From Chloroflexota bacterium (GTDB taxonomy: Bacteria > Chloroflexota > UBA11872 > VXOZ01): 64,000 nucleotides of DNA. Location: NCBI GenBank assembly GCA_964291655.2, contig OZ219802.1, forward strand, positions 192,001 to 256,000, in the 5' to 3' direction. Shown here piece after piece: positions 1-64,000 of the stretch (position 1 is its first letter; every line of letters starts with the position of its first letter). The translations under genes were made by a program, and so were the position numbers. The notes beneath the pieces are model-generated. The model made no database searches. It saw only the letters and a program-made list of their open reading frames with translations, and was not told where the DNA came from.

Positions 1-1
1 G

Positions 2-154
2 GGGCTGTGGCAGGTGAATGGAAGAAGCAACGTCCCCTTCGAAGAGATGGTGATGATGGATATCTACTACATAGAAAACTGGACGATTGGACTTGACATC
101 AATCTGGCAATTCGCACAGTTCCAGCGGTCCTGCGTCGTGACGGCGCTTATTGA
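2..154 (+). CDS. 3' end of a bacterial sugar transferase (priming polyprenyl glycosylphosphotransferase, WcaJ/WbaP-like), truncated by the window edge
   Basis: Own translation of frame 2: GLWQVNGRSNVPFEEMVMMDIYYIENWTIGLDI...GAY*, the typical Bac_transf C-terminus. Confidence 0.9.
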   Translation, partial: GLWQVNGRSNVPFEEMVMMDIYYIENWTIGLDINLAIRTVPAVLRRDGAY

Positions 155-494
155 CTGTCTCTTGTGGCGACGAACGGTTCTGCCAGCACTCCGCAATGGC
201 GAACGGTGCCAACGACGTTGGCGCAACCATATCCTCTTCAACGTCGTGCACAAATGCACTTCTCATTGAAGAGGAATTGATGGGTTGGTTGTGTGCAGAC
301 GTGTACAGTTGGTTCACTTCAGCAGGCAAGTTGACGGCCTACAATCGCTTTCGTTCAAGCAATGTGCCAAGACTCGATGGGTCCATAAAGAATAGCTCTT
401 GCTATCAGTTGCCGGCAGCCATTGGCCGCTGCCACTTAAGCCACTAAGCAAAGCCCGATTACTCTCTCAGCAGCGAAGAATGCCTCCTACTACA

Positions 495-1628
495 ATGCGA
501 ATTGCCATTATCCATGACTATCTCAACCAAATGGGGGGCGCTGAAAACGTACTGCTCACGCTTCACGAGATCTTTCCTGAGGCGCCCATTTACACGTCAC
601 TCTATCGTCCCGAAGCCATGCCGGCGGCGTTCCGCTCACTCGATATACGCACGACCTTCTTGCAGAAACTAGGACCCCTTACTCGCTATCCCCGTCATCA
701 GAAGCTGCTACCGCTCTATCCGGTCGCCTTTGAGCAACTAGACCTCCGTGAGTACGACATTGTCATCAGTAACAGCAGCGCTTGGTGCAAGGGTGTCATT
801 ACTCGTGAGGACACCCGGCACATTTGTTACTGCCTCTCACCCATGCGTTTTGCCTGGAACACCCACGAATACCTCGCCGGAGAGCGCTTTGGCTGGTTTG
901 CGCGCAGGATCCTTCCATTGACGCTCACCTGGATTCGCGCCTGGGACGTGGCTGCGAGCGCGCGCGTAGACGACTTTATCGCAATTTCCCGCGTGGTTGC
1001 TGCCAGAATCCAGAAGCTCTACAGGCGCGAGTCTACAATTCTCTTTCCTCCCGTCGATACAACGCTCTTCACTCCTTCCGATCAGATGGACGACTACTTT
1101 CTGGTGGTTTCACGCCTGGTCCCATACAAAAGGGTGGACCTTGCAGTAAGGGCCTTCAATCGCCTTGGACTACCACTACGGATCATTGGCGATGGACGCG
1201 ACCGCGGTCGCTTAGAAGCAATGGCACAAGCTAACGTCCAATTCCTTGGCTATGTAGATGATGAGGAGCGAATGCGCCACCTCTCCAGGTGCCGAGCGCT
1301 GATATTCCCCGGCGAAGAGGACTTCGGTCTCGTACCAGTTGAAACCCAAGCTTCCGGTCGTCCGGTCATTGCCTACGCTGCCGGAGGAGCGCTCGACACG
1401 GTAATTGAAGGCGAAACAGGTCTTTTCTTTCACACGCAAGAGTTGGGCGCTCTCTGCGATGCCGTGGAGCGTTTCGCGACTATGGATTTCAGCGTGGAGC
1501 GAATTACCGCCCATGCCACGACCTTCGACAAGAGCGTTTTCCAGGAGAGAATTGAGGCGCTTGTTGAGAGTACACCAGGGCACCCATATCTTCCCCAAGA
1601 CCCTGGCTCTCAGTCTTCGCTGACGTAG
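495..1628 (+). CDS. GT4 family glycosyltransferase
   Basis: MRIAIIHDYLNQMGGAE N-terminus; SRLVPYKRVDL; EEDFGLVPVE motif; ATG at 495 preferred over ORF start 399. Confidence 0.92.
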   Translation: MRIAIIHDYLNQMGGAENVLLTLHEIFPEAPIYTSLYRPEAMPAAFRSLDIRTTFLQKLGPLTRYPRHQKLLPLYPVAFEQLDLREYDIVISNSSAWCKGVITREDTRHICYCLSPMRFAWNTHEYLAGERFGWFARRILPLTLTWIRAWDVAASARVDDFIAISRVVAARIQKLYRRESTILFPPVDTTLFTPSDQMDDYFLVVSRLVPYKRVDLAVRAFNRLGLPLRIIGDGRDRGRLEAMAQANVQFLGYVDDEERMRHLSRCRALIFPGEEDFGLVPVETQASGRPVIAYAAGGALDTVIEGETGLFFHTQELGALCDAVERFATMDFSVERITAHATTFDKSVFQERIEALVESTPGHPYLPQDPGSQSSLT

Positions 1629-1679
1629 CCAAGGAATCTGCTATGATGGGGTGGTATCCAGCAATCACCAACACACCAT

Positions 1680-2435
1680 ATGAGCATCCAATCCTATCTC
1701 AGAATTCTCGGGGCCAGAAAGAAGCTCATTCTCGGCGTTACGCTCGTGGCCTTCCTCGGCAGTGTGCTCTTAGCGCTGCTCTGGCCGAACGCATATGAGT
1801 CAACGGTTCGGGTGCATGTCCAGCCGGTGCCACCACCAGCAGAACAAGGGGCTGGCTTCTATTACTCACAAGAGTACTATCGTCAGATTATTGCCCAGTA
1901 CAACATTGAAGACTTTTCTGAGATTGTCCGCGGACGCGCGTTTGCCACAAGCATTTCTGAAGTCGTTGCTGAAAGGTATGGGCTGCAGCTTGCCCCAAAG
2001 GTGATCGAAGAATCGCTCACCAGCGATCACAGTCATCGAGTCTTGGAGATCACCCTAGTCAGTGGTGAGGCGAGGGTTGCCCAAGCTCTCGCAGATGCCG
2101 CCCAAACTGTATTTGAAACAGAGTCAAAAGAGTACTTTCAAAGTGTGAAGGAAGGACTCGTTAGCGTAAAGATTATTGATCCCGCTAGCGATCCGGAGGC
2201 AACCTCACTGCTGCGTCTTGGTCTTGATGTTTTCGCTCGCACTCTGGTTGCGTTTCTCCTAATTACCGGAGTCGCGTTTGTCCTAGAGGTGGTTGCAGGA
2301 GTGAGTCGTTCGCGGGAAGACATTGAGGAAGTGCTTCGCGTTCCGATACTCACAACTATCCCGCCGATCGCCGGGCAGGAAGTGGCGCCTGCGGAGAATT
2401 CAGATGGAGAGTCGGTCGAAAGCAAGGCGCGCTGA
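1680..2435 (+). CDS. Polysaccharide chain-length determinant (Wzz/CpsC/CapA-like)
   Basis: N- and C-terminal TM helices; IIDPA motif; C-terminal DIEEVLRVPILTTIP. Confidence 0.8.
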   Translation: MSIQSYLRILGARKKLILGVTLVAFLGSVLLALLWPNAYESTVRVHVQPVPPPAEQGAGFYYSQEYYRQIIAQYNIEDFSEIVRGRAFATSISEVVAERYGLQLAPKVIEESLTSDHSHRVLEITLVSGEARVAQALADAAQTVFETESKEYFQSVKEGLVSVKIIDPASDPEATSLLRLGLDVFARTLVAFLLITGVAFVLEVVAGVSRSREDIEEVLRVPILTTIPPIAGQEVAPAENSDGESVESKAR

Positions 2436-3128
2436 ATGCTTGAATTCGCATCGCTACGGCTACAGGATTATACTGGCGTCATTCGACGCCGATTCTGGAT
2501 TGTGCTCGTTCTTGCTCTGGTCGCCGTTTTATCTGCCTATCTTTACAGCAGCCGTCAACAGCCGGTGTACCAAGCGGGGGTAAGTGTCTTGGTAACACCA
2601 AATGTCATTGACTACTGGACGATTCAAGCCGTAGAGCGGTTGCTCAACACGTATGTAGAGCGTGTGCGCACCTGGGAGGCGGCACAACGCGTGGTCGATC
2701 GCAAAGAACTAGATGACTCGCCTGGCAATGTGCTTGGCGGCCTGCGCATGGTAGTCGTCCCAGCCAGCTACAAGGTGTTTATTCAGGCGGAGAGTTCCTC
2801 TGCGCAACAAGCGGTTCATGTCGCAAATGGCTTTGCTGAGGAGCTTGAGCAACTAGCTCAGTCGGAGCAAAGCAGTGGCCCAGGCGGTGACATCTTCTTG
2901 CGGGCAAAAGTCCTAGACAGAGCGAGTAGCGCGGCCCAGATAAGCCCGCGCTTGAGATTCAATGTGGCGGTTGCCCTTGTCCTTGGTGCAATTGCCGGCA
3001 TTGTATTGGCACTGGCGGCTGAATTTCTCGACGCGCGCGTCCGTTTGCGGCAGGAGGCCCAGCAACTGCTCGGTGCGCCCACTCTTGTCTGCGTCCCACC
3101 TGTATCCGGGTCCGATGCTGAGAGTTAG
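2436..3128 (+). CDS. Second Wzz/CpsC/CapA-like co-polymerase
   Basis: LQDY..VIRRRFWIV, PVYQA, VLDRA..ISPR..N, EFLD.R...LLGAP.L motifs; abuts the previous gene. Confidence 0.82.
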   Translation: MLEFASLRLQDYTGVIRRRFWIVLVLALVAVLSAYLYSSRQQPVYQAGVSVLVTPNVIDYWTIQAVERLLNTYVERVRTWEAAQRVVDRKELDDSPGNVLGGLRMVVVPASYKVFIQAESSSAQQAVHVANGFAEELEQLAQSEQSSGPGGDIFLRAKVLDRASSAAQISPRLRFNVAVALVLGAIAGIVLALAAEFLDARVRLRQEAQQLLGAPTLVCVPPVSGSDAES

Positions 3129-3171
3129 CAAGCTGCGTAGACGCTTCACCGGCATTTGACTAAATGAGGCA

Positions 3172-3837
3172 ATGATTACAATGACTTTACCCTCTGTGCA
3201 ACTCCCGACAATTCACCAGGCGAATAGTCCTGCTTCCGAGGCGTTTCGCGCCCTCCGCACGACGATACGTTTTCAAGCAGATGAGCATGCTCAGAAGACT
3301 CTATTAGTGACGAGCGCCGGGCCGCAGGAAGGCAAGAGTCTGGTGGCAGCAAACCTTGCGTCTTCATTGGCGCAATTGGGCCTGCGAGTCATGCTCATCG
3401 ATGCGAATTTGCGCACGCCCGCCTTGCACACCGCTTTTGACGTTTCTCAAGAACCGGGGCTCGCAGACTACCTTAGTGGCATGGAGAACGCAGCGTACCA
3501 CCAAGACTGCGGGACAGAAGGGCTGAATTTGCTGCCAGCAGGCGCTGTTCCAGAGAATGCCCCTGAACTGCTCGCTTCACAACGCATGGCGAAATTCATT
3601 GCGGACCTTGCACAACAATGCGACCACGTTATATTAGATACACCACCGCTTCTCATGGCGGCCGACGCCGCCGCACTGGCTCGTTGCGTTGACGGTGTGC
3701 TCCTCGTTGTGCGCGCCAATCAAACGCGGCGCGACCAGGTGCAAAGAGCTAAGGCCATGCTGACACAGATCGATGCAAACGTCCTGGGTGTAGTGTTTAA
3801 CGATGACCCCAATGCCAAGAATTCGCTTGTCGGGTAG
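3172..3837 (+). CDS. CpsD/CapB-family BY tyrosine kinase
   Basis: SEAFRALRT; Walker A SAGPQEGKS; LIDANLR; ILDTPP. Confidence 0.92.
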   Translation: MITMTLPSVQLPTIHQANSPASEAFRALRTTIRFQADEHAQKTLLVTSAGPQEGKSLVAANLASSLAQLGLRVMLIDANLRTPALHTAFDVSQEPGLADYLSGMENAAYHQDCGTEGLNLLPAGAVPENAPELLASQRMAKFIADLAQQCDHVILDTPPLLMAADAAALARCVDGVLLVVRANQTRRDQVQRAKAMLTQIDANVLGVVFNDDPNAKNSLVG

Positions 3838-5047
3838 CTGGCGGCATTGCGCTTTCAGCCTGCTACTTGCCCTTTGGCTGTCCCACATCGGAATCTCGCC
3901 GGCACTAGCAAGCGTAAACGGTGACCTAAGTGCCACCACTGATCCGCCAAATCAGGCGTTCTTTAGTGAGGTGTCCGGATACGGTGAAGGGTTCGGCTAT
4001 GTCATTCAGGATATTCCCGACGGCCCAGAATTCTTCACCCTGTTTCAAGCCCTTGGCGGCGCAGACTCTCTCGGCTATCCCGTGGCCTCTCACTTCACAG
4101 ACACAACTACGGGAGACATGTATCTGGTTCTGCAACGTGCGGTATTGGTTTGGCATAGCGCTACCGGCCAAACTTCTGTCGCCAACACCTTTGAACTCCT
4201 CGACAACGTCGGGCTTGAGTTATGGCTCTTCCACCGTGGCATTCCCCGGGCGATCAAGGACGACGGTGGATCCACATTTGAGGAGTCCCGGGCTATTCGG
4301 CTCTCCTGGCTGACCGATCAAGGGATCGCCGATCTCTTTCTGCAAAATCCGCTGGACCCGGGCAATCTTGAAGCCTCTATCGTGCTGTATGGCCTGCCAA
4401 TGTCACGGCCTGAGAAAATCGGCCCATTCGTCGTGCAGCGATTTCAAAGGGCGGCATTCCAACGCTGGGTTGAATCTGTGCCCGGCCAGCCGGTTCCTGG
4501 CTCCGTGACACGGGTCTTTGCCGGAGACCTCTACAAAGATGCCAATCTCATTCCGATTGAAGCGTTTCGACCGGAGCCAAACCCATTCGATAGGCCGAGC
4601 GATGCCTTGCTGGCCCAAATACGTACCCTACTCGCCGAACAACCGGCTACGGCGCATCTCGTGCCCTACTTAGAACACGTCATAGTCGGATATGCGCCTG
4701 ATCTGCTGGACACTGCGGCGTTGCGCGTCGGAAACTGGGTCTTGATATACTTGCATCCCGCGCTAAAGGATGCACGCTATGAAGCAGTCGCAGCGGTGCT
4801 CGCCCACCTCGCTACCTATCTGGAAGCCCAAACACTCTCTTCAGTTCCTTTTGAACAATCCCGTGATACGTGTCGAGAGCTGGTTTCAAACGGCCTGCGT
4901 GTTGAGGCAGCGCTTTGGCAGGCGCTCTGGGGCTCTGAGGGCACATACAATGCGAAATCGTATGAAGAGATATTGAATGGATACGTGGTGGAGTCTCAAC
5001 GATCGGCAAGCTGGGCGGACTTTCTTGCAGAGATCCACTGCACGTAG
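3803..5047 (+). CDS. Secreted hypothetical protein with duplicated N-terminal (L/Y)G.P.S..QR repeat domain
   Basis: Signal peptide (ALA-S); LGYPVAS..F...QRAVL and YGLPMS..VVQRFQRAAFQ.W repeats. Confidence 0.65.
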   Translation: MTPMPRIRLSGSWRHCAFSLLLALWLSHIGISPALASVNGDLSATTDPPNQAFFSEVSGYGEGFGYVIQDIPDGPEFFTLFQALGGADSLGYPVASHFTDTTTGDMYLVLQRAVLVWHSATGQTSVANTFELLDNVGLELWLFHRGIPRAIKDDGGSTFEESRAIRLSWLTDQGIADLFLQNPLDPGNLEASIVLYGLPMSRPEKIGPFVVQRFQRAAFQRWVESVPGQPVPGSVTRVFAGDLYKDANLIPIEAFRPEPNPFDRPSDALLAQIRTLLAEQPATAHLVPYLEHVIVGYAPDLLDTAALRVGNWVLIYLHPALKDARYEAVAAVLAHLATYLEAQTLSSVPFEQSRDTCRELVSNGLRVEAALWQALWGSEGTYNAKSYEEILNGYVVESQRSASWADFLAEIHCT

Positions 5048-5060
5048 GACATAACCGCGG

Positions 5061-6035
5061 ATGTGGCGAACAGTAGGTCATGGTCGGGTGTTGCGTTTCC
5101 TGCAGCGCGCGATCGCCCAAAACTCTCTAGGACATGCAATTCTGTTTGCCGGCCCACAGTCGGTCGGCAAGCGGACTCTCGCCATCGACCTGACTGCCGC
5201 CCTACTCTGCGATGTCCAGCCAAGCGATCCGTGCTGGGAGTGCGTTCAGTGCAAAGGGGTTCTGCGTCAAGAGCACGCCGACCTTCACATGGTGGAGTTG
5301 GAAGAAGGCCGCAAATCAATCCGTATGGAGCAAGTTGCGGAACTGCAGCGAGCGGTCGCATTACGTCCCTTCCAAGCAGCGCAGCGCGTCTCCCTGATCC
5401 TCGATGCGCACATTCTCCAACCTGAAGCAAGTCAGCGCCTGCTTAAGACGCTCGAGGAGCCACCCGCGCACAACACCCTTATCCTCACTGCAACATCCAC
5501 GCAACTCCTGCCACAGACCCTACTGTCGCGTTGCCAGGTGTGGCGTCTCGCGGGACTCCCTCGTCGAGTTGTGCAGGCTGAATTAGAACAGCGCGGGGTG
5601 CCGGAGGAAGACGCCGCATTCCTTGCGGCGGCGAGCTTGGGGCGATTGGGGTGGGCAATCCGTGCAAGCGCGCAGCCGGATTTACGTGAGCAAGAGGATC
5701 TCATCGTACAATCCCTTGTGCAGACCCTCCAAGCCGACCGGGCATCGAGAACAGAGATCGTGGATCGGCTCATTGATCAAGTATCAGATCTTGAACGCCT
5801 GTTCGACCTGTGGTGTGAGTGGTGGCGCTCATTCCTCCTGCTCCAAGTGGGAGTCCCGGATGGCACCGCTACTGACAGCCATGCTCTCGGCAATGTTGCC
5901 GACCTCAGCATCTCTCCCCAGGAAGTTGTGAGCGCGATCAAGCGGGTCGACGAAGCGCGCGAGTGGGTGAGAGCAAACGTAAATGCACGTCTCGCCTTAG
6001 AAACACTTGTGCTGCACCTGCCAGAAGCGCCGTGA
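5061..6035 (+). CDS. holB: DNA polymerase III subunit delta'
   Basis: HAILFAGPQSVGKRTLA; C..PC.EC..C zinc module; HADL; LLKTLEEPP; TLLSRC; N.RLALE. Confidence 0.93.
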   Translation: MWRTVGHGRVLRFLQRAIAQNSLGHAILFAGPQSVGKRTLAIDLTAALLCDVQPSDPCWECVQCKGVLRQEHADLHMVELEEGRKSIRMEQVAELQRAVALRPFQAAQRVSLILDAHILQPEASQRLLKTLEEPPAHNTLILTATSTQLLPQTLLSRCQVWRLAGLPRRVVQAELEQRGVPEEDAAFLAAASLGRLGWAIRASAQPDLREQEDLIVQSLVQTLQADRASRTEIVDRLIDQVSDLERLFDLWCEWWRSFLLLQVGVPDGTATDSHALGNVADLSISPQEVVSAIKRVDEAREWVRANVNARLALETLVLHLPEAP

Positions 6036-6297
6036 GACGCATTACTACGTTCAGCCGTGAGTGGTATACTTGGAACTTGGTGGTTGCGTACAATCTTAGG
6101 GGTCGGACGGCAATTGCTTCACTGCAATAACAGGAACGAGGAAGTTGCAGGAATGCGGTAGGCTCAAAGTCCTGCAGTGTGCAAGTAGTGTAAGACACGA
6201 GTGTTCCACCTTTGATTAGACTAGATGGCAGGGGTTCGCCAAAGACTCTCGACTAACAATTGACCTGCCAGAATAATTGTGGAGGGATGTGGGTTCA

Positions 6298-6615
6298 ATG
6301 CCGTTGTACGAATATGAATGTGGTGATTGCAGCCATCGCTTTGAACGGCAGCAGCGGTTCAGTGATCCTCCGGTGACAAATTGCCCTGAGTGCGATGGTG
6401 CAGTGCGTAAGGTATTCCATCCTGCGAGTGTGATCTTCAAGGGAAGTGGATGGTACGTCACCGATAACCGCACGAATAATGGCAAGAGTGAGAAGAACGG
6501 CAGTCCAAAACCCAAGGAAGCTACGGCAAAGGATTCTGCCGAGTCGAAAGCAGCGGGCACGGCCAAATCGGACTCTGGTGGAGAATCGAAGTCTGCGCCA
6601 GCTAAGAAGGATTGA
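6298..6615 (+). CDS. FmdB-family zinc-ribbon protein
   Basis: MPLYEYECGDC...CPECDG...FKGSGWYVTD; low-complexity tail; GGAGG upstream. Confidence 0.92.
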   Translation: MPLYEYECGDCSHRFERQQRFSDPPVTNCPECDGAVRKVFHPASVIFKGSGWYVTDNRTNNGKSEKNGSPKPKEATAKDSAESKAAGTAKSDSGGESKSAPAKKD

Positions 6616-6676
6616 CGCCTTCGTGTCCGTCGTGGACACACTGCTCACTGTTAGGCAATTCTATAGCGGTTGACTG

Positions 6677-6714
6677 GAAGGACAGCGTGGCATACAAAAG
6701 CCACCCTGTCCTTC
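6677..6714. terminator. Hairpin between convergent genes
   Basis: gaaggacagcgtggc-atacaaaa-gccaccctgtccttc inverted repeat. Confidence 0.5.
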
Positions 6715-6806
6715 TTCAATTGCCCTCATGATTGCCATGCTGCTGCGCTTGTCGAGTAGCCCACCTACAAGTGCAACCTCGCAAATTCATGAGCATTGGA
6801 ATTAAT

Positions 6807-7997
6807 TTATGTCATCTTAACAATCGGCTGTCCTTTGAGCCAATAGGCGAACCCGGCTGAAAACAGGAATGCCACGCCAAAGATCCCAAAGATCAACTGT
6901 TCACTACCTAAAAGGGCGATGATGGCTGCTCCTGCAAGGATTGCTATGCCGACGCCTAGGTCGCGCCACACAAAGAGCGACGCGATCGCAAGGTGACGAT
7001 TGCTGAAAGTGGTGAGATCGCCGATCATGGCATTGGTCGCCACCGGCACGGTGCTGTTCAGCAGGCCCATGGCAAGCGCGGCAATTCCCATGGTCAGAAC
7101 CCCACCAACAAATGTCGGTATGAGCAGACCCAAACCCGCTACGCCAAAGGAGAGAATGAGAATGTGCTCACGGCCAAGCCAGTCGGCAACGAATCCGCCA
7201 AGGTAGCTGCCAAAGATGCGCGTGACCCAGTACCCCGCGGTGATAAGCGCCAGCGCGCCATGACCTTGTTCGCCGCCAATAATCTGGCTGAAGCTGCCCA
7301 GAATGAGACCGAAAGCGAGTGACGAAAGAAAGAGAAAGAGCGCAGCCAGACCGGTGCGCGGTACGGTTAACACCTGGAATATCGGCGCCAGGCGCGGCTT
7401 TACGCGTTTTGTGTGCTGGTAGGGCAAGAAGAGGAATGTCGCGACGCCAATTGCCGTAATAGCGGCCGCCACCAGCGGGCCAAACTCAACGTTGGTAACA
7501 CTCATGAGCACCCCGAGCAGAAGCACGCCAATCGCTTGCCCGCCCGTTGTCGCCGTGTAAAGCAATCCGCTGGCGCGTCCGTAATGCGTGTCGGCGGTCG
7601 CATCCAGGAGTTGCGTTGTGCTTGATATCCACATGGCCGCGGCGCCCCACCCCCACATCCCCGCGGCAATGAGCAAGAGCTCAAAGCGATTCAGGGCGAA
7701 TGCGGCCACGGCAAAAAGCGAGTACGTCGCCGCTCCCAGCACGGTGCTCCAATACTCTCCCAGGTAGTAGAGGGTATACGCCACCACTGCGCGCCAGACG
7801 AGAAACGAGATGTATACCACCGCAAGTACAGTAGAAGCCTGGAAAGCGTTCGTAGCCCCCTTGTCGGTGAGATAGGGGATCAAGAACTGCTGAAAAGCGC
7901 TCGCGCCCATGAAGACAAAGAAGAAGCCCGTACTTAGAACAATGACGGTGCGCGGCATTCCCGCCGCCGGCTTCGCTAGACTTCTCAATGCCTTCAC
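6807..7997 (-). CDS. MFS transporter
   Basis: About 12 hydrophobic segments; GFVADWLGR motif A in the C-terminal half. Confidence 0.88.
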   Translation of the reverse strand: MKALRSLAKPAAGMPRTVIVLSTGFFFVFMGASAFQQFLIPYLTDKGATNAFQASTVLAVVYISFLVWRAVVAYTLYYLGEYWSTVLGAATYSLFAVAAFALNRFELLLIAAGMWGWGAAAMWISSTTQLLDATADTHYGRASGLLYTATTGGQAIGVLLLGVLMSVTNVEFGPLVAAAITAIGVATFLFLPYQHTKRVKPRLAPIFQVLTVPRTGLAALFLFLSSLAFGLILGSFSQIIGGEQGHGALALITAGYWVTRIFGSYLGGFVADWLGREHILILSFGVAGLGLLIPTFVGGVLTMGIAALAMGLLNSTVPVATNAMIGDLTTFSNRHLAIASLFVWRDLGVGIAILAGAAIIALLGSEQLIFGIFGVAFLFSAGFAYWLKGQPIVKMT

Positions 7998-8087
7998 GCA
8001 GTGGTAACTTTCTTGTTATCGAGATCCGCAAGTTGGCAACACAAAGCGCCATATAACCAGAGGAGACTTGCAAGGCGTACCCAAAGC

Positions 8088-9293
8088 CTACGTCTGCTTG
8101 GGTACGGTGGGTGTACGCAGCCGCACGTATTCAGGCAACGGCTCACCAATCAATGGGCGGACATAGTCTAGGAATGCTGGAGTAACGGAATCCCCTGCCT
8201 CATTGAGGAAAGCATCAGGGAGCGGTCGCTCTTTGCCCGCCACCTCATCAACGCTAATGAGACCGGTGTTTACCGCATAGTCCTCCCCAGGAACGCGCTC
8301 CAACGTAACTATCTTGCCGGTCTCTCCGCCCACTGCCGCTGCCACTGCCGCTTGGCCGACGCGGTAAGACTCGTCGAGGTCTACCGTTGAAGCGAGGGAA
8401 ACGCATGCGCGCTGCATCGTGCCAGGCTTGTCTGTGCGGCTCTTCAGCCCCAACTCACTCGCCACCAATTCCGCGAGTAGCGTGCTCACGCCGCCGAGTT
8501 GTCCTCTGCCGAAGGCATCTCGGTCAACAGCGCGGTCTGAAGCAAAGAGCAAGTCTCCGTCCGGTCGACGCAACCCCTCGCACACGGCGACGTGTACATA
8601 CCCGTATTGGTCGTAAGCGTCTTGCACAGCCTGCAAGAAACTTTCCTGGGTAAGCGGGCGTTCCGGAACGAAAATAAGGTGCGGCGGATCTGCTTCCTCC
8701 CGCTTTGCCAGCGCAGTGGCGGCAGTTACCCAGCCGGTGTTTCTGCCAAACGTCTCCAGTACTTTCACCTGGTCGTGCGTGCGCAGCGCCCAGGAATCTG
8801 AACCCCCGTCCATGGCGGCCAGCGCCGCAAACCGCGCCACGCTCCCGTAGCCCGGCGTATGGTCAGTGCCCCACAGATCATTGTCGATTGTCTTCGGCAC
8901 GGCAATTGCATTGATGTCGTAGTCGCTCGCCTCGGCCCACCGGTTGACCGCCTGCACCGTGAGCGCCGAGCCATTGCCGCCAATGTAAATGAAATAGCGG
9001 ACTCCATGTGCCTGCAGCACACCCAGTGCCCTTGCGGCGTCCGACTCCAGCAGGCCGTAGCGACACGAACCCAGGGCGGCCGACGGTGTCTGCCTGAGCG
9101 CGCTGAGGAGCTTTGTTGAGACACTGCTCAGGTCTATGAACCGTTCTTGCAGCAAGCCTTCTACGCCGTTACACATACCGTAGACACGGTCCACGGCATC
9201 ACTCTGCAGCGCGGCGTCGAGCACGCCCGCAAGCGTGGTACTCAGCGTGGCGGTTGATCCACCTGATTGTCCGACAACTAAGGTTCCACTCAT
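8088..9293 (-). CDS. Phosphofructokinase family protein (6-PFK / PPi-dependent type)
   Basis: VVGQSGG, LGSCRY, IGGNGS, PKTIDNDL, TDHTPGYGS, ETFGRNTGW. Confidence 0.9.
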   Translation of the reverse strand: MSGTLVVGQSGGSTATLSTTLAGVLDAALQSDAVDRVYGMCNGVEGLLQERFIDLSSVSTKLLSALRQTPSAALGSCRYGLLESDAARALGVLQAHGVRYFIYIGGNGSALTVQAVNRWAEASDYDINAIAVPKTIDNDLWGTDHTPGYGSVARFAALAAMDGGSDSWALRTHDQVKVLETFGRNTGWVTAATALAKREEADPPHLIFVPERPLTQESFLQAVQDAYDQYGYVHVAVCEGLRRPDGDLLFASDRAVDRDAFGRGQLGGVSTLLAELVASELGLKSRTDKPGTMQRACVSLASTVDLDESYRVGQAAVAAAVGGETGKIVTLERVPGEDYAVNTGLISVDEVAGKERPLPDAFLNEAGDSVTPAFLDYVRPLIGEPLPEYVRLRTPTVPKQT

Positions 9294-9596
9294 AGTGCTT
9301 GCATGGCAATCGTAGGTTGCAGGATCTAAGCGAGCCTTGATGATGATCGGTTGCCTGGAGTGCGTGCCTACGCCAATGATTTCCGTCACAGCGCAGGCCG
9401 TCCCGGCAATTTTGCTGCGGTACGCCGTGTGTGAAGCTTGCTGCTCTCAGTGCATGCTACTGTCTACCGAATCAACCGTCAATTTGGGCTGGCGCCACAA
9501 TAATCCCGGCAACCTCGTTTCAGACCGGCAGTCGGTATAATTGCATGAGAGCTTTTGCGAAGATTACAGACTTACAGGTAAATAGGGGGTTTTGGC

Positions 9597-10367
9597 ATGA
9601 GGTTGCAGGGCAAAGTCGCGCTCATTACGGGGGGCGGGAGCGGCATAGGGGAAGCGATGGCATTGCGCTTTGCCGCCGAGGGCGCAGCCACCGCAATTGT
9701 GGACCTAAATCAGAAGGGCGCGGAACGAGTAGTATCCGCCATACAAGAAGCGGGAGGGCGGGCGCATGCCATTGCGGCCGATGTTGCAAGCGAGAACGAC
9801 GTGCGTGCCATGCTCGCTGAAACCCAAGACCAATTCGGCCCGTTGGACATTCTTGTGAACAATGCCGGTATCTACGTGGACAAGGACATCGAAGGCACAA
9901 CGGAGGACGAATGGGACCGCATCATGAATGTCAACGTCAAGAGCCTCCTTTGGACCTGTAAGTACGCTCTGCCATCCCTGAAAGAGACAAAAGGAGTAAT
10001 TCTCAACATTGCCTCGATGGTAGGCGTGCACGCACAACCGCACTCGATTGCCTACTGTGCCTCGAAAGGGGCGGTAATCACATTTACTCGAGCGCTTGCC
10101 CTGGATTGTGCCCAATATGGCGTACGGGCGAACTCGCTCTGCCCGTCAAGCGTTGCCACCCCGCTCTTCGAAAGCTTCCTCAATGTGCAGCCCGACCCGG
10201 ACGAAGCGCGTGCCGGCGTTGCGGCGCGGGCCCCACTGGGCTATATCTCTTCACCGAAACAGATGGCCGACGCCGCGCTCTTTCTCGTCTCGGATGAATC
10301 GTCATACTTTACGGGAACCGAACTCTATGCCGATGGCGGCGGTACGCTCGGATACAAGACTGGGTAG
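9597..10367 (+). CDS. SDR family oxidoreductase
   Basis: TGGGSGIG, NNAG, YCASK. Confidence 0.95.
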   Translation: MRLQGKVALITGGGSGIGEAMALRFAAEGAATAIVDLNQKGAERVVSAIQEAGGRAHAIAADVASENDVRAMLAETQDQFGPLDILVNNAGIYVDKDIEGTTEDEWDRIMNVNVKSLLWTCKYALPSLKETKGVILNIASMVGVHAQPHSIAYCASKGAVITFTRALALDCAQYGVRANSLCPSSVATPLFESFLNVQPDPDEARAGVAARAPLGYISSPKQMADAALFLVSDESSYFTGTELYADGGGTLGYKTG

Positions 10368-10429
10368 CAACACCTGTAAAGGTGAGGATTATGCTGCCTA
10401 TGGGCGGAGCAATTCGTTCCCCGTAGGCG

Positions 10430-10906
10430 CTATTCGTCGCCACCGGGCAAGATCTCAGCACCAACGCTGATTGTCCCCTCGGTCAATATCTCAGCGCGCA
10501 GGCCGCCGCGGTGCATTAGGTGGTTAACAATGTGGGAATGTCCGCTGGTTTCAGCGAGGATCGCGCACGGCTCGCAGAGCAGCAACCCCCGCAGGCGCAC
10601 GTCGCCAACAGTGAACTCCCTGTCGATGAGATGATTGAGCGGCACCCCGGAAACCAGCACGTTCCGGCGGGACTTTTCCGGTTCGAGACGGTATCCATAC
10701 TCCCGCTCCAGCGCATCGAGGCTTTCGCTCTCGATCAGTGTTAACTCCCGGTGCGGTCCCGCTCTATCCGAATACGTAGCGTTACCAATGAAGTAGCGGT
10801 CGCCTTCAATTCCCTTACCCGGCACCACACGCACTTCCTGCTGTGAGACCATTGGTTCCCGGCGGGCCGGGGCGGTATAGATGCTGAGGACTTTCCCTTG
10901 GAACAT
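10430..10906 (-). CDS. MOSC domain protein
   Basis: GIEGDRY, RELTLIE, RRNVLV, CEPC, GGLRAEIL..G.I.VG; ATG 10906 with GGAG RBS. Confidence 0.9.
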   Translation of the reverse strand: MFQGKVLSIYTAPARREPMVSQQEVRVVPGKGIEGDRYFIGNATYSDRAGPHRELTLIESESLDALEREYGYRLEPEKSRRNVLVSGVPLNHLIDREFTVGDVRLRGLLLCEPCAILAETSGHSHIVNHLMHRGGLRAEILTEGTISVGAEILPGGDE

Positions 10907-10916
10907 GCTACTCTCC

Positions 10917-11798
10917 TTACTCGAAAACTGAGAAATAGTGTGCGAAGAACCGATCGGCGTCAACCGTTTCCGCCACCTGATGGCAACCGGCGGCGTCATC
11001 TTTCTGCCAGTGCGTGAAGCCTGCGAGTGGCTGGCTCTCGAGCTCCACTCGTACGTTGCCGGAGGCAAAGGAACAGATACGGTCGTCGAAGACTGTCGTG
11101 GCGGCGAGAGGATCATGGAAGGTGATTTCGTCTCGCCGCTGAAAGAACACCTCGGCAAATGCAGCCACCGGCTGGAGTAACGGTAACTGAAAACGAGCGC
11201 GCACGTCTTTGGCGGACATGGTGACCTGCCGTGTAACGTCGAGACCGTGCGAGCGATGGTTGGCGGCTGAACTCTGGTAGACGATCGCCGCTGCGTGAGG
11301 ATCGCACGAGGCGTTCCACTCCACCGGCCCTCGTCCCGCCGCGCGCCCAAAGAACTGTCCGCACATGAGCGCAAGGCCCTTTAGCAATCCGGGGATCTCT
11401 GGGTCTGCGCGGAAGAGCAGTGCGACATTGGTCAGTGGGCCGACGGCAAGCAATGTGACTTCACCCGGGTGCGCTCGCACCGTTTGGCGCAGAAACTCGA
11501 TTGCAGCGCCCTGTAGGAAGTCCTTGTTATGCGGCCAATCGCCCAACACATCCGCCTGCTGTGCCTTGGGCTGCCTCTGTTCTATCAGCAAGGGACTCTC
11601 TGCTCCAGGATAGATGGGAACGTCCTTGCCTGCTGCCCGGCACAGGGCGCTGGCCAACATAGCGCGTCTGGTTGATTCACCGCTTACGGTGGTAATGCCA
11701 AGCAACTCGCATGCGGGCTGGGCAAGCAGATAGGCCAGACACACCGCGTCGTCTATGTCGGTGCCAATGTCGGTATCGAACAGCACTTTTTCTTGCAT
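10917..11798 (-). CDS. Nucleoside hydrolase (IU-NH family)
   Basis: [31 protein letters not shown]. Confidence 0.92.
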
Positions 11799-12105
11799 TA
11801 ATGGGACCTCTGGGTAGGCTCCGTCGCGCTCAGACCGCCGTGCCTGCTGCATCGCGGCATGTTCGATTATGCCACAGTCGAACTTCAGGGATAGGACAGC
11901 ATTCATGCCGAGGAGCGCTGCTCCTCAAGGCTGCCGGTGTCACAAGTCCCGTGCCGGGCCACACACTGCCCAATCTTGAGCCAGCGGCTACACAACAGAC
12001 GCGTAAGTAGGCTTCACGTGAGTAACTCGATGGCACGGGTAGAGTAGAATGGAAGACCAGAGAGCGCATCATGTTTTGAGACTTGCTTAGGGGAAGAGCA
12101 ACAAG

Positions 12106-13218
12106 ATGAGAGCATACGACGTCGCCGTCATCGGCGCCGGCATTATCGGGCTCATGATTGCGCGCGAATTACGCGCTGCCGGGCTGACAGTGGCGCTCCT
12201 AGAGCGGAGCGAGGTCGGCAAAGAGGCGTCGTGGGCGTCTGCAGGCGTGCTCATGAGCAGACCCTATCCCTACGAGAGCATTGTCGACTTTAGGCTGCGG
12301 GTGGAAGGCAGCGAGATGCTGCTGGCTTTGGGTCCCGTGCTTGCAGATGAGACTGGCATCGATATCGAGGCCGTGCGCCACCCTGCTCTCCATCTTGCCC
12401 TTACTGCGGAAGATGAAGCCAACATGCGGGCGCTACAACCGCAGTTAGAAGGGGCATGCCTTGGCTGTGAGTACATCAGCTCGGAGGAGGTTCAGGCACG
12501 CCAGCCAGAGATTACGCTGCCGGTGGCCCTCGGCATGGTGACGTCGTGCGCGAACATCGAGAACCGCCGCTTGCTGCGTGCCTTGGAAGTCGGCGCGCGC
12601 AAGGCGGGAGTCGACATTCTCACCGGCTGCGACGTCCGGGCACTCCAGGTTGAAGGCGGCAAGGTCACTGGCGTGCGCACGGCAAACCAAGACTTCCATG
12701 CCGGAGCGGTCGTAAATGCGGTGGGCAGTTGGGGCGGCACGCTGCAAGGAGCACCTGAGCACATTCCGGTGCAGCCGGAACGTGGGCAAATGCTCTCCCT
12801 CCACGCGGATACCGTTGCGCTCAGACTCCTCATCAACCTGCCGCAATTCATTATCATCCCGCGCAGGAGCGGACGTATCGTCCTTGGTGCGACTACCGAG
12901 AAGGTGGGCTACGACAGGCGCAACACGGCGGGAGCGATCCAGGGCATGCTTCACGCCGCCATCGAGGCTATCCCGGCGCTAGCGGCAGGGACGATCGAGG
13001 AACTGTGGTCGGGATTCCGTCCCTTCAGTCCCGATGGCTATCCCTTGGTCGGACCTTCCGCGCTCCCTGGCTATTACTACGCCGTCGGCCACCACAAGCT
13101 AGGCATTCAACAAGCGCCCATCACCGCTGAGATTGTCAAGGATCTCGTGACTACCGGCAAGACCAGCCGCCCCATTGACCATTGGATCCCCACCCGCTTT
13201 GGAACATCGGCGAGTTGA
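12106..13218 (+). CDS. Glycine oxidase ThiO-like FAD-dependent oxidoreductase
   Basis: IGAGIIG, EASWASAGVL, P.RGQM, WSGFRPFSPDG.P.VG, GH..LGI..AP.TA. Confidence 0.85.
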   Translation: MRAYDVAVIGAGIIGLMIARELRAAGLTVALLERSEVGKEASWASAGVLMSRPYPYESIVDFRLRVEGSEMLLALGPVLADETGIDIEAVRHPALHLALTAEDEANMRALQPQLEGACLGCEYISSEEVQARQPEITLPVALGMVTSCANIENRRLLRALEVGARKAGVDILTGCDVRALQVEGGKVTGVRTANQDFHAGAVVNAVGSWGGTLQGAPEHIPVQPERGQMLSLHADTVALRLLINLPQFIIIPRRSGRIVLGATTEKVGYDRRNTAGAIQGMLHAAIEAIPALAAGTIEELWSGFRPFSPDGYPLVGPSALPGYYYAVGHHKLGIQQAPITAEIVKDLVTTGKTSRPIDHWIPTRFGTSAS

Positions 13219-13232
13219 TCACAAGCGACAAT

Positions 13233-13631
13233 CTAGACCGTCGGCAGCGGATCAGCAGCAGCGAGCTCCAACCAGAACCTGACCGCCTGTTCTCGTTGTG
13301 CGGCAGTTCTTGCCACGCCCTGCCAGTCGCAGCGGGCAGAGTTGTTGACACCCGTCCCGCGCACGGCTAGGTGCACCGGCGACGCCTCCGCTAGACGCAA
13401 CCCCTTCTCCAGCACCTCTTCGACGGTGGCAACAGCGCTTGTTGGCGTGGGCGTTGGCGTCGGCGTAGCCGCAGGGGTGGAAGTTGGTGTCGGTGTTGCC
13501 GTGGCAGTTTGCCTCTCAGCCGCCGACGTCGTCTCTGCTTGCGCTCCGGCCCAAAAGACCATGCCAAACAGAACTGCCATCACCAGTGCGACGGCCAATC
13601 AACTGCCATACTGGGCAACATTACGAAACAT
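13233..13631 (-). pseudogene. Head 3: N-terminal remnant of the large secreted array protein
   Basis: ATG 13631 MFRNVAQYGS, in-frame TGA at 13601-13599, then signal peptide, TP linker and VEEVLEKGLRLAEASPVHLAVRGTG...CDW.G.ART..QRE.AVRFWL; stops early relative to the paralog at 15599-16180. Confidence 0.75.
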
Positions 13632-15093
13632 TCTGTGCCGCAAGAAGCTTCTTGATCGCACAATGAACGGCGCCATTATAGTCGCTCCCAGCTTTATCCC
13701 ATTCCTGCGAAACATCTACATCCCATTCGGTCGTTACATGCCAACTGTCACAGGATTGTCCGAGCAGCTGCGACGTCATCCATCGCGCTCGATCCTGTGA
13801 CGGGTTGGCTGGCACCAGGTTGCCGTCGGCATCTTGGCGTATCAAGTCTCGTCTGTCCGATCCGTCACGGGCAACCGTGAAGAGCGCGGGGGGCATCATG
13901 TCCCTGGTATAGTTGGTTCTGGGTGCAAAAAGGGTGAATACGGCGATGCGGGTGCCGTTGGGCGACCACGCAGCTATGTACGGTACGCCATCCTTCACAT
14001 TCAGTTCCGTTGACAACGCGGTCACCTCCCCATCCTCTAGGCTGACCACACACGCACCTTCTTCACAGGAGTAGAGTATCTGGGTGCCGTCCGGCGACCA
14101 CGCCACCGTGTGTACTTTGGACCTATAATTACTTTGGAATGCCCTGATGTTGTCGGTGATGGTAGTAATCTCTTTCAAGTCAGAGCCGTCGGCTGCCACC
14201 GTGAAGAGCGCTACCCTAACCTTTGCATACCCAACGTATTTTGCCACCACAAGTCTCTGCCCATTCGGCGACCATGAGGCCACGCTTACCACGTCCTCTG
14301 CTATCAGCGTCAATTCCGTCCCGTCTCTCCTCACCGTGTAGAGTATCTTCCGAAACGGTAAGAACGCCCCTTCGTATACTAGAAATGCCAACTTCTCGCC
14401 ATCCGGTGACCAAGCCGGCGGGAAGAGCGCAACGCCTCTGAGTCTTAGTATCGCGTCATCTTCCTCCCCCTTAAGCTGAACTTGTGATTGATTAAGTATT
14501 GGAAGCGTAGGAACCACGTGCCGCAAGTTCGACCCGTCAGCTGCCATCGTGTAGAGTCGCGCACCCAATTCATTTGAGTGGTTGTTAGGGCCCCTGACGA
14601 AGGCGATCTGGTTGCCGTCCGGCGACCACACCGGGTAATGGTCGAAGTAGCCCGAGATCGTGAGACGCTCTTGCCAGCCACCGTACAGATCGAATACGGC
14701 AATGTCATAATCGTACCCCGATGCTCCAACAAAAAACTCGCAGGCGGCGTTGACGATCCGGTACCCATCCGGCGAAATGTCAGCATGGAAACCGTACGGT
14801 AATACGTGCTTGGGTTCCAAGTCAACAAGCATGCGCGCCGCGGTTCCTTCAGTATTCACCTCCCACATTGTTGGGCCTCTCCCATCGAATATGAGATGGT
14901 TGCCATCTGGCGTCCACGCGAGAAAGTGCTTGTAATACACGCTAGGGTAATCGGACATCCGACGTCTACTACAACTGCTGCGATTCTCTTCCTGCTTTCC
15001 TAAATTTCCCTCAAAGGAATTCAATGTATCCTGCTGCGCGCAAGCGACAAGGCCCAAGGCGAGCACCAAGAGTATCGGCCACAATCGTCGCAC
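13621..15093 (-). CDS. Propeller T6: TolB/PD40 beta-propeller lipoprotein
   Basis: GTG start with AGGAG RBS; lipobox LVAC; multiple WSPDG/WSPNG repeats; C-terminal extension past the family ANP end. Confidence 0.88.
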   Translation of the reverse strand: MRRLWPILLVLALGLVACAQQDTLNSFEGNLGKQEENRSSCSRRRMSDYPSVYYKHFLAWTPDGNHLIFDGRGPTMWEVNTEGTAARMLVDLEPKHVLPYGFHADISPDGYRIVNAACEFFVGASGYDYDIAVFDLYGGWQERLTISGYFDHYPVWSPDGNQIAFVRGPNNHSNELGARLYTMAADGSNLRHVVPTLPILNQSQVQLKGEEDDAILRLRGVALFPPAWSPDGEKLAFLVYEGAFLPFRKILYTVRRDGTELTLIAEDVVSVASWSPNGQRLVVAKYVGYAKVRVALFTVAADGSDLKEITTITDNIRAFQSNYRSKVHTVAWSPDGTQILYSCEEGACVVSLEDGEVTALSTELNVKDGVPYIAAWSPNGTRIAVFTLFAPRTNYTRDMMPPALFTVARDGSDRRDLIRQDADGNLVPANPSQDRARWMTSQLLGQSCDSWHVTTEWDVDVSQEWDKAGSDYNGAVHCAIKKLLAAQNVS

Positions 15094-15110
15094 GGCAACA
15101 CTCCTATTTC

Positions 15111-15622
15111 TCAGTCGACAAGTGTCTGATATTGCGCGTAGATTGCTAAGATGTCCATTGGATGCGGTGAACAGTCGTTCTCATCATGTAGATGGCTATA
15201 ATTCCCCGGAGCAATGTCGAAAGTTCCTGCGTCGTAGTTCATCACAGTCTCACTTAAGTGAGGATGCACAATTCCCAAAACATGTCCGGCCTCGTGAACC
15301 AAGTCTTCAGTAATCCCTTCTTCCGTCGTGCTGCACGTATTGAAGCTTACCGTTGGTATGCTCAATGTGCGTATCTCATACGCGCTGCGCCTAATCAAAA
15401 TGTCTCTTGTATAGAAGCACTTTGTAATGATGAATTCAAGAAACGTCTCCTCGTACTCTCTTTCGTTTGCGCACATTAGACCATCAACTCCACAAGCGCT
15501 AACGGCGACAAATCCGGAGAGTTGTAAAAAGTGGATGTTGACTTCGAGTGCCACGATGTGCGCAGCAGAATCGTCATACCTTACGATCTCGTTGTTCCTC
15601 AGATTTTCTTGGGGAAAATCCC
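15111..15622 (-). pseudogene. C6: zinc metallopeptidase C-terminal domain remnant, joined out of frame to head 2
   Basis: SFNTC...LVHEAGHVLGIVHPH..TVMNY...DCSPHPMDILAIYAQYQ; frame stays open upstream of ORF 15554 (GDFPQENLRNNEIV) to the junction near 15622. Confidence 0.75.
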
Positions 15623-16180
15623 CATACGGTCGAAGGCCAGCGTGAGCGTGCTCGGCCCCGCCCCCAGCAGGTACTCGCTCGCCGTGTAATCCACGTAGCA
15701 GGTCAGGAAGAGATACTCAGTAGAAAGCCCGCCCCGCGCGATGGCGAGGAAGTTCGACTTGGCGGTCTCCTTGTACTCTGGATTCAGAGTGTCCAGCGTC
15801 ACCGTGAACAGAATCTCGAGAAACGACGCCGACGGCAGCGTGTCGGTGGACGACAGCCCCAGCCAGAAGCGGACGGCCGCCTCCCGTTGCGCCAACGTCC
15901 GCGCGATGCCCCGCCAGTCACAGCGGACAGAGTTGGTGACACCCGTGCCGCGCACGGCTAGGTGCACCGGGAAGGCCTCCGCTAAGCGCAGCCCCTTCTC
16001 CAGCACTTCTTCCACGGTGCCTGTTGGCGGTAGCCCATGAGCTTGGGCCCCAGCCCCGCACACCGCGCTCAGCAAGACTGCCAGCAGCAGTGCAACACCG
16101 AGCCGACCAGCGCCGGATACTACGCTCGTAATGGCGTTACGCTGCGCGAACGTGCAAAGGGGCATCAACCAAGAGGCCAT
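15599..16180 (-). pseudogene. Head 2: N-terminal part of the large secreted array protein, internally deleted and frameshifted
   Basis: Signal peptide ending AGAQA; VEEVLEKGLRLAEAFPVHLAVRGTG... domain shared with head 3; ends within a few codons of running into the C6 frame. Confidence 0.75.
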
Positions 16181-16239
16181 AGTAGCTTGTCCTAACTCTC
16201 TCCTAAATCTTGTGGGCCAACGTGCCACGCTCCACCACA

Positions 16240-17649
16240 TCACGGTGTCTCCTGTGGCGAGTTGGCTGGCGCAAGCTTGCCGTCGTCGTCCACTCGTACT
16301 AGCGCGCACAAGTCCGATCCGTCACGGTTCACGGTATAGATTTCAGGCGGTATGTTATCGTCCTGATTGCCTGGAACGTACAGAGCAATGCGGGAACCGT
16401 CCGGCGACCACGCCCCAACGCGCCATGCTTTGTCAAGGCGACTTCCAAGTTCAACACGGCGCACACTGCTGCCGTCTCGCCGGACAATGAAGAAGTGACT
16501 GTCAGAGCCAACCAGCAGTTCCAACCCGTCCGGCGACCACGAGACGTGAGAGACTTTCCAGCTCATCCCTTGCGATTCCAGAACCTGTGTAAGGTCAGTA
16601 CTGTCAATACGCACCGTGTAGACGCCAACGGGCTCGCCCTCCTCATCGGCCATCACAAAGGCCAGAAACTCTCCGTCCGGTGACCACGCCGGTAAGACCG
16701 GTGTCCAGAATGACATGAAAATCATCTGCAGATGAGGTAGGTATGTAGAGACCGGTCCGGCGACCCGCGTCCACTCACTCCCGTCGGCCCGGATTACATA
16801 AAGAAAACTCCCCTGATAGGATGCCAAGAGCGCCAAGTATTTCCCGTCCGGCGACCACAGTGGCGGCACATTCCCAACGGCGACGTGGTAGGTTTTCTCT
16901 TTTAATGTAGGTGTTATTGTTGCTGCGCCCTGCTCCAGATCGGACCCGTCCGCCTCAATGGCAACATAGAATTCGCTTTCCTCTCTTAGTGCAGGTGTCG
17001 TTAACGCTACCCCCTGTCGTACATCGGATCCATCCACCGCCATCGTATAAATCTCACCCCACCCAAACGGTCCACTAGCTGACGAGGAGAAGGCGATGCG
17101 CTTCCCATCAGGAGACCATACTGGATAGTCGTCAAAACTATCATTCCGCGTAAGCCGTTGCTTCCTAGTGCCATCCAGGTTGATGACGGCAATCTCGTAA
17201 CCATAGTGGTTCTCGCGTTTCGGATCTACATGCGGGCCTTCCGGTCGAAACTCGCATGACGTATAGACCACCCTCGTGCCGTCCGGCGAGACATCAAAGT
17301 AAAAGCCGTACGGAAAGTTAGACCGAGGAATTCGATTCTCAATCGGATATCGAGGATCTGCGTCCACGAGCGTGCGCAGTTGGGTTCCTTCACGATCGAC
17401 CACCTGTATTGTCCCTACGTAATCGAATAGCAGATACGTGCCGTCCGGCGTCCAATGAATAACCTGCTCGAACACGTACTGGCTGTACCCTTCAAGCATT
17501 GGACCGCAAGGGCCGTCCGACTCTCTAATAAGCCCAAACTTCCCTTTCGTAACCTCATCAGTAGTCTCACAGCCAACAAGACCTAGTGCCAACGCCAACA
17601 AAGCTATCCCCAGAAACATGAGTTGCACTCGATGCACAAGTGTGTGCAT
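16240..17649 (-). CDS. Propeller T5: TolB/PD40 beta-propeller lipoprotein
   Basis: Lipobox LVGC; WTPDG/WSPDG repeats; ends DDDGKLAPANSPQETP. Confidence 0.9.
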   Translation of the reverse strand: MHTLVHRVQLMFLGIALLALALGLVGCETTDEVTKGKFGLIRESDGPCGPMLEGYSQYVFEQVIHWTPDGTYLLFDYVGTIQVVDREGTQLRTLVDADPRYPIENRIPRSNFPYGFYFDVSPDGTRVVYTSCEFRPEGPHVDPKRENHYGYEIAVINLDGTRKQRLTRNDSFDDYPVWSPDGKRIAFSSSASGPFGWGEIYTMAVDGSDVRQGVALTTPALREESEFYVAIEADGSDLEQGAATITPTLKEKTYHVAVGNVPPLWSPDGKYLALLASYQGSFLYVIRADGSEWTRVAGPVSTYLPHLQMIFMSFWTPVLPAWSPDGEFLAFVMADEEGEPVGVYTVRIDSTDLTQVLESQGMSWKVSHVSWSPDGLELLVGSDSHFFIVRRDGSSVRRVELGSRLDKAWRVGAWSPDGSRIALYVPGNQDDNIPPEIYTVNRDGSDLCALVRVDDDGKLAPANSPQETP

Positions 17650-17664
17650 TGTCAATCCTATAAG

Positions 17665-17946
17665 CTACTGCGTCTGATAGAGCGCGAAGATCGCCATGAT
17701 GTCCAGCGGGTGCGGCGAACACTTGGGCAACCTTCCACCATAGCTCATGATTGCGCTATGTATATCCTCATTCGGATGGTGTACTTCTTGGCCCATGTCA
17801 TCTATGCCATCACGAATTCCAAAGTCATGACCCAATTCATGCACCAGCCAACCATACGGGATGTTATGTGTGTCTCTAGTGTTGATGTACGTGTTTACAA
17901 CCGCATCTCGTTTCAGGGCAGTATGTGGCATCCCAAAGTTAATCAC
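17665..17946 (-). CDS. C5: orphan metallopeptidase C-terminal cassette (93 aa)
   Basis: LVHELGHDFGI...HHP...AIMSY...CSPHPLDIMAIFALYQ; start overlaps the T4 stop (GTGA). Confidence 0.75.
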   Translation of the reverse strand: MINFGMPHTALKRDAVVNTYINTRDTHNIPYGWLVHELGHDFGIRDGIDDMGQEVHHPNEDIHSAIMSYGGRLPKCSPHPLDIMAIFALYQTQ

Positions 17947-19376
17947 TGGCCCTCCTCAGGCGGGTTGGCTGGTGCCAGATGCCCATTGGCGTCCAGAGTT
18001 ATCAGGTCGCGCCGGTCTGTGCCGTCTCGGGCAATTGTGTAAAGCTGAGGCGGTATGTTGCGAGAGGCATCGCCTGGCATGTACAGAGCGACTCTTGTAC
18101 CGTCCGGCGACCACGCCACAACGATCCCTGTACTATAATCGTCGTCAGTAAACGGAGCCTTTTGGTCCACCGTGCGCAGACCACTGCCGTTCAGTTGGAC
18201 GAAGTGAAGCCCTTGCTGGGAAGCGACCAGTATCTCTGCTCCATCCGGAGACCATGAGAGATGGGATGCTTCCCATTCTGGCCCCTGCGGTTTCAGCAAT
18301 TGCTCTAAATCGGAGCCGTCGGGACGGACGGTGTAGACACCGGCAGACTTGCCTTCCTCATTAGCCATCACAAATGCAAGGAACTCGCTGTCCGGCGACC
18401 ACGACGGCAATACCAATGGGATGAAGATTTTCTGGTAGAGTTGCGGTAGACTCGGCACACCGATCGTCTCCCCGATCCGCGTCATCTCTGAACCATCGGC
18501 TCGAACCGAGTACAGAATGTGACGAAACGGTAAGTGCTGGCCTTCACTCACCAGGAACACCAAGCGCTCTCCATCCGGAGACCACACCGGCGGCGAGAAA
18601 GCTAGTGCTCCCAGCCATGCCTCTTTGGAATCCTTGTCCTTTTCCCCACGTGCCGTGTAGAACGCGTTCGTTCGCCAGTAGTAGAATCCTTCTGTATCTG
18701 TGCCTTCCCTAATCAACGTGGAGGCGGCCAAGCGCGTGTCTGATTCATCTGCTGCCATAATGTAGAGTTCCTTAAGATGAACACTGCCTCGACCGCGGGG
18801 ATTCGCAATGAATGCGATTCTACTGCCGTCAGGAGACCACACCGGGTAGTGGTCTAGATGCTCATTTTCCGTGAGCCTCAGTTTCCCCGTGCCGTCCAAA
18901 TTGATTGTGGCAATCTCGTAACGAAATCTCTTACGTTCAAATTCATACTCCGGATCTATGTCTATACTTTCCGTTGAGAACTCGCAGGTGGAGTAGACGA
19001 TGCGTGTGCCGTCCGGTGATACGTCGGCGTGGAAACTGAACCGTGCTGCGTGTCTAGGATTAGCGTCTACGAGCATATGGACCCAACGGCCCTCGCTATC
19101 TGCTGCCCAGATTCCTTGCCCTCTTAAAAGACCATACTGATCCGGGAGGAATGCTACTGGCACATAGTTGAACACTAGCTGGTTGCCGTCCGGTGTCCAC
19201 TCCAGGAAAAGTTCCTGATGCCCAGAGTCAAAAGGATCAAAGGATGGACCGCACTGATAATCGTACTCGGCAACAACTGACTGACCATCTTCACTGCAAC
19301 CGGCAGTTGCTAGAAGAAGCACCACCGCCAATAGCCCTGCCGTCGCCGACCACATCCGTCTCATGCCGACCCACAT
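17943..19376 (-). CDS. Propeller T4: TolB/PD40 beta-propeller lipoprotein
   Basis: GGAGG RBS; lipobox TAGC; WSPDG repeats; ends ANPPEEGQ. Confidence 0.9.
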   Translation of the reverse strand: MWVGMRRMWSATAGLLAVVLLLATAGCSEDGQSVVAEYDYQCGPSFDPFDSGHQELFLEWTPDGNQLVFNYVPVAFLPDQYGLLRGQGIWAADSEGRWVHMLVDANPRHAARFSFHADVSPDGTRIVYSTCEFSTESIDIDPEYEFERKRFRYEIATINLDGTGKLRLTENEHLDHYPVWSPDGSRIAFIANPRGRGSVHLKELYIMAADESDTRLAASTLIREGTDTEGFYYWRTNAFYTARGEKDKDSKEAWLGALAFSPPVWSPDGERLVFLVSEGQHLPFRHILYSVRADGSEMTRIGETIGVPSLPQLYQKIFIPLVLPSWSPDSEFLAFVMANEEGKSAGVYTVRPDGSDLEQLLKPQGPEWEASHLSWSPDGAEILVASQQGLHFVQLNGSGLRTVDQKAPFTDDDYSTGIVVAWSPDGTRVALYMPGDASRNIPPQLYTIARDGTDRRDLITLDANGHLAPANPPEEGQ

Positions 19377-19392
19377 GTTCTACCTCCCGTGT

Positions 19393-19668
19393 CTACCGAG
19401 TCTGATAGAGCGCAAATATCGCCAAGATGTCCGCCGGGTGAGGGGAACAGTCGGGATCATCATGCAAGACTGTCTCGTCTGGCTGGGGTCTACCTTCATA
19501 ACTCATAACGGATCCCGCGATTGTGGGGTGGTGAATAAGCTGCCCGGCTCCATCATTACCAGTTCGAACCCCCAGAGCATGACCCGCTTCATGCACCAAC
19601 GAGCTGTAGGAATAGTTGTAATCATCATTCGTATTGGGGCACGGGTTGAAGGAGCCAAAATTCATCAC
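19393..19668 (-). CDS. C4: orphan metallopeptidase C-terminal cassette (91 aa)
   Basis: SFNPCPNTND...LVHEAGHALGV...HHP...SVMSY...DCSPHPADILAIFALYQ; start overlaps the T3 stop (GTGATG). Confidence 0.78.
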   Translation of the reverse strand: MMNFGSFNPCPNTNDDYNYSYSSLVHEAGHALGVRTGNDGAGQLIHHPTIAGSVMSYEGRPQPDETVLHDDPDCSPHPADILAIFALYQTR

Positions 19669-19748
19669 GACCCCTCCTGTGGCGGGTTGGCGGGCGCTAA
19701 GTTGCCGTCATCGTCCAAGCGAATCAGGTCGCGGCGGTCCGTGCCGTC
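19577..19748. repeat. Cassette-junction direct repeat, copy A
   Basis: Near-identical to 21097-21268 and 22708-22879; 31-bp identical core tcattcgtattggggcacgggttgaaggagc at 19625-19655. Confidence 0.88.
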
Positions 19749-20906
19749 ACGGGCAATTGTGTAAAGCTGAGGTGGCTCACGGTTGGAGAATCTCCTGCTG
19801 ACGAACACTGCAATCCGCGAGCCGTCCGGCGACCAGGCTACTTGGCGCCAAGCCTCCGGGTGCCCCGCAAACTCGAAACTGCGCAAACCTGTGCCGTCCG
19901 CTTGAACAATTAGAGCCTGCTCTCCGGAAACGATGAGTAACTCTGAACCGTCCGGAGACAGCGCGATCTGTGTGACGTTCCATTCTGCTGATTGTGGCGC
20001 CAGCACCTGTTGCATATCCGTACCGTCAGCCCGTACCGTGTAGATCCCGATTGCCTTATCTTTTGCGCCGTCTTCTTCCCATTCGCCTGATTCAGCATCG
20101 ATTTCGCTCGCCCGCGCAAACGTGAGAAACTCCCCGTCCGGCGACCACACCGGCGGGACAACCGCCTCGGCAATGCGCGTCAACTCCGTCCCATCTGTGC
20201 GCACTGTATACAATACGCGGCGATAGCCTACCCTCTTCACGCCTTCGCCGACCAGAAACGCCAAGCGTTCTCCATCCGGTGACCACACCGGCGGCGCTAA
20301 GTGAATTCCGCCCACTTCCTTCGTCTCGTTCGAACTCTCCCGCAGCGTGGATGCCATTACCAACCCCTGCTTGTTCGATTCGACCGCTGACATCGTGTAG
20401 AGCACACTACTGTAACCTTCACTAATGAATGCAATGCGGCTGCCGTCGGGCGACCATGACGGCACACTATTTGTGCCGGAGTCCTTTGTGAGCCGTTGTT
20501 GCCCGGTACCGTCCAAATTGATGACGGCGATCTCATATTCGTGCACGGGCTTCCCCGCCCTCAGCACGGTAAACTCGCACGTGGCATAGACGACCTGAGT
20601 GCTATCCGGCGACACGTCCGCGTAAAAGCCAAATATTGCACCTAGGGGGTCGGGGGTTGCAAGCTCCCACAACTGGGTTCCCTGCGCGTCCACCGCGTAA
20701 ACTGCTGATTGGTTATCGAATACGAGATGGGAGCTGTCCGGCGTCCAGTGGAGGAAATGGTGGGGGTAAAACGCGCTATAGTTGCGAGAATGAACCGAGC
20801 AAAGGCTTTGTCCATCAGAGACTCCATCCGAAGGCAATGACCCGCATCCGGTAAGACCCAAAGTCAGTGCCATTAGACCAAGTAATGTCAAGATACGCCG
20901 TGGCAT
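19665..20906 (-). CDS. Propeller T3: TolB/PD40 beta-propeller lipoprotein
   Basis: Lipobox LTGC; WSPDG repeats; ends DDDGNLAPANPPQEGS. Confidence 0.9.
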   Translation of the reverse strand: MPRRILTLLGLMALTLGLTGCGSLPSDGVSDGQSLCSVHSRNYSAFYPHHFLHWTPDSSHLVFDNQSAVYAVDAQGTQLWELATPDPLGAIFGFYADVSPDSTQVVYATCEFTVLRAGKPVHEYEIAVINLDGTGQQRLTKDSGTNSVPSWSPDGSRIAFISEGYSSVLYTMSAVESNKQGLVMASTLRESSNETKEVGGIHLAPPVWSPDGERLAFLVGEGVKRVGYRRVLYTVRTDGTELTRIAEAVVPPVWSPDGEFLTFARASEIDAESGEWEEDGAKDKAIGIYTVRADGTDMQQVLAPQSAEWNVTQIALSPDGSELLIVSGEQALIVQADGTGLRSFEFAGHPEAWRQVAWSPDGSRIAVFVSRRFSNREPPQLYTIARDGTDRRDLIRLDDDGNLAPANPPQEGS

Positions 20907-20921
20907 AGTCCTTGTTCTCCA

Positions 20922-21188
20922 CTAGGGTCCTGTTTGATAGATTGTATAGATCGCCATGATGTCCAATGGGTGCGGGGAGCAGTCCGGTTCAACTACGCCG
21001 GTTACCGTGGAGTAATTCATGATCGAGTCAGTAATGGAAGGATGACCTTGAAGTCTGGAGTCTGCCGCCTTCTTAGATGCTGCACGAATCCCAAGTGCAT
21101 GGCCCGCTTCATGCACTAGAGAGCTATAGGGATTGTTGTAATTGTCATTCGTATTGGGGCACGGGTTGAAGGAGCTATAATTCATCAC
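20922..21188 (-). CDS. C3: orphan metallopeptidase C-terminal cassette (88 aa)
   Basis: SFNPCPNTND...LVHEAGHALGIRAASKKAAD...GHP..SIMNY...DCSPHPLDIMAIYTIYQ; overlaps the T2 stop. Confidence 0.78.
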   Translation of the reverse strand: MMNYSSFNPCPNTNDNYNNPYSSLVHEAGHALGIRAASKKAADSRLQGHPSITDSIMNYSTVTGVVEPDCSPHPLDIMAIYTIYQTGP

Positions 21189-21268
21189 GACCCCTCTTGT
21201 GGCGGGTTGGCGGGCGCTAAGTTGCCGTCATCGTCCAGGCGTATCAGGTCGCGGCGGTCCGCGCCGTC
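21097..21268. repeat. Cassette-junction direct repeat, copy B
   Basis: 31-bp identical core at 21145-21175; spans the T2 3' end through the C3 HEAGH codons. Confidence 0.88.
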
Positions 21269-22513
21269 AGGAGTAACAGTATAGAGTTGCGGTGGGGGGA
21301 CATCGCCTGGTGTAAAGATTGCGACACGCGTGCCGTCAGGAGACCACGCCGCAGCGTGGGGGGTGATCCATGCGACTTCACTTTCGATCAACACTACCTC
21401 TCCGCTCGCCCAGTCGATGATACATGCAGCACCATCCTCACAGGAATAGAGTATCTGCGTCCCATCCGGCGACCACGCGAGGACGGGTACCGAACCATTG
21501 AAGGGAAGTCCCCAGCGAAGCCAAGCCAGACTGATAATGGTAGTGATGAACTGCAGGTCGGAACCGTCTGCCGCCAGGGTGTAAAGCCCTACATCATCCC
21601 CGGCAATCTTCGCCACCGCCAGCCGTTGCCCGTCCGGCGACCAGGCGGGCACACTAGCCACTTCCTCCGCAAGTAAGGTCATCTCTGAGCCGTCGGCTTT
21701 CACCAAATACAAGTCCCTCATGAAGATACTGAAGTGATCGGTATTAACTTGGAAGGCTAAGCGCTCCCCATCTGGCGACCAGACCGGCGGCGCCAGGGTC
21801 ATCCCATGCTTGCCGGGCGGCACCACACGGTGCACGTCCGAGCCGTCCGCCGCCATGGTGTAGAGCGCCATTCCCTCTGGTGCATAGTAGTACTCCCGCG
21901 TGGAGAGGAAGGCGACACGGCTGCCGTCCGGCGACCACACGGGATAGTGGTCGAGGCGTGGATTCCTGGTGAGCCGACGCTGCCCTGTGCCGTCTATACC
22001 GATGATGGCCACTTCGAAGTTGAAATCTATCTGCTCTGGATTCTGTTGATGTGGCGGGAAGGGATACTCACAGCTTGCATAGACAAGCTGTGTGCCGTCC
22101 GGCGATACGTCAGCATGGTGACCGTACTGGGACTCGCGACTGGGATTAGCGTCGACGAGCAACTCCAAGCGGCTGCCTGCTGAGTCCACCAGCCAGATAC
22201 CGGTGAAGATGTTCCAGTATCTCTGACTTCCTCCTGCAAAGTAGTTGAATACCAAGTGCGCGCCATCCGGCGTCCAGGCGAGAGAGATCTTACCTTCACC
22301 AAGGTTGATCGAAAACCCCAACGGACCACAGGGATAGCTGCCAATGTCGGATATGAAGTCTTCCGGGGTAGGCGAGGGCGCCACCGTTGGCGTACTGATC
22401 ATATCCGCCTCCTTCGTTGACCGCATAGCCCCCGGCTGCTGCTGACAGCCGACAAGCCACAGTACCAGCACCGCTAAGAGCCTCAATTGTGCCAACCTGC
22501 CTCGTAGCATCAT
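21185..22513 (-). CDS. Propeller T2: TolB/PD40 beta-propeller lipoprotein
   Basis: ATG 22513 (MMLRGRL), lipobox LVGC-QQQP; WSPDG repeats; ends ANPPQEGS. Confidence 0.9.
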   Translation of the reverse strand: MMLRGRLAQLRLLAVLVLWLVGCQQQPGAMRSTKEADMISTPTVAPSPTPEDFISDIGSYPCGPLGFSINLGEGKISLAWTPDGAHLVFNYFAGGSQRYWNIFTGIWLVDSAGSRLELLVDANPSRESQYGHHADVSPDGTQLVYASCEYPFPPHQQNPEQIDFNFEVAIIGIDGTGQRRLTRNPRLDHYPVWSPDGSRVAFLSTREYYYAPEGMALYTMAADGSDVHRVVPPGKHGMTLAPPVWSPDGERLAFQVNTDHFSIFMRDLYLVKADGSEMTLLAEEVASVPAWSPDGQRLAVAKIAGDDVGLYTLAADGSDLQFITTIISLAWLRWGLPFNGSVPVLAWSPDGTQILYSCEDGAACIIDWASGEVVLIESEVAWITPHAAAWSPDGTRVAIFTPGDVPPPQLYTVTPDGADRRDLIRLDDDGNLAPANPPQEGS

Positions 22514-22529
22514 GGTTGCATCCCTTTCG

Positions 22530-22799
22530 TTAGGATCCGATCTGATAAATTGCAAAGATCGCCATAATGTCCAACGGATGCGGGGAACAATCCTTCTCAT
22601 TGACCAGCATAAGCTTCCGATTGTAATTCATAACGGAGTCAGCGATTGAGGGATGACCCTGGAATTCGGGGTCTGCCGCCTTCTTAGAAGCTGCACGAAG
22701 CCCGATGGCATGACCCGCTTCATGCACCAACGAGCTCTTGGGATAGTTGTAATCATCATTCGTATTGGGGCACGGGTTGAAGGAGCTATAACTCATCAC
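22530..22799 (-). CDS. C2: orphan metallopeptidase C-terminal cassette (89 aa)
   Basis: SFNPCPNTND...LVHEAGHAIGLRAASKKAAD...GHP..SVMNY...DCSPHPLDIMAIFAIYQ; overlaps the T1 stop. Confidence 0.78.
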   Translation of the reverse strand: MMSYSSFNPCPNTNDDYNYPKSSLVHEAGHAIGLRAASKKAADPEFQGHPSIADSVMNYNRKLMLVNEKDCSPHPLDIMAIFAIYQIGS

Positions 22800-22879
22800 G
22801 GCCCCTCCTGTGGCGGGTTCGCTGGCACTAAGTTGCCGTCATCGTCCAGGCGTATCAGGTCGCGCCGGTCAGTACCGTC
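22708..22879. repeat. Cassette-junction direct repeat, copy C
   Basis: 31-bp identical core at 22756-22786. Confidence 0.88.
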
Positions 22880-24106
22880 CGGGGCCAAGGTGTAGAGATG
22901 TGGTTCCGGATCAGGCCTGTAGATTGCAATCCGGGAGCCGTCCGGCGACCACGCCGCAGCGTACGGAAAGAACCAAATAAATGGACTATCTTCCACCAAT
23001 GCCGTTACCTCTCCGCTCGCCAAGTCAATAAGGCATACCCCATGCTTGCAGGAGTAAACCAGTCGCGTGCCGTCCGGCGACCAATTCACAGTGGGTATTG
23101 TTTCCGAGAAGGGAGGCCCAGCCTTCATAACTTCCCGCTCGAAGATGTTCGTGACGAGTTGGTGGTCGGTACCATCAGCCGCTAGGGTGAAGAGTCCCAC
23201 GAAGTCGTCAGTATACTTTGCTACCGCCAGCCGCGTGCCATCCGGCGACCAAGCGGGCACACTGACCACCTCTTTCGCCAGCAGAGTCATCTCCGTGCCG
23301 TCGACCTTCACCGCGTACAAGTCCCTCTGGAGGTAGTAGGGGTCTGCGGTATTCACTTGGAATGCCAACCGTTCTCCGTCCGCCGACCACACCGGCGGCG
23401 CCAGGGTCAACCCATGCGGGTGGGGCTGTGTCACGCGCTGTTTTTCTGAGCCATCCCCCGCCATGACACTGAGCCTCAGATACTCATAATGGGGCTCAAG
23501 GAAGGCGATGCGGTTACCGTCGGGAGACCAGACCGGATAGTGGTCGAGGCTCCGGTTCTCCGTGAGCCGCTGCTGCCTCGAGCCTTCTAGAGTGACAACG
23601 ACCACTTCATAGTCAAAATCCTCCCGCTCCGGAACTTGCTTTCTGTAGGAGAATTCGCAGCTTGCATACACAAGCTGGGTACCGTCCGGCGAAATGTCTG
23701 CGTGGTTTCCGAACATGGAACCCTGACCGGGGTTAGCGTCAACGATCAGGATTACGTGGCTGCCCGCAGCATCCACCCGCCAGAAAGCCGTATGATACGG
23801 AATTTCCCCCGACCCGTAGTAGTCCGCTGGCCGGTAATTGAACACCAAATGCGCTCCATCCAGTGTCCAAGCGAGCACGAGCCTATCCATACCAAGGTTA
23901 TAATCAATCCAACCGAACGGTCCGCATGAATAGCTCCTCTCGACATCGAAAACCCTTTCACCTGGGGTCGGCGAGGGTACCACCGTTGGCGTACTCGTCG
24001 GTCCCACAATTACTGGCCGAAGGTTGGCAGGCTGCTGCTGGCAGCCAACGAGAACCAGTGTTAGCACTGCCAAGACTCCGAGACGCGGCAGCGATGTGCG
24101 TGCCAT
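22796..24106 (-). CDS. Propeller T1: TolB/PD40 beta-propeller lipoprotein
   Basis: ATG 24106 (MARTSLPRL), lipobox LVGC-QQQP; WSPDG repeats; ends ANPPQEGP. Confidence 0.9.
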   Translation of the reverse strand: MARTSLPRLGVLAVLTLVLVGCQQQPANLRPVIVGPTSTPTVVPSPTPGERVFDVERSYSCGPFGWIDYNLGMDRLVLAWTLDGAHLVFNYRPADYYGSGEIPYHTAFWRVDAAGSHVILIVDANPGQGSMFGNHADISPDGTQLVYASCEFSYRKQVPEREDFDYEVVVVTLEGSRQQRLTENRSLDHYPVWSPDGNRIAFLEPHYEYLRLSVMAGDGSEKQRVTQPHPHGLTLAPPVWSADGERLAFQVNTADPYYLQRDLYAVKVDGTEMTLLAKEVVSVPAWSPDGTRLAVAKYTDDFVGLFTLAADGTDHQLVTNIFEREVMKAGPPFSETIPTVNWSPDGTRLVYSCKHGVCLIDLASGEVTALVEDSPFIWFFPYAAAWSPDGSRIAIYRPDPEPHLYTLAPDGTDRRDLIRLDDDGNLVPANPPQEGP

Positions 24107-24122
24107 TATCGCAGAACTCTCT

Positions 24123-24275
24123 TTAAGGTATGGACTGATACAGTGCAGTGGTTGCCATGATGTCAAATGGGGTGGGAGAGCACTTATATTTTCTAAAGCC
24201 CTCTTTAATAACCGTGGATTCCTTGATTCGTGGGTGATGGCGCTCTTGACCTATGCCATCACTTCCGCCGCCAAC
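24123..24275 (-). pseudogene. C1: cryptic metallopeptidase tail not in the ORF track, fused out of frame to head 1
   Basis: Own translation: ..VGGGSDGIGQERHHPRIKESTVIKEGFRKYKCSPTPFDIMATTALYQSIP* (stop 24125-24123); HExxH part missing; junction position approximate. Confidence 0.8.
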
Positions 24276-24571
24276 GGTATGGCCGCCGTCGCCGTCTCAT
24301 CCACCGAAGATCCCCGCGTCTCCACCCGGAAGTTCACCAGGATGTCCGCGCTCGGCGCGCTGCTTGCCGTGATGGTGAAGATCGCCTCCTCGCCCTGCGC
24401 CACCGTCGCCTGCGACGACGCGATCGTCAGCGACGGCCCGCTCGACTGCGCCTGGGTCGCTACCGCATACACCAGGCTCAACAACACCACCAGCCCAAAC
24501 CCTATCCTAGACCGCCGAGCACCGGGTAATATGCGTTCAATCGAGATCCAAAGCGAAATTGTGCGGAGCAA
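24251..24571 (-). pseudogene. Head 1: signal peptide plus start of a Calx-beta/Ig-like domain, internally deleted
   Basis: Hydrophobic signal ending ATQA-Q; PSLTI...TV.QGE.A.FTITASSAPSADI.VN pattern; ends a few codons after joining C1. Confidence 0.7.
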
Positions 24572-24751
24572 CGCGCGAAAACGAGCCGTAGCGCTTTGCC
24601 CTAACCCTCAATTCGGTTCAGTGACTGTGCCTGCCGCTTCCTGTCCAGGCCAGCACCTGTCGTCCTCTTCACCGCACTGCTTGGTTCAGCCTGACAGGTC
24701 GATACTGATAGTTTCTTACTTGTCCAATACATACATGTTGCTAGTTACGTG

Positions 24752-24781
24752 ACTCTATCATTGGTCTTATTGTATTGTCAA
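24752..24781 (-). promoter_or_regulatory. Sigma70-like promoter upstream of the array
   Basis: TTGACA-18 nt-TAGAGT with a TG extension, in an AT-rich intergenic region. Confidence 0.55.
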
Positions 24782-25037
24782 CTCCATAAACTATGTGATA
24801 TATACGTACTTTACTTGTGAAAATACTGTGGGGTATCAGCAGGCACTCCATCAGGTAGTGGCTATAGGTACACTAGCCGCATATTCCCATCCATGAAAGG
24901 CATGCCTGCGAATTCAATGACTTTACTAAGCCAAAAGCATCAAGATTCAGACGGTCTTGACAAATTAAGCACATGACGGCCGTGACAATACACGGCCGTC
25001 ATGGCGTCAATGAACTTGGGAGTGTAGTCTGGTTGGT

Positions 25038-26285
25038 TTAGTCGGGCAAGCCAAAAACGCGGGTGTCGGGCTTGAAGACAGCCCAAGCAAACCAGAAGTG
25101 GTTGCCGTTTACGATGGACTGCAGTTGCTTGCCGGTCAGCGGTCCTGCGATCGCGCGACCGAGAACGTTCCACTGCGATTGGGTTTCCGTATCCAAGATT
25201 TCACCGTCGTCATTCACTTGAAACTTCAGCGTTGCGCCGTCGACCACCGGCGCGAAAACACCGGCGGCGCCAATGTCTGCACCTGAGAATGGAGATATCG
25301 CGCCGGGTTGGTGAATTACCACAATCGGCTCGCCGCCGACGGAATCTTCCACTACCCGCTGCTCTGCCAGCACGTTGAAGGGATAGGCGGCATCTTCGCC
25401 ATTCAGCGACACCGTGACCACTCGTTCCATGGCGGGCAGGCGACCGTCGACCTCCTCGAAGAAGAGGAAGGGCGATGAAGAAATGTCGTCATAGCCGGGA
25501 TACGGGTTTCTGCCATACGATCGAGGATAGCCGGTTTCACGCGAGAGCACCTGACCTTCAGGATGCGTGCTGCGGAAGTCTGCGAAAGAAACTATCGACG
25601 CCGGCACCGTGGTTAGTTTCTTGCCGGTAAGTTCACCCACGATGGCCGTTCCCGTAATCTGCTGCCACCAACTCTCCGTCTGACGGTCGTACATGATCAA
25701 GTCGCTGTAGCGCAAATTGCCGCTAACACCAAAGTCATACGTGGTGCCATCCAGGCGCCGGTCGAAAGCAATCGCGGTATTGCAGAGCGGGCAGAACGTC
25801 ACCGTGACCGGCATCCCGCCGATAGTGTCGTTCACAATCTCGTGCCAAACCAGAATTTCAATCGGATAGGCCTTCGCCTCTCCGTTGACTTCAACCACTA
25901 CAACGGGTTTGCGATCATCAAGGTATGCCGCGGCTTCATCGGACGTGATGAAGGCCGGATCGTCAATTGGGGGGATGCCATCTTTGCCGGGACCGCCGGA
26001 GCTGATTTCGCTGAGCGGCACGCTATGCTTGGAAAAGTCAGTCTTCCACCCAAATGTGGAGAACTGGAGATTAGCGGGAAGCTCCGGTGAGGGAGAGGGT
26101 TGCACAGCCTCTGCTTCAGGAGTAACGGCGGGCTCGACTTCCTCTACGATCGTGTCCTCCGGCATCTGTCCGCAGGCCACTGCGGCTACGATAGCGACCG
26201 ATGCGGTGCCGGCCGCTAGCAGAATGTTGCGTCGACTCAAGAGGTTGCGCGGGGTCCTGTTCACTGGCTGACTTCTCCTATTCAC
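25038..26285 (-). CDS. DUF3179-family protein, Tat-exported lipoprotein
   Basis: SRRNIL twin-Arg, VAC lipobox; GGPGKDGIPPIDDP, HEIVND, FCPLCN, MYDRQTESWWQQ, FWFAW. Confidence 0.88.
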   Translation of the reverse strand: MNRRSQPVNRTPRNLLSRRNILLAAGTASVAIVAAVACGQMPEDTIVEEVEPAVTPEAEAVQPSPSPELPANLQFSTFGWKTDFSKHSVPLSEISSGGPGKDGIPPIDDPAFITSDEAAAYLDDRKPVVVVEVNGEAKAYPIEILVWHEIVNDTIGGMPVTVTFCPLCNTAIAFDRRLDGTTYDFGVSGNLRYSDLIMYDRQTESWWQQITGTAIVGELTGKKLTTVPASIVSFADFRSTHPEGQVLSRETGYPRSYGRNPYPGYDDISSSPFLFFEEVDGRLPAMERVVTVSLNGEDAAYPFNVLAEQRVVEDSVGGEPIVVIHQPGAISPFSGADIGAAGVFAPVVDGATLKFQVNDDGEILDTETQSQWNVLGRAIAGPLTGKQLQSIVNGNHFWFAWAVFKPDTRVFGLPD

Positions 26286-27034
26286 GTGTCCTGTTGCGCG
26301 CCATGGACGATATTCTCTAGCGCAGAACGGTCTGTCAGAGTAATCCGTTTACGTCCAATTTCGAGATAATTCTCATGCTTCAGCTTGTCCAACGTCGCCG
26401 TTACGGTCTCGCGATAGACGCCGAGCATGTCCGCCAAGTCCTGATGCGTAAGCCCCTGAATCTCATCGGAATCCTCTGCGAGCCGCAAAAGCAAAGCCGC
26501 CGTGCGGGCCGGCATGGTCAAGAATGCGCTCTCGTGCAGGCGCTCTTCGGCTTCTTGAAGTCGCTCGTTGAGCACTTGAATGAGGCGCAAGCCGATCCTG
26601 GGATAGGTGACGAGGATGCGTTCCACCTCAGTGCGGCCCAGTGTGCACAATGTTACGTCATCCACTGCTTGGGCCACCGAATCTCCCATCGCCTGCCCAA
26701 AGAGCGGCATTTCTCCGAAGAATGTATCCGGCCCCAGCATTGCCAGCACGAGCTTGCGGCCTTCAAATGATATGCGGTAGAGCTGAACGCGGCCCTCTTT
26801 GATAAGAAAGAGCATCTCTCGGTTATCTTCGGGCGTGTGAATTACCCCTCCCTTGTTTATGTGCACCGTCGCGCTGGAATGGTCTATCTTACTAATTTCA
26901 TGCGGCAGAAGGTCGGCGAAGATTTCAATCTTGGAGATGCAGGAAAGCGTATGGTTGTAAAGTCCCAATCGACCGTTCTGCCGTAGGCTTGTCCGCAGTT
27001 CCTTTGATCGAGAGGATACTCGGTAGTTTCTCAT
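26282..27034 (-). CDS. Crp/Fnr family transcriptional regulator (start uncertain)
   Basis: cNMP domain (LIKEGRV, FFGEM) and HTH LTHQDLADMLGVYRETVT. Confidence 0.92.
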   Translation of the reverse strand: MRNYRVSSRSKELRTSLRQNGRLGLYNHTLSCISKIEIFADLLPHEISKIDHSSATVHINKGGVIHTPEDNREMLFLIKEGRVQLYRISFEGRKLVLAMLGPDTFFGEMPLFGQAMGDSVAQAVDDVTLCTLGRTEVERILVTYPRIGLRLIQVLNERLQEAEERLHESAFLTMPARTAALLLRLAEDSDEIQGLTHQDLADMLGVYRETVTATLDKLKHENYLEIGRKRITLTDRSALENIVHGAQQDT

Positions 27035-27395
27035 GCGGCTACTTCCATTTGCAGGGCGGCAGCGAATTGCACTGACCTGGAGCCGATCTCTGTCCCTAGT
27101 TGAGAGCATATCATGCTCTCAAGCACCGTTTTGTACGCGAGACTACATTACGGCAGCGATGAGGGTTTTCGCACTCGCACCTCGTGCGCAGACTTGCCGA
27201 TGCCGGACGTTAGCGGCGTTAGCCAGGCAATGGGGAAGACTCGAAAGGTAATTCTTCAGATCCCAAAGTTGACGGTCTGCCGGCACGCTGCGCCACAGGA
27301 AAGATCTCCAATGCAGGAGCACGGCGCCAACTTAACGGACCGAAGAGGGGTCCTTCAGCGCGGGAAGTAGCCTGGCCCGAAAGTCTCGCAGTTGC

Positions 27396-28235
27396 CTAGC
27401 TGAAGAACGGGTTGTGGTCTCGCTCCTCCTGCACGGTCGTGGCCGGACCGTGCCCTGGCAAGAGACTTGTCGCGTGCGGCAACGTGAGAACGTGCTCTCG
27501 AATAGTCTGCAGCATCTTGGGGAAAGCTAGACTGCATCTTCCCATCGAGCCGGCAAACAACGTGTCTCCGGTGAAGGCGGCATTCTCGACGACGTAAGTA
27601 ACGCTCCCCGCGGTATGGCCCGGAGTAGGGACGACCAGGACGGAGAAACCTTCAAACTCCACCGTCTCGTTGTCTTTCAGTATCCGTATGCCTCCACTAA
27701 AAGCTCCTCTTGCAAGGTTTTCGTCGGCAGTGTGGACGTGGACGGCTGCGCCGGTCTCCTGCTGAATCGTGTCCGCCGCTTCCGTGTGGTCGCTGTGTCC
27801 GTGCGTGAAGAGAATTGCGAGCAAGCGGAGTCCAGCCTGATTGACGCGCTGCACAACCTCACTCCCCAGCCCACCAGCATCGATTAGCAAGGCAGTCTTT
27901 GTCTCGTTATTGACCAGCAGGTAGACGTTTGCATTGTACTCTGCAACGAGAAAGTGCTCGATGTCAATATAGTCACCGGCCGTGAAGCCGCATGATGCGG
28001 GTTCCCATTCTTCGCGTGCAATTGCCCCTAGCCGGTCCTCCTGCAGCCCAAGTGCGGCGGCAAGTCGGCCAACTACGGCCTGATCGGGCGTAAGTGTATA
28101 GTCCTCCATCTTCTCAACATCGCTCGAGCTGACACCCACTTGCTCCGCCACCGCGTCAACGCTCAATCCCAACCCTCGCCGCGCCTTGCCAATGATGTCA
28201 CCAAACTCGTCTTCCAATGCGTATGCCATTCCCAA
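27396..28235 (-). CDS. MBL-fold metallohydrolase with N-terminal XRE-type HTH
   Basis: LEDEFGDIIGKARRGLGLS...; THGHSDH, PGHT, FTGDTLF, PGHGP.TT...E...NPF. Confidence 0.9.
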   Translation of the reverse strand: MGMAYALEDEFGDIIGKARRGLGLSVDAVAEQVGVSSSDVEKMEDYTLTPDQAVVGRLAAALGLQEDRLGAIAREEWEPASCGFTAGDYIDIEHFLVAEYNANVYLLVNNETKTALLIDAGGLGSEVVQRVNQAGLRLLAILFTHGHSDHTEAADTIQQETGAAVHVHTADENLARGAFSGGIRILKDNETVEFEGFSVLVVPTPGHTAGSVTYVVENAAFTGDTLFAGSMGRCSLAFPKMLQTIREHVLTLPHATSLLPGHGPATTVQEERDHNPFFS

Positions 28236-28277
28236 TTCTCCTCGATATCAATCAATTCGACTGCTTTTGAATGAGGT

Positions 28278-28652
28278 TCACTCACTTTTCTCGATGACGA
28301 CCTGTGTTCCGCTGGTCACTCGTTTGAAAGCGCCCGCATCACCGTCCACCCGTCCAAAGACGTTTACGGGTGAGGCGGGTCTAATCTCGTCGCCGTGGCT
28401 CTTGGGAGTCGGCCCAAAGAAGATGCAAAAAGCGCTGCCGGGCGGCCAGTAGCCGAGATCGCCCAGCTCTACTACTTCCTGAGCGTTGTCTTCCGTAAGC
28501 GCCATCGGGATGCGAAAGTATATCTCGTCACCCCACACGTTGGCGCTGCCTTTGATAGGCAGCGCTTCCCAGATCGCTTGGGCAGTGTTTGTCTCATTCA
28601 GATTCGCTGCTGCTTCCAATTCGCCGCAACGGATGCGAATACGTTTTGTCAT
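28278..28652 (-). CDS. Cyclophilin-like fold protein (DUF369/TM1367-like)
   Basis: TAQAIWEALP, WGDEIYF, GDLGYWPPGSAFCIFFG.TP, PASPVNVFG. Confidence 0.85.
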   Translation of the reverse strand: MTKRIRIRCGELEAAANLNETNTAQAIWEALPIKGSANVWGDEIYFRIPMALTEDNAQEVVELGDLGYWPPGSAFCIFFGPTPKSHGDEIRPASPVNVFGRVDGDAGAFKRVTSGTQVVIEKSE

Positions 28653-28787
28653 AGGGCACTCACTTGGCCGGGTCTCCATCCACTCGCTCTCATTCTCTAA
28701 CACGTGCAAGAGCCAATTGGCAAGTAAGTAGATTTTCTCAACTTGCCAAAACCTGACTTCAATCTTGGTGGCGAATGACCCAAAGAG

Positions 28788-30287
28788 TTAGTTCTTCTCT
28801 TCAAGCCGCACGCGCACGACGGTCAGCCCAAGTGACGGTGCAACCACGTCTATCTGTCCGCTGGCATCCACGGTGGAAGAACCAGAATTCGGCCTGACTA
28901 CATTTGGCTCTTCCCAAGTGTTGTGTGCCTTGGGGTCGCCGCCGGTGAGCACCGCAGTCTTCAGGTCGGCGGTTGCTCGACGATCTCCGAATGAAACCTG
29001 GACTTCAACATCGTCTGTCAAGCTTCTGTTGACGAGAAAGACGCAGACGGAATCGCTTTCTGCGTGATAGCTTGCCGACACGTCCAACACCGGTACTTCC
29101 CCTCTGGACCCAGCCGTATACGTGGGGCTATCCACAATTGGCGCGAGCGACATGCCGCACGCGTGCTGTGAGAATAGCTGAAATGGATAGTAGATGCTCT
29201 GAATGAGCATGCCGTCAGGCTTTGTGAGAATGGGTGCGATGACATTGACGATTTGGGCGAGGCAGGCGATCTTCACGATATCGGCGTGCCGCAAGAAGCT
29301 ATTCAAGAATTGAGCGCAGACGAGGGCGTCCTCCAGGTTATAGACCTCCTCGATCAAGTGCGGAGCGTGAGTCCAAGCGCCATCTATCATGCGGTCCTTG
29401 TACCAGACATTCCACTCATCAAAGGCAACGTAGACCTGTCTGTCGCTTCTCTTGACGCCACGCACATAGGCCAGAAGACCGGCGTAGTCGTTCAAGACCC
29501 GGTCTATCTCCACGCCCTCCGCCAGGAACCACGCGCTGTCATCCTCGGAATTGCGGCTGTAGCGGTGGGCGGAGATATACGCGACGTCCTCCCAGCAGGT
29601 TTCCAGCACCACGCGGTCCCACTCCAAGTAGGATTCCATATAGCGACCGGAGGAGCCGCACGCCACGAGCTCTATGGCAGGGTCAATCCCGTGCATTAGA
29701 CGGGCAGCCTGCTGCGCCTTTCCCGCGTACGCTTCTGCCGAGCAATGGCCCGCCTGCCACGGTCCGTCCATCTCATTGCCCAGGCACCAGAGGTCAATGC
29801 CGTAGGGTTCGGAGTTGCCGTTCTGTCGTCGTGCGTCGGACCAATGCGTGCCGCCCGGAAAGTTGCAGTACTCGACGAGTTCTGCTGCTTCGCGCGGCCC
29901 CAGCGTGCCCAGATTGACCGCCATCATGGGCTCTAAGTCCATCCAGCGGCACCAGCCCACAAATTCGTCTACGCCAAACGTGTTCGGCTCAATGCTCTTC
30001 CACGCAAAGTCCGGCCGCACAGGACGCCGGTCTTGCGGCCCCACACCATCACGCCAATCGTAGTTGCTGACAAAGTTGCCGCCGGGATACCGCATGTACG
30101 GCATTCCCAGCCGCCGCAACGCTTCACCCACGTCGGTGCGAAAACCATTAGCATTGCTTAGCGGACTAGCAGGATCATAGATCCCCTCGTACACTGCCCT
30201 GCCCATGTGCTCGACGAATCCGCTGAAGATGCGCCGGTCAATCTCGCCGACGTGGCGGTCGACGTCCAAGCGAATCGATGCTTTCAC
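28788..30287 (-). CDS. Alpha-L-arabinofuranosidase, GH51
   Basis: FVEHMGRAVYEGIY, RYPGGNF, WCLGNEMDGPWQ, FDEWNVW, AQIVNVI; GTG 30287 after AGGAG. Confidence 0.95.
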   Translation of the reverse strand: MKASIRLDVDRHVGEIDRRIFSGFVEHMGRAVYEGIYDPASPLSNANGFRTDVGEALRRLGMPYMRYPGGNFVSNYDWRDGVGPQDRRPVRPDFAWKSIEPNTFGVDEFVGWCRWMDLEPMMAVNLGTLGPREAAELVEYCNFPGGTHWSDARRQNGNSEPYGIDLWCLGNEMDGPWQAGHCSAEAYAGKAQQAARLMHGIDPAIELVACGSSGRYMESYLEWDRVVLETCWEDVAYISAHRYSRNSEDDSAWFLAEGVEIDRVLNDYAGLLAYVRGVKRSDRQVYVAFDEWNVWYKDRMIDGAWTHAPHLIEEVYNLEDALVCAQFLNSFLRHADIVKIACLAQIVNVIAPILTKPDGMLIQSIYYPFQLFSQHACGMSLAPIVDSPTYTAGSRGEVPVLDVSASYHAESDSVCVFLVNRSLTDDVEVQVSFGDRRATADLKTAVLTGGDPKAHNTWEEPNVVRPNSGSSTVDASGQIDVVAPSLGLTVVRVRLEEKN

Positions 30288-30451
30288 ACAGTTTCTCCTC
30301 TGTGGTTGCGATACCGCCCAGCGCTGAGTATCCCACATGGCAGTCATGCTGACCGTAGCCGCAAGCCAGACGGTTCATATGACCGCAATGGAGACTAGTA
30401 TCGCAAATGCAGGGACAGTCAGGAAAGTGTCGGAGAGAGAACCGGTTGACG

Positions 30452-30910
30452 TTACCTGTACATCAGGATCGAATGCATCCGATAGCCATGCCGCTCGTAG
30501 AACTGAAAGGTGGCTAACCAGTCCACGTTGTTCGAGCCAACCATTGAGCGCACGATTCCTTCCGCTTCCGCTCTGTCCAAGAGAGCCTGCACGAGTCGCG
30601 TTCCAAGGCTCTGATCGCGGTGGTCGGCATGCACAAAGACCTCATCAACGTTCAAGTACTGCTCACCCTCGTGCCTAAAGATGTAGCCCTTACCAAGTTT
30701 CACGACGCCCGCAGCGTAAGCTACGACCTCGCCCTGAAACTCGCCCACGAGGAAGTAACCACCGTCGAGCCAGGACCGAAGATGCTCAGCCGTACACATG
30801 ACATAGCCGTCTGTACAGCCTTCTTCTGCCCACAGCCGCGATAGGTCTATGACAGTCTGCACATCATCTAAAGAAGCCGGCCTTACAAAAAAACCAGCGG
30901 CGCCGTTCAT
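30452..30910 (-). CDS. GNAT family N-acetyltransferase
   Basis: FVHADHRDQSLGTRLV motif A; FYERHGY. Confidence 0.85.
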   Translation of the reverse strand: MNGAAGFFVRPASLDDVQTVIDLSRLWAEEGCTDGYVMCTAEHLRSWLDGGYFLVGEFQGEVVAYAAGVVKLGKGYIFRHEGEQYLNVDEVFVHADHRDQSLGTRLVQALLDRAEAEGIVRSMVGSNNVDWLATFQFYERHGYRMHSILMYR

Positions 30911-31121
30911 TTCTACAAAACCCTAGAATGAGGTGGATTCAAGAATTCTTGCAAGTGTGTCTGGAATCAATGAGCACGCCGTGGTTCTAGACCGGACCTA
31001 GGTAGCCGCGGATGAAACAATGGCGCTTTGTGTTTGGACTTCAACAGAAACCCGCCCTTGACGCCAATGCCTCGCGAATATTCTGTGAGTAAGCACCGCG
31101 TTCAGAGCGCGGACGAAAACG

Positions 31122-32288
31122 TCAGGCTCGTGCGAGAACCGGCATCCAGCCAAGCTCTTCCTGCCAATTCGGCGCGACGTCGCCAAACCTGTCCATGCGC
31201 AGTCCGCTTATGTCAACGCTGGACTCGCCGTGCAAGACCAATTCGCTCACAACCTTGCCCGTGGCGGCTGCGATGGCGAAGCCATGCGCCGACGCGGAAA
31301 CAAACACAAAGTTGCTCGGGTGGTCCAGGATGTCAAAGATCGGCAGGGAGTCCGGGGCCTGTTCAATCACACCGGCCCAACTCCGAATTACCGGTACATC
31401 CGCCGCTACTGGAAACAGGTCCGCAAGTCGTCTGGCAATATTCCGTATGAGGGGCGTGTTTGGTTTGCTGGGATCAGAGGTCAGATCCACATCAATCCAC
31501 TCGTGGGGACCGCCACCGTAGAGCAGATTGCCCTTCTTGGCCTGGCGCCCGTAGAGTCCGTTGCCCACCAGGGCGCACTGAAAGAGTGGTTCTAGGGGGG
31601 CAGTGGCAATAATCTCCGCCCGTGCTGTCGCTAGCGGTACGCGCACGCCAACCATCTCTAGGAACAATGCCGTCTGTGGCCCGGCAGCACAAACCACTGC
31701 GTCTGCTTCGATGTCGCCGGCAGACGTCTCAACCGCCGAGACCCTCCCGCCGGTGAGCTTGAAGCCGGTGGCAGCAGTGTGCTGGTAAAGCCTGCCACCC
31801 CTATCTTGAAATGCCCAGGCAAATGCCTGGACCGACCGCTGTGGGTTGGCGTGAGCACCCATGGGGAAAAAAATGCCGCCGAGGGACCTATCGGTGACAC
31901 AGGGCGCCATGTCCTGTATGTCGGATGGGTCCAACACGTCCACCTGCACGCCGGACCGCTCCCCGACTTCGCGCTCGGTCACGTAGCGGCCCATTTCCGC
32001 TTCCGATACGGCGACTTGGAGCCTGCCCTTTTGCACGAATTCGGTAGGATACCCCAACTCATCATCCAGTGTCGGCCACAGTCGCACAGACTCCACCGCC
32101 AACGGCACCAAAGCCGGCTCGTCGGTGCGCTCGCTAATCATCCCGCCGTTGCGCCCGGAAGCCTCGGCTCCCACGACCCCTTTTTCAACAACGACGACGT
32201 CCTTGCCTGCCTTGGCAAGATGGTAGGCAGTGCTGAGGCCCGAAATGCCGCCCCCAATGATGACGACGTCTGCTCTGTTACTAGGCAT
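31122..32288 (-). CDS. FAD-dependent oxidoreductase, DAO family (opine oxidase B / HcnC / sarcosine oxidase beta-like)
   Basis: IGGGISG, ASGRNGG, RSWAG..PD..P, HGF. Confidence 0.88.
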   Translation of the reverse strand: MPSNRADVVIIGGGISGLSTAYHLAKAGKDVVVVEKGVVGAEASGRNGGMISERTDEPALVPLAVESVRLWPTLDDELGYPTEFVQKGRLQVAVSEAEMGRYVTEREVGERSGVQVDVLDPSDIQDMAPCVTDRSLGGIFFPMGAHANPQRSVQAFAWAFQDRGGRLYQHTAATGFKLTGGRVSAVETSAGDIEADAVVCAAGPQTALFLEMVGVRVPLATARAEIIATAPLEPLFQCALVGNGLYGRQAKKGNLLYGGGPHEWIDVDLTSDPSKPNTPLIRNIARRLADLFPVAADVPVIRSWAGVIEQAPDSLPIFDILDHPSNFVFVSASAHGFAIAAATGKVVSELVLHGESSVDISGLRMDRFGDVAPNWQEELGWMPVLARA

Positions 32289-32319
32289 ATTGCCTCTCCG
32301 CTGATCTATAGATCACTGC

Positions 32320-33852
32320 CTACCCCAACACTCTACTCACGGGAATGAACCACTTGACCCAATTCTCGCGCATCTCCTCAGTCTCATCGTGGGGCCACAT
32401 CACACTCAGCGGCAGCGGTCGCACGGGTGGCCGGTAGGACATATAAGGCACTTCTGAAATATCGGTACCGGACTCCGCAGCCAGCAGCAGCGATGCCTGC
32501 TCGCGGCAGCGCCTGCCCTGACACTGGCCCATTCCCACCCGCGTGAGGCGCCTGACTTGGTCTGGATCGACTGGCCCATCCTGCAATTGGGTTTGCAGGC
32601 TCCGACTGTTCATCTGCTTCGACCGCCAATCCAAGTAACGGGGCGGGTCCAAGTCTATGAGTTCCCCGCGGGTAACTTCCTCGCACTCGCAGACAAGCAC
32701 ATCCAGCCCGCCTACATTGACAAGTGACTGCAGCCATTGAATCCAAACTGAATGAACGGCGGCCGGGCTGGCAGCGACTGCCTCAGCCTGAATCTCGGCG
32801 CGCCGGGCGCGGGCCTGCGCGCTATCGATAGCGCCGAGCGATTCGGCAGCGCCAATGCCGGCGAGGCGGCCTTGATTGCGGGCGACATTGTCGTCCAGGG
32901 TCATGCCATCGTGGAATCCTGCAACATCACCCGCGACAAACACGTTCTCTACGCTGGTTCGCATGCACTCATCATGGTCCGGCACGTATCCACCAAGCTC
33001 AGACTTGAAGGTTACGTCGCAGTCCAGAAGACTGAGAAGCTCTATATTGGGCACGAGGCCGATGGCTTGGCACACTGTATCGGCGGCGATCGTCTTCTCT
33101 GAACCGCTGACCGGCTCGTTGCTATCGTCTACCGCCACGAGCACGACGGACTCGATACCGTCTTCGCCGCCGACGGCCTCCTTTAAGGTATGTGAGGTGT
33201 AAAGGTCAACGCCGTCTTGCTGCAGATCTCTCGCGAGGGAATCGTCGCCGCGCACGGATGAGGACACGTCAACAATGGCGACTACCTCAATGCCATTGGC
33301 GAGTGCCATTCTGGCAGTGTGGAGTCCCACGTTGCCGGAGCCCATGATCACCATACGCCGCGAAGTCAATGCCTGGTAGCGATGTAGCAGCGCGTGAGCG
33401 CCGTTGGCTCCCATCGCTCCCGCCAGGTCTGAACCGGCAAACGAGAAGCTCAAGTCTCGGGCGCCGGCCGCCACAATGAGCCGGTCGTACTTTATGACCC
33501 ACGATTGCTTGTCGTCGGCCAAGCCGAGTTGCGGACCATCGAGTCTCCGGCTGGTTTCCGTGTTGCGGAAGGCACCCCAGACGCACGTGCCAAGCTGAAC
33601 CTCGACACCGGCTGCCTCCGCCTCACTGAGCGTAGGGTTTGCCGCGGTCACCCTCTCCAGCATTGCATTCTTATTCGCGAGTGAGGATGTGGCCCGCTTG
33701 CCAAAGAAAAGTGGTACGTCTAAGTCCATCATGGACTTGCCGATGGGATTCTCGTCGATAAGTGTGACCTGCACGCCGGCTCTGGCGGCTTCAATGGCAG
33801 CAGCCGTGCCGGCAGTACCCGCTCCCACAACTACCAGCGGTTTTGTTTCCAT
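32320..33852 (-). CDS. FAD/NAD(P)-binding oxidoreductase with BFD-like [2Fe-2S] C-terminus (opine oxidase A / HcnB-like)
   Basis: VGAGTAG, AAGAR, VFVAGD, VCECEEV...TRVGMGQCQGRRC, RPPVRP. Confidence 0.88.
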   Translation of the reverse strand: METKPLVVVGAGTAGTAAAIEAARAGVQVTLIDENPIGKSMMDLDVPLFFGKRATSSLANKNAMLERVTAANPTLSEAEAAGVEVQLGTCVWGAFRNTETSRRLDGPQLGLADDKQSWVIKYDRLIVAAGARDLSFSFAGSDLAGAMGANGAHALLHRYQALTSRRMVIMGSGNVGLHTARMALANGIEVVAIVDVSSSVRGDDSLARDLQQDGVDLYTSHTLKEAVGGEDGIESVVLVAVDDSNEPVSGSEKTIAADTVCQAIGLVPNIELLSLLDCDVTFKSELGGYVPDHDECMRTSVENVFVAGDVAGFHDGMTLDDNVARNQGRLAGIGAAESLGAIDSAQARARRAEIQAEAVAASPAAVHSVWIQWLQSLVNVGGLDVLVCECEEVTRGELIDLDPPRYLDWRSKQMNSRSLQTQLQDGPVDPDQVRRLTRVGMGQCQGRRCREQASLLLAAESGTDISEVPYMSYRPPVRPLPLSVMWPHDETEEMRENWVKWFIPVSRVLG

Positions 33853-33891
33853 GCTTGCCCCTCTTGCCACATCGGAGGCTAGTTACTAGAT

Positions 33892-34992
33892 TTAGGTGCT
33901 TGGGAGAGCTACTCCCTCTTCCGCGACGGCCTGCGTGCTCACTCGCGGCGCGGAGATTCGGCCCGGCAGTGCGCCGTCCAGCCCATTGATGTATCCCGGA
34001 CCGAATCCACAGCACGTGCCAATAACCTGGACTCCCATGCCGACCCATGCGCCGGCCTCCCGCTGCAAGTCCTGCGCGGATTCTTCATTTACGGCACTGG
34101 CGTCTTGCTTGACGTCGAGATAGTCTTGCCGGCCCGCGTCCGGATAGGCCATGACGGGACCGGACCACTCGTCCAAGACCACCTGCAGCGCTTTCGTGGT
34201 GTCATGCAAACGACTATGGAACACACCAAGGACGTCAGGCCCAATCGCCGCAATCTCGCTAGCCGCGACGGCCAGGGTCTTCTCATTGTCGACTGGTCGC
34301 CAGGTGGACGTCCACATCGGCAGCCCTATGCCAACGCTGTAATTCCGATCGGCCGCGAAGTCCATGCGTACGGTCTGCCCATCCTCGCCCAGCGAAGCCG
34401 TAAATGCCACCCACACCGGCAGTCCCGTGCTCTTCGCCGCTTCCGTGGCAATTGCCCGAGATTCGTTGTCCGCCCACAGAGTCTCGATGAGGAAGAAGTC
34501 CACGCCGGACTCAGCCAGGATGTCCGCTTGCTCCCGGGCGTGGAACCGCAACTCCTCAACCGAGAGACTGGCGCCGTAGCCGTAGCCCGTGCCTCCGAGG
34601 AGCCTTCCGGTTCTGCCATCGCGAACTGGAATACGGCACGAGATCGAGCCGGCAATATACACGGGTTTCTCGCCGGCAGCACGGTACCTGGCATCCAGCG
34701 CCGCATCCACGGCCCGTGTGTTTACTTCCCGTACCAATTCCCCGTAGCCAGATGCCTCCAAGGCGGGACGCAGCGTATTGAACGTGTTCGTGGTGATAAT
34801 TTCCGCTCCCGCTCGTATGTAACGCTCGTGCATCTTGCGGACTGTAGCCGTATGCGTATAGTTGGCTGGACCACACCAAGAGGCGGGGTCCATAGGCACT
34901 CCCATCGCCTGCAGCTCCGTCCCAATTGCACCATCCAAGATGATCACGTCGCCGCTCTCAAGGCGGGTCTTCAGCTCCGCGTACTTGGACAT
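33892..34992 (-). CDS. Homocysteine S-methyltransferase family protein
   Basis: ILDGAIGTEL, H..YI.AGA.IITTNTF, IAGSIS, IETL, IGTCCG.GP. Confidence 0.9.
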   Translation of the reverse strand: MSKYAELKTRLESGDVIILDGAIGTELQAMGVPMDPASWCGPANYTHTATVRKMHERYIRAGAEIITTNTFNTLRPALEASGYGELVREVNTRAVDAALDARYRAAGEKPVYIAGSISCRIPVRDGRTGRLLGGTGYGYGASLSVEELRFHAREQADILAESGVDFFLIETLWADNESRAIATEAAKSTGLPVWVAFTASLGEDGQTVRMDFAADRNYSVGIGLPMWTSTWRPVDNEKTLAVAASEIAAIGPDVLGVFHSRLHDTTKALQVVLDEWSGPVMAYPDAGRQDYLDVKQDASAVNEESAQDLQREAGAWVGMGVQVIGTCCGFGPGYINGLDGALPGRISAPRVSTQAVAEEGVALPST

Positions 34993-35088
34993 TTCCTGTC
35001 ACCTCAGCACCGCTCGGCCCTGCTTTCTGGTAACGCTCCCAGAGGGCCGGCTACGCAACAAGAACCCTAGCTTTCTCAAGCTAGCGAC

Positions 35089-35117
35089 ATTCTAGTTTTC
35101 ATTTTCACTCAAGTCAA
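35089..35117 (-). promoter_or_regulatory. Sigma70-like promoter for the methyltransferase-oxidase operon
   Basis: TTGACT-17 nt-TAGAAT. Confidence 0.6.
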
Positions 35118-35329
35118 TAAGTCAAGACCACAAATACTGCATTTCATCGCGAAAAGTTACAATTTTCTCAGACGCACGGTGAAGAGCGCACCGGAGGCGC
35201 ATTGACGCGCCTGCAAAGCATGGTCGGCAGTGTCTTTCGGACCTGATCGACAGTTTGCTGGGCGCGACACATGGCGGTGCCTTCGCCGGGGTGAGGCGAA
35301 GGAACGGGTACTAGATTGGAAGGGAATTT

Positions 35330-35960
35330 TAGCGCAACCAGATAAGAGTGCCGACGAGACGAGGAAAGCAAGGTGTCTCCTCACCTGCTTGTCAAAGCGG
35401 GAGACGATGCGACAGAATTGCTTGATCTTGCCGATGCAGCACTCTAACAGATGTCGTACTAGGTGGAGTTTCGCAGCATAGGCGTGTGGCTTGCTGCGAC
35501 GCGCGCGCGGCGGTATCACTCGGAGCGCCCCACGCTGGATTACATCTCCGAGAAAGAGGCCGGAATTGTACGCGCGATCTGCGATCACATACGCTCTTGA
35601 AACCGGCGCTGCGCCCCTGCGCGCTTGGGTCACATCGTGTGCGTCTGATCTTTTCAACGGATAGCGCAAGGGGTTGCCGAGCGCAGCGACACTCGAATGG
35701 GTCTTGGTGCTGAACCCGCCACGGCTCCGTTCTAGACCCTGGGACGCATGCCCACTGTCTACTTGGGTGCACCGGCAGCGGAAGGATTGGCACGGACGAT
35801 GGTGCGGTCTAGGGTGAGGTGCGCCATGTGGAGGTCTGTGCTGAAGCACTGATGCATGCGCTCCCAGATTCCTCGTTCCATCCAACTGGCAAAGCGCCGA
35901 TAGTCGCGATTCCACTTGCCACAGTCGTCAGGCAGGAACCGCCATTGCACACCCGGCCGC
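35330..35960 (-). mobile_element. Degenerate IS5-family transposase remnant, 5'-truncated
   Basis: WRFLP..GKW...RRF..W...GIW, D.TIVRA...AAGA, then in a second frame RSRGGFSTK.H, IADRAY, R...E....K....I..RFDK. Confidence 0.8.
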
Positions 35961-35962
35961 TG

Positions 35963-36619
35963 TCAACGCTTTCGCGCGAGTACCAGCGGGTGGTTTTCGC
36001 TGACTTCCTGCATTGCCTCTTCATAGCCGGAACCCGTCGAATTTGACTCCAGCAGTGCAAGTCCAGCTTCATTCAAGATTCTCGCGTATTCGCTGAGGCT
36101 ATAATTGCTCCAATACATCGTCTCTCCAAAGAATTCGTCCTCCGTGTAGCCCGCCTCGCTGTAATGACTCAAAGTGCATAGCAGGTATCCGCCTGGTTTG
36201 AGCCACTGCTGGATCCGCCGAAAGAGTTCCGCATGTTCCTGTCTGGGAAGATGGAATACGGAGTAGAATGCCACCACTGCGTCGAAGCTGGAGGGAGGAA
36301 ACGTGGCCGACATGATGTCAGCACATACGAATTTGCCAGCTGGCACATTCTCCTGTGCGCGTTGGATCATCTCCGGTGAAATGTCCACTCCGGTTACACG
36401 GTAGCGTGCGGCCAGGGACGCGGCGATCGGTACTCCGGCGCCACAGCCAATGTCGAGCACCGTGTCACCGTCGTCCAGTCGACTCAGTAGTTCCCGCATC
36501 TCAGTCCCTGGCTCAGTCTTGCGAAATGCATCGTACGCTGCTGCACACGTGTCATATGCTTCTTTTACCAATGCCTTGTAGTCAACGTTCGGATCGATCG
36601 CAGGAATCACGAATGGCAT
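35963..36619 (-). CDS. Class I SAM-dependent methyltransferase
   Basis: VLDIGCGAGVP, GVDIS, FDAV, WLKPGG. Confidence 0.92.
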   Translation of the reverse strand: MPFVIPAIDPNVDYKALVKEAYDTCAAAYDAFRKTEPGTEMRELLSRLDDGDTVLDIGCGAGVPIAASLAARYRVTGVDISPEMIQRAQENVPAGKFVCADIMSATFPPSSFDAVVAFYSVFHLPRQEHAELFRRIQQWLKPGGYLLCTLSHYSEAGYTEDEFFGETMYWSNYSLSEYARILNEAGLALLESNSTGSGYEEAMQEVSENHPLVLARKR

Positions 36620-36774
36620 GCCTTTCTTATATCAGTTGCAAGTACCATTTAGATTCGTGAATCGGACAGTCGCGCCGGAGACGGGTGAGTGAGAGGCGTA
36701 AATGCAGCCAACAGAGGCAGGTTGGTTGCGATGAGTCGCCTTTGACAGGAATAAACGGTGAATTGAGAAAAGGG

Positions 36775-36849
36775 GGTGGCTGAGGGGACTCGAACCCCCA
36801 ACCGCTGGAGCCACAGTCCAGAGCTCTAACCTGTTGAGCTACAGCCACC
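36775..36849 (-). tRNA. tRNA-His(GTG), G-1 present, CCA not encoded
   Basis: Acceptor GTGGCTG/CAGCCAC; anticodon arm ctgga-ctGTGgc-tccag; GGTTCGAGTCC T-arm. Confidence 0.95.
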
Positions 36850-36870
36850 ATGCACGGCCAATCTTTGCTC

Positions 36871-36900
36871 AGTCTAGCAAGCTAATCGGTCCCTCGTCAA
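36871..36900 (-). promoter_or_regulatory. Promoter for tRNA-His
   Basis: TTGACG-18 nt-TAGACT with a TG extension. Confidence 0.55.
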
Positions 36901-37060
36901 TGAGACGAGCAGCAGGGCAACCAAGGCAATGGTGGGACGCTATCGTCGTTCGCACATTTCAGGTCTTAGCTGGAGACTAGGCGCTAGTTTCGCACTTGGC
37001 CGGGCACGTGCCAACTCTTGTACCCAGCCTGGACTAGGGGCCGCCCGCCGGAAACTTCGG

Positions 37061-37972
37061 TCACGCTGCTCCCAAATGCGCCGTAATCTCGCTGTTTGTC
37101 GCAATCCAACAGCCGCCGGGCTTCTCTAGCGCATAGCGGATCACGGTATCGAGTATGTCGCAGTGAGGGTCGCGGGCGGCCATAGCGGGCGGATGGAAGG
37201 CAAGACTCAGGATGTAGCGGTTCGCGTGGGCGTGGTCAATCGCCGTTTTAAGCAATCTGACGTACTCCCAACGGTCCAGATCGAGAACTCGAAACGCCGC
37301 GATATCAGTCAGAGCCATAGGCGCGATCTCCAGCAAGCCGTTTGGATAGCGATATGGCTGGAGCTGGTTAATGTTCTTGCACATGGCGGCTTCGACGTGA
37401 TCGAGCGGCGGGCGCTTGGCTCCCCGCGGGGCCGGGCTAAGGTAGTGCGAGGTGACGTGGGTGAAGCCTTCGTCTTTGAGCAGCGCCTGGACCTCGGGCA
37501 CGTCGTGCAGCCCCGTGCTGAACGCGCCCGGCGTACCAAAGCCGGTAGCGGTAACGCCGAGCCGCTCCCGTATTGCGGCATTCGTGGCACGCACTTCGTC
37601 GCAGATGATCTGCAGCGGCGCGCGCCCGTTGGCCAGCCACGGCGTGCCGGCATACACAACCTGCAAGCTCTCGACGGTCTTTGCTTTGACGTTGAGGTGG
37701 GTGTACGTGTGGTTGCCCACCTCGTGACCTGCTGCAACGAGCTCTTTCAGATAGTCGATGTCCGGGTCCTCGAACGAACTGCCCACCAGCAGGCAATAGA
37801 GATGCACCCCGAACGAGCGTGCTACCTCGTGCATCTTCAGCACGTACTGCTTGCTGTCCGCATCCAGCGCGCCCTTTAGATGGTTCCATTGTGATGTCCA
37901 GTAGGGGAAATTCGTGCACATCTCAACCGCGGGCCGCAAACTGAGACAAAACTCCGCGCCATTTGGAAACAT
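37061..37972 (-). CDS. Polysaccharide deacetylase (NodB-like) family protein
   Basis: GHEVGNHTYTH, GF.TPG, LAFHP. Confidence 0.8.
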   Translation of the reverse strand: MFPNGAEFCLSLRPAVEMCTNFPYWTSQWNHLKGALDADSKQYVLKMHEVARSFGVHLYCLLVGSSFEDPDIDYLKELVAAGHEVGNHTYTHLNVKAKTVESLQVVYAGTPWLANGRAPLQIICDEVRATNAAIRERLGVTATGFGTPGAFSTGLHDVPEVQALLKDEGFTHVTSHYLSPAPRGAKRPPLDHVEAAMCKNINQLQPYRYPNGLLEIAPMALTDIAAFRVLDLDRWEYVRLLKTAIDHAHANRYILSLAFHPPAMAARDPHCDILDTVIRYALEKPGGCWIATNSEITAHLGAA

Positions 37973-37995
37973 GCAATCCCAGTCCTACGTTTGGT

Positions 37996-38820
37996 TTATA
38001 CGTCTACGCGCGCTGCAGCTACGGCGCGACACGCCGTCATGAACTGATCGAAGCCGATCGTGTCGCCCACGTGCTTCTGAAACTCGATGAGGGCTATCTT
38101 CGTAATCAGCCGGTCCTGGAACGTCTCTGGGATCTCAGTCCCCAGCGTGGCCTCGCGAATGAGGAAAATCCGGTACCCGTAGGCCAACATCGGTCTGGTG
38201 GCCCCTTCCGACCCCTGTATGCACATGTTCGTTGCAAAACCCGAATAGATGAGGTTCTTAATGCCCCGGCTGCGGCAGATGCGGTCGAACTGCGCACTGG
38301 TGAGAATGACCTGATCGCCCGGCTCTGCCTCGCACGACGAGAGTATGCGCATCTGCTGCCAGCCATCCCACTCCATGTACCCGTGGCCGTGAGTCCGCTC
38401 CGCCCGCACTTTGCGCCAGCCGGGGTTGACCTCGGGAGGACCCGGTGCCGGCCGCGGCGGGTTGAGGTCGTCGTCCTCCAACATGTGATGGACGGAATCA
38501 TACTTCAGGGCGATGTTGCGGGGCTCAACGTGGAAGATCGCTATGCCCGCAGCGCGCGCCGCATCAATCGCCGGCCGGATGAACTCTGCGGCTATCCGTA
38601 CAGATTCCGCTTGGGTTTCCGGCTTCCCCATGTCCACAGAAAAGTACTCGGGGACCGGCGGGCCGTTGACATCGCCGACATTCCAAAGATGCAAGGCCAC
38701 AAAGCCCGTCTCTTTGGGGTCCAGTGCAACATCTTCCTCTTCCCAGTCGGCGGTGGCCAGCGTCCGCGTTCGCCAGTGCCTACCACGCAGACGTAGCTTT
38801 GCTTTCGTCTCCGCAGTCAT
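37996..38820 (-). CDS. Isochorismatase/cysteine hydrolase family protein
   Basis: LDPKETG.V.LHLWN, AARAAGI.I.H, GIKNLIYSGFATNMC, GY...L.RE.T. Confidence 0.82.
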   Translation of the reverse strand: MTAETKAKLRLRGRHWRTRTLATADWEEEDVALDPKETGFVALHLWNVGDVNGPPVPEYFSVDMGKPETQAESVRIAAEFIRPAIDAARAAGIAIFHVEPRNIALKYDSVHHMLEDDDLNPPRPAPGPPEVNPGWRKVRAERTHGHGYMEWDGWQQMRILSSCEAEPGDQVILTSAQFDRICRSRGIKNLIYSGFATNMCIQGSEGATRPMLAYGYRIFLIREATLGTEIPETFQDRLITKIALIEFQKHVGDTIGFDQFMTACRAVAAARVDV

Positions 38821-39161
38821 CCTGTTTCCCTCTCTTAGTTGGGTATTTCTTCGTCCCTAGCAGTATATGGCAAGCAGATGGAAAGCCTACTCACTTGTGC
38901 ACCAATTATGCACACATCCTGTAGTCAAGAATACGTCTGCAGCACGCGATCGTTCAATTGGCTTCGGCAGCAGATCCCAAACTGCGGGTGGCCTCTCCGT
39001 CAACCGCATGCAGACTCGCGCTGCCAAGCGGGTCGTGCACTATGCCCATGGCGGTAAGACGTGACTGGCAAATGGCTCCTGTGCTCTGTCGCAGGCAATT
39101 GTTTGCAGCCGGGGGCAAGGGTCATCTCCAGTGGAGCCGGCAGTGGAGTGGCAGGCCACAG

Positions 39162-39191
39162 TTGACTCAAAAGGTTCAGGGGTGTTACTAT
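39162..39191 (+). promoter_or_regulatory. rRNA promoter
   Basis: TTGACT-18 nt-TACTAT with a TG extension, upstream of the 16S leader. Confidence 0.6.
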
Positions 39192-39321
39192 GATCTTTGC
39201 CTGTTTTTACACAGGCGGCTCCTTAACAGGTGAAGAGTGATGAAGGTAAGAGTGTTTATCGTAGGAGAGTTAGGCGCGAACATTTCGGGATACGGCGGTA
39301 CTTTTTTTCTGTTATCGCTTT

Positions 39322-40856
<1,535 letters not shown>

Positions 40857-40975
40857 AGGGTTTTTTACCCATTCCCGCCTATCCCTTGTTCACATACTCT
40901 CTCCTTACAAACACCCCCCTTCATCACCCTCCACCTGCTAATACCCGCCTCACTCCTACACTTACTCCAACGAAT

Positions 40976-41010
40976 GAAACCCCCTCCATGAGGAGGGGTC
41001 TTTGTTTGTC
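40976..41010 (+). terminator. Intrinsic terminator after 16S
   Basis: acccctcc-atga-ggaggggt-type stem followed by ctttgtttg. Confidence 0.7.
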
Positions 41011-41174
41011 TCCTTGCTTACCGATGCTCTCCTTTCACAAGTGGGCTGGTCCCGTACGAGCGATCAAATCACCGACCTGCCTAGCCTGTGCGGCGAGACT
41101 GCATGTGCCTTGCATCCCGACACAACGAAACCTCCGAAGGAATGGCGTCCATAGTAGACACGAAGGGAATCTTG

Positions 41175-41879
41175 ATGTCTCTCGCGATCGCCATGCAAGC
41201 CGTGCGTCCAAGAGTGTGGCATTGGGCCGCGCCCCATCCGGACTGGTCTCCCTGGGATCCCAAGATCCAAGCTGGATTTGCTTGGTCGCAGGAGGTCTAC
41301 AGTGTCTGCTATGAGACACCGACCGAGATCGTACTGATCGACCCACTCGCGCCTCCCCACAACAGTCCGGCTGGCCCGCGATTCTGGCAGTCATTAGACG
41401 CTAGGGTACAAGAGGGACGATTGCCGGTGACTGTGCTCCTCAGCACCGACTGGCACGATCGCAGCGCCCAGGCTGTCTACGATCGCTATGCGCAACAGCA
41501 TGGCGCCAGAATCTTGATTCATGAAGCCATGCCACAGGGAGCTCTCAACTGCCAGCCGACGCACTTCTTTCGCAATGGAGAGCTACTGGCTGGAGAGGTG
41601 CAGACGTTTTCCATCACATCGCCACATCCGGAAGTAGCCTATTACCTCACTTCTGCGCGAACACTCATAGTCGCAGACGCGCTGTGGGGCACTCCTGATG
41701 GTCAAATCTGGATTGGGAGCCATGAGTTCTGTACGCTTCTCCCGAAGCTGCTGGAGGAACTAAGAGTTGAGACGCTCTTGCTGTCACACGCGGAACCCAT
41801 CGTTGCCAATGTGCACGCCGTGCTGGCAAGAATTGCGGAAGAACGGCCAGAGTGGATTCATCGCTCACCTATCTCATAG
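41175..41879 (+). CDS. MBL-fold-like hypothetical protein (start uncertain)
   Basis: VLIDPL, LLSTDWHDRS, LIVADAL, LLLSHAEP. Confidence 0.7.
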   Translation: MSLAIAMQAVRPRVWHWAAPHPDWSPWDPKIQAGFAWSQEVYSVCYETPTEIVLIDPLAPPHNSPAGPRFWQSLDARVQEGRLPVTVLLSTDWHDRSAQAVYDRYAQQHGARILIHEAMPQGALNCQPTHFFRNGELLAGEVQTFSITSPHPEVAYYLTSARTLIVADALWGTPDGQIWIGSHEFCTLLPKLLEELRVETLLLSHAEPIVANVHAVLARIAEERPEWIHRSPIS

Positions 41880-42032
41880 GAAAGCCTACGGGTGAAAAAG
41901 CCCTCACCCACATTGAAGCTCGCCTCGTATCCTGGTAACTGACGCACCATAACGCTTGAGCTAGAGAATCTATCCAAGAGAGACTGGTGCGATTCCACTC
42001 GGCTTTAGTAGCCATGCTCAAGCGCCGCACGG

Positions 42033-42061
42033 TTGTAAGGCACGGTTTGCCGTGCTATACT
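42033..42061 (+). promoter_or_regulatory. Promoter for rnpB
   Basis: TTGTAA-17 nt-TATACT with a TG extension, 8 nt before the P1 helix. Confidence 0.65.
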
Positions 42062-42068
42062 GCCTAAT

Positions 42069-42395
42069 GCTGAGTAGACCAGACAGCCGCGCATAGTCCA
42101 CACTTTACGTTGTGGACAGAGTGAGGAAAGTCCCCACTCCAGAGAGCAGGGTAGCGGGTAACACCCGTCCGCCGTGAGGCGAGGAATAGGGCCACAGAGA
42201 CTACGGCCGGTTGGCATCGTTACATGCGATTACGACCGGAGTGAAAAGGGTAACCTCTACCTGGAGCAAGGCCAAGAGAGGGACGTTGAGGCGGCTCGCG
42301 GAGTCCCGGGTAGGCCGCAAAGAGGCGCGGCGCAAGCTGCTGCCCAAGATAGATGGCTGTCCGCGACAGAATGGGGCTTATCGGTCTACTCAACA
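42069..42395 (+). ncRNA. rnpB: RNase P RNA
   Basis: P1 tgagtagacc/ggtctactca; GAGGAAAGTCC; GAGCAAGGCCAA; ACAGAATGGGGCTTA. Confidence 0.96.
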
Positions 42396-42451
42396 CGCAC
42401 CAGAGATGTGTACTCATCTGCGATGCGGACGCATTTACAGTGCGTATGTGA

Positions 42452-42526
42452 CGCGGGGTGGAGCAGTGGCAGCTCGTCAGGCTCATAACCTGAAGGTCGA
42501 GGGTTCGAATCCCTCCCCCGCTACCA
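42452..42526 (+). tRNA. Initiator tRNA-Met(CAT)
   Basis: CGCGGGG acceptor with C1:U72 mismatch; ctCATaa loop; CCA encoded. Confidence 0.95.
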
Positions 42527-42588
42527 AATTGCCAGCTTCTTCAGACCATGTGCTCAGTTGTGTCTCTATGCTGTAGGGAGGGTTCAGC

Positions 42589-43011
42589 ATGGCTGCGCTC
42601 AAGCGTTTGGCAGGCGTTTACTTGCTCGTGGTAGGTGTTGCAGTTACCTTGCACTTCCTTGCCACCCAGTTTTACGATCCAACCTGGTCCGATGCGTCAC
42701 TTCCGGTTTGGCAAGTATTGAATCCACTTCAGATCATTGGCGTGATCGCAGTTCTTCTCGTGGCAATTGAACGCAAGCGCAATGCTAGCGCTGAAGGGAG
42801 CGACTCGCCGGTGACTCGGAAGTACTTGGAGGCCAACGTCCTCTTCTTTTGCGCGGCAGCAGTGCTCATCGCACACCTGTGGAACTGGTTTGGCGTGCAT
42901 TGGTCGGATCCGGCTAATAGCGATACCCAGCTCTGGATCATCATCGACATAGCGCTTGCGCTAATGTTTATTCCTACGTCGATTTCGCTTCTGCTCGATC
43001 CGTCCGAATAG
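42589..43011 (+). CDS. Four-TM membrane hypothetical protein
   Basis: GGGAGG RBS; four hydrophobic segments. Confidence 0.75.
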   Translation: MAALKRLAGVYLLVVGVAVTLHFLATQFYDPTWSDASLPVWQVLNPLQIIGVIAVLLVAIERKRNASAEGSDSPVTRKYLEANVLFFCAAAVLIAHLWNWFGVHWSDPANSDTQLWIIIDIALALMFIPTSISLLLDPSE

Positions 43012-43050
43012 GATCGTTGCCGCAGTCACTCTCGGCGAAAGAGGCGCGCA

Positions 43051-43515
43051 TTGGCAAAGACCATCTACCTCGCCAATCCCTATGGGTTCTCTGCCCAGCA
43101 GAAAGCCTTGCTGCTTCCTCCGTTGATTGCCGCGCTGGAGAGTCTCGATCTGGAAGTGTGGGAGCCTTTCGAGCGCAACAACCAGGTGGACTTTTCGGCG
43201 CCCGGTTGGGCGTATCAAATCGGCCAGGCGGACTACCGCGACGTTGCGGCGGCTGATGCCATCTTTGCCGTCGTCAATGGCGTTCCCCCGGATGATGGCG
43301 TAATGGTCGAGTTAGGCATGGCCATTGCATTGGGCAAGCCGACATTTCTCTATCGGGATGATCTGCGCACCGCGACCGACAGCGGCATGTACCCCTTGAA
43401 CCTCATGCTCTTCACGGGCCTACCCGAAGAGGGGTGGCAGGATTACTATTACTCTGCGATCGAGGAACTCGCCTCGCCGCAAAAGGCCCTCGCCAGGTGG
43501 GCACGAGACCCGTAA
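43051..43515 (+). CDS. Nucleoside 2-deoxyribosyltransferase family protein
   Basis: IYLANPYGFS, D...V..ADAI.A, PPDDGVMVELGMAIA, NLML. Confidence 0.9.
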   Translation: MAKTIYLANPYGFSAQQKALLLPPLIAALESLDLEVWEPFERNNQVDFSAPGWAYQIGQADYRDVAAADAIFAVVNGVPPDDGVMVELGMAIALGKPTFLYRDDLRTATDSGMYPLNLMLFTGLPEEGWQDYYYSAIEELASPQKALARWARDP

Positions 43516-43540
43516 CGCGGTATGCACCTACACTTGCTTT

Positions 43541-43563
43541 GCCCCCGTGCATGGGGGTTTTTT
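43541..43563 (+). terminator. Intrinsic terminator
   Basis: gccccc-gtgcat-gggggt followed by a T tract. Confidence 0.7.
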
Positions 43564-43628
43564 CTTGTAGCCGATCGTGCCGGCGCGTAGATTGCCAGAT
43601 GTGAAAGTCACTCTCAACGAGAAGCTCA

Positions 43629-44903
43629 ATGATGCAATCCGTTTCTGAACTGCCGGATTGGCTTACTTCACTGGCCCGAGAGCGAGGCGTCGACCGCCGT
43701 ACGCTCCTGCATCTGTTGGGAACCGGAGGATTGGCAGCGGTTCTCATGGCGTGCGCTGAGATTCGCGTCCCCGCTGACGCTGAGCACGCGCCGGAAGGGT
43801 CGACACGTTCAATAGAGGGTTCATCCAACGCAGCTTCGGACAAACCAGCGGCCTATTTCAAAGAAACCGCGCCCTTTCTCAGGCATGGGGAGAATGGCTT
43901 GGAGTCCCGTCTGGAGAACATGCAGGGATTCATAACACCAAGGCGCCTATTCTTCGTACGCAACAACTCTGCCAGTATCGACGTCAACGTTGACGGCTGG
44001 CGGCTCTCCGTAGAAGGCGATGCGGTGACCCGCCCACGGGAATTCTCTTTCAAAGACATCCAGCGCCTGCCCAGTCGGACGGTGATTTCCTATCTCGAGT
44101 GCGCCGGTAACCAGCGGGCGATGTTCGATCTGGTGATGGGACAGGCGGCACAGGGCACCCAATGGATGACCGGCGCCGTAGGGAACGGCGCTTGGACCGG
44201 TGTTTCCCTGGGGGACGTGCTTGAGTTGGCGGGGGTCACCTCGGATGCAGCCAGTGTGCTGCTCATCGGTCTGGACATCGAGTCGCCGGAGGAAGGCTGG
44301 CGTCGTGCCTTGCCCATTGAAAAGGCCCGGGATCCCGACACTCTGCTGGCCTACGGATTGAATGGCGAAGACTTGCCCCGGGACCACGGTTATCCGCTGC
44401 GGGCGCTCGTGCCCGGCTGGGTGGGAAGTGCCAGCGTCAAGTGGCTGAGCCGCATTGTAGTCTCTGCTAGCCAATTCTGGACGCGCAACAACACGACCTC
44501 CTACGTGCTCATTGGCGACGCGTATCCAGGTGAGGGAGAAGCGCTGGGCAAAGTGCTCACCACCCAGGTGATCAAGAGCGCACTGGCGCTCCCGTGGCCT
44601 GCTGAATTGGACGCAAGGCCGCACCGTTTGCACGGCTACGCGCACTCGCCGTTTGGCGCGATAGCACGCGTGGACTGGAGTGTCGATGCCGGCGCAACCT
44701 GGAATGAGACCAGGGTACTTGAACCGCAGATCCAGCACTCTTGGGCGCGTTTCGAATTCGCCTGGGATGCGCAGGCAGGAACGCACACCCTCATGACCCG
44801 GGCGACGGACACGGCCGGGAATACCCAGCCTGACAAGACTCCCTTCAATGAGAAGGGCTATCTCTTCAACCAACCGCTGCCCCATCCAATTTCAGTCAAG
44901 TAA
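43629..44903 (+). CDS. Sulfite oxidase-family molybdoenzyme, Tat-exported lipoprotein
   Basis: DRRTLL, MAC lipobox; FFVRN, LECAGN.R, W.GV.L, HGYPLR..VPGW.G..SVKWL, RATD..GN.QP. Confidence 0.92.
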   Translation: MMQSVSELPDWLTSLARERGVDRRTLLHLLGTGGLAAVLMACAEIRVPADAEHAPEGSTRSIEGSSNAASDKPAAYFKETAPFLRHGENGLESRLENMQGFITPRRLFFVRNNSASIDVNVDGWRLSVEGDAVTRPREFSFKDIQRLPSRTVISYLECAGNQRAMFDLVMGQAAQGTQWMTGAVGNGAWTGVSLGDVLELAGVTSDAASVLLIGLDIESPEEGWRRALPIEKARDPDTLLAYGLNGEDLPRDHGYPLRALVPGWVGSASVKWLSRIVVSASQFWTRNNTTSYVLIGDAYPGEGEALGKVLTTQVIKSALALPWPAELDARPHRLHGYAHSPFGAIARVDWSVDAGATWNETRVLEPQIQHSWARFEFAWDAQAGTHTLMTRATDTAGNTQPDKTPFNEKGYLFNQPLPHPISVK

Positions 44904-45040
44904 TCGGCCACACTTAGCCCTATGCAACGTTCAACCGGCAGAGTCTGGGTCTTCCTCGACTTGGAGTGTGATGGCACAAGACGGTACAGTGGTTAAAGAG
45001 ACAGGGCGAAATTACGCGATCACTATTGAGGAGCCCGCAC

Positions 45041-46057
45041 TTGAAAACCCCTGGACTTGCTGTCGAGGCTACGGAACTGACCAAAGTCTACCGCAATGGC
45101 GTGCTGGCAAATGACCGACTGGACGTTGCCGTGCCTCGTGGCCAAGTTTACGGCTTGCTCGGCCCAAACGGGGCAGGCAAGAGCACATTCGTCCAGCAGG
45201 TCATGGGTCTCGTTCGGCCTACCTCGGGGAACGTCTGGGTATTTGGCGTAGACGCGGAGCATGAACCTGAGCGCGTCAAGCGCATGATTGGCTATTTGCC
45301 GCAGACGTCGTTTGCAATGCGCGACTTGCTGGGGGAAGAAGCCATTTATTTTACCGGACGCCTTAAGGGTCTCCCGCACAAGGAGGCACTACGCCAGCGA
45401 GACGTGTATATCGAGCAGTTTGAGGTCGATGAAATCCGGCGCAAGCCGATAAACCAGCTCTCAGGCGGCATGCAACGCATGACGGGCTTCATCATGGCCC
45501 TGCTTGGCAGCCCGCCGTTGCTGGTGCTCGACGAACCGACGAACGATCTCGATCCGTTGCGGCGTCGGGCAGTTTGGGATGCTATCCGCCGTGCAATAGT
45601 CTATGATGGCGCCGCCTGTCTCTTGGTAACGCATAACGTGCTCGAAGCCGAGCGGGTAGTGGACAAGGTTGCCCTGATCGACGAAGGTCGGGTACTCGCC
45701 GAGGGTACGCCCGGCGCAATGAAGGGCCGCCTGGGCGATACAATCCGACTCGAACTCTGGCTGCGAGACGGCGCTGCGCTCTCTCGAGCTCAGGAAGAAA
45801 AACTGAGCACTCTCGGCGCGCTGCATCTCCCCCGACCGCAGCACGTACTCTTGCGTGTGCCGCAAGCGCGGGTAGGGCAGACCATAGACCAGGTCTTGGC
45901 TGAAATCGGCGCCGATGCGGTGGAGGACTTTCGCTTGGCAACGGCTTCTCTCGAGGACGTCTACGTAGAGGTTGTCGGTCGATCCCTGGAAGACACGGAG
46001 GGTGAAGAACCGGCAGAAGTGTCCGAGCCGGACCCTGTGGGCGCTGAACGGTTGTAG
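45041..46057 (+). CDS. ABC transporter ATP-binding protein (start uncertain)
   Basis: GPNGAGKST, LSGGM, LVLDEPT, VTH. Confidence 0.93.
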   Translation: MKTPGLAVEATELTKVYRNGVLANDRLDVAVPRGQVYGLLGPNGAGKSTFVQQVMGLVRPTSGNVWVFGVDAEHEPERVKRMIGYLPQTSFAMRDLLGEEAIYFTGRLKGLPHKEALRQRDVYIEQFEVDEIRRKPINQLSGGMQRMTGFIMALLGSPPLLVLDEPTNDLDPLRRRAVWDAIRRAIVYDGAACLLVTHNVLEAERVVDKVALIDEGRVLAEGTPGAMKGRLGDTIRLELWLRDGAALSRAQEEKLSTLGALHLPRPQHVLLRVPQARVGQTIDQVLAEIGADAVEDFRLATASLEDVYVEVVGRSLEDTEGEEPAEVSEPDPVGAERL

Positions 46058-46072
46058 TGTGAAAGCATCTTT

Positions 46073-46861
46073 ATGACAAGCACTAGCAGTATGCAACTAC
46101 ATGCGGCGTGGACGAGCCTGAAGCACTTCTGGCAAAACTACGTTCATTTGTCTGCCGTGATCATATTGGAATTTCGGCAGTGGCTGACGATGATTCTCTC
46201 AATTTCAGTACTGCTCAATCTTGGTATGGTCTTTGCATTTTCATTTATCTCCGGATCGCGGGAACCGGAGTTAGGCCGGTACTTTGTATCAGGCGCAGCC
46301 GTTATGTCGCTGGTCACGCTAGGGATCATGATGGTGGCCCAAGACATGGCCCAATCAAGGCGCAACGGCGCCATTCTTTACTACGCTTCGCTGCCCATCA
46401 GCAAGACGGCCTTCATTCTGGCGGTGGTCACGGGCAATGGCATCGCCGCCATTCCTGGCATGATAATTACGCTGCTGGTGGGTAGCTGGTACTTTGGCTT
46501 TCCACTGGCATTCAACCCGCTCATATTCGCTGTCGTACCGCTCAGCGCCATTTCGCTCGCGGGCGTGGGGGCCGCGATCGGCCTGGGCATTCCCAACTGG
46601 CGCGTCGCGGGCCTTGTGGCGCAAGCAACGATGTTCTTCATCATGTTCTTTGCGCCGGTAATGATTCCCTTCGACCGCCTTCCCGCCATCCTGCAGTACA
46701 CCGGCATGGTCTTACCGCCAACCTACGCCGCCCAGGCCTTTCGCGCCGCCCTGCAGCCGGAAATCACTGCCACCTTGCTGAGAGACCTGGCAATCCTGGC
46801 GGTATTCGGCTTAGGCTCGTTAGCTATCGTCGCACGCTCTCTCAAGTGGCGGCTTGAATAG
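46073..46861 (+). CDS. ABC-2 type permease
   Basis: Six TM segments; P...LP..L......P.TY motif. Confidence 0.88.
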   Translation: MTSTSSMQLHAAWTSLKHFWQNYVHLSAVIILEFRQWLTMILSISVLLNLGMVFAFSFISGSREPELGRYFVSGAAVMSLVTLGIMMVAQDMAQSRRNGAILYYASLPISKTAFILAVVTGNGIAAIPGMIITLLVGSWYFGFPLAFNPLIFAVVPLSAISLAGVGAAIGLGIPNWRVAGLVAQATMFFIMFFAPVMIPFDRLPAILQYTGMVLPPTYAAQAFRAALQPEITATLLRDLAILAVFGLGSLAIVARSLKWRLE

Positions 46862-47033
46862 ACTTCGTGCCATTCCAAATTCAAGGCGCGCGAGGGAAAA
46901 ACAGTCGTCGTAGGGCCAACTGAAATGGTCAAGTACGCGCGCCGCCTTTCCACAAACGGCAATTTGATAGGCGTTGCAAGATTCCTTGGCAGTCACGGTG
47001 GGCAGGCTGGCAGCATTCTAAAGTGAGATGTCC

Positions 47034-48185
47034 CTACAGCGCCTTGTAAAGAATCTGTAGGATGTCATCTTCAGTTACTTTGCGTGGATTGATGCCGACG
47101 TTGCGGCTGCGGAAGGTGTCCTTGACAATGGCATCGAAGTGCTCGTCAGATACACCCGCTTCACCCATCGATGCAGGAATGCCAATGTCGGACTCCAAAT
47201 CTCTGATCGCGTCGATAGCCGCGAGTGCGGCTTCTCGTTCGGCTTGACCGGGAAAGGTCGCATCGAATTCGCGGGCCACTGCCGCCAATTGCGGTTCGCA
47301 TCCGATGCGGTTGAAGTCAAGGCAGTGGGGAAGCAGGAGCGCATTGCTCAGCCCGTGCGGCAGGTGATGGTACGCGCCAACAGGATGGGCCATGGCGTGA
47401 ACTATGCCAAGTCGCGAGTGGGCAAAGCCAATGCCTGCGATGCACGCCGCCGCCTGCATCTCGCCAATGGCGGCCATGTTGCCGCTGTTGGCAACCGCGG
47501 CACGGAGGTTCTGGCTGATTAGATGAATCGCGTGGAGATTGAAGGCATTGGTAAAGGGAGTCGAAAGCGGCGACGTCATGCCCTCCACCGCGTGGGTCAG
47601 GGCATCCATGCCCGAATGCGCCACGACATGCGACGGCAACGTGGTGAGCATGGCGGGATCGAGAAAAGCTATGCGCGGCGCCAGACGCGTGCTCAAGATA
47701 GACATCTTGAACTGCTGGCTGGGTAGGGTGATCACCGCGGCAAACGTGACCTCGGAGCCGGTCCCTACCGTGGTTGGCACAGCGTAGAGCGGCGGCAGGT
47801 CGTTCTCAAATGCGTCAAAGCCCTCGTAATCGGCCACCGCGCCGCCATTAGAGACTACGACACCAGCGGCCTTGGCCACGTCCAATGAACTGCCGCCGCC
47901 GACTGCCAGCAGACCGTCACAGCCCGCCTCTTGATAGGCTAAAACTACGGCCTCCACGATGCTCTCTTCCGGGTCGGCTTGCACCTCAGCGAAGATTGCA
48001 TGTGCTATCCCGGCATCTTGCAGCGATTGGGTAACCGGAGCGAGCAAGCCGGCGTTTACGATGCCTTGGTCCGTGACGACGAGAACACACGTGTGATTCT
48101 GCGCCGCAAGCGCGGGGCCAATCTCTGCTATGGTCCCAGTGCCGCTGAGCACCTGGGTAGACACTTGAAAGGCGTGAACCGCCAT
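47034..48185 (-). CDS. Iron-containing alcohol dehydrogenase
   Basis: GGGSSLDVAK, PTTVGTGSE, DALTHAVE, HAMAH, HGLSNA. Confidence 0.95.
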   Translation of the reverse strand: MAVHAFQVSTQVLSGTGTIAEIGPALAAQNHTCVLVVTDQGIVNAGLLAPVTQSLQDAGIAHAIFAEVQADPEESIVEAVVLAYQEAGCDGLLAVGGGSSLDVAKAAGVVVSNGGAVADYEGFDAFENDLPPLYAVPTTVGTGSEVTFAAVITLPSQQFKMSILSTRLAPRIAFLDPAMLTTLPSHVVAHSGMDALTHAVEGMTSPLSTPFTNAFNLHAIHLISQNLRAAVANSGNMAAIGEMQAAACIAGIGFAHSRLGIVHAMAHPVGAYHHLPHGLSNALLLPHCLDFNRIGCEPQLAAVAREFDATFPGQAEREAALAAIDAIRDLESDIGIPASMGEAGVSDEHFDAIVKDTFRSRNVGINPRKVTEDDILQILYKAL

Positions 48186-48528
48186 ATGTACGCGCTCCTC
48201 TTGCTGTAATGCAAAATGCTGGCATGAGTGTAGCAGGGCGATTTCGACGTGGCAAACTGCCGGTCAGAACGCCTGCGGTCGTGAGGAGCCCGGAAGTGCC
48301 GTTCACTTGAGCTCTTCAAGTGTGTGCAGTTCGGAGCGGCAAAACGTTGCACGTCGATGCAGTCCGCCCGCAACGCCCTGGCTTCCAATCCAAGACTTGG
48401 GGCTGCTTGACTAACCCGCGAATGCTTATGTATATTGCTCACAAGGCAGCTATGGCGGCAAAGCGTGTGTACGCCGCCGGGGTAGTCTTGGTTCGTATCA
48501 AAGCACCACCTTGAAGAGGGAGAGGACT

Positions 48529-49926
48529 ATGCGAATTTCGCACATGACTCGGCGTAGTTTGCTGGCTTCCGGCGCTGCGATTGGCGCACTTGGCTTGCTG
48601 GCAGCCTGCGGACAAGTAGAGACACAGACCGGCGAGATGGACGGCGACCAGCCGAAGGCTGCGGAACCGGCTGCGGAAGCAGGGCCAAAGACAGAGGAAG
48701 TCAAGCTTAGCGTGCAGGATGGCGGCCGCTGGCAAGAGTGGGCGGAAGGCATCCTGAATGAGCGTTTCCAGGCAAAGTATCCCAACGGTGAGGTCGTCTT
48801 CACGCCCCGCACGGGGGGACAAGCCCATACCTTTGTGGAACTTTCGGTTGGCTTGGCGGCCGGCCAGATGCCCGATCTCTTCAAGATGGGGCAGGCAATT
48901 GCGCCTTCAATCTACATGGCGGGGCTGTCAGTACCGCTCAACCCCTACTTTGCCACCTGGGGCATGGAGCCGGACTTCCTGCCCAGCACGCTGGATACCG
49001 TCCGCGTCAAAGGGCAATTGCAGGGCATGCCCATGATGGCGGCCAATCGCTCGTACTGGCTCCGCGATGACCACATGTCCGAGGCCGGTTTGACGCCGCC
49101 CACCGCGTGGACCATGGATGATCAGGCCGATTTTGCAACCACCATGACAAAGTGGAAGGTACTGGGCAAAGAAGTCGAGCGCTATGGGTTCAGCCCTGGC
49201 AATCTCGGTCGTGATCCCGAGGAAGCCGAATTGAACGGCATTGTCGAGTCGAATGGCGTGCAATGGGTCACCAATGGTAAGGCATCCGGGTTCGTCAACA
49301 GCCCTGAAGCTATCGCGGGACTGGAATTTCAGTTGCGCCGCAAGCGGGGCTTCAATCCTCATGGCTCGTCCTACGTCGGGCCGGAATTCAGTGGCTACGG
49401 TGCGGGCTTTGCCGGCGGCTATGTCTCCATGATTTGGGGTAACGCCGCCATCGGCCGCCGCGTTGCAACAGATTCTCCGGAAGACGTCGACGAAATCTAC
49501 GTCGCGCCGGAGCCTATGGGCGACCAGCGGGCCGTCAGCCTTTCCTTCAACGACTGGCTGGGCATGGGCGCCGCCACCAAGAACCCAGACGTCACATGGG
49601 ACCTCTTGCTCACGGTACATGAAGACGACGTGCTCATCGCCTATGACGAGTTGACGTTCTTCTTGCCGCCGCGTGTGTCGGTGGCTGCCAAGGCTCCCTA
49701 CGTGCAGGAAAACGGTTTCTTGTCCGGCTTGTTGAACAATCTGCAGAGTGTTGGTCTTGGTCGCCAGCCCATCCCAGGTTGGGACAAGATGCGCCCCATC
49801 ATTCTGGAAGAGTTGGCGAAAGCCGGCGCTGGTGAACTCGACGCCCGTGACGCGCTAGATAACGTTGCGGCTCGTTGGGACGTCGTGCTCCAAGAGCCGG
49901 CCATCCAGGAATTCTACAACGAGTAA
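48529..49926 (+). CDS. Extracellular solute-binding protein (family 1), Tat lipoprotein
   Basis: TRRSLL..LAACG; AAGQMPDLF; G.P; WT.DD; KNPD.TW. Confidence 0.85.
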   Translation: MRISHMTRRSLLASGAAIGALGLLAACGQVETQTGEMDGDQPKAAEPAAEAGPKTEEVKLSVQDGGRWQEWAEGILNERFQAKYPNGEVVFTPRTGGQAHTFVELSVGLAAGQMPDLFKMGQAIAPSIYMAGLSVPLNPYFATWGMEPDFLPSTLDTVRVKGQLQGMPMMAANRSYWLRDDHMSEAGLTPPTAWTMDDQADFATTMTKWKVLGKEVERYGFSPGNLGRDPEEAELNGIVESNGVQWVTNGKASGFVNSPEAIAGLEFQLRRKRGFNPHGSSYVGPEFSGYGAGFAGGYVSMIWGNAAIGRRVATDSPEDVDEIYVAPEPMGDQRAVSLSFNDWLGMGAATKNPDVTWDLLLTVHEDDVLIAYDELTFFLPPRVSVAAKAPYVQENGFLSGLLNNLQSVGLGRQPIPGWDKMRPIILEELAKAGAGELDARDALDNVAARWDVVLQEPAIQEFYNE

Positions 49927-49964
49927 ATTGAATTCTGGGTTGGATTCGGACCAAGCAAAATACG

Positions 49965-49997
49965 CACGAGCCGGTTCTTTCGCAGAACCGGCTCGTG
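49965..49997. terminator. Strong hairpin after the SBP gene
   Basis: cacgagccggttct-ttcgc-agaaccggctcgtg, a 14-bp perfect stem. Confidence 0.65.
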
Positions 49998-50431
49998 TGA
50001 CTCTCTGGTTGGTCCACCCATGGCATTGCCTTGTACGGAACTGGGGACAAGCAATCCGTCACCCTACACTCAGATGAGCTCTGACAAGCTGGCCTGCGGC
50101 CTGTAGCCAAATGCCGTTGGATGATCGGGCACGTGGAGGATAGATTGTCCGACAGTAGCTGCAGCCGCTCATCGCTGAGTCCGCTTGGAACATGCAACCG
50201 CACCGCGATTGATTCTCGGTTGCATCGCGGAAATTGTCGTGTTCGTTGCGAGCCCTGCCTCGCTCCAAGCCCTGCCGCGTCTCGGCATGCCGGTCGGTGT
50301 ACTATGGACTTTAGGTATTCGCACCGTTTCCGTTGGGGCGCATACCAGGAATGGCTAGCCTCAGACGGCCACTTGCAGAGACGAGGATGCGCTCTCGCCC
50401 ACACTGCACTCAGAATTGAAAGAGGTTGACA

Positions 50432-53400
50432 ATGACGTCAGCTTGGAAAGGCGATGTTTCCGTGAGCACGAGTTCTCCCCTGGAAGACTCTCAACCCTTT
50501 CTGCGCCAATCCGCAGAACCGATAGCAATTGTCGGCATGGCGTGCCGGTTTCCGCAAGCGCCAGATGTGGCGGCATTCTGGGATCTGCTGGCAGCGGGCA
50601 AGACTGCGGTTATTCAAGGCGTGCCGGGGTCCGGTGCAGGACGTGTGGGCCAACTCTTCCCGGACGCTGCGGTACAGAACGAGGCGTGTCTCTTTGGGGC
50701 GTATCTTGACGAAGTCGACCAGTTTGATGCCGAGTTCTTCCGCATTTCGCCAGTCGAGGCCCAACTGCTGGACCCGCAACAGCGGCTCATGCTGGAAACG
50801 AGCTGGCGGGCCCTCGAAGACGCCGGCATCGATCCAGAAAGTCTTAAGGGCAGCCGCACCGGCGTATTCGCGGGCATCAGCAACATGGAATACCGCGACC
50901 TCGTCTTGGACTCCAGCCATACGGCTGAACCCGCGACAAGCCTCTACTCTGTCAGTGGCACCTCCTTCAACACCGCCATCGGCCGCGTTTGCTTTGCGTT
51001 GGGCCTTCAGGGTCCGGCAATTGCTTTGGATACCGCCTGTTCGTCTTCTTTGGTAGCAATCCATCAAGCGGTGGTCGGCTTACAGAGACGCGAAGCGAAC
51101 CTGGCTCTTGCCGGCGGCGTGCACACGATACTGTCCGGCCGATTGCTGGAACTGCGCGGCAACGCCGGCATGTTGGCGCCCGATGGACAATGCAAGACAT
51201 TCGACGCGGCGGCAAACGGGTACGTGCGCGGAGAAGGGTGCGGCCTCATTGTACTCAAGCGACTCAGCGACGCCGAAGCGGACGGCGACCGCATTTGGGC
51301 GGTCATCCGAGGTTCGGCCATCAACCAGGACGGCGCGAGCCAAGGACTGACCGTGCCAAACGGTGAAGCGCAAGAAAGTGTGATTGCCGACGCGTTGCTG
51401 AGCGCCGGAATTTCGCCTACAGAGGTGGATTATGTAGAGACCCACGGCACAGGTACGCCGGTGGGCGATCCCATCGAGGCGCAAGCGACCGGCACCGCCT
51501 ATGGGATCGGGCGCGATCCAGGCCGGCCGTTGCTCATCGGCTCCGTAAAGACTAACGTGGGCCACCTGGAATCCGCGGCAGGCGTGGCCGGTGTCTTGAA
51601 GGTAGTCCTGGCGATGAACCACGGTGTCATACCCAAGCATCGCAACTTCAGCACGCCAAACCCAGAAATCGATTGGGTAAATCTCCCGTTGCACGTAGCC
51701 TCGGAGCCAACGGCCTGGCCGCGCAATGCAGACCGCCTGCCACTCGCCGGCGTGAGCGGATTTGGCTGGTCGGGAACTAACGCCCACGTCATCGTGGAGG
51801 GTTACGCCGAACTCGATGCCGGATCCCAAGGCACAGACATCCAGGCCTGGCCGACAGGCGCTCCCTACCCGATTGCGCCGTCGCTGCCACATGATGTCTC
51901 TGAGCCGACTCGAGGGGAAGATCTCACCCCACGCCAGACACGGCTGCTGCCAGTTTCCGGCAAGACCAAACAAGCGCTCAAGGATGCGGCAGGCCGCTTT
52001 CTCGAGTGGCTCGCAACGCAGTCTAAAGAGCTTGCTTCAAGTGAACCGGCCGTGAACCCGTTGCTATCCGACTTGGCGTGGACTGCGGGCATTGGGCGCA
52101 GCCATTTCTCCCACCGCGCAGCGCTGCCTTTCCGCGATATTGCTTCACTGCGCGAGCAGCTAGGGCAGGTGGTGGACTCGCCGCCGGGTACGGAGAATGC
52201 CACCCCACGCAAGATTGCGTTTATGTACACCGGACAAGGTAGCCAGTGGCTTGGTATGGGAGAGACCCTGTACGACAATGAGCCGGTGTTCCGGGCGGTC
52301 TTGGACCGTTGTGAGGCGGTGTTTCGGGTAGAGCGGTCGGCGTCTTTGCTCGACGTCATGTTCGGAAAACCTGAGGCGGTCGGGGACTTGAATGACACCG
52401 CTTGGGCGCAACCGGCCATCTACGCGCTGGAGTGCGGCTTGACGGCGCTCTGGGCCAGTGTCGGCATCTACCCCAGCGTGGTAATCGGACACAGTCTTGG
52501 CGAATTTGCCGCCGCGCACGCTGCCGGTGTGTTTAGTTTGGAAGCCGGCATGCGCTTTGTGTCCAGGCGTGGCGCATCGCTGGCGACGCTGGCCGATGCA
52601 GGGGCAATGGCGGCCATTTTTGCCACCGAGGCGCAGGTGATTGCCGCGATGGAAGAGGTAAATGCCGCGGCCGACGGCGCTGAGGTTAGCATCGCGGCCT
52701 ATAACGGAGCACACCAGGTTGTCAGCGGCCCGGTGTCTAGCGTTGAAGCAATCGTGGACCGCTTCGAATCGCAAGACGTCCGCGTGCGGCGCTTGAACAC
52801 AAGCCAGGCGTTTCACAGCGCTTTGGTGGAACCCGCTTTGGACGATATCGAAGCCGCCCTGGAAGATATCGAAGTTGCGTCGCCGTCAGTTGATTTGATC
52901 AGCAATGTCAGCGGCCGGTTGGTGGCGCCGGGGGAGTCCCTCGACGGGGCGTACTGGCGTCGGCACATGCGTCGTCCGGTGGCATTCAGGCAAGGTGTTG
53001 CAACGCTCGCCGAATTAGGCGTAGATATGGTGATCGAGCTTGGCCCACACGCCGTGTTAGGACCCATGGCGACAATGGCCTGGCCCGAATCACCGGCAGG
53101 AAAGGTGGACGAGGGCCCGGCAGTTATCGCCAGTTTGCGCCGACCCGACAGAGAGAGTACCACGCGGGAACCTGAGTCCAGCTTTGTAGACGCAGTCGCC
53201 GCGGGCTATACGGCGGGTCTTGAAGTCTCTTGGCAAGGCCTGTTTGCAGGTGAGAGTCGCTGCCGCATTTCGTTGCCGGACTATCCCTTCCAGCGCCGCC
53301 GTCATTGGGTTGATAGGCCGACACGCCGCCGGTCCGGCACAGACCATCCCCTATTGGGTTTACGTCATGAATCGCCACGCGGCGAAATCCATTTCGAGAC

Positions 53401-56400
53401 TGAAATATCGGCCGCCGATCCAGCATGGTTAGACGACCACCTCGTGTTTGGCCGCCACGTCGTGCCGGCAGCGCTCTGCGGAGCCATGGCGGTATCGGCG
53501 GCTTGGCCGGACTGTGAAGGCACTGTAGTCGTTGAGGATTTCCAGCTCCACAATCCAATAGTCTTGCCGGAGCGAGATCAAGAAGAGGATGCTGAGCCGC
53601 AAAGTCGGAAACTCCAGCTCGTGCTCAGCAAGAGCGAAACGCCGTCTGCCCAACGGGTTGAGGTGTTCAGCAAAGGCAGCGAAGAAGATGGCTGGACTCT
53701 ACACGTGGAAGGCCGGGTTGCCACCGGGGCACAACAAACCGGCGGGTCAATCGATGTGGAAGCCTTGAAGCAGGGCCTGGCAGCGGAAGATGTAGCAGCG
53801 TTCTATCGTGCGAGGGCCGACGTCAATGTGAATCTCGGGCCGCAATTTCGCACATTGCAGTGGCTTTGGACCGGAGATGGCGAGGCCGTGGGTGAGATTT
53901 CCCTCTCTCCTGAGATAGAGCAAAGCACCGCAGAAGTGCACCCGATCGCGCTGGATGGCTGCTTTCAGGTAATGGCGGCCGCGCGCCGGCAGTCAGCAAG
54001 TGAAGATGGTGATGCATATCTGCCGTTCGGTTGGGAACGGCTGTGGCTTACGGAGCAGCTACCAAACCGGCTCATCTGCCATGCGCGCATGCGAGAGAGA
54101 AATCGCGAGTCCGAGGCAGAAGGCGTTGCGGAAGCTACACCTGAAGTCATATCGGGTGATCTGCGCCTCTATACGCCGGAGGGGCGAGAGATTGGGGGAT
54201 TGGACGGCTACACCGTCAAGCGCGCCACGCGCGCCGCGCTGCTGTCGGCTACTGAAAACGTAGAAGACCTCCTGTACGAGGTTGTCTGGCGTGACCGACC
54301 CCTGCCGCAAGGAATGCCGTCTGCGGACTTCCTCGCGAGTCCTACGGCTGTCGCCGCCGAATCTAAGACTTTCCCGGAGTATCTGGCGGCTGAGGGCGTT
54401 GAAGCCGACGATAGAGACGCGTTGCTCTCCGACTTGGAACACCTATCGTGGCGTTGCGCGCTCGCGGCCCTGGAAGAACTCGGGTGGGAGCGCGCAGTCG
54501 GCCAAGCGATAGACCCAGAGGCGTTGCGCCAAGAGTTGGGAGTCTTGGACGAGCATTGCAAGCTCTTTCGCCGCATGCTCGAAATGCAGGTACGCGCCAG
54601 CGTCCTGGCGGAGGCCGGAGAGGACTTTGTCGTGCAATTGGGTCCCGACGACCCGTTGCCGGATGAGGTGCCAAGCGATCCTGACGCATTCTCCATCCAG
54701 ATGGAGTCACGCTACGCCCACGGTACCAACGAGGTCGGCCTCTTTCGGCGCAGCGCAGGCGCATTGGCCGACGTGCTGCGCGGCGAGGCAGACCCACTTA
54801 CGCTTCTCTTTAGCAGCGGCGAACCGAGCGCAGCAGACTTGTACCGCAAAGCGCCTGTAGCACGGGCCGCCAACAAGATGCTGAGCGACGCCGTTGCCGC
54901 GCTTCTCAGCGACATGCCGGCAGATCGGCGACTAAGGGTCATAGAAGTCGGCGCCGGTACTGGCTCGGCAACGGCTTCGGTGTTGCCGGAACTCCCGGAA
55001 GGTCGGTTTGACTACGTTTACACTGACATTTCCGCAGGCTTCTTTGCGGAAGCCGAAGCGCGCTTCGGCGGCACTGAGGCCGCTATTGAATACCGGGTCT
55101 TGGACGTTGAGAAAGACCCGATTTCACAGGGGTTTGACCCCCATGGCTATGACCTGGTCGTTGCGTCCAACGTCCTGCACGCTACACGATATCTGCGAGA
55201 GACTCTCGGCCATTGCCGGGAACTGCTGGCGCCGTCCGGCCAGCTAATTGCCCTTGAGAATCTCCGCGGTCAAGGCTGGCTGGACCTGACCTTCGGTCAG
55301 TTGGACGGCTGGTGGCGTTTTGCCGACCACTACCGACCGCACCATGCCCTCGCGAGCCCGGAAGTCTGGAGTCAGGCACTGCACGACGCAGGTTTCGGGG
55401 AAGTGGAAGTCCTTGGTGTGGATCGGACTGAAACCGGCAGGGAACCTGACCGGGGCGTCATCCTGGCGCAGGGGCCTTCCCAGGTCTTGGAGCCTGCAAG
55501 AGCCTGGGTATTGACACCGGATCGCAACGGCTTCGCGGAAAGGCTAGCGGCGGCGTTGGCGGCTCGCAATCAGACCGTAGTGCTGGCAAGCTGCGAGCAG
55601 CAACCGGACGCGCATCAGGCCGAGTTGGATTCCAAGATTATCCGCACGCCTGTCGCACTCTGTGATCGCGAATCTTGGCAAAATCTCTTCATGAGCCTAC
55701 CCAGTGACGTACCGCTGGAGGGCGTAGTTCATCTCGCCGCTTTAGACGGCAGCGGCCCGGAGTCTACGACCGCAGAGCTGGCGGACGACGCACAGCATGC
55801 CACGGCGAGTGCATTGGCATTGGTGCAGGGCATGGGCGATGCAGACGTAACCCCAAGCAAGGGAACATGGTTCATCACACGTGGCGGTCAGGTGCTGGAA
55901 AAGGAGAGTCGCGGAGAACTCTTCGGAGCGGCGCTCTGGGGTTTCGGCAAAGTGGTGGCGCGCGAAGCAGGCGACTTGCAGCCGCGAATGCTCGACGTGG
56001 AACCGGGACGGGTAGTTCCCATCGCCGACCTGGCAAATGAACTGCTGTATCCGGATTCCGAAAATCACGTTGCCTATCGTGGAAGTCTGCGCCAGGCGGC
56101 ACGCCTCGAACGCATCGGCGCCGTGCCCGAGCGCTTGACGCTGCCCGATAACTCAAGTTGGCTGCTGGAACCGGACGCAGGCGGTGCGCTGGAGGGCATC
56201 CATGTTGGGCCGTTCCCTGCCAGGCCTTTGCAGCCGCGGGAAGTGCGCGTAGCCGTCGATGCCACCGGGCTTAATTTCTGGGATGTCTTCCGCTCGCTTG
56301 GGCTCATCGACGAAGGTCTCCTGGGTGGCGAATTCTGCGGCCGGGTGCTTGAGGTCGCAGCCGACGTTACGTCTGTTGCGGTCGGCGACCGCATCGTCGG

Positions 56401-59400
56401 TCTCGCGTTTGGTACGTTTGGGCCTGAGGCGATTACGCGGGAAGAGATGGTTGCGCTGGCTCCGCCGGGCTACACGGCCACAGCACTTGCCACCATGCCA
56501 ACGGTGTTTGTTTCGGCCGCGCTCGCGTATGACATTGCCGCATTGAGGGCTGGCGAGCGTGTGTTGATCCATGCTGGCGCCGGCGGCGTGGGATTGGCAG
56601 CCATCCAATTGGCGCAGGCCTTGGGCGCGGAAGTGCACACAACGGCGAGCGCACCCAAGCAAGCATATCTCCGCTCACTGGGTGTTGAGCACATCTACGA
56701 CAGCCGGCGAACTGACTTCGGCCGGCAAATCCTCGAAGCCACCAACGGCGAAGGTGTTCACGTCATCTTGAATAGCCTGACAAGTGAGGGCTTCATCGAG
56801 TCAAGCTTATCCTGCCTTGCGCAAGGCGGCCGGTTCGTGGAATTGGCGCGCGTGGGCATTTACAGCGAAGAAGAGATGGCCGCGGCACGGCCGGATGTGA
56901 CCTACGACATCCTGGAATTGGATACGCTCAAGGAGCACGATCCGGCGCGCCCGGGAGACGCCTTGCGGCGCACGATGGCACAACTAGACCTGGGTGAGAT
57001 TACCCCGCTCATTCACAGCAGGTGGGCGCTCAATCAAGCCGGGGCCGCCATGGACTTCATGCGTTCTGCTCGTCACATCGGCAAGATCGTCTTTTCAGTC
57101 TCGCCAATAGAAACAGGAACGCTGCGCGACGACCGGACGTATCTCGTAACGGGCGGTCTCGGTGGAATCGGATGCGCTTTGGCCGGTTGGCTGGCTGAAC
57201 GTGGCGCCGGAGCTATTGTGCTGAACGGACGGCGCGACCCTGATCCCGAAGCCGTCGCGGCCATCAACGCACTGCAAGCAAGTGGCGTTAACGTGCACGT
57301 GGAATTGGCCGACGTAACTGACGGCGATGCGGTCAACGCGATGTTAGCGCGCATCGATGCCACGCAGCCGCCGCTCGGAGGCATAATTCACAGCGTTGGC
57401 GTTCTGTCGGACGCAGCCCTCACCAACCAGAGCTGGGAGAGTTTTGAGAACGTGCTGTGGCCTAAGATGCTAGGCGCATGGCACCTGCATCGCGCGACAC
57501 TGGACCGGGATCTTGACCTCTTTGTCCTCTTCTCCAGCGTGACCGGCGTGCTGGGCAACGCGGGCCAGGCGAACCACGGGGCGGCGAACGCGTTCCTGGA
57601 CCAACTTGCCGGCCACCGGCGGGCACGTGGTCTCGCTGGTCAATCGATTGCCTGGGGCGCATGGTCGGGTCTCGGCGAGGCCGAGGAACAGCGAGAGCGC
57701 ATCGCCAGGCAGTTGGAGGCGTCGGGAACGGGCTGGATGACCCCGCAGCAAGGCTTGAAAGCCTTCGAAATGCTCATGCGGCAGGATGTTACAGCAGGCT
57801 TGGTCGCGGCCGTAGACTGGGACGTTCTTTCGCAGAGTCACGAAGACAATCCACCACTGTTCGAGAATGTCGTCACTAAAACATCGGAGGGAGACGAGGA
57901 GTCGGCTGAGGCCCCACAAGACTTGATGTCTCGCCTGCGGAGTGCGACCGCCGCGGAGCGGGAACAGGTGCTCGCTTCATTCCTGCAAGAGGAACTCCAG
58001 GCGGTGATGCGGCTGCCAACGGAACCCGCCTTGTCGGTTGAGTTTGCCGACCTCGGAATGGATTCGCTCATGGCTGTAGAGATGCGCAACCGCGTCAACC
58101 GCGGCTTTGCCGGAGAGTATGTGGCATCGAACACGGTAGTCTTCGACTATCCCAGCATCGCAGGCCTCGCCCGCCATTTGGCAACTGAGCTTGGGGATGG
58201 CGAGGAGTCTCCAGCGGCCGAATCCCTGCCCGCCCCAGAGCCGCCATCAATCGACGTCGCCGAGGATAGCATTGCCATTGTCGGCATGGCCTGCCGGATA
58301 CCGGGTGCTGAAGACCCTGAAGGCTTCTGGAGTCTCTTAGAAACAGGCCAGAACATGGTAACCGACGGACGTCAAGACGCTGGCTCTTGGAGTGGCATAG
58401 CCGGGGATCCCGCGGCTGACAGTGCTGCCTATCGGCACGGGGCATATCTGCAGGGGATAGACGAGTTTGATTCTCGTTTCTTCAAGATTGCCCCGATTGA
58501 AGCACAGATGATGGATCCGCAACAGCGGCTTCTGTTGGAAACTTCCTGGCAGGCTTTCGAAGATGCCGGCATAGATCCCGAAAGTCTGCGGGGGAGTCGC
58601 ACCGGGGTCTATGCCGGCATTGGCGGCAGCGAGTACCGCAGAGTAATCATGGAGAGCGGTAGGGACGACGACTATCTGGGAACTGCCGGTGGCGTGGCGG
58701 TGGGTCGGGTCGCCTTTACATTGGGGCTTGAGGGCCCGGCCGTACCGATAGAACTGGCCTGTGCCGCTTCCTTGGTTGCGGTTCACCAGGCCGTAGCCAG
58801 TTTACAGCGCGGCGAAATCGATATGGCGCTGGCCGGAGGGGTCAATGCGGTCCTTTCCCAGTCCGTTATGCGATTTCTCGCGGATGCGGGGATGCTCTCG
58901 CTAAGCGGCCAGTGCTGGACGTTTGATGCCGCCGCAGATGGATATGTGCGCGGCGAAGGGTGCGGCTTGGTGGTGTTGAAGCGCCTGAGCGAAGCCGAGG
59001 CAGACGGTGATCGCATCTGGGCCGTGATCCGCGGCACTGCCGTCAACCAGAACGGCGCCGGTTTGGGCCTGACACTGCCGAACGGTCCCGCCCAGGAACG
59101 CGCCATGAGAGAAGCACTGTCGCAGGCAGACGTCGCGCCCGCCGAGATCGACTACGTCGAGGCACATGGCCCGGGTACTGCCGTCGGCGATGCGGTGGAA
59201 CTGAACGCTGTGGCTAACGTCTACGGTCGAGATCGCGATGCCAAGAACCCACTGCTCATTGGCTCTGTCAAGACGAATATCGGCCACCTGGAAGCGGCTG
59301 GGGGAGTCGCAAGCCTCATGAAGACGGTGCTTGCAATGCAGCAAGGCGCCATTCCTCAACATCTCAACTTCCGAAACCCAAATCCCGATATCGATTGGGA

Positions 59401-60856
59401 TCGCTTGCCGGTGCGCGTGACATCAGAAGCGGTCGCATGGCCGTCCGCTACCAATCGACCGCCTTTTGCGAGTGTGAATGTCTTTAGCATCTCAGGCGCG
59501 AACGCGCATGTCGTTGTCGAAGGCTGCCCCGCGCACGATGAAGAGGAGAGCAGCGGGAACGGCAGCCGGTGGCCGGCGGGCGCCGCGCGCCTCGTAGAGG
59601 TTGCGCTGCCCGATGGTGCGGACTTCGCCGAAACGTCAGATATGAACCTAGCACAACGCACCACGCGTCTGCTGCCTCTCTCCGGCAAGACCCACCAAGC
59701 ACGGCGCCAGCTAGCGGAACGCTACTTAGCCTGGCTCGATGATACGCACGCAGACTCTGACTCCACAGATGCCTTAGAAGACTCCGTGCTTGCGGATATG
59801 GCGTGCACGGCCGGCGTGGGGCGCAGTCACTTCTCCCACCGCGCGGGATTGGCCTTCCAAACGTATGCGGAACTGCGAGAGAAGCTGCAGGGGCTCGCTG
59901 CAGTACGTGAGGATTCCGACGAACCTGAACCGCTACCGGTCGCGAATACTGCCTTTGCCTTTGGTGGCTCGGTACACGGGGTGGCCGCCATGAGCAAGTC
60001 CCTTTACAAGCGAGAACCCGTCGCCCGCGCAGTGCTGGACCGCTGCGATGCTATTCTCCGCGAGGAACGAGCATCCTCCATTTTGGACGTGTTGTTCGGT
60101 AAGAACGGTGATTCGGCTAGCGCCAACCACGATCCGGCTTGGTATCAGCCGGCAGTTTACGCTTTGGAGTGTGCGCTTACGGCGCTCTGGGCGAGTGTCG
60201 GCATTCGGCCGAGTGTTGTAACGGGGTGCGGTGTGGGCGAACTCGCGTCGGCACAAGCCGCGGGAGCGCTCAGTCTTGAGGACGGCTTGCGCATCGCTGC
60301 CGAGTGGGGTGCGCAAATGGCGGGTGACTCTCTCAACGCATCACAGCCAGATGTTTCACCTGGGCTGGGAGAGGCAATCGCGGCAGTAGCAAACGCACCC
60401 TCAATCACCATGGTGAGCGGCGCAACGGGACGGGTGGTAAACCCCGGTAACCGGCCTGAAGCGGCGTATTGGAACGAAAGCGCCGGCTCGCCTGCAGCAG
60501 CGGGCTGCGTCGAGGCTCTGGCTGAGTTGGCTGTCGACCTGCTCGTGTCAATCGAATTAGGCGCAGAGGGAGATTCCCGGGTCGCTGAGCGGTGGCGGAG
60601 CCCGGCAGGAACAGTGACGTCCGACCGAAAGCTTGTCTACATTGAGTCATTGGCGCGCGCTGACAGTGAAGGATTGTCGCCGGCGCCTGACTGCCAATTC
60701 ACCAGGGCCGTTGCGGACGCGTACGAAGCAGGACTCCAGGTCTCCTTTGCGGGACTGTTTGCCGGAGAGATGCGCAGACGCATCTCTCTGCCAAGCTATC
60801 CTTTCCAACGCCGCCGACATTGGGTAAATGCGCGCAATTCGGTAACGTCCAGCTAA
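50432..60856 (+). CDS. supA: Type I PKS/FAS of the sponge-symbiont sup type: KS-AT-DH-cMT-ER-KR-ACP-KS-AT0
   Basis: KS DTACSSS/HGTGT/GHLE; AT GHSLG..QAFHS; DH HLVFG..VP; MT EVGAGTG; ER HAGAGGVG; KR TGGLGGIG; ACP GMDSL; KS2 ELACAAS; AT2 GCGVG; no TE. Confidence 0.88.
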   Translation: MTSAWKGDVSVSTSSPLEDSQPFLRQSAEPIAIVGMACRFPQAPDVAAFWDLLAAGKTAVIQGVPGSGAGRVGQLFPDAAVQNEACLFGAYLDEVDQFDAEFFRISPVEAQLLDPQQRLMLETSWRALEDAGIDPESLKGSRTGVFAGISNMEYRDLVLDSSHTAEPATSLYSVSGTSFNTAIGRVCFALGLQGPAIALDTACSSSLVAIHQAVVGLQRREANLALAGGVHTILSGRLLELRGNAGMLAPDGQCKTFDAAANGYVRGEGCGLIVLKRLSDAEADGDRIWAVIRGSAINQDGASQGLTVPNGEAQESVIADALLSAGISPTEVDYVETHGTGTPVGDPIEAQATGTAYGIGRDPGRPLLIGSVKTNVGHLESAAGVAGVLKVVLAMNHGVIPKHRNFSTPNPEIDWVNLPLHVASEPTAWPRNADRLPLAGVSGFGWSGTNAHVIVEGYAELDAGSQGTDIQAWPTGAPYPIAPSLPHDVSEPTRGEDLTPRQTRLLPVSGKTKQALKDAAGRFLEWLATQSKELASSEPAVNPLLSDLAWTAGIGRSHFSHRAALPFRDIASLREQLGQVVDSPPGTENATPRKIAFMYTGQGSQWLGMGETLYDNEPVFRAVLDRCEAVFRVERSASLLDVMFGKPEAVGDLNDTAWAQPAIYALECGLTALWASVGIYPSVVIGHSLGEFAAAHAAGVFSLEAGMRFVSRRGASLATLADAGAMAAIFATEAQVIAAMEEVNAAADGAEVSIAAYNGAHQVVSGPVSSVEAIVDRFESQDVRVRRLNTSQAFHSALVEPALDDIEAALEDIEVASPSVDLISNVSGRLVAPGESLDGAYWRRHMRRPVAFRQGVATLAELGVDMVIELGPHAVLGPMATMAWPESPAGKVDEGPAVIASLRRPDRESTTREPESSFVDAVAAGYTAGLEVSWQGLFAGESRCRISLPDYPFQRRRHWVDRPTRRRSGTDHPLLGLRHESPRGEIHFETEISAADPAWLDDHLVFGRHVVPAALCGAMAVSAAWPDCEGTVVVEDFQLHNPIVLPERDQEEDAEPQSRKLQLVLSKSETPSAQRVEVFSKGSEEDGWTLHVEGRVATGAQQTGGSIDVEALKQGLAAEDVAAFYRARADVNVNLGPQFRTLQWLWTGDGEAVGEISLSPEIEQSTAEVHPIALDGCFQVMAAARRQSASEDGDAYLPFGWERLWLTEQLPNRLICHARMRERNRESEAEGVAEATPEVISGDLRLYTPEGREIGGLDGYTVKRATRAALLSATENVEDLLYEVVWRDRPLPQGMPSADFLASPTAVAAESKTFPEYLAAEGVEADDRDALLSDLEHLSWRCALAALEELGWERAVGQAIDPEALRQELGVLDEHCKLFRRMLEMQVRASVLAEAGEDFVVQLGPDDPLPDEVPSDPDAFSIQMESRYAHGTNEVGLFRRSAGALADVLRGEADPLTLLFSSGEPSAADLYRKAPVARAANKMLSDAVAALLSDMPADRRLRVIEVGAGTGSATASVLPELPEGRFDYVYTDISAGFFAEAEARFGGTEAAIEYRVLDVEKDPISQGFDPHGYDLVVASNVLHATRYLRETLGHCRELLAPSGQLIALENLRGQGWLDLTFGQLDGWWRFADHYRPHHALASPEVWSQALHDAGFGEVEVLGVDRTETGREPDRGVILAQGPSQVLEPARAWVLTPDRNGFAERLAAALAARNQTVVLASCEQQPDAHQAELDSKIIRTPVALCDRESWQNLFMSLPSDVPLEGVVHLAALDGSGPESTTAELADDAQHATASALALVQGMGDADVTPSKGTWFITRGGQVLEKESRGELFGAALWGFGKVVAREAGDLQPRMLDVEPGRVVPIADLANELLYPDSENHVAYRGSLRQAARLERIGAVPERLTLPDNSSWLLEPDAGGALEGIHVGPFPARPLQPREVRVAVDATGLNFWDVFRSLGLIDEGLLGGEFCGRVLEVAADVTSVAVGDRIVGLAFGTFGPEAITREEMVALAPPGYTATALATMPTVFVSAALAYDIAALRAGERVLIHAGAGGVGLAAIQLAQALGAEVHTTASAPKQAYLRSLGVEHIYDSRRTDFGRQILEATNGEGVHVILNSLTSEGFIESSLSCLAQGGRFVELARVGIYSEEEMAAARPDVTYDILELDTLKEHDPARPGDALRRTMAQLDLGEITPLIHSRWALNQAGAAMDFMRSARHIGKIVFSVSPIETGTLRDDRTYLVTGGLGGIGCALAGWLAERGAGAIVLNGRRDPDPEAVAAINALQASGVNVHVELADVTDGDAVNAMLARIDATQPPLGGIIHSVGVLSDAALTNQSWESFENVLWPKMLGAWHLHRATLDRDLDLFVLFSSVTGVLGNAGQANHGAANAFLDQLAGHRRARGLAGQSIAWGAWSGLGEAEEQRERIARQLEASGTGWMTPQQGLKAFEMLMRQDVTAGLVAAVDWDVLSQSHEDNPPLFENVVTKTSEGDEESAEAPQDLMSRLRSATAAEREQVLASFLQEELQAVMRLPTEPALSVEFADLGMDSLMAVEMRNRVNRGFAGEYVASNTVVFDYPSIAGLARHLATELGDGEESPAAESLPAPEPPSIDVAEDSIAIVGMACRIPGAEDPEGFWSLLETGQNMVTDGRQDAGSWSGIAGDPAADSAAYRHGAYLQGIDEFDSRFFKIAPIEAQMMDPQQRLLLETSWQAFEDAGIDPESLRGSRTGVYAGIGGSEYRRVIMESGRDDDYLGTAGGVAVGRVAFTLGLEGPAVPIELACAASLVAVHQAVASLQRGEIDMALAGGVNAVLSQSVMRFLADAGMLSLSGQCWTFDAAADGYVRGEGCGLVVLKRLSEAEADGDRIWAVIRGTAVNQNGAGLGLTLPNGPAQERAMREALSQADVAPAEIDYVEAHGPGTAVGDAVELNAVANVYGRDRDAKNPLLIGSVKTNIGHLEAAGGVASLMKTVLAMQQGAIPQHLNFRNPNPDIDWDRLPVRVTSEAVAWPSATNRPPFASVNVFSISGANAHVVVEGCPAHDEEESSGNGSRWPAGAARLVEVALPDGADFAETSDMNLAQRTTRLLPLSGKTHQARRQLAERYLAWLDDTHADSDSTDALEDSVLADMACTAGVGRSHFSHRAGLAFQTYAELREKLQGLAAVREDSDEPEPLPVANTAFAFGGSVHGVAAMSKSLYKREPVARAVLDRCDAILREERASSILDVLFGKNGDSASANHDPAWYQPAVYALECALTALWASVGIRPSVVTGCGVGELASAQAAGALSLEDGLRIAAEWGAQMAGDSLNASQPDVSPGLGEAIAAVANAPSITMVSGATGRVVNPGNRPEAAYWNESAGSPAAAGCVEALAELAVDLLVSIELGAEGDSRVAERWRSPAGTVTSDRKLVYIESLARADSEGLSPAPDCQFTRAVADAYEAGLQVSFAGLFAGEMRRRISLPSYPFQRRRHWVNARNSVTSS

Positions 60857-60932
60857 GTCCAGGGCAAGTAAGGAGTGTGCATGCCACACAATTGGGTGCA
60901 AACGCAGAGTCAGCCCACGTGGGGCTCTCTCA

Positions 60933-60961
60933 TTGACTAAGTGGTCGTCACTTGCTATGGT
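60933..60961 (+). promoter_or_regulatory. Internal promoter upstream of the free ACP gene
   Basis: TTGACT-17 nt-TATGGT with a TG extension. Confidence 0.5.
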
Positions 60962-61006
60962 TGCAGCAGAGTTTAACATGGGATTTCTTGTGGGAGGATT
61001 GTTCAT

Positions 61007-61252
61007 ATGGCAGCGACCGCAGAGCGCATGAAGCAGCTTGTTGCGTCGAACCTAGAGGTGGATGGCAAGCCGTTGGGTCCTGACTTCGACCTCGGCGCCA
61101 GTCTCGCCGATGCCGGTGTTTCATCCATGGACATCGTTGCATTTGCGAAGGTAGTCGCCCAGGAGTTCAATGTAGAGATCACGCGCGAGAATTGCCCAAC
61201 GCTCAACAACCTTCAAGAGTTGGTCGACGCCATTGATGCCCGCGAGGGGTAG
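61007..61252 (+). CDS. supB: Free-standing acyl carrier protein
   Basis: GGGAGG RBS; LADAGVSSMD phosphopantetheine site; 81 aa, acidic; follows supA. Confidence 0.85.
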   Translation: MAATAERMKQLVASNLEVDGKPLGPDFDLGASLADAGVSSMDIVAFAKVVAQEFNVEITRENCPTLNNLQELVDAIDAREG

Positions 61253-61310
61253 GTCGCGTCCCAATTGCCGGCAATGTAGATTCTGGGCAGTTCTTGATAT
61301 TTGTGACAAA

Positions 61311-61334
61311 TCGCCGCTCCTGCAGGAGCGGCGA
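61311..61334. terminator. Perfect 24-bp palindrome between the ACP and PPTase genes
   Basis: tcgccgctcc-tgca-ggagcggcga. Confidence 0.55.
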
Positions 61335-61386
61335 AATTCTTAGCTGGGCTAGTTAGTCCGTGATGTGTCGGCTCAATGAGCGTGCG

Positions 61387-62094
61387 ATGCCTATGACCGC
61401 CATAGACTTGCGCTGGTGGACCCATTTCAAGACAATTGGCGCCGTCCGCGTTGCCCATGTTAACCTGCGACCTCAACCGGAGGCAGAAGCGGCTGCGTAT
61501 CGATGGCTAGACGAAGGGGAACAAGATCGGTTTCAGCGCTTCGCTTTTGACGGCCCACGACGCAGGTTTGCCCTATGTCGTTCCGCCCTGCGGGCCATCC
61601 TCTGCGATCAGTTGAGGTGTGAGAACGAAGACCTCTTCTTTGCCAGCTCTCCTTTTGGCAAACCAATCGCCCGACAAAGAGACGCGCCGGCCGCAGTCAG
61701 CTTCAACGTCAGCCACAGCGGCGATCACGGGCTGGTAGCCTACGCACCAACCGGAAGGCTGGGCGTGGACGTTGAAGAGCGCGATGGGCACCGCAACCTT
61801 GACGTGCTTATAGACACCGTGTTTACGTGCGACGAAGAGGCGGCAATACGGTCGCAACAGGGACCTGGGCGCGTCCACCTCTTCTACGGGCTCTGGACGA
61901 TGAAGGAAGCCCTGATGAAGGCCCAGGGCGAGGGCATCCATCTGGACGCTGCCAGCATCCGGCTTCCTGAGTCCATGCTGCGGGGTACTCAGCAGGGCTC
62001 AATGGAATTGTCCCAGTTTCCCGGTGTTTCATGGCACGTTCAAGACCTTGGAAACGAAGAGTTCGCGGCTGCCGTTGCCTTTGAGATAGACTGA
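61387..62094 (+). CDS. supC: Sfp-type 4'-phosphopantetheinyl transferase (start uncertain)
   Basis: FGKP, FNVSHS, LGVDVE, WTMKEALMKA.G.G. Confidence 0.9.
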   Translation: MPMTAIDLRWWTHFKTIGAVRVAHVNLRPQPEAEAAAYRWLDEGEQDRFQRFAFDGPRRRFALCRSALRAILCDQLRCENEDLFFASSPFGKPIARQRDAPAAVSFNVSHSGDHGLVAYAPTGRLGVDVEERDGHRNLDVLIDTVFTCDEEAAIRSQQGPGRVHLFYGLWTMKEALMKAQGEGIHLDAASIRLPESMLRGTQQGSMELSQFPGVSWHVQDLGNEEFAAAVAFEID

Positions 62095-62123
62095 AGCCAC
62101 AAGTAACAAGAACAGTACAATTC

Positions 62124-63032
62124 ATGGCGAATTCAAAGACGGTATGGGAGGTACCCGAGCCCCACGCCACGTTGGACGTGCGGGTAGATAGCGATACCAC
62201 AATTAGGCTGCGGCGCCACGGTAATTCCAACGGGCCGCGGCTGGTGTTAAGCCATGGCAACGGCCTTGCGATTGACCTCTATTATCCCTTTTGGTCGCAC
62301 TTGACAAGCGAATTCGACGTGATAGTCCACGATCTGAGGAACCATGGCTGGAATGCAGTGACTTCGGCGAGGGAGCACACTATTGCTACCTTTGCGTCTG
62401 ACCATGACATCCTGCTTGATGCCATTGAGATAAACTTCGGGAAGAAGCCCATCAGCGGCGTCTACCACTCGGTCTCCGCGCTGACAACTCTGGTCTCTCC
62501 CACCAAGGGCAGCCGCCACGCATCGCTCATTCTCTTCGATCCCCCGCTGTGCAAGCCTGGCGCCAGCTTTGAGGAATTCGATACCGCAGCCACACGTGCA
62601 GCCGGCATGGCACGCCGCCGCACCTTCCACTTCAACTCCAGGGAGGACTTTGTGGAATTACTTGGCTTCTCACCGATTTTTCAGCATACGGTGCCCGGAA
62701 CTATCGAACTCGTGGCACAAGCGACGTTGAGGGATAGTGAGGGTGGAACGGGCTTTGAGCTATGCTGCCCTCCCGAATACGAAGCGCAGATTGTCGACTA
62801 TGCCAGTCCTTATGCCGTACTTGTGGACTTTCGAAAGTTTCACTGTCCCATTAAGGTCATTGGAGCTGACCCCACCTTGCCATATTCCTATCTGCCAACC
62901 CTGGATCTCAGTGACATCCTGAGCGTGGACTATGACTTCCTGCCCGATGCGACACACTTCCTCTCACTGGAAAAACCGGAGGAGTGCGCGGACATCGTGC
63001 GGAAATTCATTGCTGAGCATGCGTCTGACTAG
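62124..63032 (+). CDS. Alpha/beta hydrolase of the sup cluster
   Basis: LSHGNG, HDLRNHGWN, nucleophile elbow YHSVS, THFL.LE.P. Confidence 0.88.
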   Translation: MANSKTVWEVPEPHATLDVRVDSDTTIRLRRHGNSNGPRLVLSHGNGLAIDLYYPFWSHLTSEFDVIVHDLRNHGWNAVTSAREHTIATFASDHDILLDAIEINFGKKPISGVYHSVSALTTLVSPTKGSRHASLILFDPPLCKPGASFEEFDTAATRAAGMARRRTFHFNSREDFVELLGFSPIFQHTVPGTIELVAQATLRDSEGGTGFELCCPPEYEAQIVDYASPYAVLVDFRKFHCPIKVIGADPTLPYSYLPTLDLSDILSVDYDFLPDATHFLSLEKPEECADIVRKFIAEHASD

Positions 63033-63247
63033 AGCAGCATGTTTCGTTAGGGTCGGTTGGCGGGGGCGGAACCGCACCCCTGAACGTGTGAGGCACAATC
63101 AGACCGGGACCCAGGAGGATAGTCCCGCACGGCGTGCCTGTGGGGGGTTGGACGAGCCCAATTGCGCGGGCGGGGAGCGAAAGAGATCGTGAGAGCGTCT
63201 CGGTCCGCCTCAGCAGTGGGGGATGCAACGCTGAGGAACTCGCTGGT

Positions 63248-64000
63248 CTATTGTGCTCTCTCGACACGCACCGTTACGATGTCCATGCCGTGGTACTTTT
63301 GGTGCCGCACCGCAGTCGCATAGTGCCGTAGCAGCCGAAACGACACTTCTCTATCATCGTCTGCTTCGCTCTGTTCGTCGAGATGTGCCAGCCGGTCTTC
63401 CAGATTTTCTTCCGCGAACACCGCCGAGAATTCCAATTCCAGCGCATTGCCTTCCGGGCGTGTGGCAATTATCAAGCGCGGCACTTTGTCCGAGGGGTGC
63501 GCACTTTCCGGTCGCAGCAGGCTCGCGAGAGTTTCTTCACCCGCAGAGCGCAGGCGGTCAATAGACTCTTCGTTCCAACCCAGCTTGGCAGCGACTTCCT
63601 GCAGAAAAGCGTCAATCTGGGGCAGGTCGGAGTTGGCCAGACGCACCTGCAAGCGCCGGCGTCGCGGTCCCGTTATGTCTAGGAGTACCGTTAACGCGAT
63701 GGCTATTGCTGCGCCGATGGTTATGCCGTTGCCCAGCAATCCATCCCATGGCGCGCGCAAAACGCCCTCAAAGATGTTCTGGTGCTGTAAGCCAACCCCA
63801 ATTGAGAACGACAGCCCGACAACTAGAGCGTCTTGGTAACCAAGCCCCGAGCGCGAGACAGTGCGTATGCCCTCGAAAAAGAGAATCCCAATTGCCACTA
63901 ACAAGAATGCGCCCATAATCGGGTTGGGGATAGTGAGAAGCAAGCCGGTTACTTTGGGAAACAGCGCCAGGATTAGGAAAATCACCCCCATGGCGTAGGC
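63248..64000 (-). CDS. Xanthine/uracil (NCS2) permease, 3' part, with a soluble C-terminal extension; runs off the window
   Basis: FPKV..LL..IP.PI.G, VGLS..IG.G, L.NGI..G NCS2 motifs, then ~130 hydrophilic residues. Confidence 0.82.
   Translation of the reverse strand, partial: AYAMGVIFLILALFPKVTGLLLTIPNPIMGAFLLVAIGILFFEGIRTVSRSGLGYQDALVVGLSFSIGVGLQHQNIFEGVLRAPWDGLLGNGITIGAAIAIALTVLLDITGPRRRRLQVRLANSDLPQIDAFLQEVAAKLGWNEESIDRLRSAGEETLASLLRPESAHPSDKVPRLIIATRPEGNALELEFSAVFAEENLEDRLAHLDEQSEADDDREVSFRLLRHYATAVRHQKYHGMDIVTVRVERAQ

Follow-up and report, generated by a model that had tools for sequence, protein, structure and literature searches.

A variable genomic island in a Chloroflexota bacterium retains six propeller lipoprotein genes as candidate orphan inhibitors of a secreted metzincin-like peptidase

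In the orphan immunity arrays of the V. cholerae T6SS and in Rhs/CDI orphan modules, as described in the part of PMC5361080 considered here, the gene for a full-length secreted effector is followed directly by a protective gene, and further protective genes are strung behind it, each accompanied by the 3′ remnant of a former effector gene. Close strains differ in array content, the arrays are molded by homologous recombination, and protective genes are all that some genomes retain. Displacement of effectors leaves immunity-gene arrays behind. In T. forsythia, according to the sections of PMC9890683 covered here, secreted KLIKK peptidases, including metzincins, are encoded beside surface-anchored lipoproteins, the potempins, which are co-transcribed with them; a potempin specifically inhibits its linked peptidase and so protects the producer's own surface. 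Two further pairs, each taken from part of its source, are Tse1/Tsi1 of Pseudomonas aeruginosa, in which the immunity protein Tsi1, an exported all-beta partial propeller of the DPP-IV type, blocks a secreted hydrolase (PMC3391265), and Mtz/Tim of Listeria monocytogenes, in which a metzincin is secreted and acts on the cell envelope as a pair with the lipoprotein encoded next to it (PMC8235301). TolB, of the Tol-Pal system, is an exported envelope protein with PD40 beta-propeller repeats.

We analyzed a 64,000-nt stretch of DNA (the window) from a marine-type Chloroflexota bacterium with a 3.47-Mb genome in 2 contigs (GTDB UBA11872; VXOZ01, GCA_964291655.2, contig OZ219802.1, positions 192,001-256,000 of the forward strand). 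The array lies at window positions 13233-24781 on the minus strand and is a single tight operon-like unit, in which six intact genes for PD40 lipoproteins (T1-T6) each stand behind a fragment from the C-terminus of a single metzincin-like domain; an earlier, sequence-only reading of this DNA had the order and positions of the genes right. In relatives, the corresponding full-length gene (M) encodes a Sec-secreted protein of 600-1665 aa with a signal peptide, FN3 repeats and a C-terminal metzincin-like zinc peptidase domain of ~245 aa, and it is commonly followed by downstream arrays of C-terminal M fragments and propellers. A third gene (H) encodes secreted proteins with repeats (LRR, cadherin, FN3) and a conserved N-terminal domain. 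The M-T-H module is specific to Dehalococcoidia-class Chloroflexota, and a literature search found no description of a metzincin-like peptidase paired with a propeller lipoprotein, as the earlier reading had supposed.

The gene arrangement of the PMC5361080 arrays, their variation between close strains, their shaping by recombination and the genomes with protective genes alone all have counterparts here, with T as the candidate protective gene directly downstream of the effector. Unlike the systems in the considered part of that source, the M-T-H loci are without a T6SS, T5SS or Rhs core, with export apparently by signal peptide; they use one metzincin-like effector family rather than many toxin folds, their candidate protector is a PD40 propeller lipoprotein of ~450 aa, and H closes the module. 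The proposal that Rhs, CDI and MafB logic operates at this locus survives for the full-length effector and the arrays, as seen in relatives, and for the variation in content, but not for the C-terminal domain, which here always belongs to one family. Potempins share with T the neighborhood of a secreted peptidase and the surface anchor, but are beta-barrels of 98-132 residues encoded upstream, whereas T is a large propeller, encoded downstream, and a candidate inhibitor; the covered sections of PMC9890683 do not mention orphan arrays. Tsi1 is only a small partial propeller and Tse1 a T6SS amidase; neither is related in sequence to T or M, and the considered part of PMC3391265 has no arrays. 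Tim, by the corresponding part of PMC8235301, has a TIMP-like fold unlike the T propeller, is cleaved by Mtz, and belongs to a single phage-derived locus under CI/Cro control without arrays or a propeller. T differs from TolB in being a lipoprotein with 0 to 25 matches per genome within the genus, encoded beside M rather than in a tol-pal operon. T3 scored 77.8 bits against the TIGR02800 cut-off of 343.

The entire array sits in a variable island of 11.8 kb (13248-25046), delimited by blastn against the closest relative, G008, which matches the window at 12000-13247 (96.6%) and 25047-26400 (96.1%) with zero match between. Its neighbors are a ThiO-like FAD oxidoreductase gene (12106-13218, plus strand) and, on the other side, a gene for a 415-aa protein (25038-26285, minus strand). 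The predicted variability of cassette content was borne out: the island is absent from 12 of 17 genus genomes (the closest relative, with flanks ~96% identical, and 11 others), where 93-575 bp separate the flanking genes, and a related strain lacks one cassette. The site is occupied, with differing content, in G000, G005, G007 and G012, and in G014 an M-T-H module shares a contig with one flanking gene. The promoter that had been placed ahead of the array (TTGACA-18-TAGAGT with an upstream TG, within an AT-rich leader, 24752-24781, minus strand) is a consensus match only; the region holds 4 such matches, against 6.3 expected from shuffles.

At the upstream end of the array, all of whose genes lie on the minus strand, an M1 N-terminal remnant of 106 aa (24251-24571) has a signal-peptide-like start and ~70 further residues before a stop, with zero Pfam match at E<=1. 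In a different frame, m1 (24126-24296) carries the final ~57 codons of the M peptidase domain, matching positions 29-85 of 87 in the C-terminal profile (E 4e-10) and positions 183-241 of the M profile; the two pieces represent an internal deletion of M1. T1 follows (22796-24106; PD40 E 1e-23; lipobox-like LVLVGC), with its ATG probably at 24106 although the listed ORF extends to 24166. Its stop overlaps the start of m2 in GTGATG. This 89-codon fragment (22530-22799; HEAGHAIG...GHPS...SVMNY...CSPHPLDIMAIFAIYQ) leads to T2 (21185-22513; PD40 E 1.5e-28), which probably starts at 22513, 16 nt past the m2 stop. The 88-codon m3 (20922-21188) then precedes T3 (19665-20906; 413 aa; PD40 E 1.7e-20), which is 67% identical to a T of G005 that likewise sits behind an m fragment; the 91-codon m4 (19393-19668) precedes T4 (17943-19376; 477 aa; PD40 E 4e-23); and the 93-codon m5 (17665-17946; HELGHDFG...HHPN...AIMSY...CSPHPLDIMAIFALYQ) precedes T5 (16240-17655; 471 aa; PD40 E 1.6e-18).

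Behind T5 lies H2 (15599-16309), identified by the H profile, which retains a signal peptide and the greater part of the conserved H domain but ends directly past ...AFDRMG, a point beyond which intact relatives extend in alignments. M6 (15111-15716) is a 201-codon open frame covering M-profile positions 67-240 with canonical HEAGHVLGIVH and TVMNY, but without the N-terminal part, FN3 body or signal peptide; it overlaps H2 out of frame, so the M6/H2 boundary is a deletion joint. T6 follows (13621-15093; 490 aa with a C-terminal extension; PD40 E 2.1e-22), and a second truncated H gene, H3 (13233-13598; 121 aa; H profile E 5e-52), ends at the island boundary and shares with H2 a 112-bp block that is 88% identical. 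H2 and H3 had been read as heads of the peptidase itself and as akin to a first head at 24251-24571. They are instead truncated members of a third, distinct family of genes, the supposed head being the N-terminus of H, located after T; the first head is unrelated, with no match to the H profile at 24251-24571.

All six T proteins match Pfam PD40 (E 1.6e-18 to 1.5e-28), carry a lipobox-like L-x-[GA]-C read from the translations, and are 39-58% identical to each other, so their description as intact and mutually divergent lipoproteins stands. Every M and H in the island has been removed or truncated by deletion and recombination, while the six T genes are intact (six of six open, against intact M in 0/2 and intact H in 0/2), each still behind the 3′ remnant of the M gene it once followed. 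The genome has neither an intact full-length M nor an intact H, and there are zero M matches outside the array. The island resembles a reserve of protective inhibitor genes that have outlasted their matching secreted peptidases. We propose, with a probability of about 50%, an effector/immunity-like system in which the island would be the decayed remains of two copies of the M-T-H module, whose T genes persist as orphan inhibitors of M. T would be the cognate surface-anchored inhibitor of the M peptidase, shielding the cell's own envelope proteins, and the divergent T genes that were retained would act against M variants secreted by neighboring relatives. The module architecture is well supported; the inhibitor function we infer. 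Precedents come from the considered parts of the papers on potempins (PMC9890683), Tsi1 (PMC3391265) and effector displacement (PMC5361080), while Zhang et al. (2012; PMC3482391) state that no beta-propeller had turned up among immunity proteins, which counts against an inhibitor. Given the FN3, LRR and cadherin repeats of M and H, interaction with a host matrix would fit as well as bacterial conflict.

That every large island gene is broken, and that the short-read contigs of runs X1 and X2 end at each of the three conserved junction blocks described below, with none spanning them, might suggest a non-functional decaying duplication or an assembly artifact. We consider this very improbable. 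Six frames of 413-490 codons remain open at saturated synonymous divergence, the genome is in 2 contigs, and the same architecture occurs in dozens of other genomes; moreover, the cassettes are just 40-77% identical in DNA and are therefore not collapsible repeats. In two samples, contigs cover 12000-26500 without a single difference, although they possibly derive from the window's own source.

The description of the six peptidase pieces as variants of one zinc-peptidase C-terminus applies to the five longer ones, in which HExxH and a further His are joined by a Met-turn-like S/T-[VI]-M-[NS]-Y and, at the end, by the tail CSPHPxDI(M/L)AI..YQ; m1 is the tail only. Among 38 M-domain sequences, H183, G186, H187, G190, H204 and four Cys are invariant, and E184 is present in at least 90%. 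Profile matches were weak (MMP-14, E 0.006; archaemetzincin; serralysins), and a Foldseek search with the M model (pLDDT 71) returned no PDB match (best E 0.94), which leaves motifs and sub-threshold profile hits as the basis for a metzincin fold. The variable segments adjoin the zinc site. One is an insert, 0 to ~35 residues long, that separates the Gly from the third His; the other is the loop that follows the Met-turn.

The orphan m fragments have dN/dS of 0.12-0.35, and their mean pairwise differences at codon positions 1/2/3 (0.38/0.26/0.57) resemble those of full genes (0.41/0.28/0.63). They have their own Shine-Dalgarno and start codon, with AGGAGG 6-9 nt upstream and a TGATG stop/start overlap at 3/4 junctions; a pure leftover reading does not explain these properties. 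It is conceivable, if quite improbable, that the m frames give rise to small proteins that bind zinc and whose translation is coupled to that of the upstream T, each comprising the active-site helix, third His, Met-turn and C-terminal helix. Besides the coupling signals and dN/dS, the common truncation point of m2-m4 and the fact that 4/4 frames are open with HExxH, third His and Met all retained would fit such proteins. Against them, the frames have no signal peptide, whereas the domain from which they derive is secreted and contains four invariant Cys; the entire N-terminal subdomain is absent; many fragments in the arrays of relatives are far shorter, just 25-45 codons; and the low dN/dS may have accrued while the pieces belonged to full genes.

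The expected linkage of peptidase and propeller was found in two partly overlapping sets of loci. In 30 loci of relatives, a T lay within 400 nt after 35/37 full M domains, the two exceptions lying where the fetched stretch or the contig ended. H came next after 21 of these 35 T genes, and M-fragment hits were followed by T in 39/41 cases. In 78 loci from one genome per GTDB species, T followed 55/62 full M genes (of the others, two were at locus edges and three were followed by H without T) and 37/43 fragments. The earlier expectation of full-length secreted proteins that end in the peptidase, with a propeller directly next, was therefore right, except that they include no head. The four genus genomes with 0 T matches (G001, G002, G013, G016) likewise have 0 M matches; T is an accessory gene that travels together with M.

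Tests of co-variation gave no support for a tight M-T pairing. Distances among T proteins and among their partner M domains correlated weakly over 63 pairs (Spearman 0.33 with the N-part of the M domain and 0.20 with its C-part); among the 9 pairs whose T most resembled the window type, the values were -0.12 and -0.27. Outside the window, the closest relative of m2 is accompanied by a T3-like rather than a T2-like T, and in only two of four window cassettes (m3-T3 and m4-T4) is the outside counterpart's downstream T also unusually similar. This weak co-variation, together with the 3/62 M genes without T, was counted against inhibition, and it suits a generic interaction in which T would work alongside M or be its substrate, and the array would be a surface-lipoprotein paralogue expansion for host or matrix interaction. 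T might then be a membrane dock for M (and H), a gating propeller, or a lipoprotein cleaved and released by M, and the m fragments by-products of duplication. The three proteins M, T and H are exported and their genes lie together, M and H carry adhesion-typical repeats, PD40 propellers are the substrate filters of DPP-IV family peptidases (T has Pfam DPPIV_N hits), and the Listeria metzincin cleaves and releases its neighboring lipoprotein (PMC8235301, in the part considered). We hold this to be possible but doubtful, since a partner of M only should decay once M is lost, yet all six T genes are intact in a genome without M elsewhere. T-only arrays also recur in G004, G005, G010, G011 and G015, and an identity of 39-58% within one array looks more like diversified specificity than a generic dock.

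The cassette junctions show a signature of recombination, in blocks of ~180 bp that are 90-91% identical although the cassettes have otherwise diverged. Block 1 (22708-22883, minus strand, as are the others) comprises the last ~28 codons of T1 and the first ~31 of m2, to HEAGHA.G; block 2 (21085-21269) joins the T2 end to the m3 start, and block 3 (19565-19753) the T3 end to the m4 start. Blocks 1 and 3 are 91.0% identical over 177 bp, with low synonymous difference, and blocks 2 and 3 are 90.3% identical over 185 bp. pS is 0.07-0.39 inside the blocks versus 0.58-0.79 outside, where cassette bodies are saturated; for T2/T3 it is 0.14 in the T tail versus 0.74 in the body.

Recently homogenized blocks flanking a variable unit (the rest of m and the T body) would also be expected under a stricter form of the earlier reading, with silent cassettes recombined into a full-length M, Rhs/CDI-like, to swap its catalytic C-terminal half and T. 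The gene-like codon-position pattern and dN/dS of the fragments agree with this, as do the full-length M genes that head the arrays of relatives and the full 585-aa M gene of G005 at the position matching m4. We nevertheless judge it unlikely, as this genome offers no full-length M as recipient, many orphan fragments in relatives have only 25-45 codons and are too short to include the variable loops, and the C-terminal domain is never swapped for another fold. The locus here cannot serve as an expression site with silent cassettes and is a propeller-only island. Under the orphan-inhibitor reading, arrays would gain, lose and rearrange cassettes through homologous recombination between conserved blocks, namely the T 3′ end with the M segment to HExxHxxG, and also the H domain. 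In a related strain, recombination occurred within a T body and between H copies, not at the junction blocks, which also speaks against silent cassettes: a contig of run X5, 93-96% identical to the window, fuses position 15975 directly to 13383, removing M6-T6 at a join point that is homologous in H2 and H3.

The array's 15 open frames all run in one direction on the minus strand, from window 24781 to 13233. Six of them encode T proteins (T1-T6, 413-490 aa), which match Pfam PD40 with E values of 1.6e-18 to 1.5e-28 and share 39-58% identity with one another; inspected by eye, all six translations have a lipobox-like L-x-[GA]-C ending a hydrophobic N-terminal stretch. One piece of a peptidase domain, M, precedes every T (6/6), and the orphan units comprise five m-T pairs plus M6-T6. 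The pieces m2-m5 (88-93 codons) contain HExxHxxG, a later His and a Met-turn-like S/T-[VI]-M-[NS]-Y and finish with CSPHPxDI(M/L)AI..YQ, m1 holds only the last ~57 codons of the domain, and M6 is a 201-codon open frame. The sequence-only reading, which had described intact propeller genes alternating with peptidase C-termini, was largely right about the array itself. Identification of T as TolB was rejected, since the TIGR02800 score of 77.8 bits falls far short of the model's cut-off, 343.15. NCBIfam gave no match above cut-off, and PADLOC assigned none of five submitted proteins to a family.

The stop of a T and the start of the next m overlap as GTGATG at window 22799, 21188, 19668 and 17946. 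At three of these four junctions AGGAGG lies 6-9 nt before the overlap and is encoded by the final T codons (…PPQEG), while the gap from an m stop to the following T start is 9-19 nt. On sequence grounds, the T-m junctions present a textbook context for translational coupling, and they do so for frames that resemble gene remnants. At 24781-24752 there is one sigma-70-like match, such matches being no commoner than in shuffled sequence. A hairpin at 24972-25003 (13-bp stem with 9 G-C pairs, T-rich tail after it) closely follows the 415-aa flanking gene and is likely a terminator between that gene and the array leader.

Of 61 genomes from the same class, 21 matched when the M6 frame was used as query: 10/16 in the same genus, 10/16 in a second family and 0/28 in four other families. 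In these relatives the M domain sits at the extreme end of open frames of 585-1665 aa, and the full-length proteins carry FN3 repeats. We then annotated 30 fetched loci with profiles made from the window's T genes, peptidase C-terminal pieces and 'head' pieces. A T gene followed within 400 nt of 35 of 37 complete M domains, the two exceptions lying at the ends of a fetched stretch or contig, and a gene starting with the 'head' domain (H) came after 21 of those 35 T genes; T was also next after 39 of 41 M fragments. A second set of 78 loci, partly overlapping the first, came from a pattern search in which each GTDB species was represented by one genome, and all of its record titles name Chloroflexota, Dehalococcoidia or Tepidiformaceae MAGs. 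Here T was next after 55 of 62 complete M domains (the remaining seven being two locus edges, three H genes without T and two T genes beyond the gap limit) and after 37 of 43 C-terminal M fragments.

The profile annotation of these loci therefore identifies the unit as M-T-H, with the 'head' as the N-terminus of the third gene. The earlier assignment of this domain to the N-terminus of the peptidase was wrong and is rejected, as the domain begins separate genes after T. The proposed architecture otherwise gained support from the comparative evidence, both from full M genes followed by T and from fragment-T units in relatives; the full-length FN3 proteins ending in the peptidase and followed by a propeller gene, for which a profile search had been suggested, do exist. 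Three scan loci (L068, L102 and L113) break the M-T-H rule, having a full M followed by H with no T between. In another, L105:3776-6022, one 749-codon frame encodes a T propeller as well as an M fragment (profile positions 59-237) and may be a natural M-T fusion.

Alignment of 38 M copies shows no variation at C111, C125, D148, C170, H183, G186, H187, G190, H204, C226, P228 and D232, and at least 90% of the copies have E184. The extended metzincin motif HExxHxxGxxH/D is present, in the canonical form HExxHxxGxxH in M6 (HEAGHVLGIVH) and two relatives, G014 among them (HEGGHVLGIGH); in most members, m2-m5 included, the Gly and the third His are separated by an insert of ~10-35 residues, which is atypical for the motif. 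In metzincins, a conserved Met-turn follows the third zinc ligand. The corresponding region of M has the alignment consensus SVMxY and reads SVMNY, SIMNY, SVMSY, AIMSY or TVMNY in the window, with model confidence there only ~50. No curated family model or solved structure was matched significantly: Pfam matches to the M pieces were all sub-threshold (DUF4953 18.3 bits against 24.2, M10 14-15.7 against 24), NCBIfam archaemetzincin reached 16.4 bits against a cut-off of 145, and a PDB profile search returned weak matches only, to MMP-14 (the best, E 0.006 over 25 residues), archaemetzincin and serralysins. A Foldseek search of the PDB with the AlphaFold model of M (pLDDT 71.4) likewise gave nothing significant (best E 0.94). 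We therefore call M metzincin-like and assign it to no known family. One full-length M, at L015:10515-11291 in relative G003, has IHKSGH in place of VHExGH, such that the catalytic Glu becomes Lys with zinc ligands retained; this copy may be a pseudo-peptidase variant.

No part of the module is as conserved as the H domain (~170 aa), which far exceeds M and T in this respect and is 43-89% identical to the window copy across 51 sequences of the same class. It had no Pfam, NCBIfam or usable protein-atlas match, and its model (pLDDT 82.1, core ~90) found nothing significant in the PDB by Foldseek (best E 0.48). Proteins that begin with this domain carry LRR, cadherin and FN3 repeats.

In this genome, the truncated copy H2 (15599-16309) ends right after AFDRMG, a point past which the relatives' H extends, and overlaps M6 out of frame; this overlap marks a deletion that joined an H gene to the M gene of the next module. 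M1 survives as 106 codons of its N-terminus and, in a different frame, 57 codons of its C-terminus, and H3 (13233-13598) is truncated at the island edge. The M6 query found no further M copy in the genome (3.47 Mb, 2 contigs). Thus all M and H genes are broken, while all six T genes are whole. Elsewhere in the genome are three lone T-family genes (second contig, 1988351-1989709, 2606819-2607847 and 2609066-2610088), with no M or H profile match within the 8-10 kb fetched around them. The closest relative, G008, has no M match and carries a close T copy.

The array occupies an island (13248-25046) between genes for a ThiO-like FAD oxidoreductase and a 415-aa protein. Each of the 17 genomes of the genus has both flanking genes, with 93-575 bp between them in 12; in this genome and in relatives G005, G007 and G012 the distance is 5.7-12.2 kb, and the site carries M-T-m-T-H in G012 and M-T in G005 and G007. 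One G014 contig has an M-T-H module along with one of the flanking genes. G008 is 96-97% identical to the window up to 13247 and from 25047, with the interval absent. T matches range from 0 to 25 per genome within the genus, and the four genomes without a T match are likewise without an M match. We rejected the island as a mobile element, as no integrase or transposase was noticed among its open frames when their listing was inspected.

We also compared the array with assembled sequencing runs, setting aside short joints (sides of 20-35 letters) as likely repeats or other organisms. Window 12000-26500 is tiled with zero differences by contigs of two runs from one study, which are possibly the window's own source rather than independent support; these contigs break only at three places of ~80-100 nt, coinciding with the junction blocks described below. 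A contig from run X5, of another study, is 93-96% identical to the window and joins 15975 to 13383 at homologous H2/H3 codons, skipping 13384-15974; the X5 strain therefore lacks M6-T6. The presence of M6-T6 varies between strains, and, with the island site empty in 12 of 17 genomes, the comparison across strains that the sequence-only reading had called for shows that cassette content is not fixed. On a second X5 contig, m2 is linked to a T that turns T3-like from 20631 on.

Mean pairwise DNA identity along the cassette unit is only 40-77%, and by this measure the cassettes are old. Set into cassettes 1, 2 and 3 are blocks of 177-185 bp that are 90-91% identical (22708-22883, 21085-21269 and 19565-19753), each covering the last ~28 codons of a T and the first ~31-35 codons of the next m, to HEAGHA.G. 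Synonymous difference is 0.07-0.39 in these blocks compared to 0.58-0.79 in the bodies. H2 and H3 also have a common block, of 112 bp and 88% identity. The m fragments have dN/dS of 0.12-0.35, and their last 26 codons differ by codon position (0.38/0.26/0.57) much as full genes do (0.41/0.28/0.63). Low dN/dS, this full-gene-like pattern and ribosome-binding sites argue that the fragments are not plain debris. Such features could mean that the fragments arose from full genes only recently, that they serve as recombination cassettes or that they are expressed.

The layout invites comparison with polymorphic toxins, as described in a 2012 survey (PMC3482391). A multidomain secreted protein with its active domain at the extreme C-terminus is found in the relatives, but not in this genome. 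Where those systems have a cognate immunity gene directly downstream, T stands here, in a putative immunity role, and the fragment-T units match their downstream cassettes of orphan C-terminal fragment plus immunity gene. They differ in that polymorphic toxins swap many unrelated toxin families on a constant N-terminal body, whereas all 99 full copies (37 plus 62, from overlapping sets) end in one M family and their N-terminal bodies differ in both length and repeat content. In KLIKK-peptidase/potempin pairs, a lipoprotein gene adjoins and is co-oriented with that of a secreted peptidase, as T is with M (lipobox judged by eye), although the gene order is the reverse of that reported for potempins (PMC9890683); specific inhibition of the linked peptidase is only putative for T and M. 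Potempins are also a parallel for a surface-anchored cognate inhibitor. Further parallels are Tsi1, a partial DPP-IV-like propeller (PMC3391265), and effector displacement that leaves immunity arrays behind (PMC5361080).

From the gene arrangement, it is plausible that T is a surface-anchored cognate inhibitor of M that has been kept as an orphan 'immunity' gene. This reading fits the fact that T has survived selectively, strictly adjoins M, has an accessory distribution and is diverse within arrays. Against it we count the weak co-variation of T and M: a Mantel-type test over 63 M-T pairs gave a weak correlation that did not improve when the C-terminal part of M was taken, and a nearest-neighbour test of the window cassettes was mixed, with a matching (elevated) downstream T in an outside counterpart in two of four cases. 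A complex prediction for an intact M domain of G005 with its own T scored 0.00 ('no answer') and is neutral on binding. Also against the inhibitor reading, the adhesion-type repeats would suit host interaction just as well.

We give a probability of roughly 0.3 to the full form of the inhibitor reading, a Sec-dependent effector/immunity system of Chloroflexota whose PD40 lipoprotein would be a new class of specific metzincin inhibitor. Under it, relatives in dense communities would fight or recognise one another by secreted peptidases and hoard orphan inhibitors. The catalytic domain's C-terminal half (third zinc ligand, Met-turn and variable loops) would be exchanged as one unit with its propeller, and the conserved H would be a delivery partner or protected target. 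Our searches of the open literature found no description of a metzincin paired with a PD40 lipoprotein, and the 2012 survey remarked that no propellers had turned up among immunity proteins (PMC3482391).

Should T inhibit M, beta-propellers would have their first peptidase inhibitor or immunity protein of this kind, and Dehalococcoidia-class Chloroflexota, for which, to our knowledge, there is almost no genetics, their first defined effector/immunity-like conflict system. The system would also account for a large, fast-evolving family whose T matches vary so widely in number within one genus, and would be a source of natural, specific inhibitors of MMP-like enzymes. Were T instead a partner of M, M-T-H would still be an undescribed and widespread surface system, with an H domain that has no recognisable fold relative.
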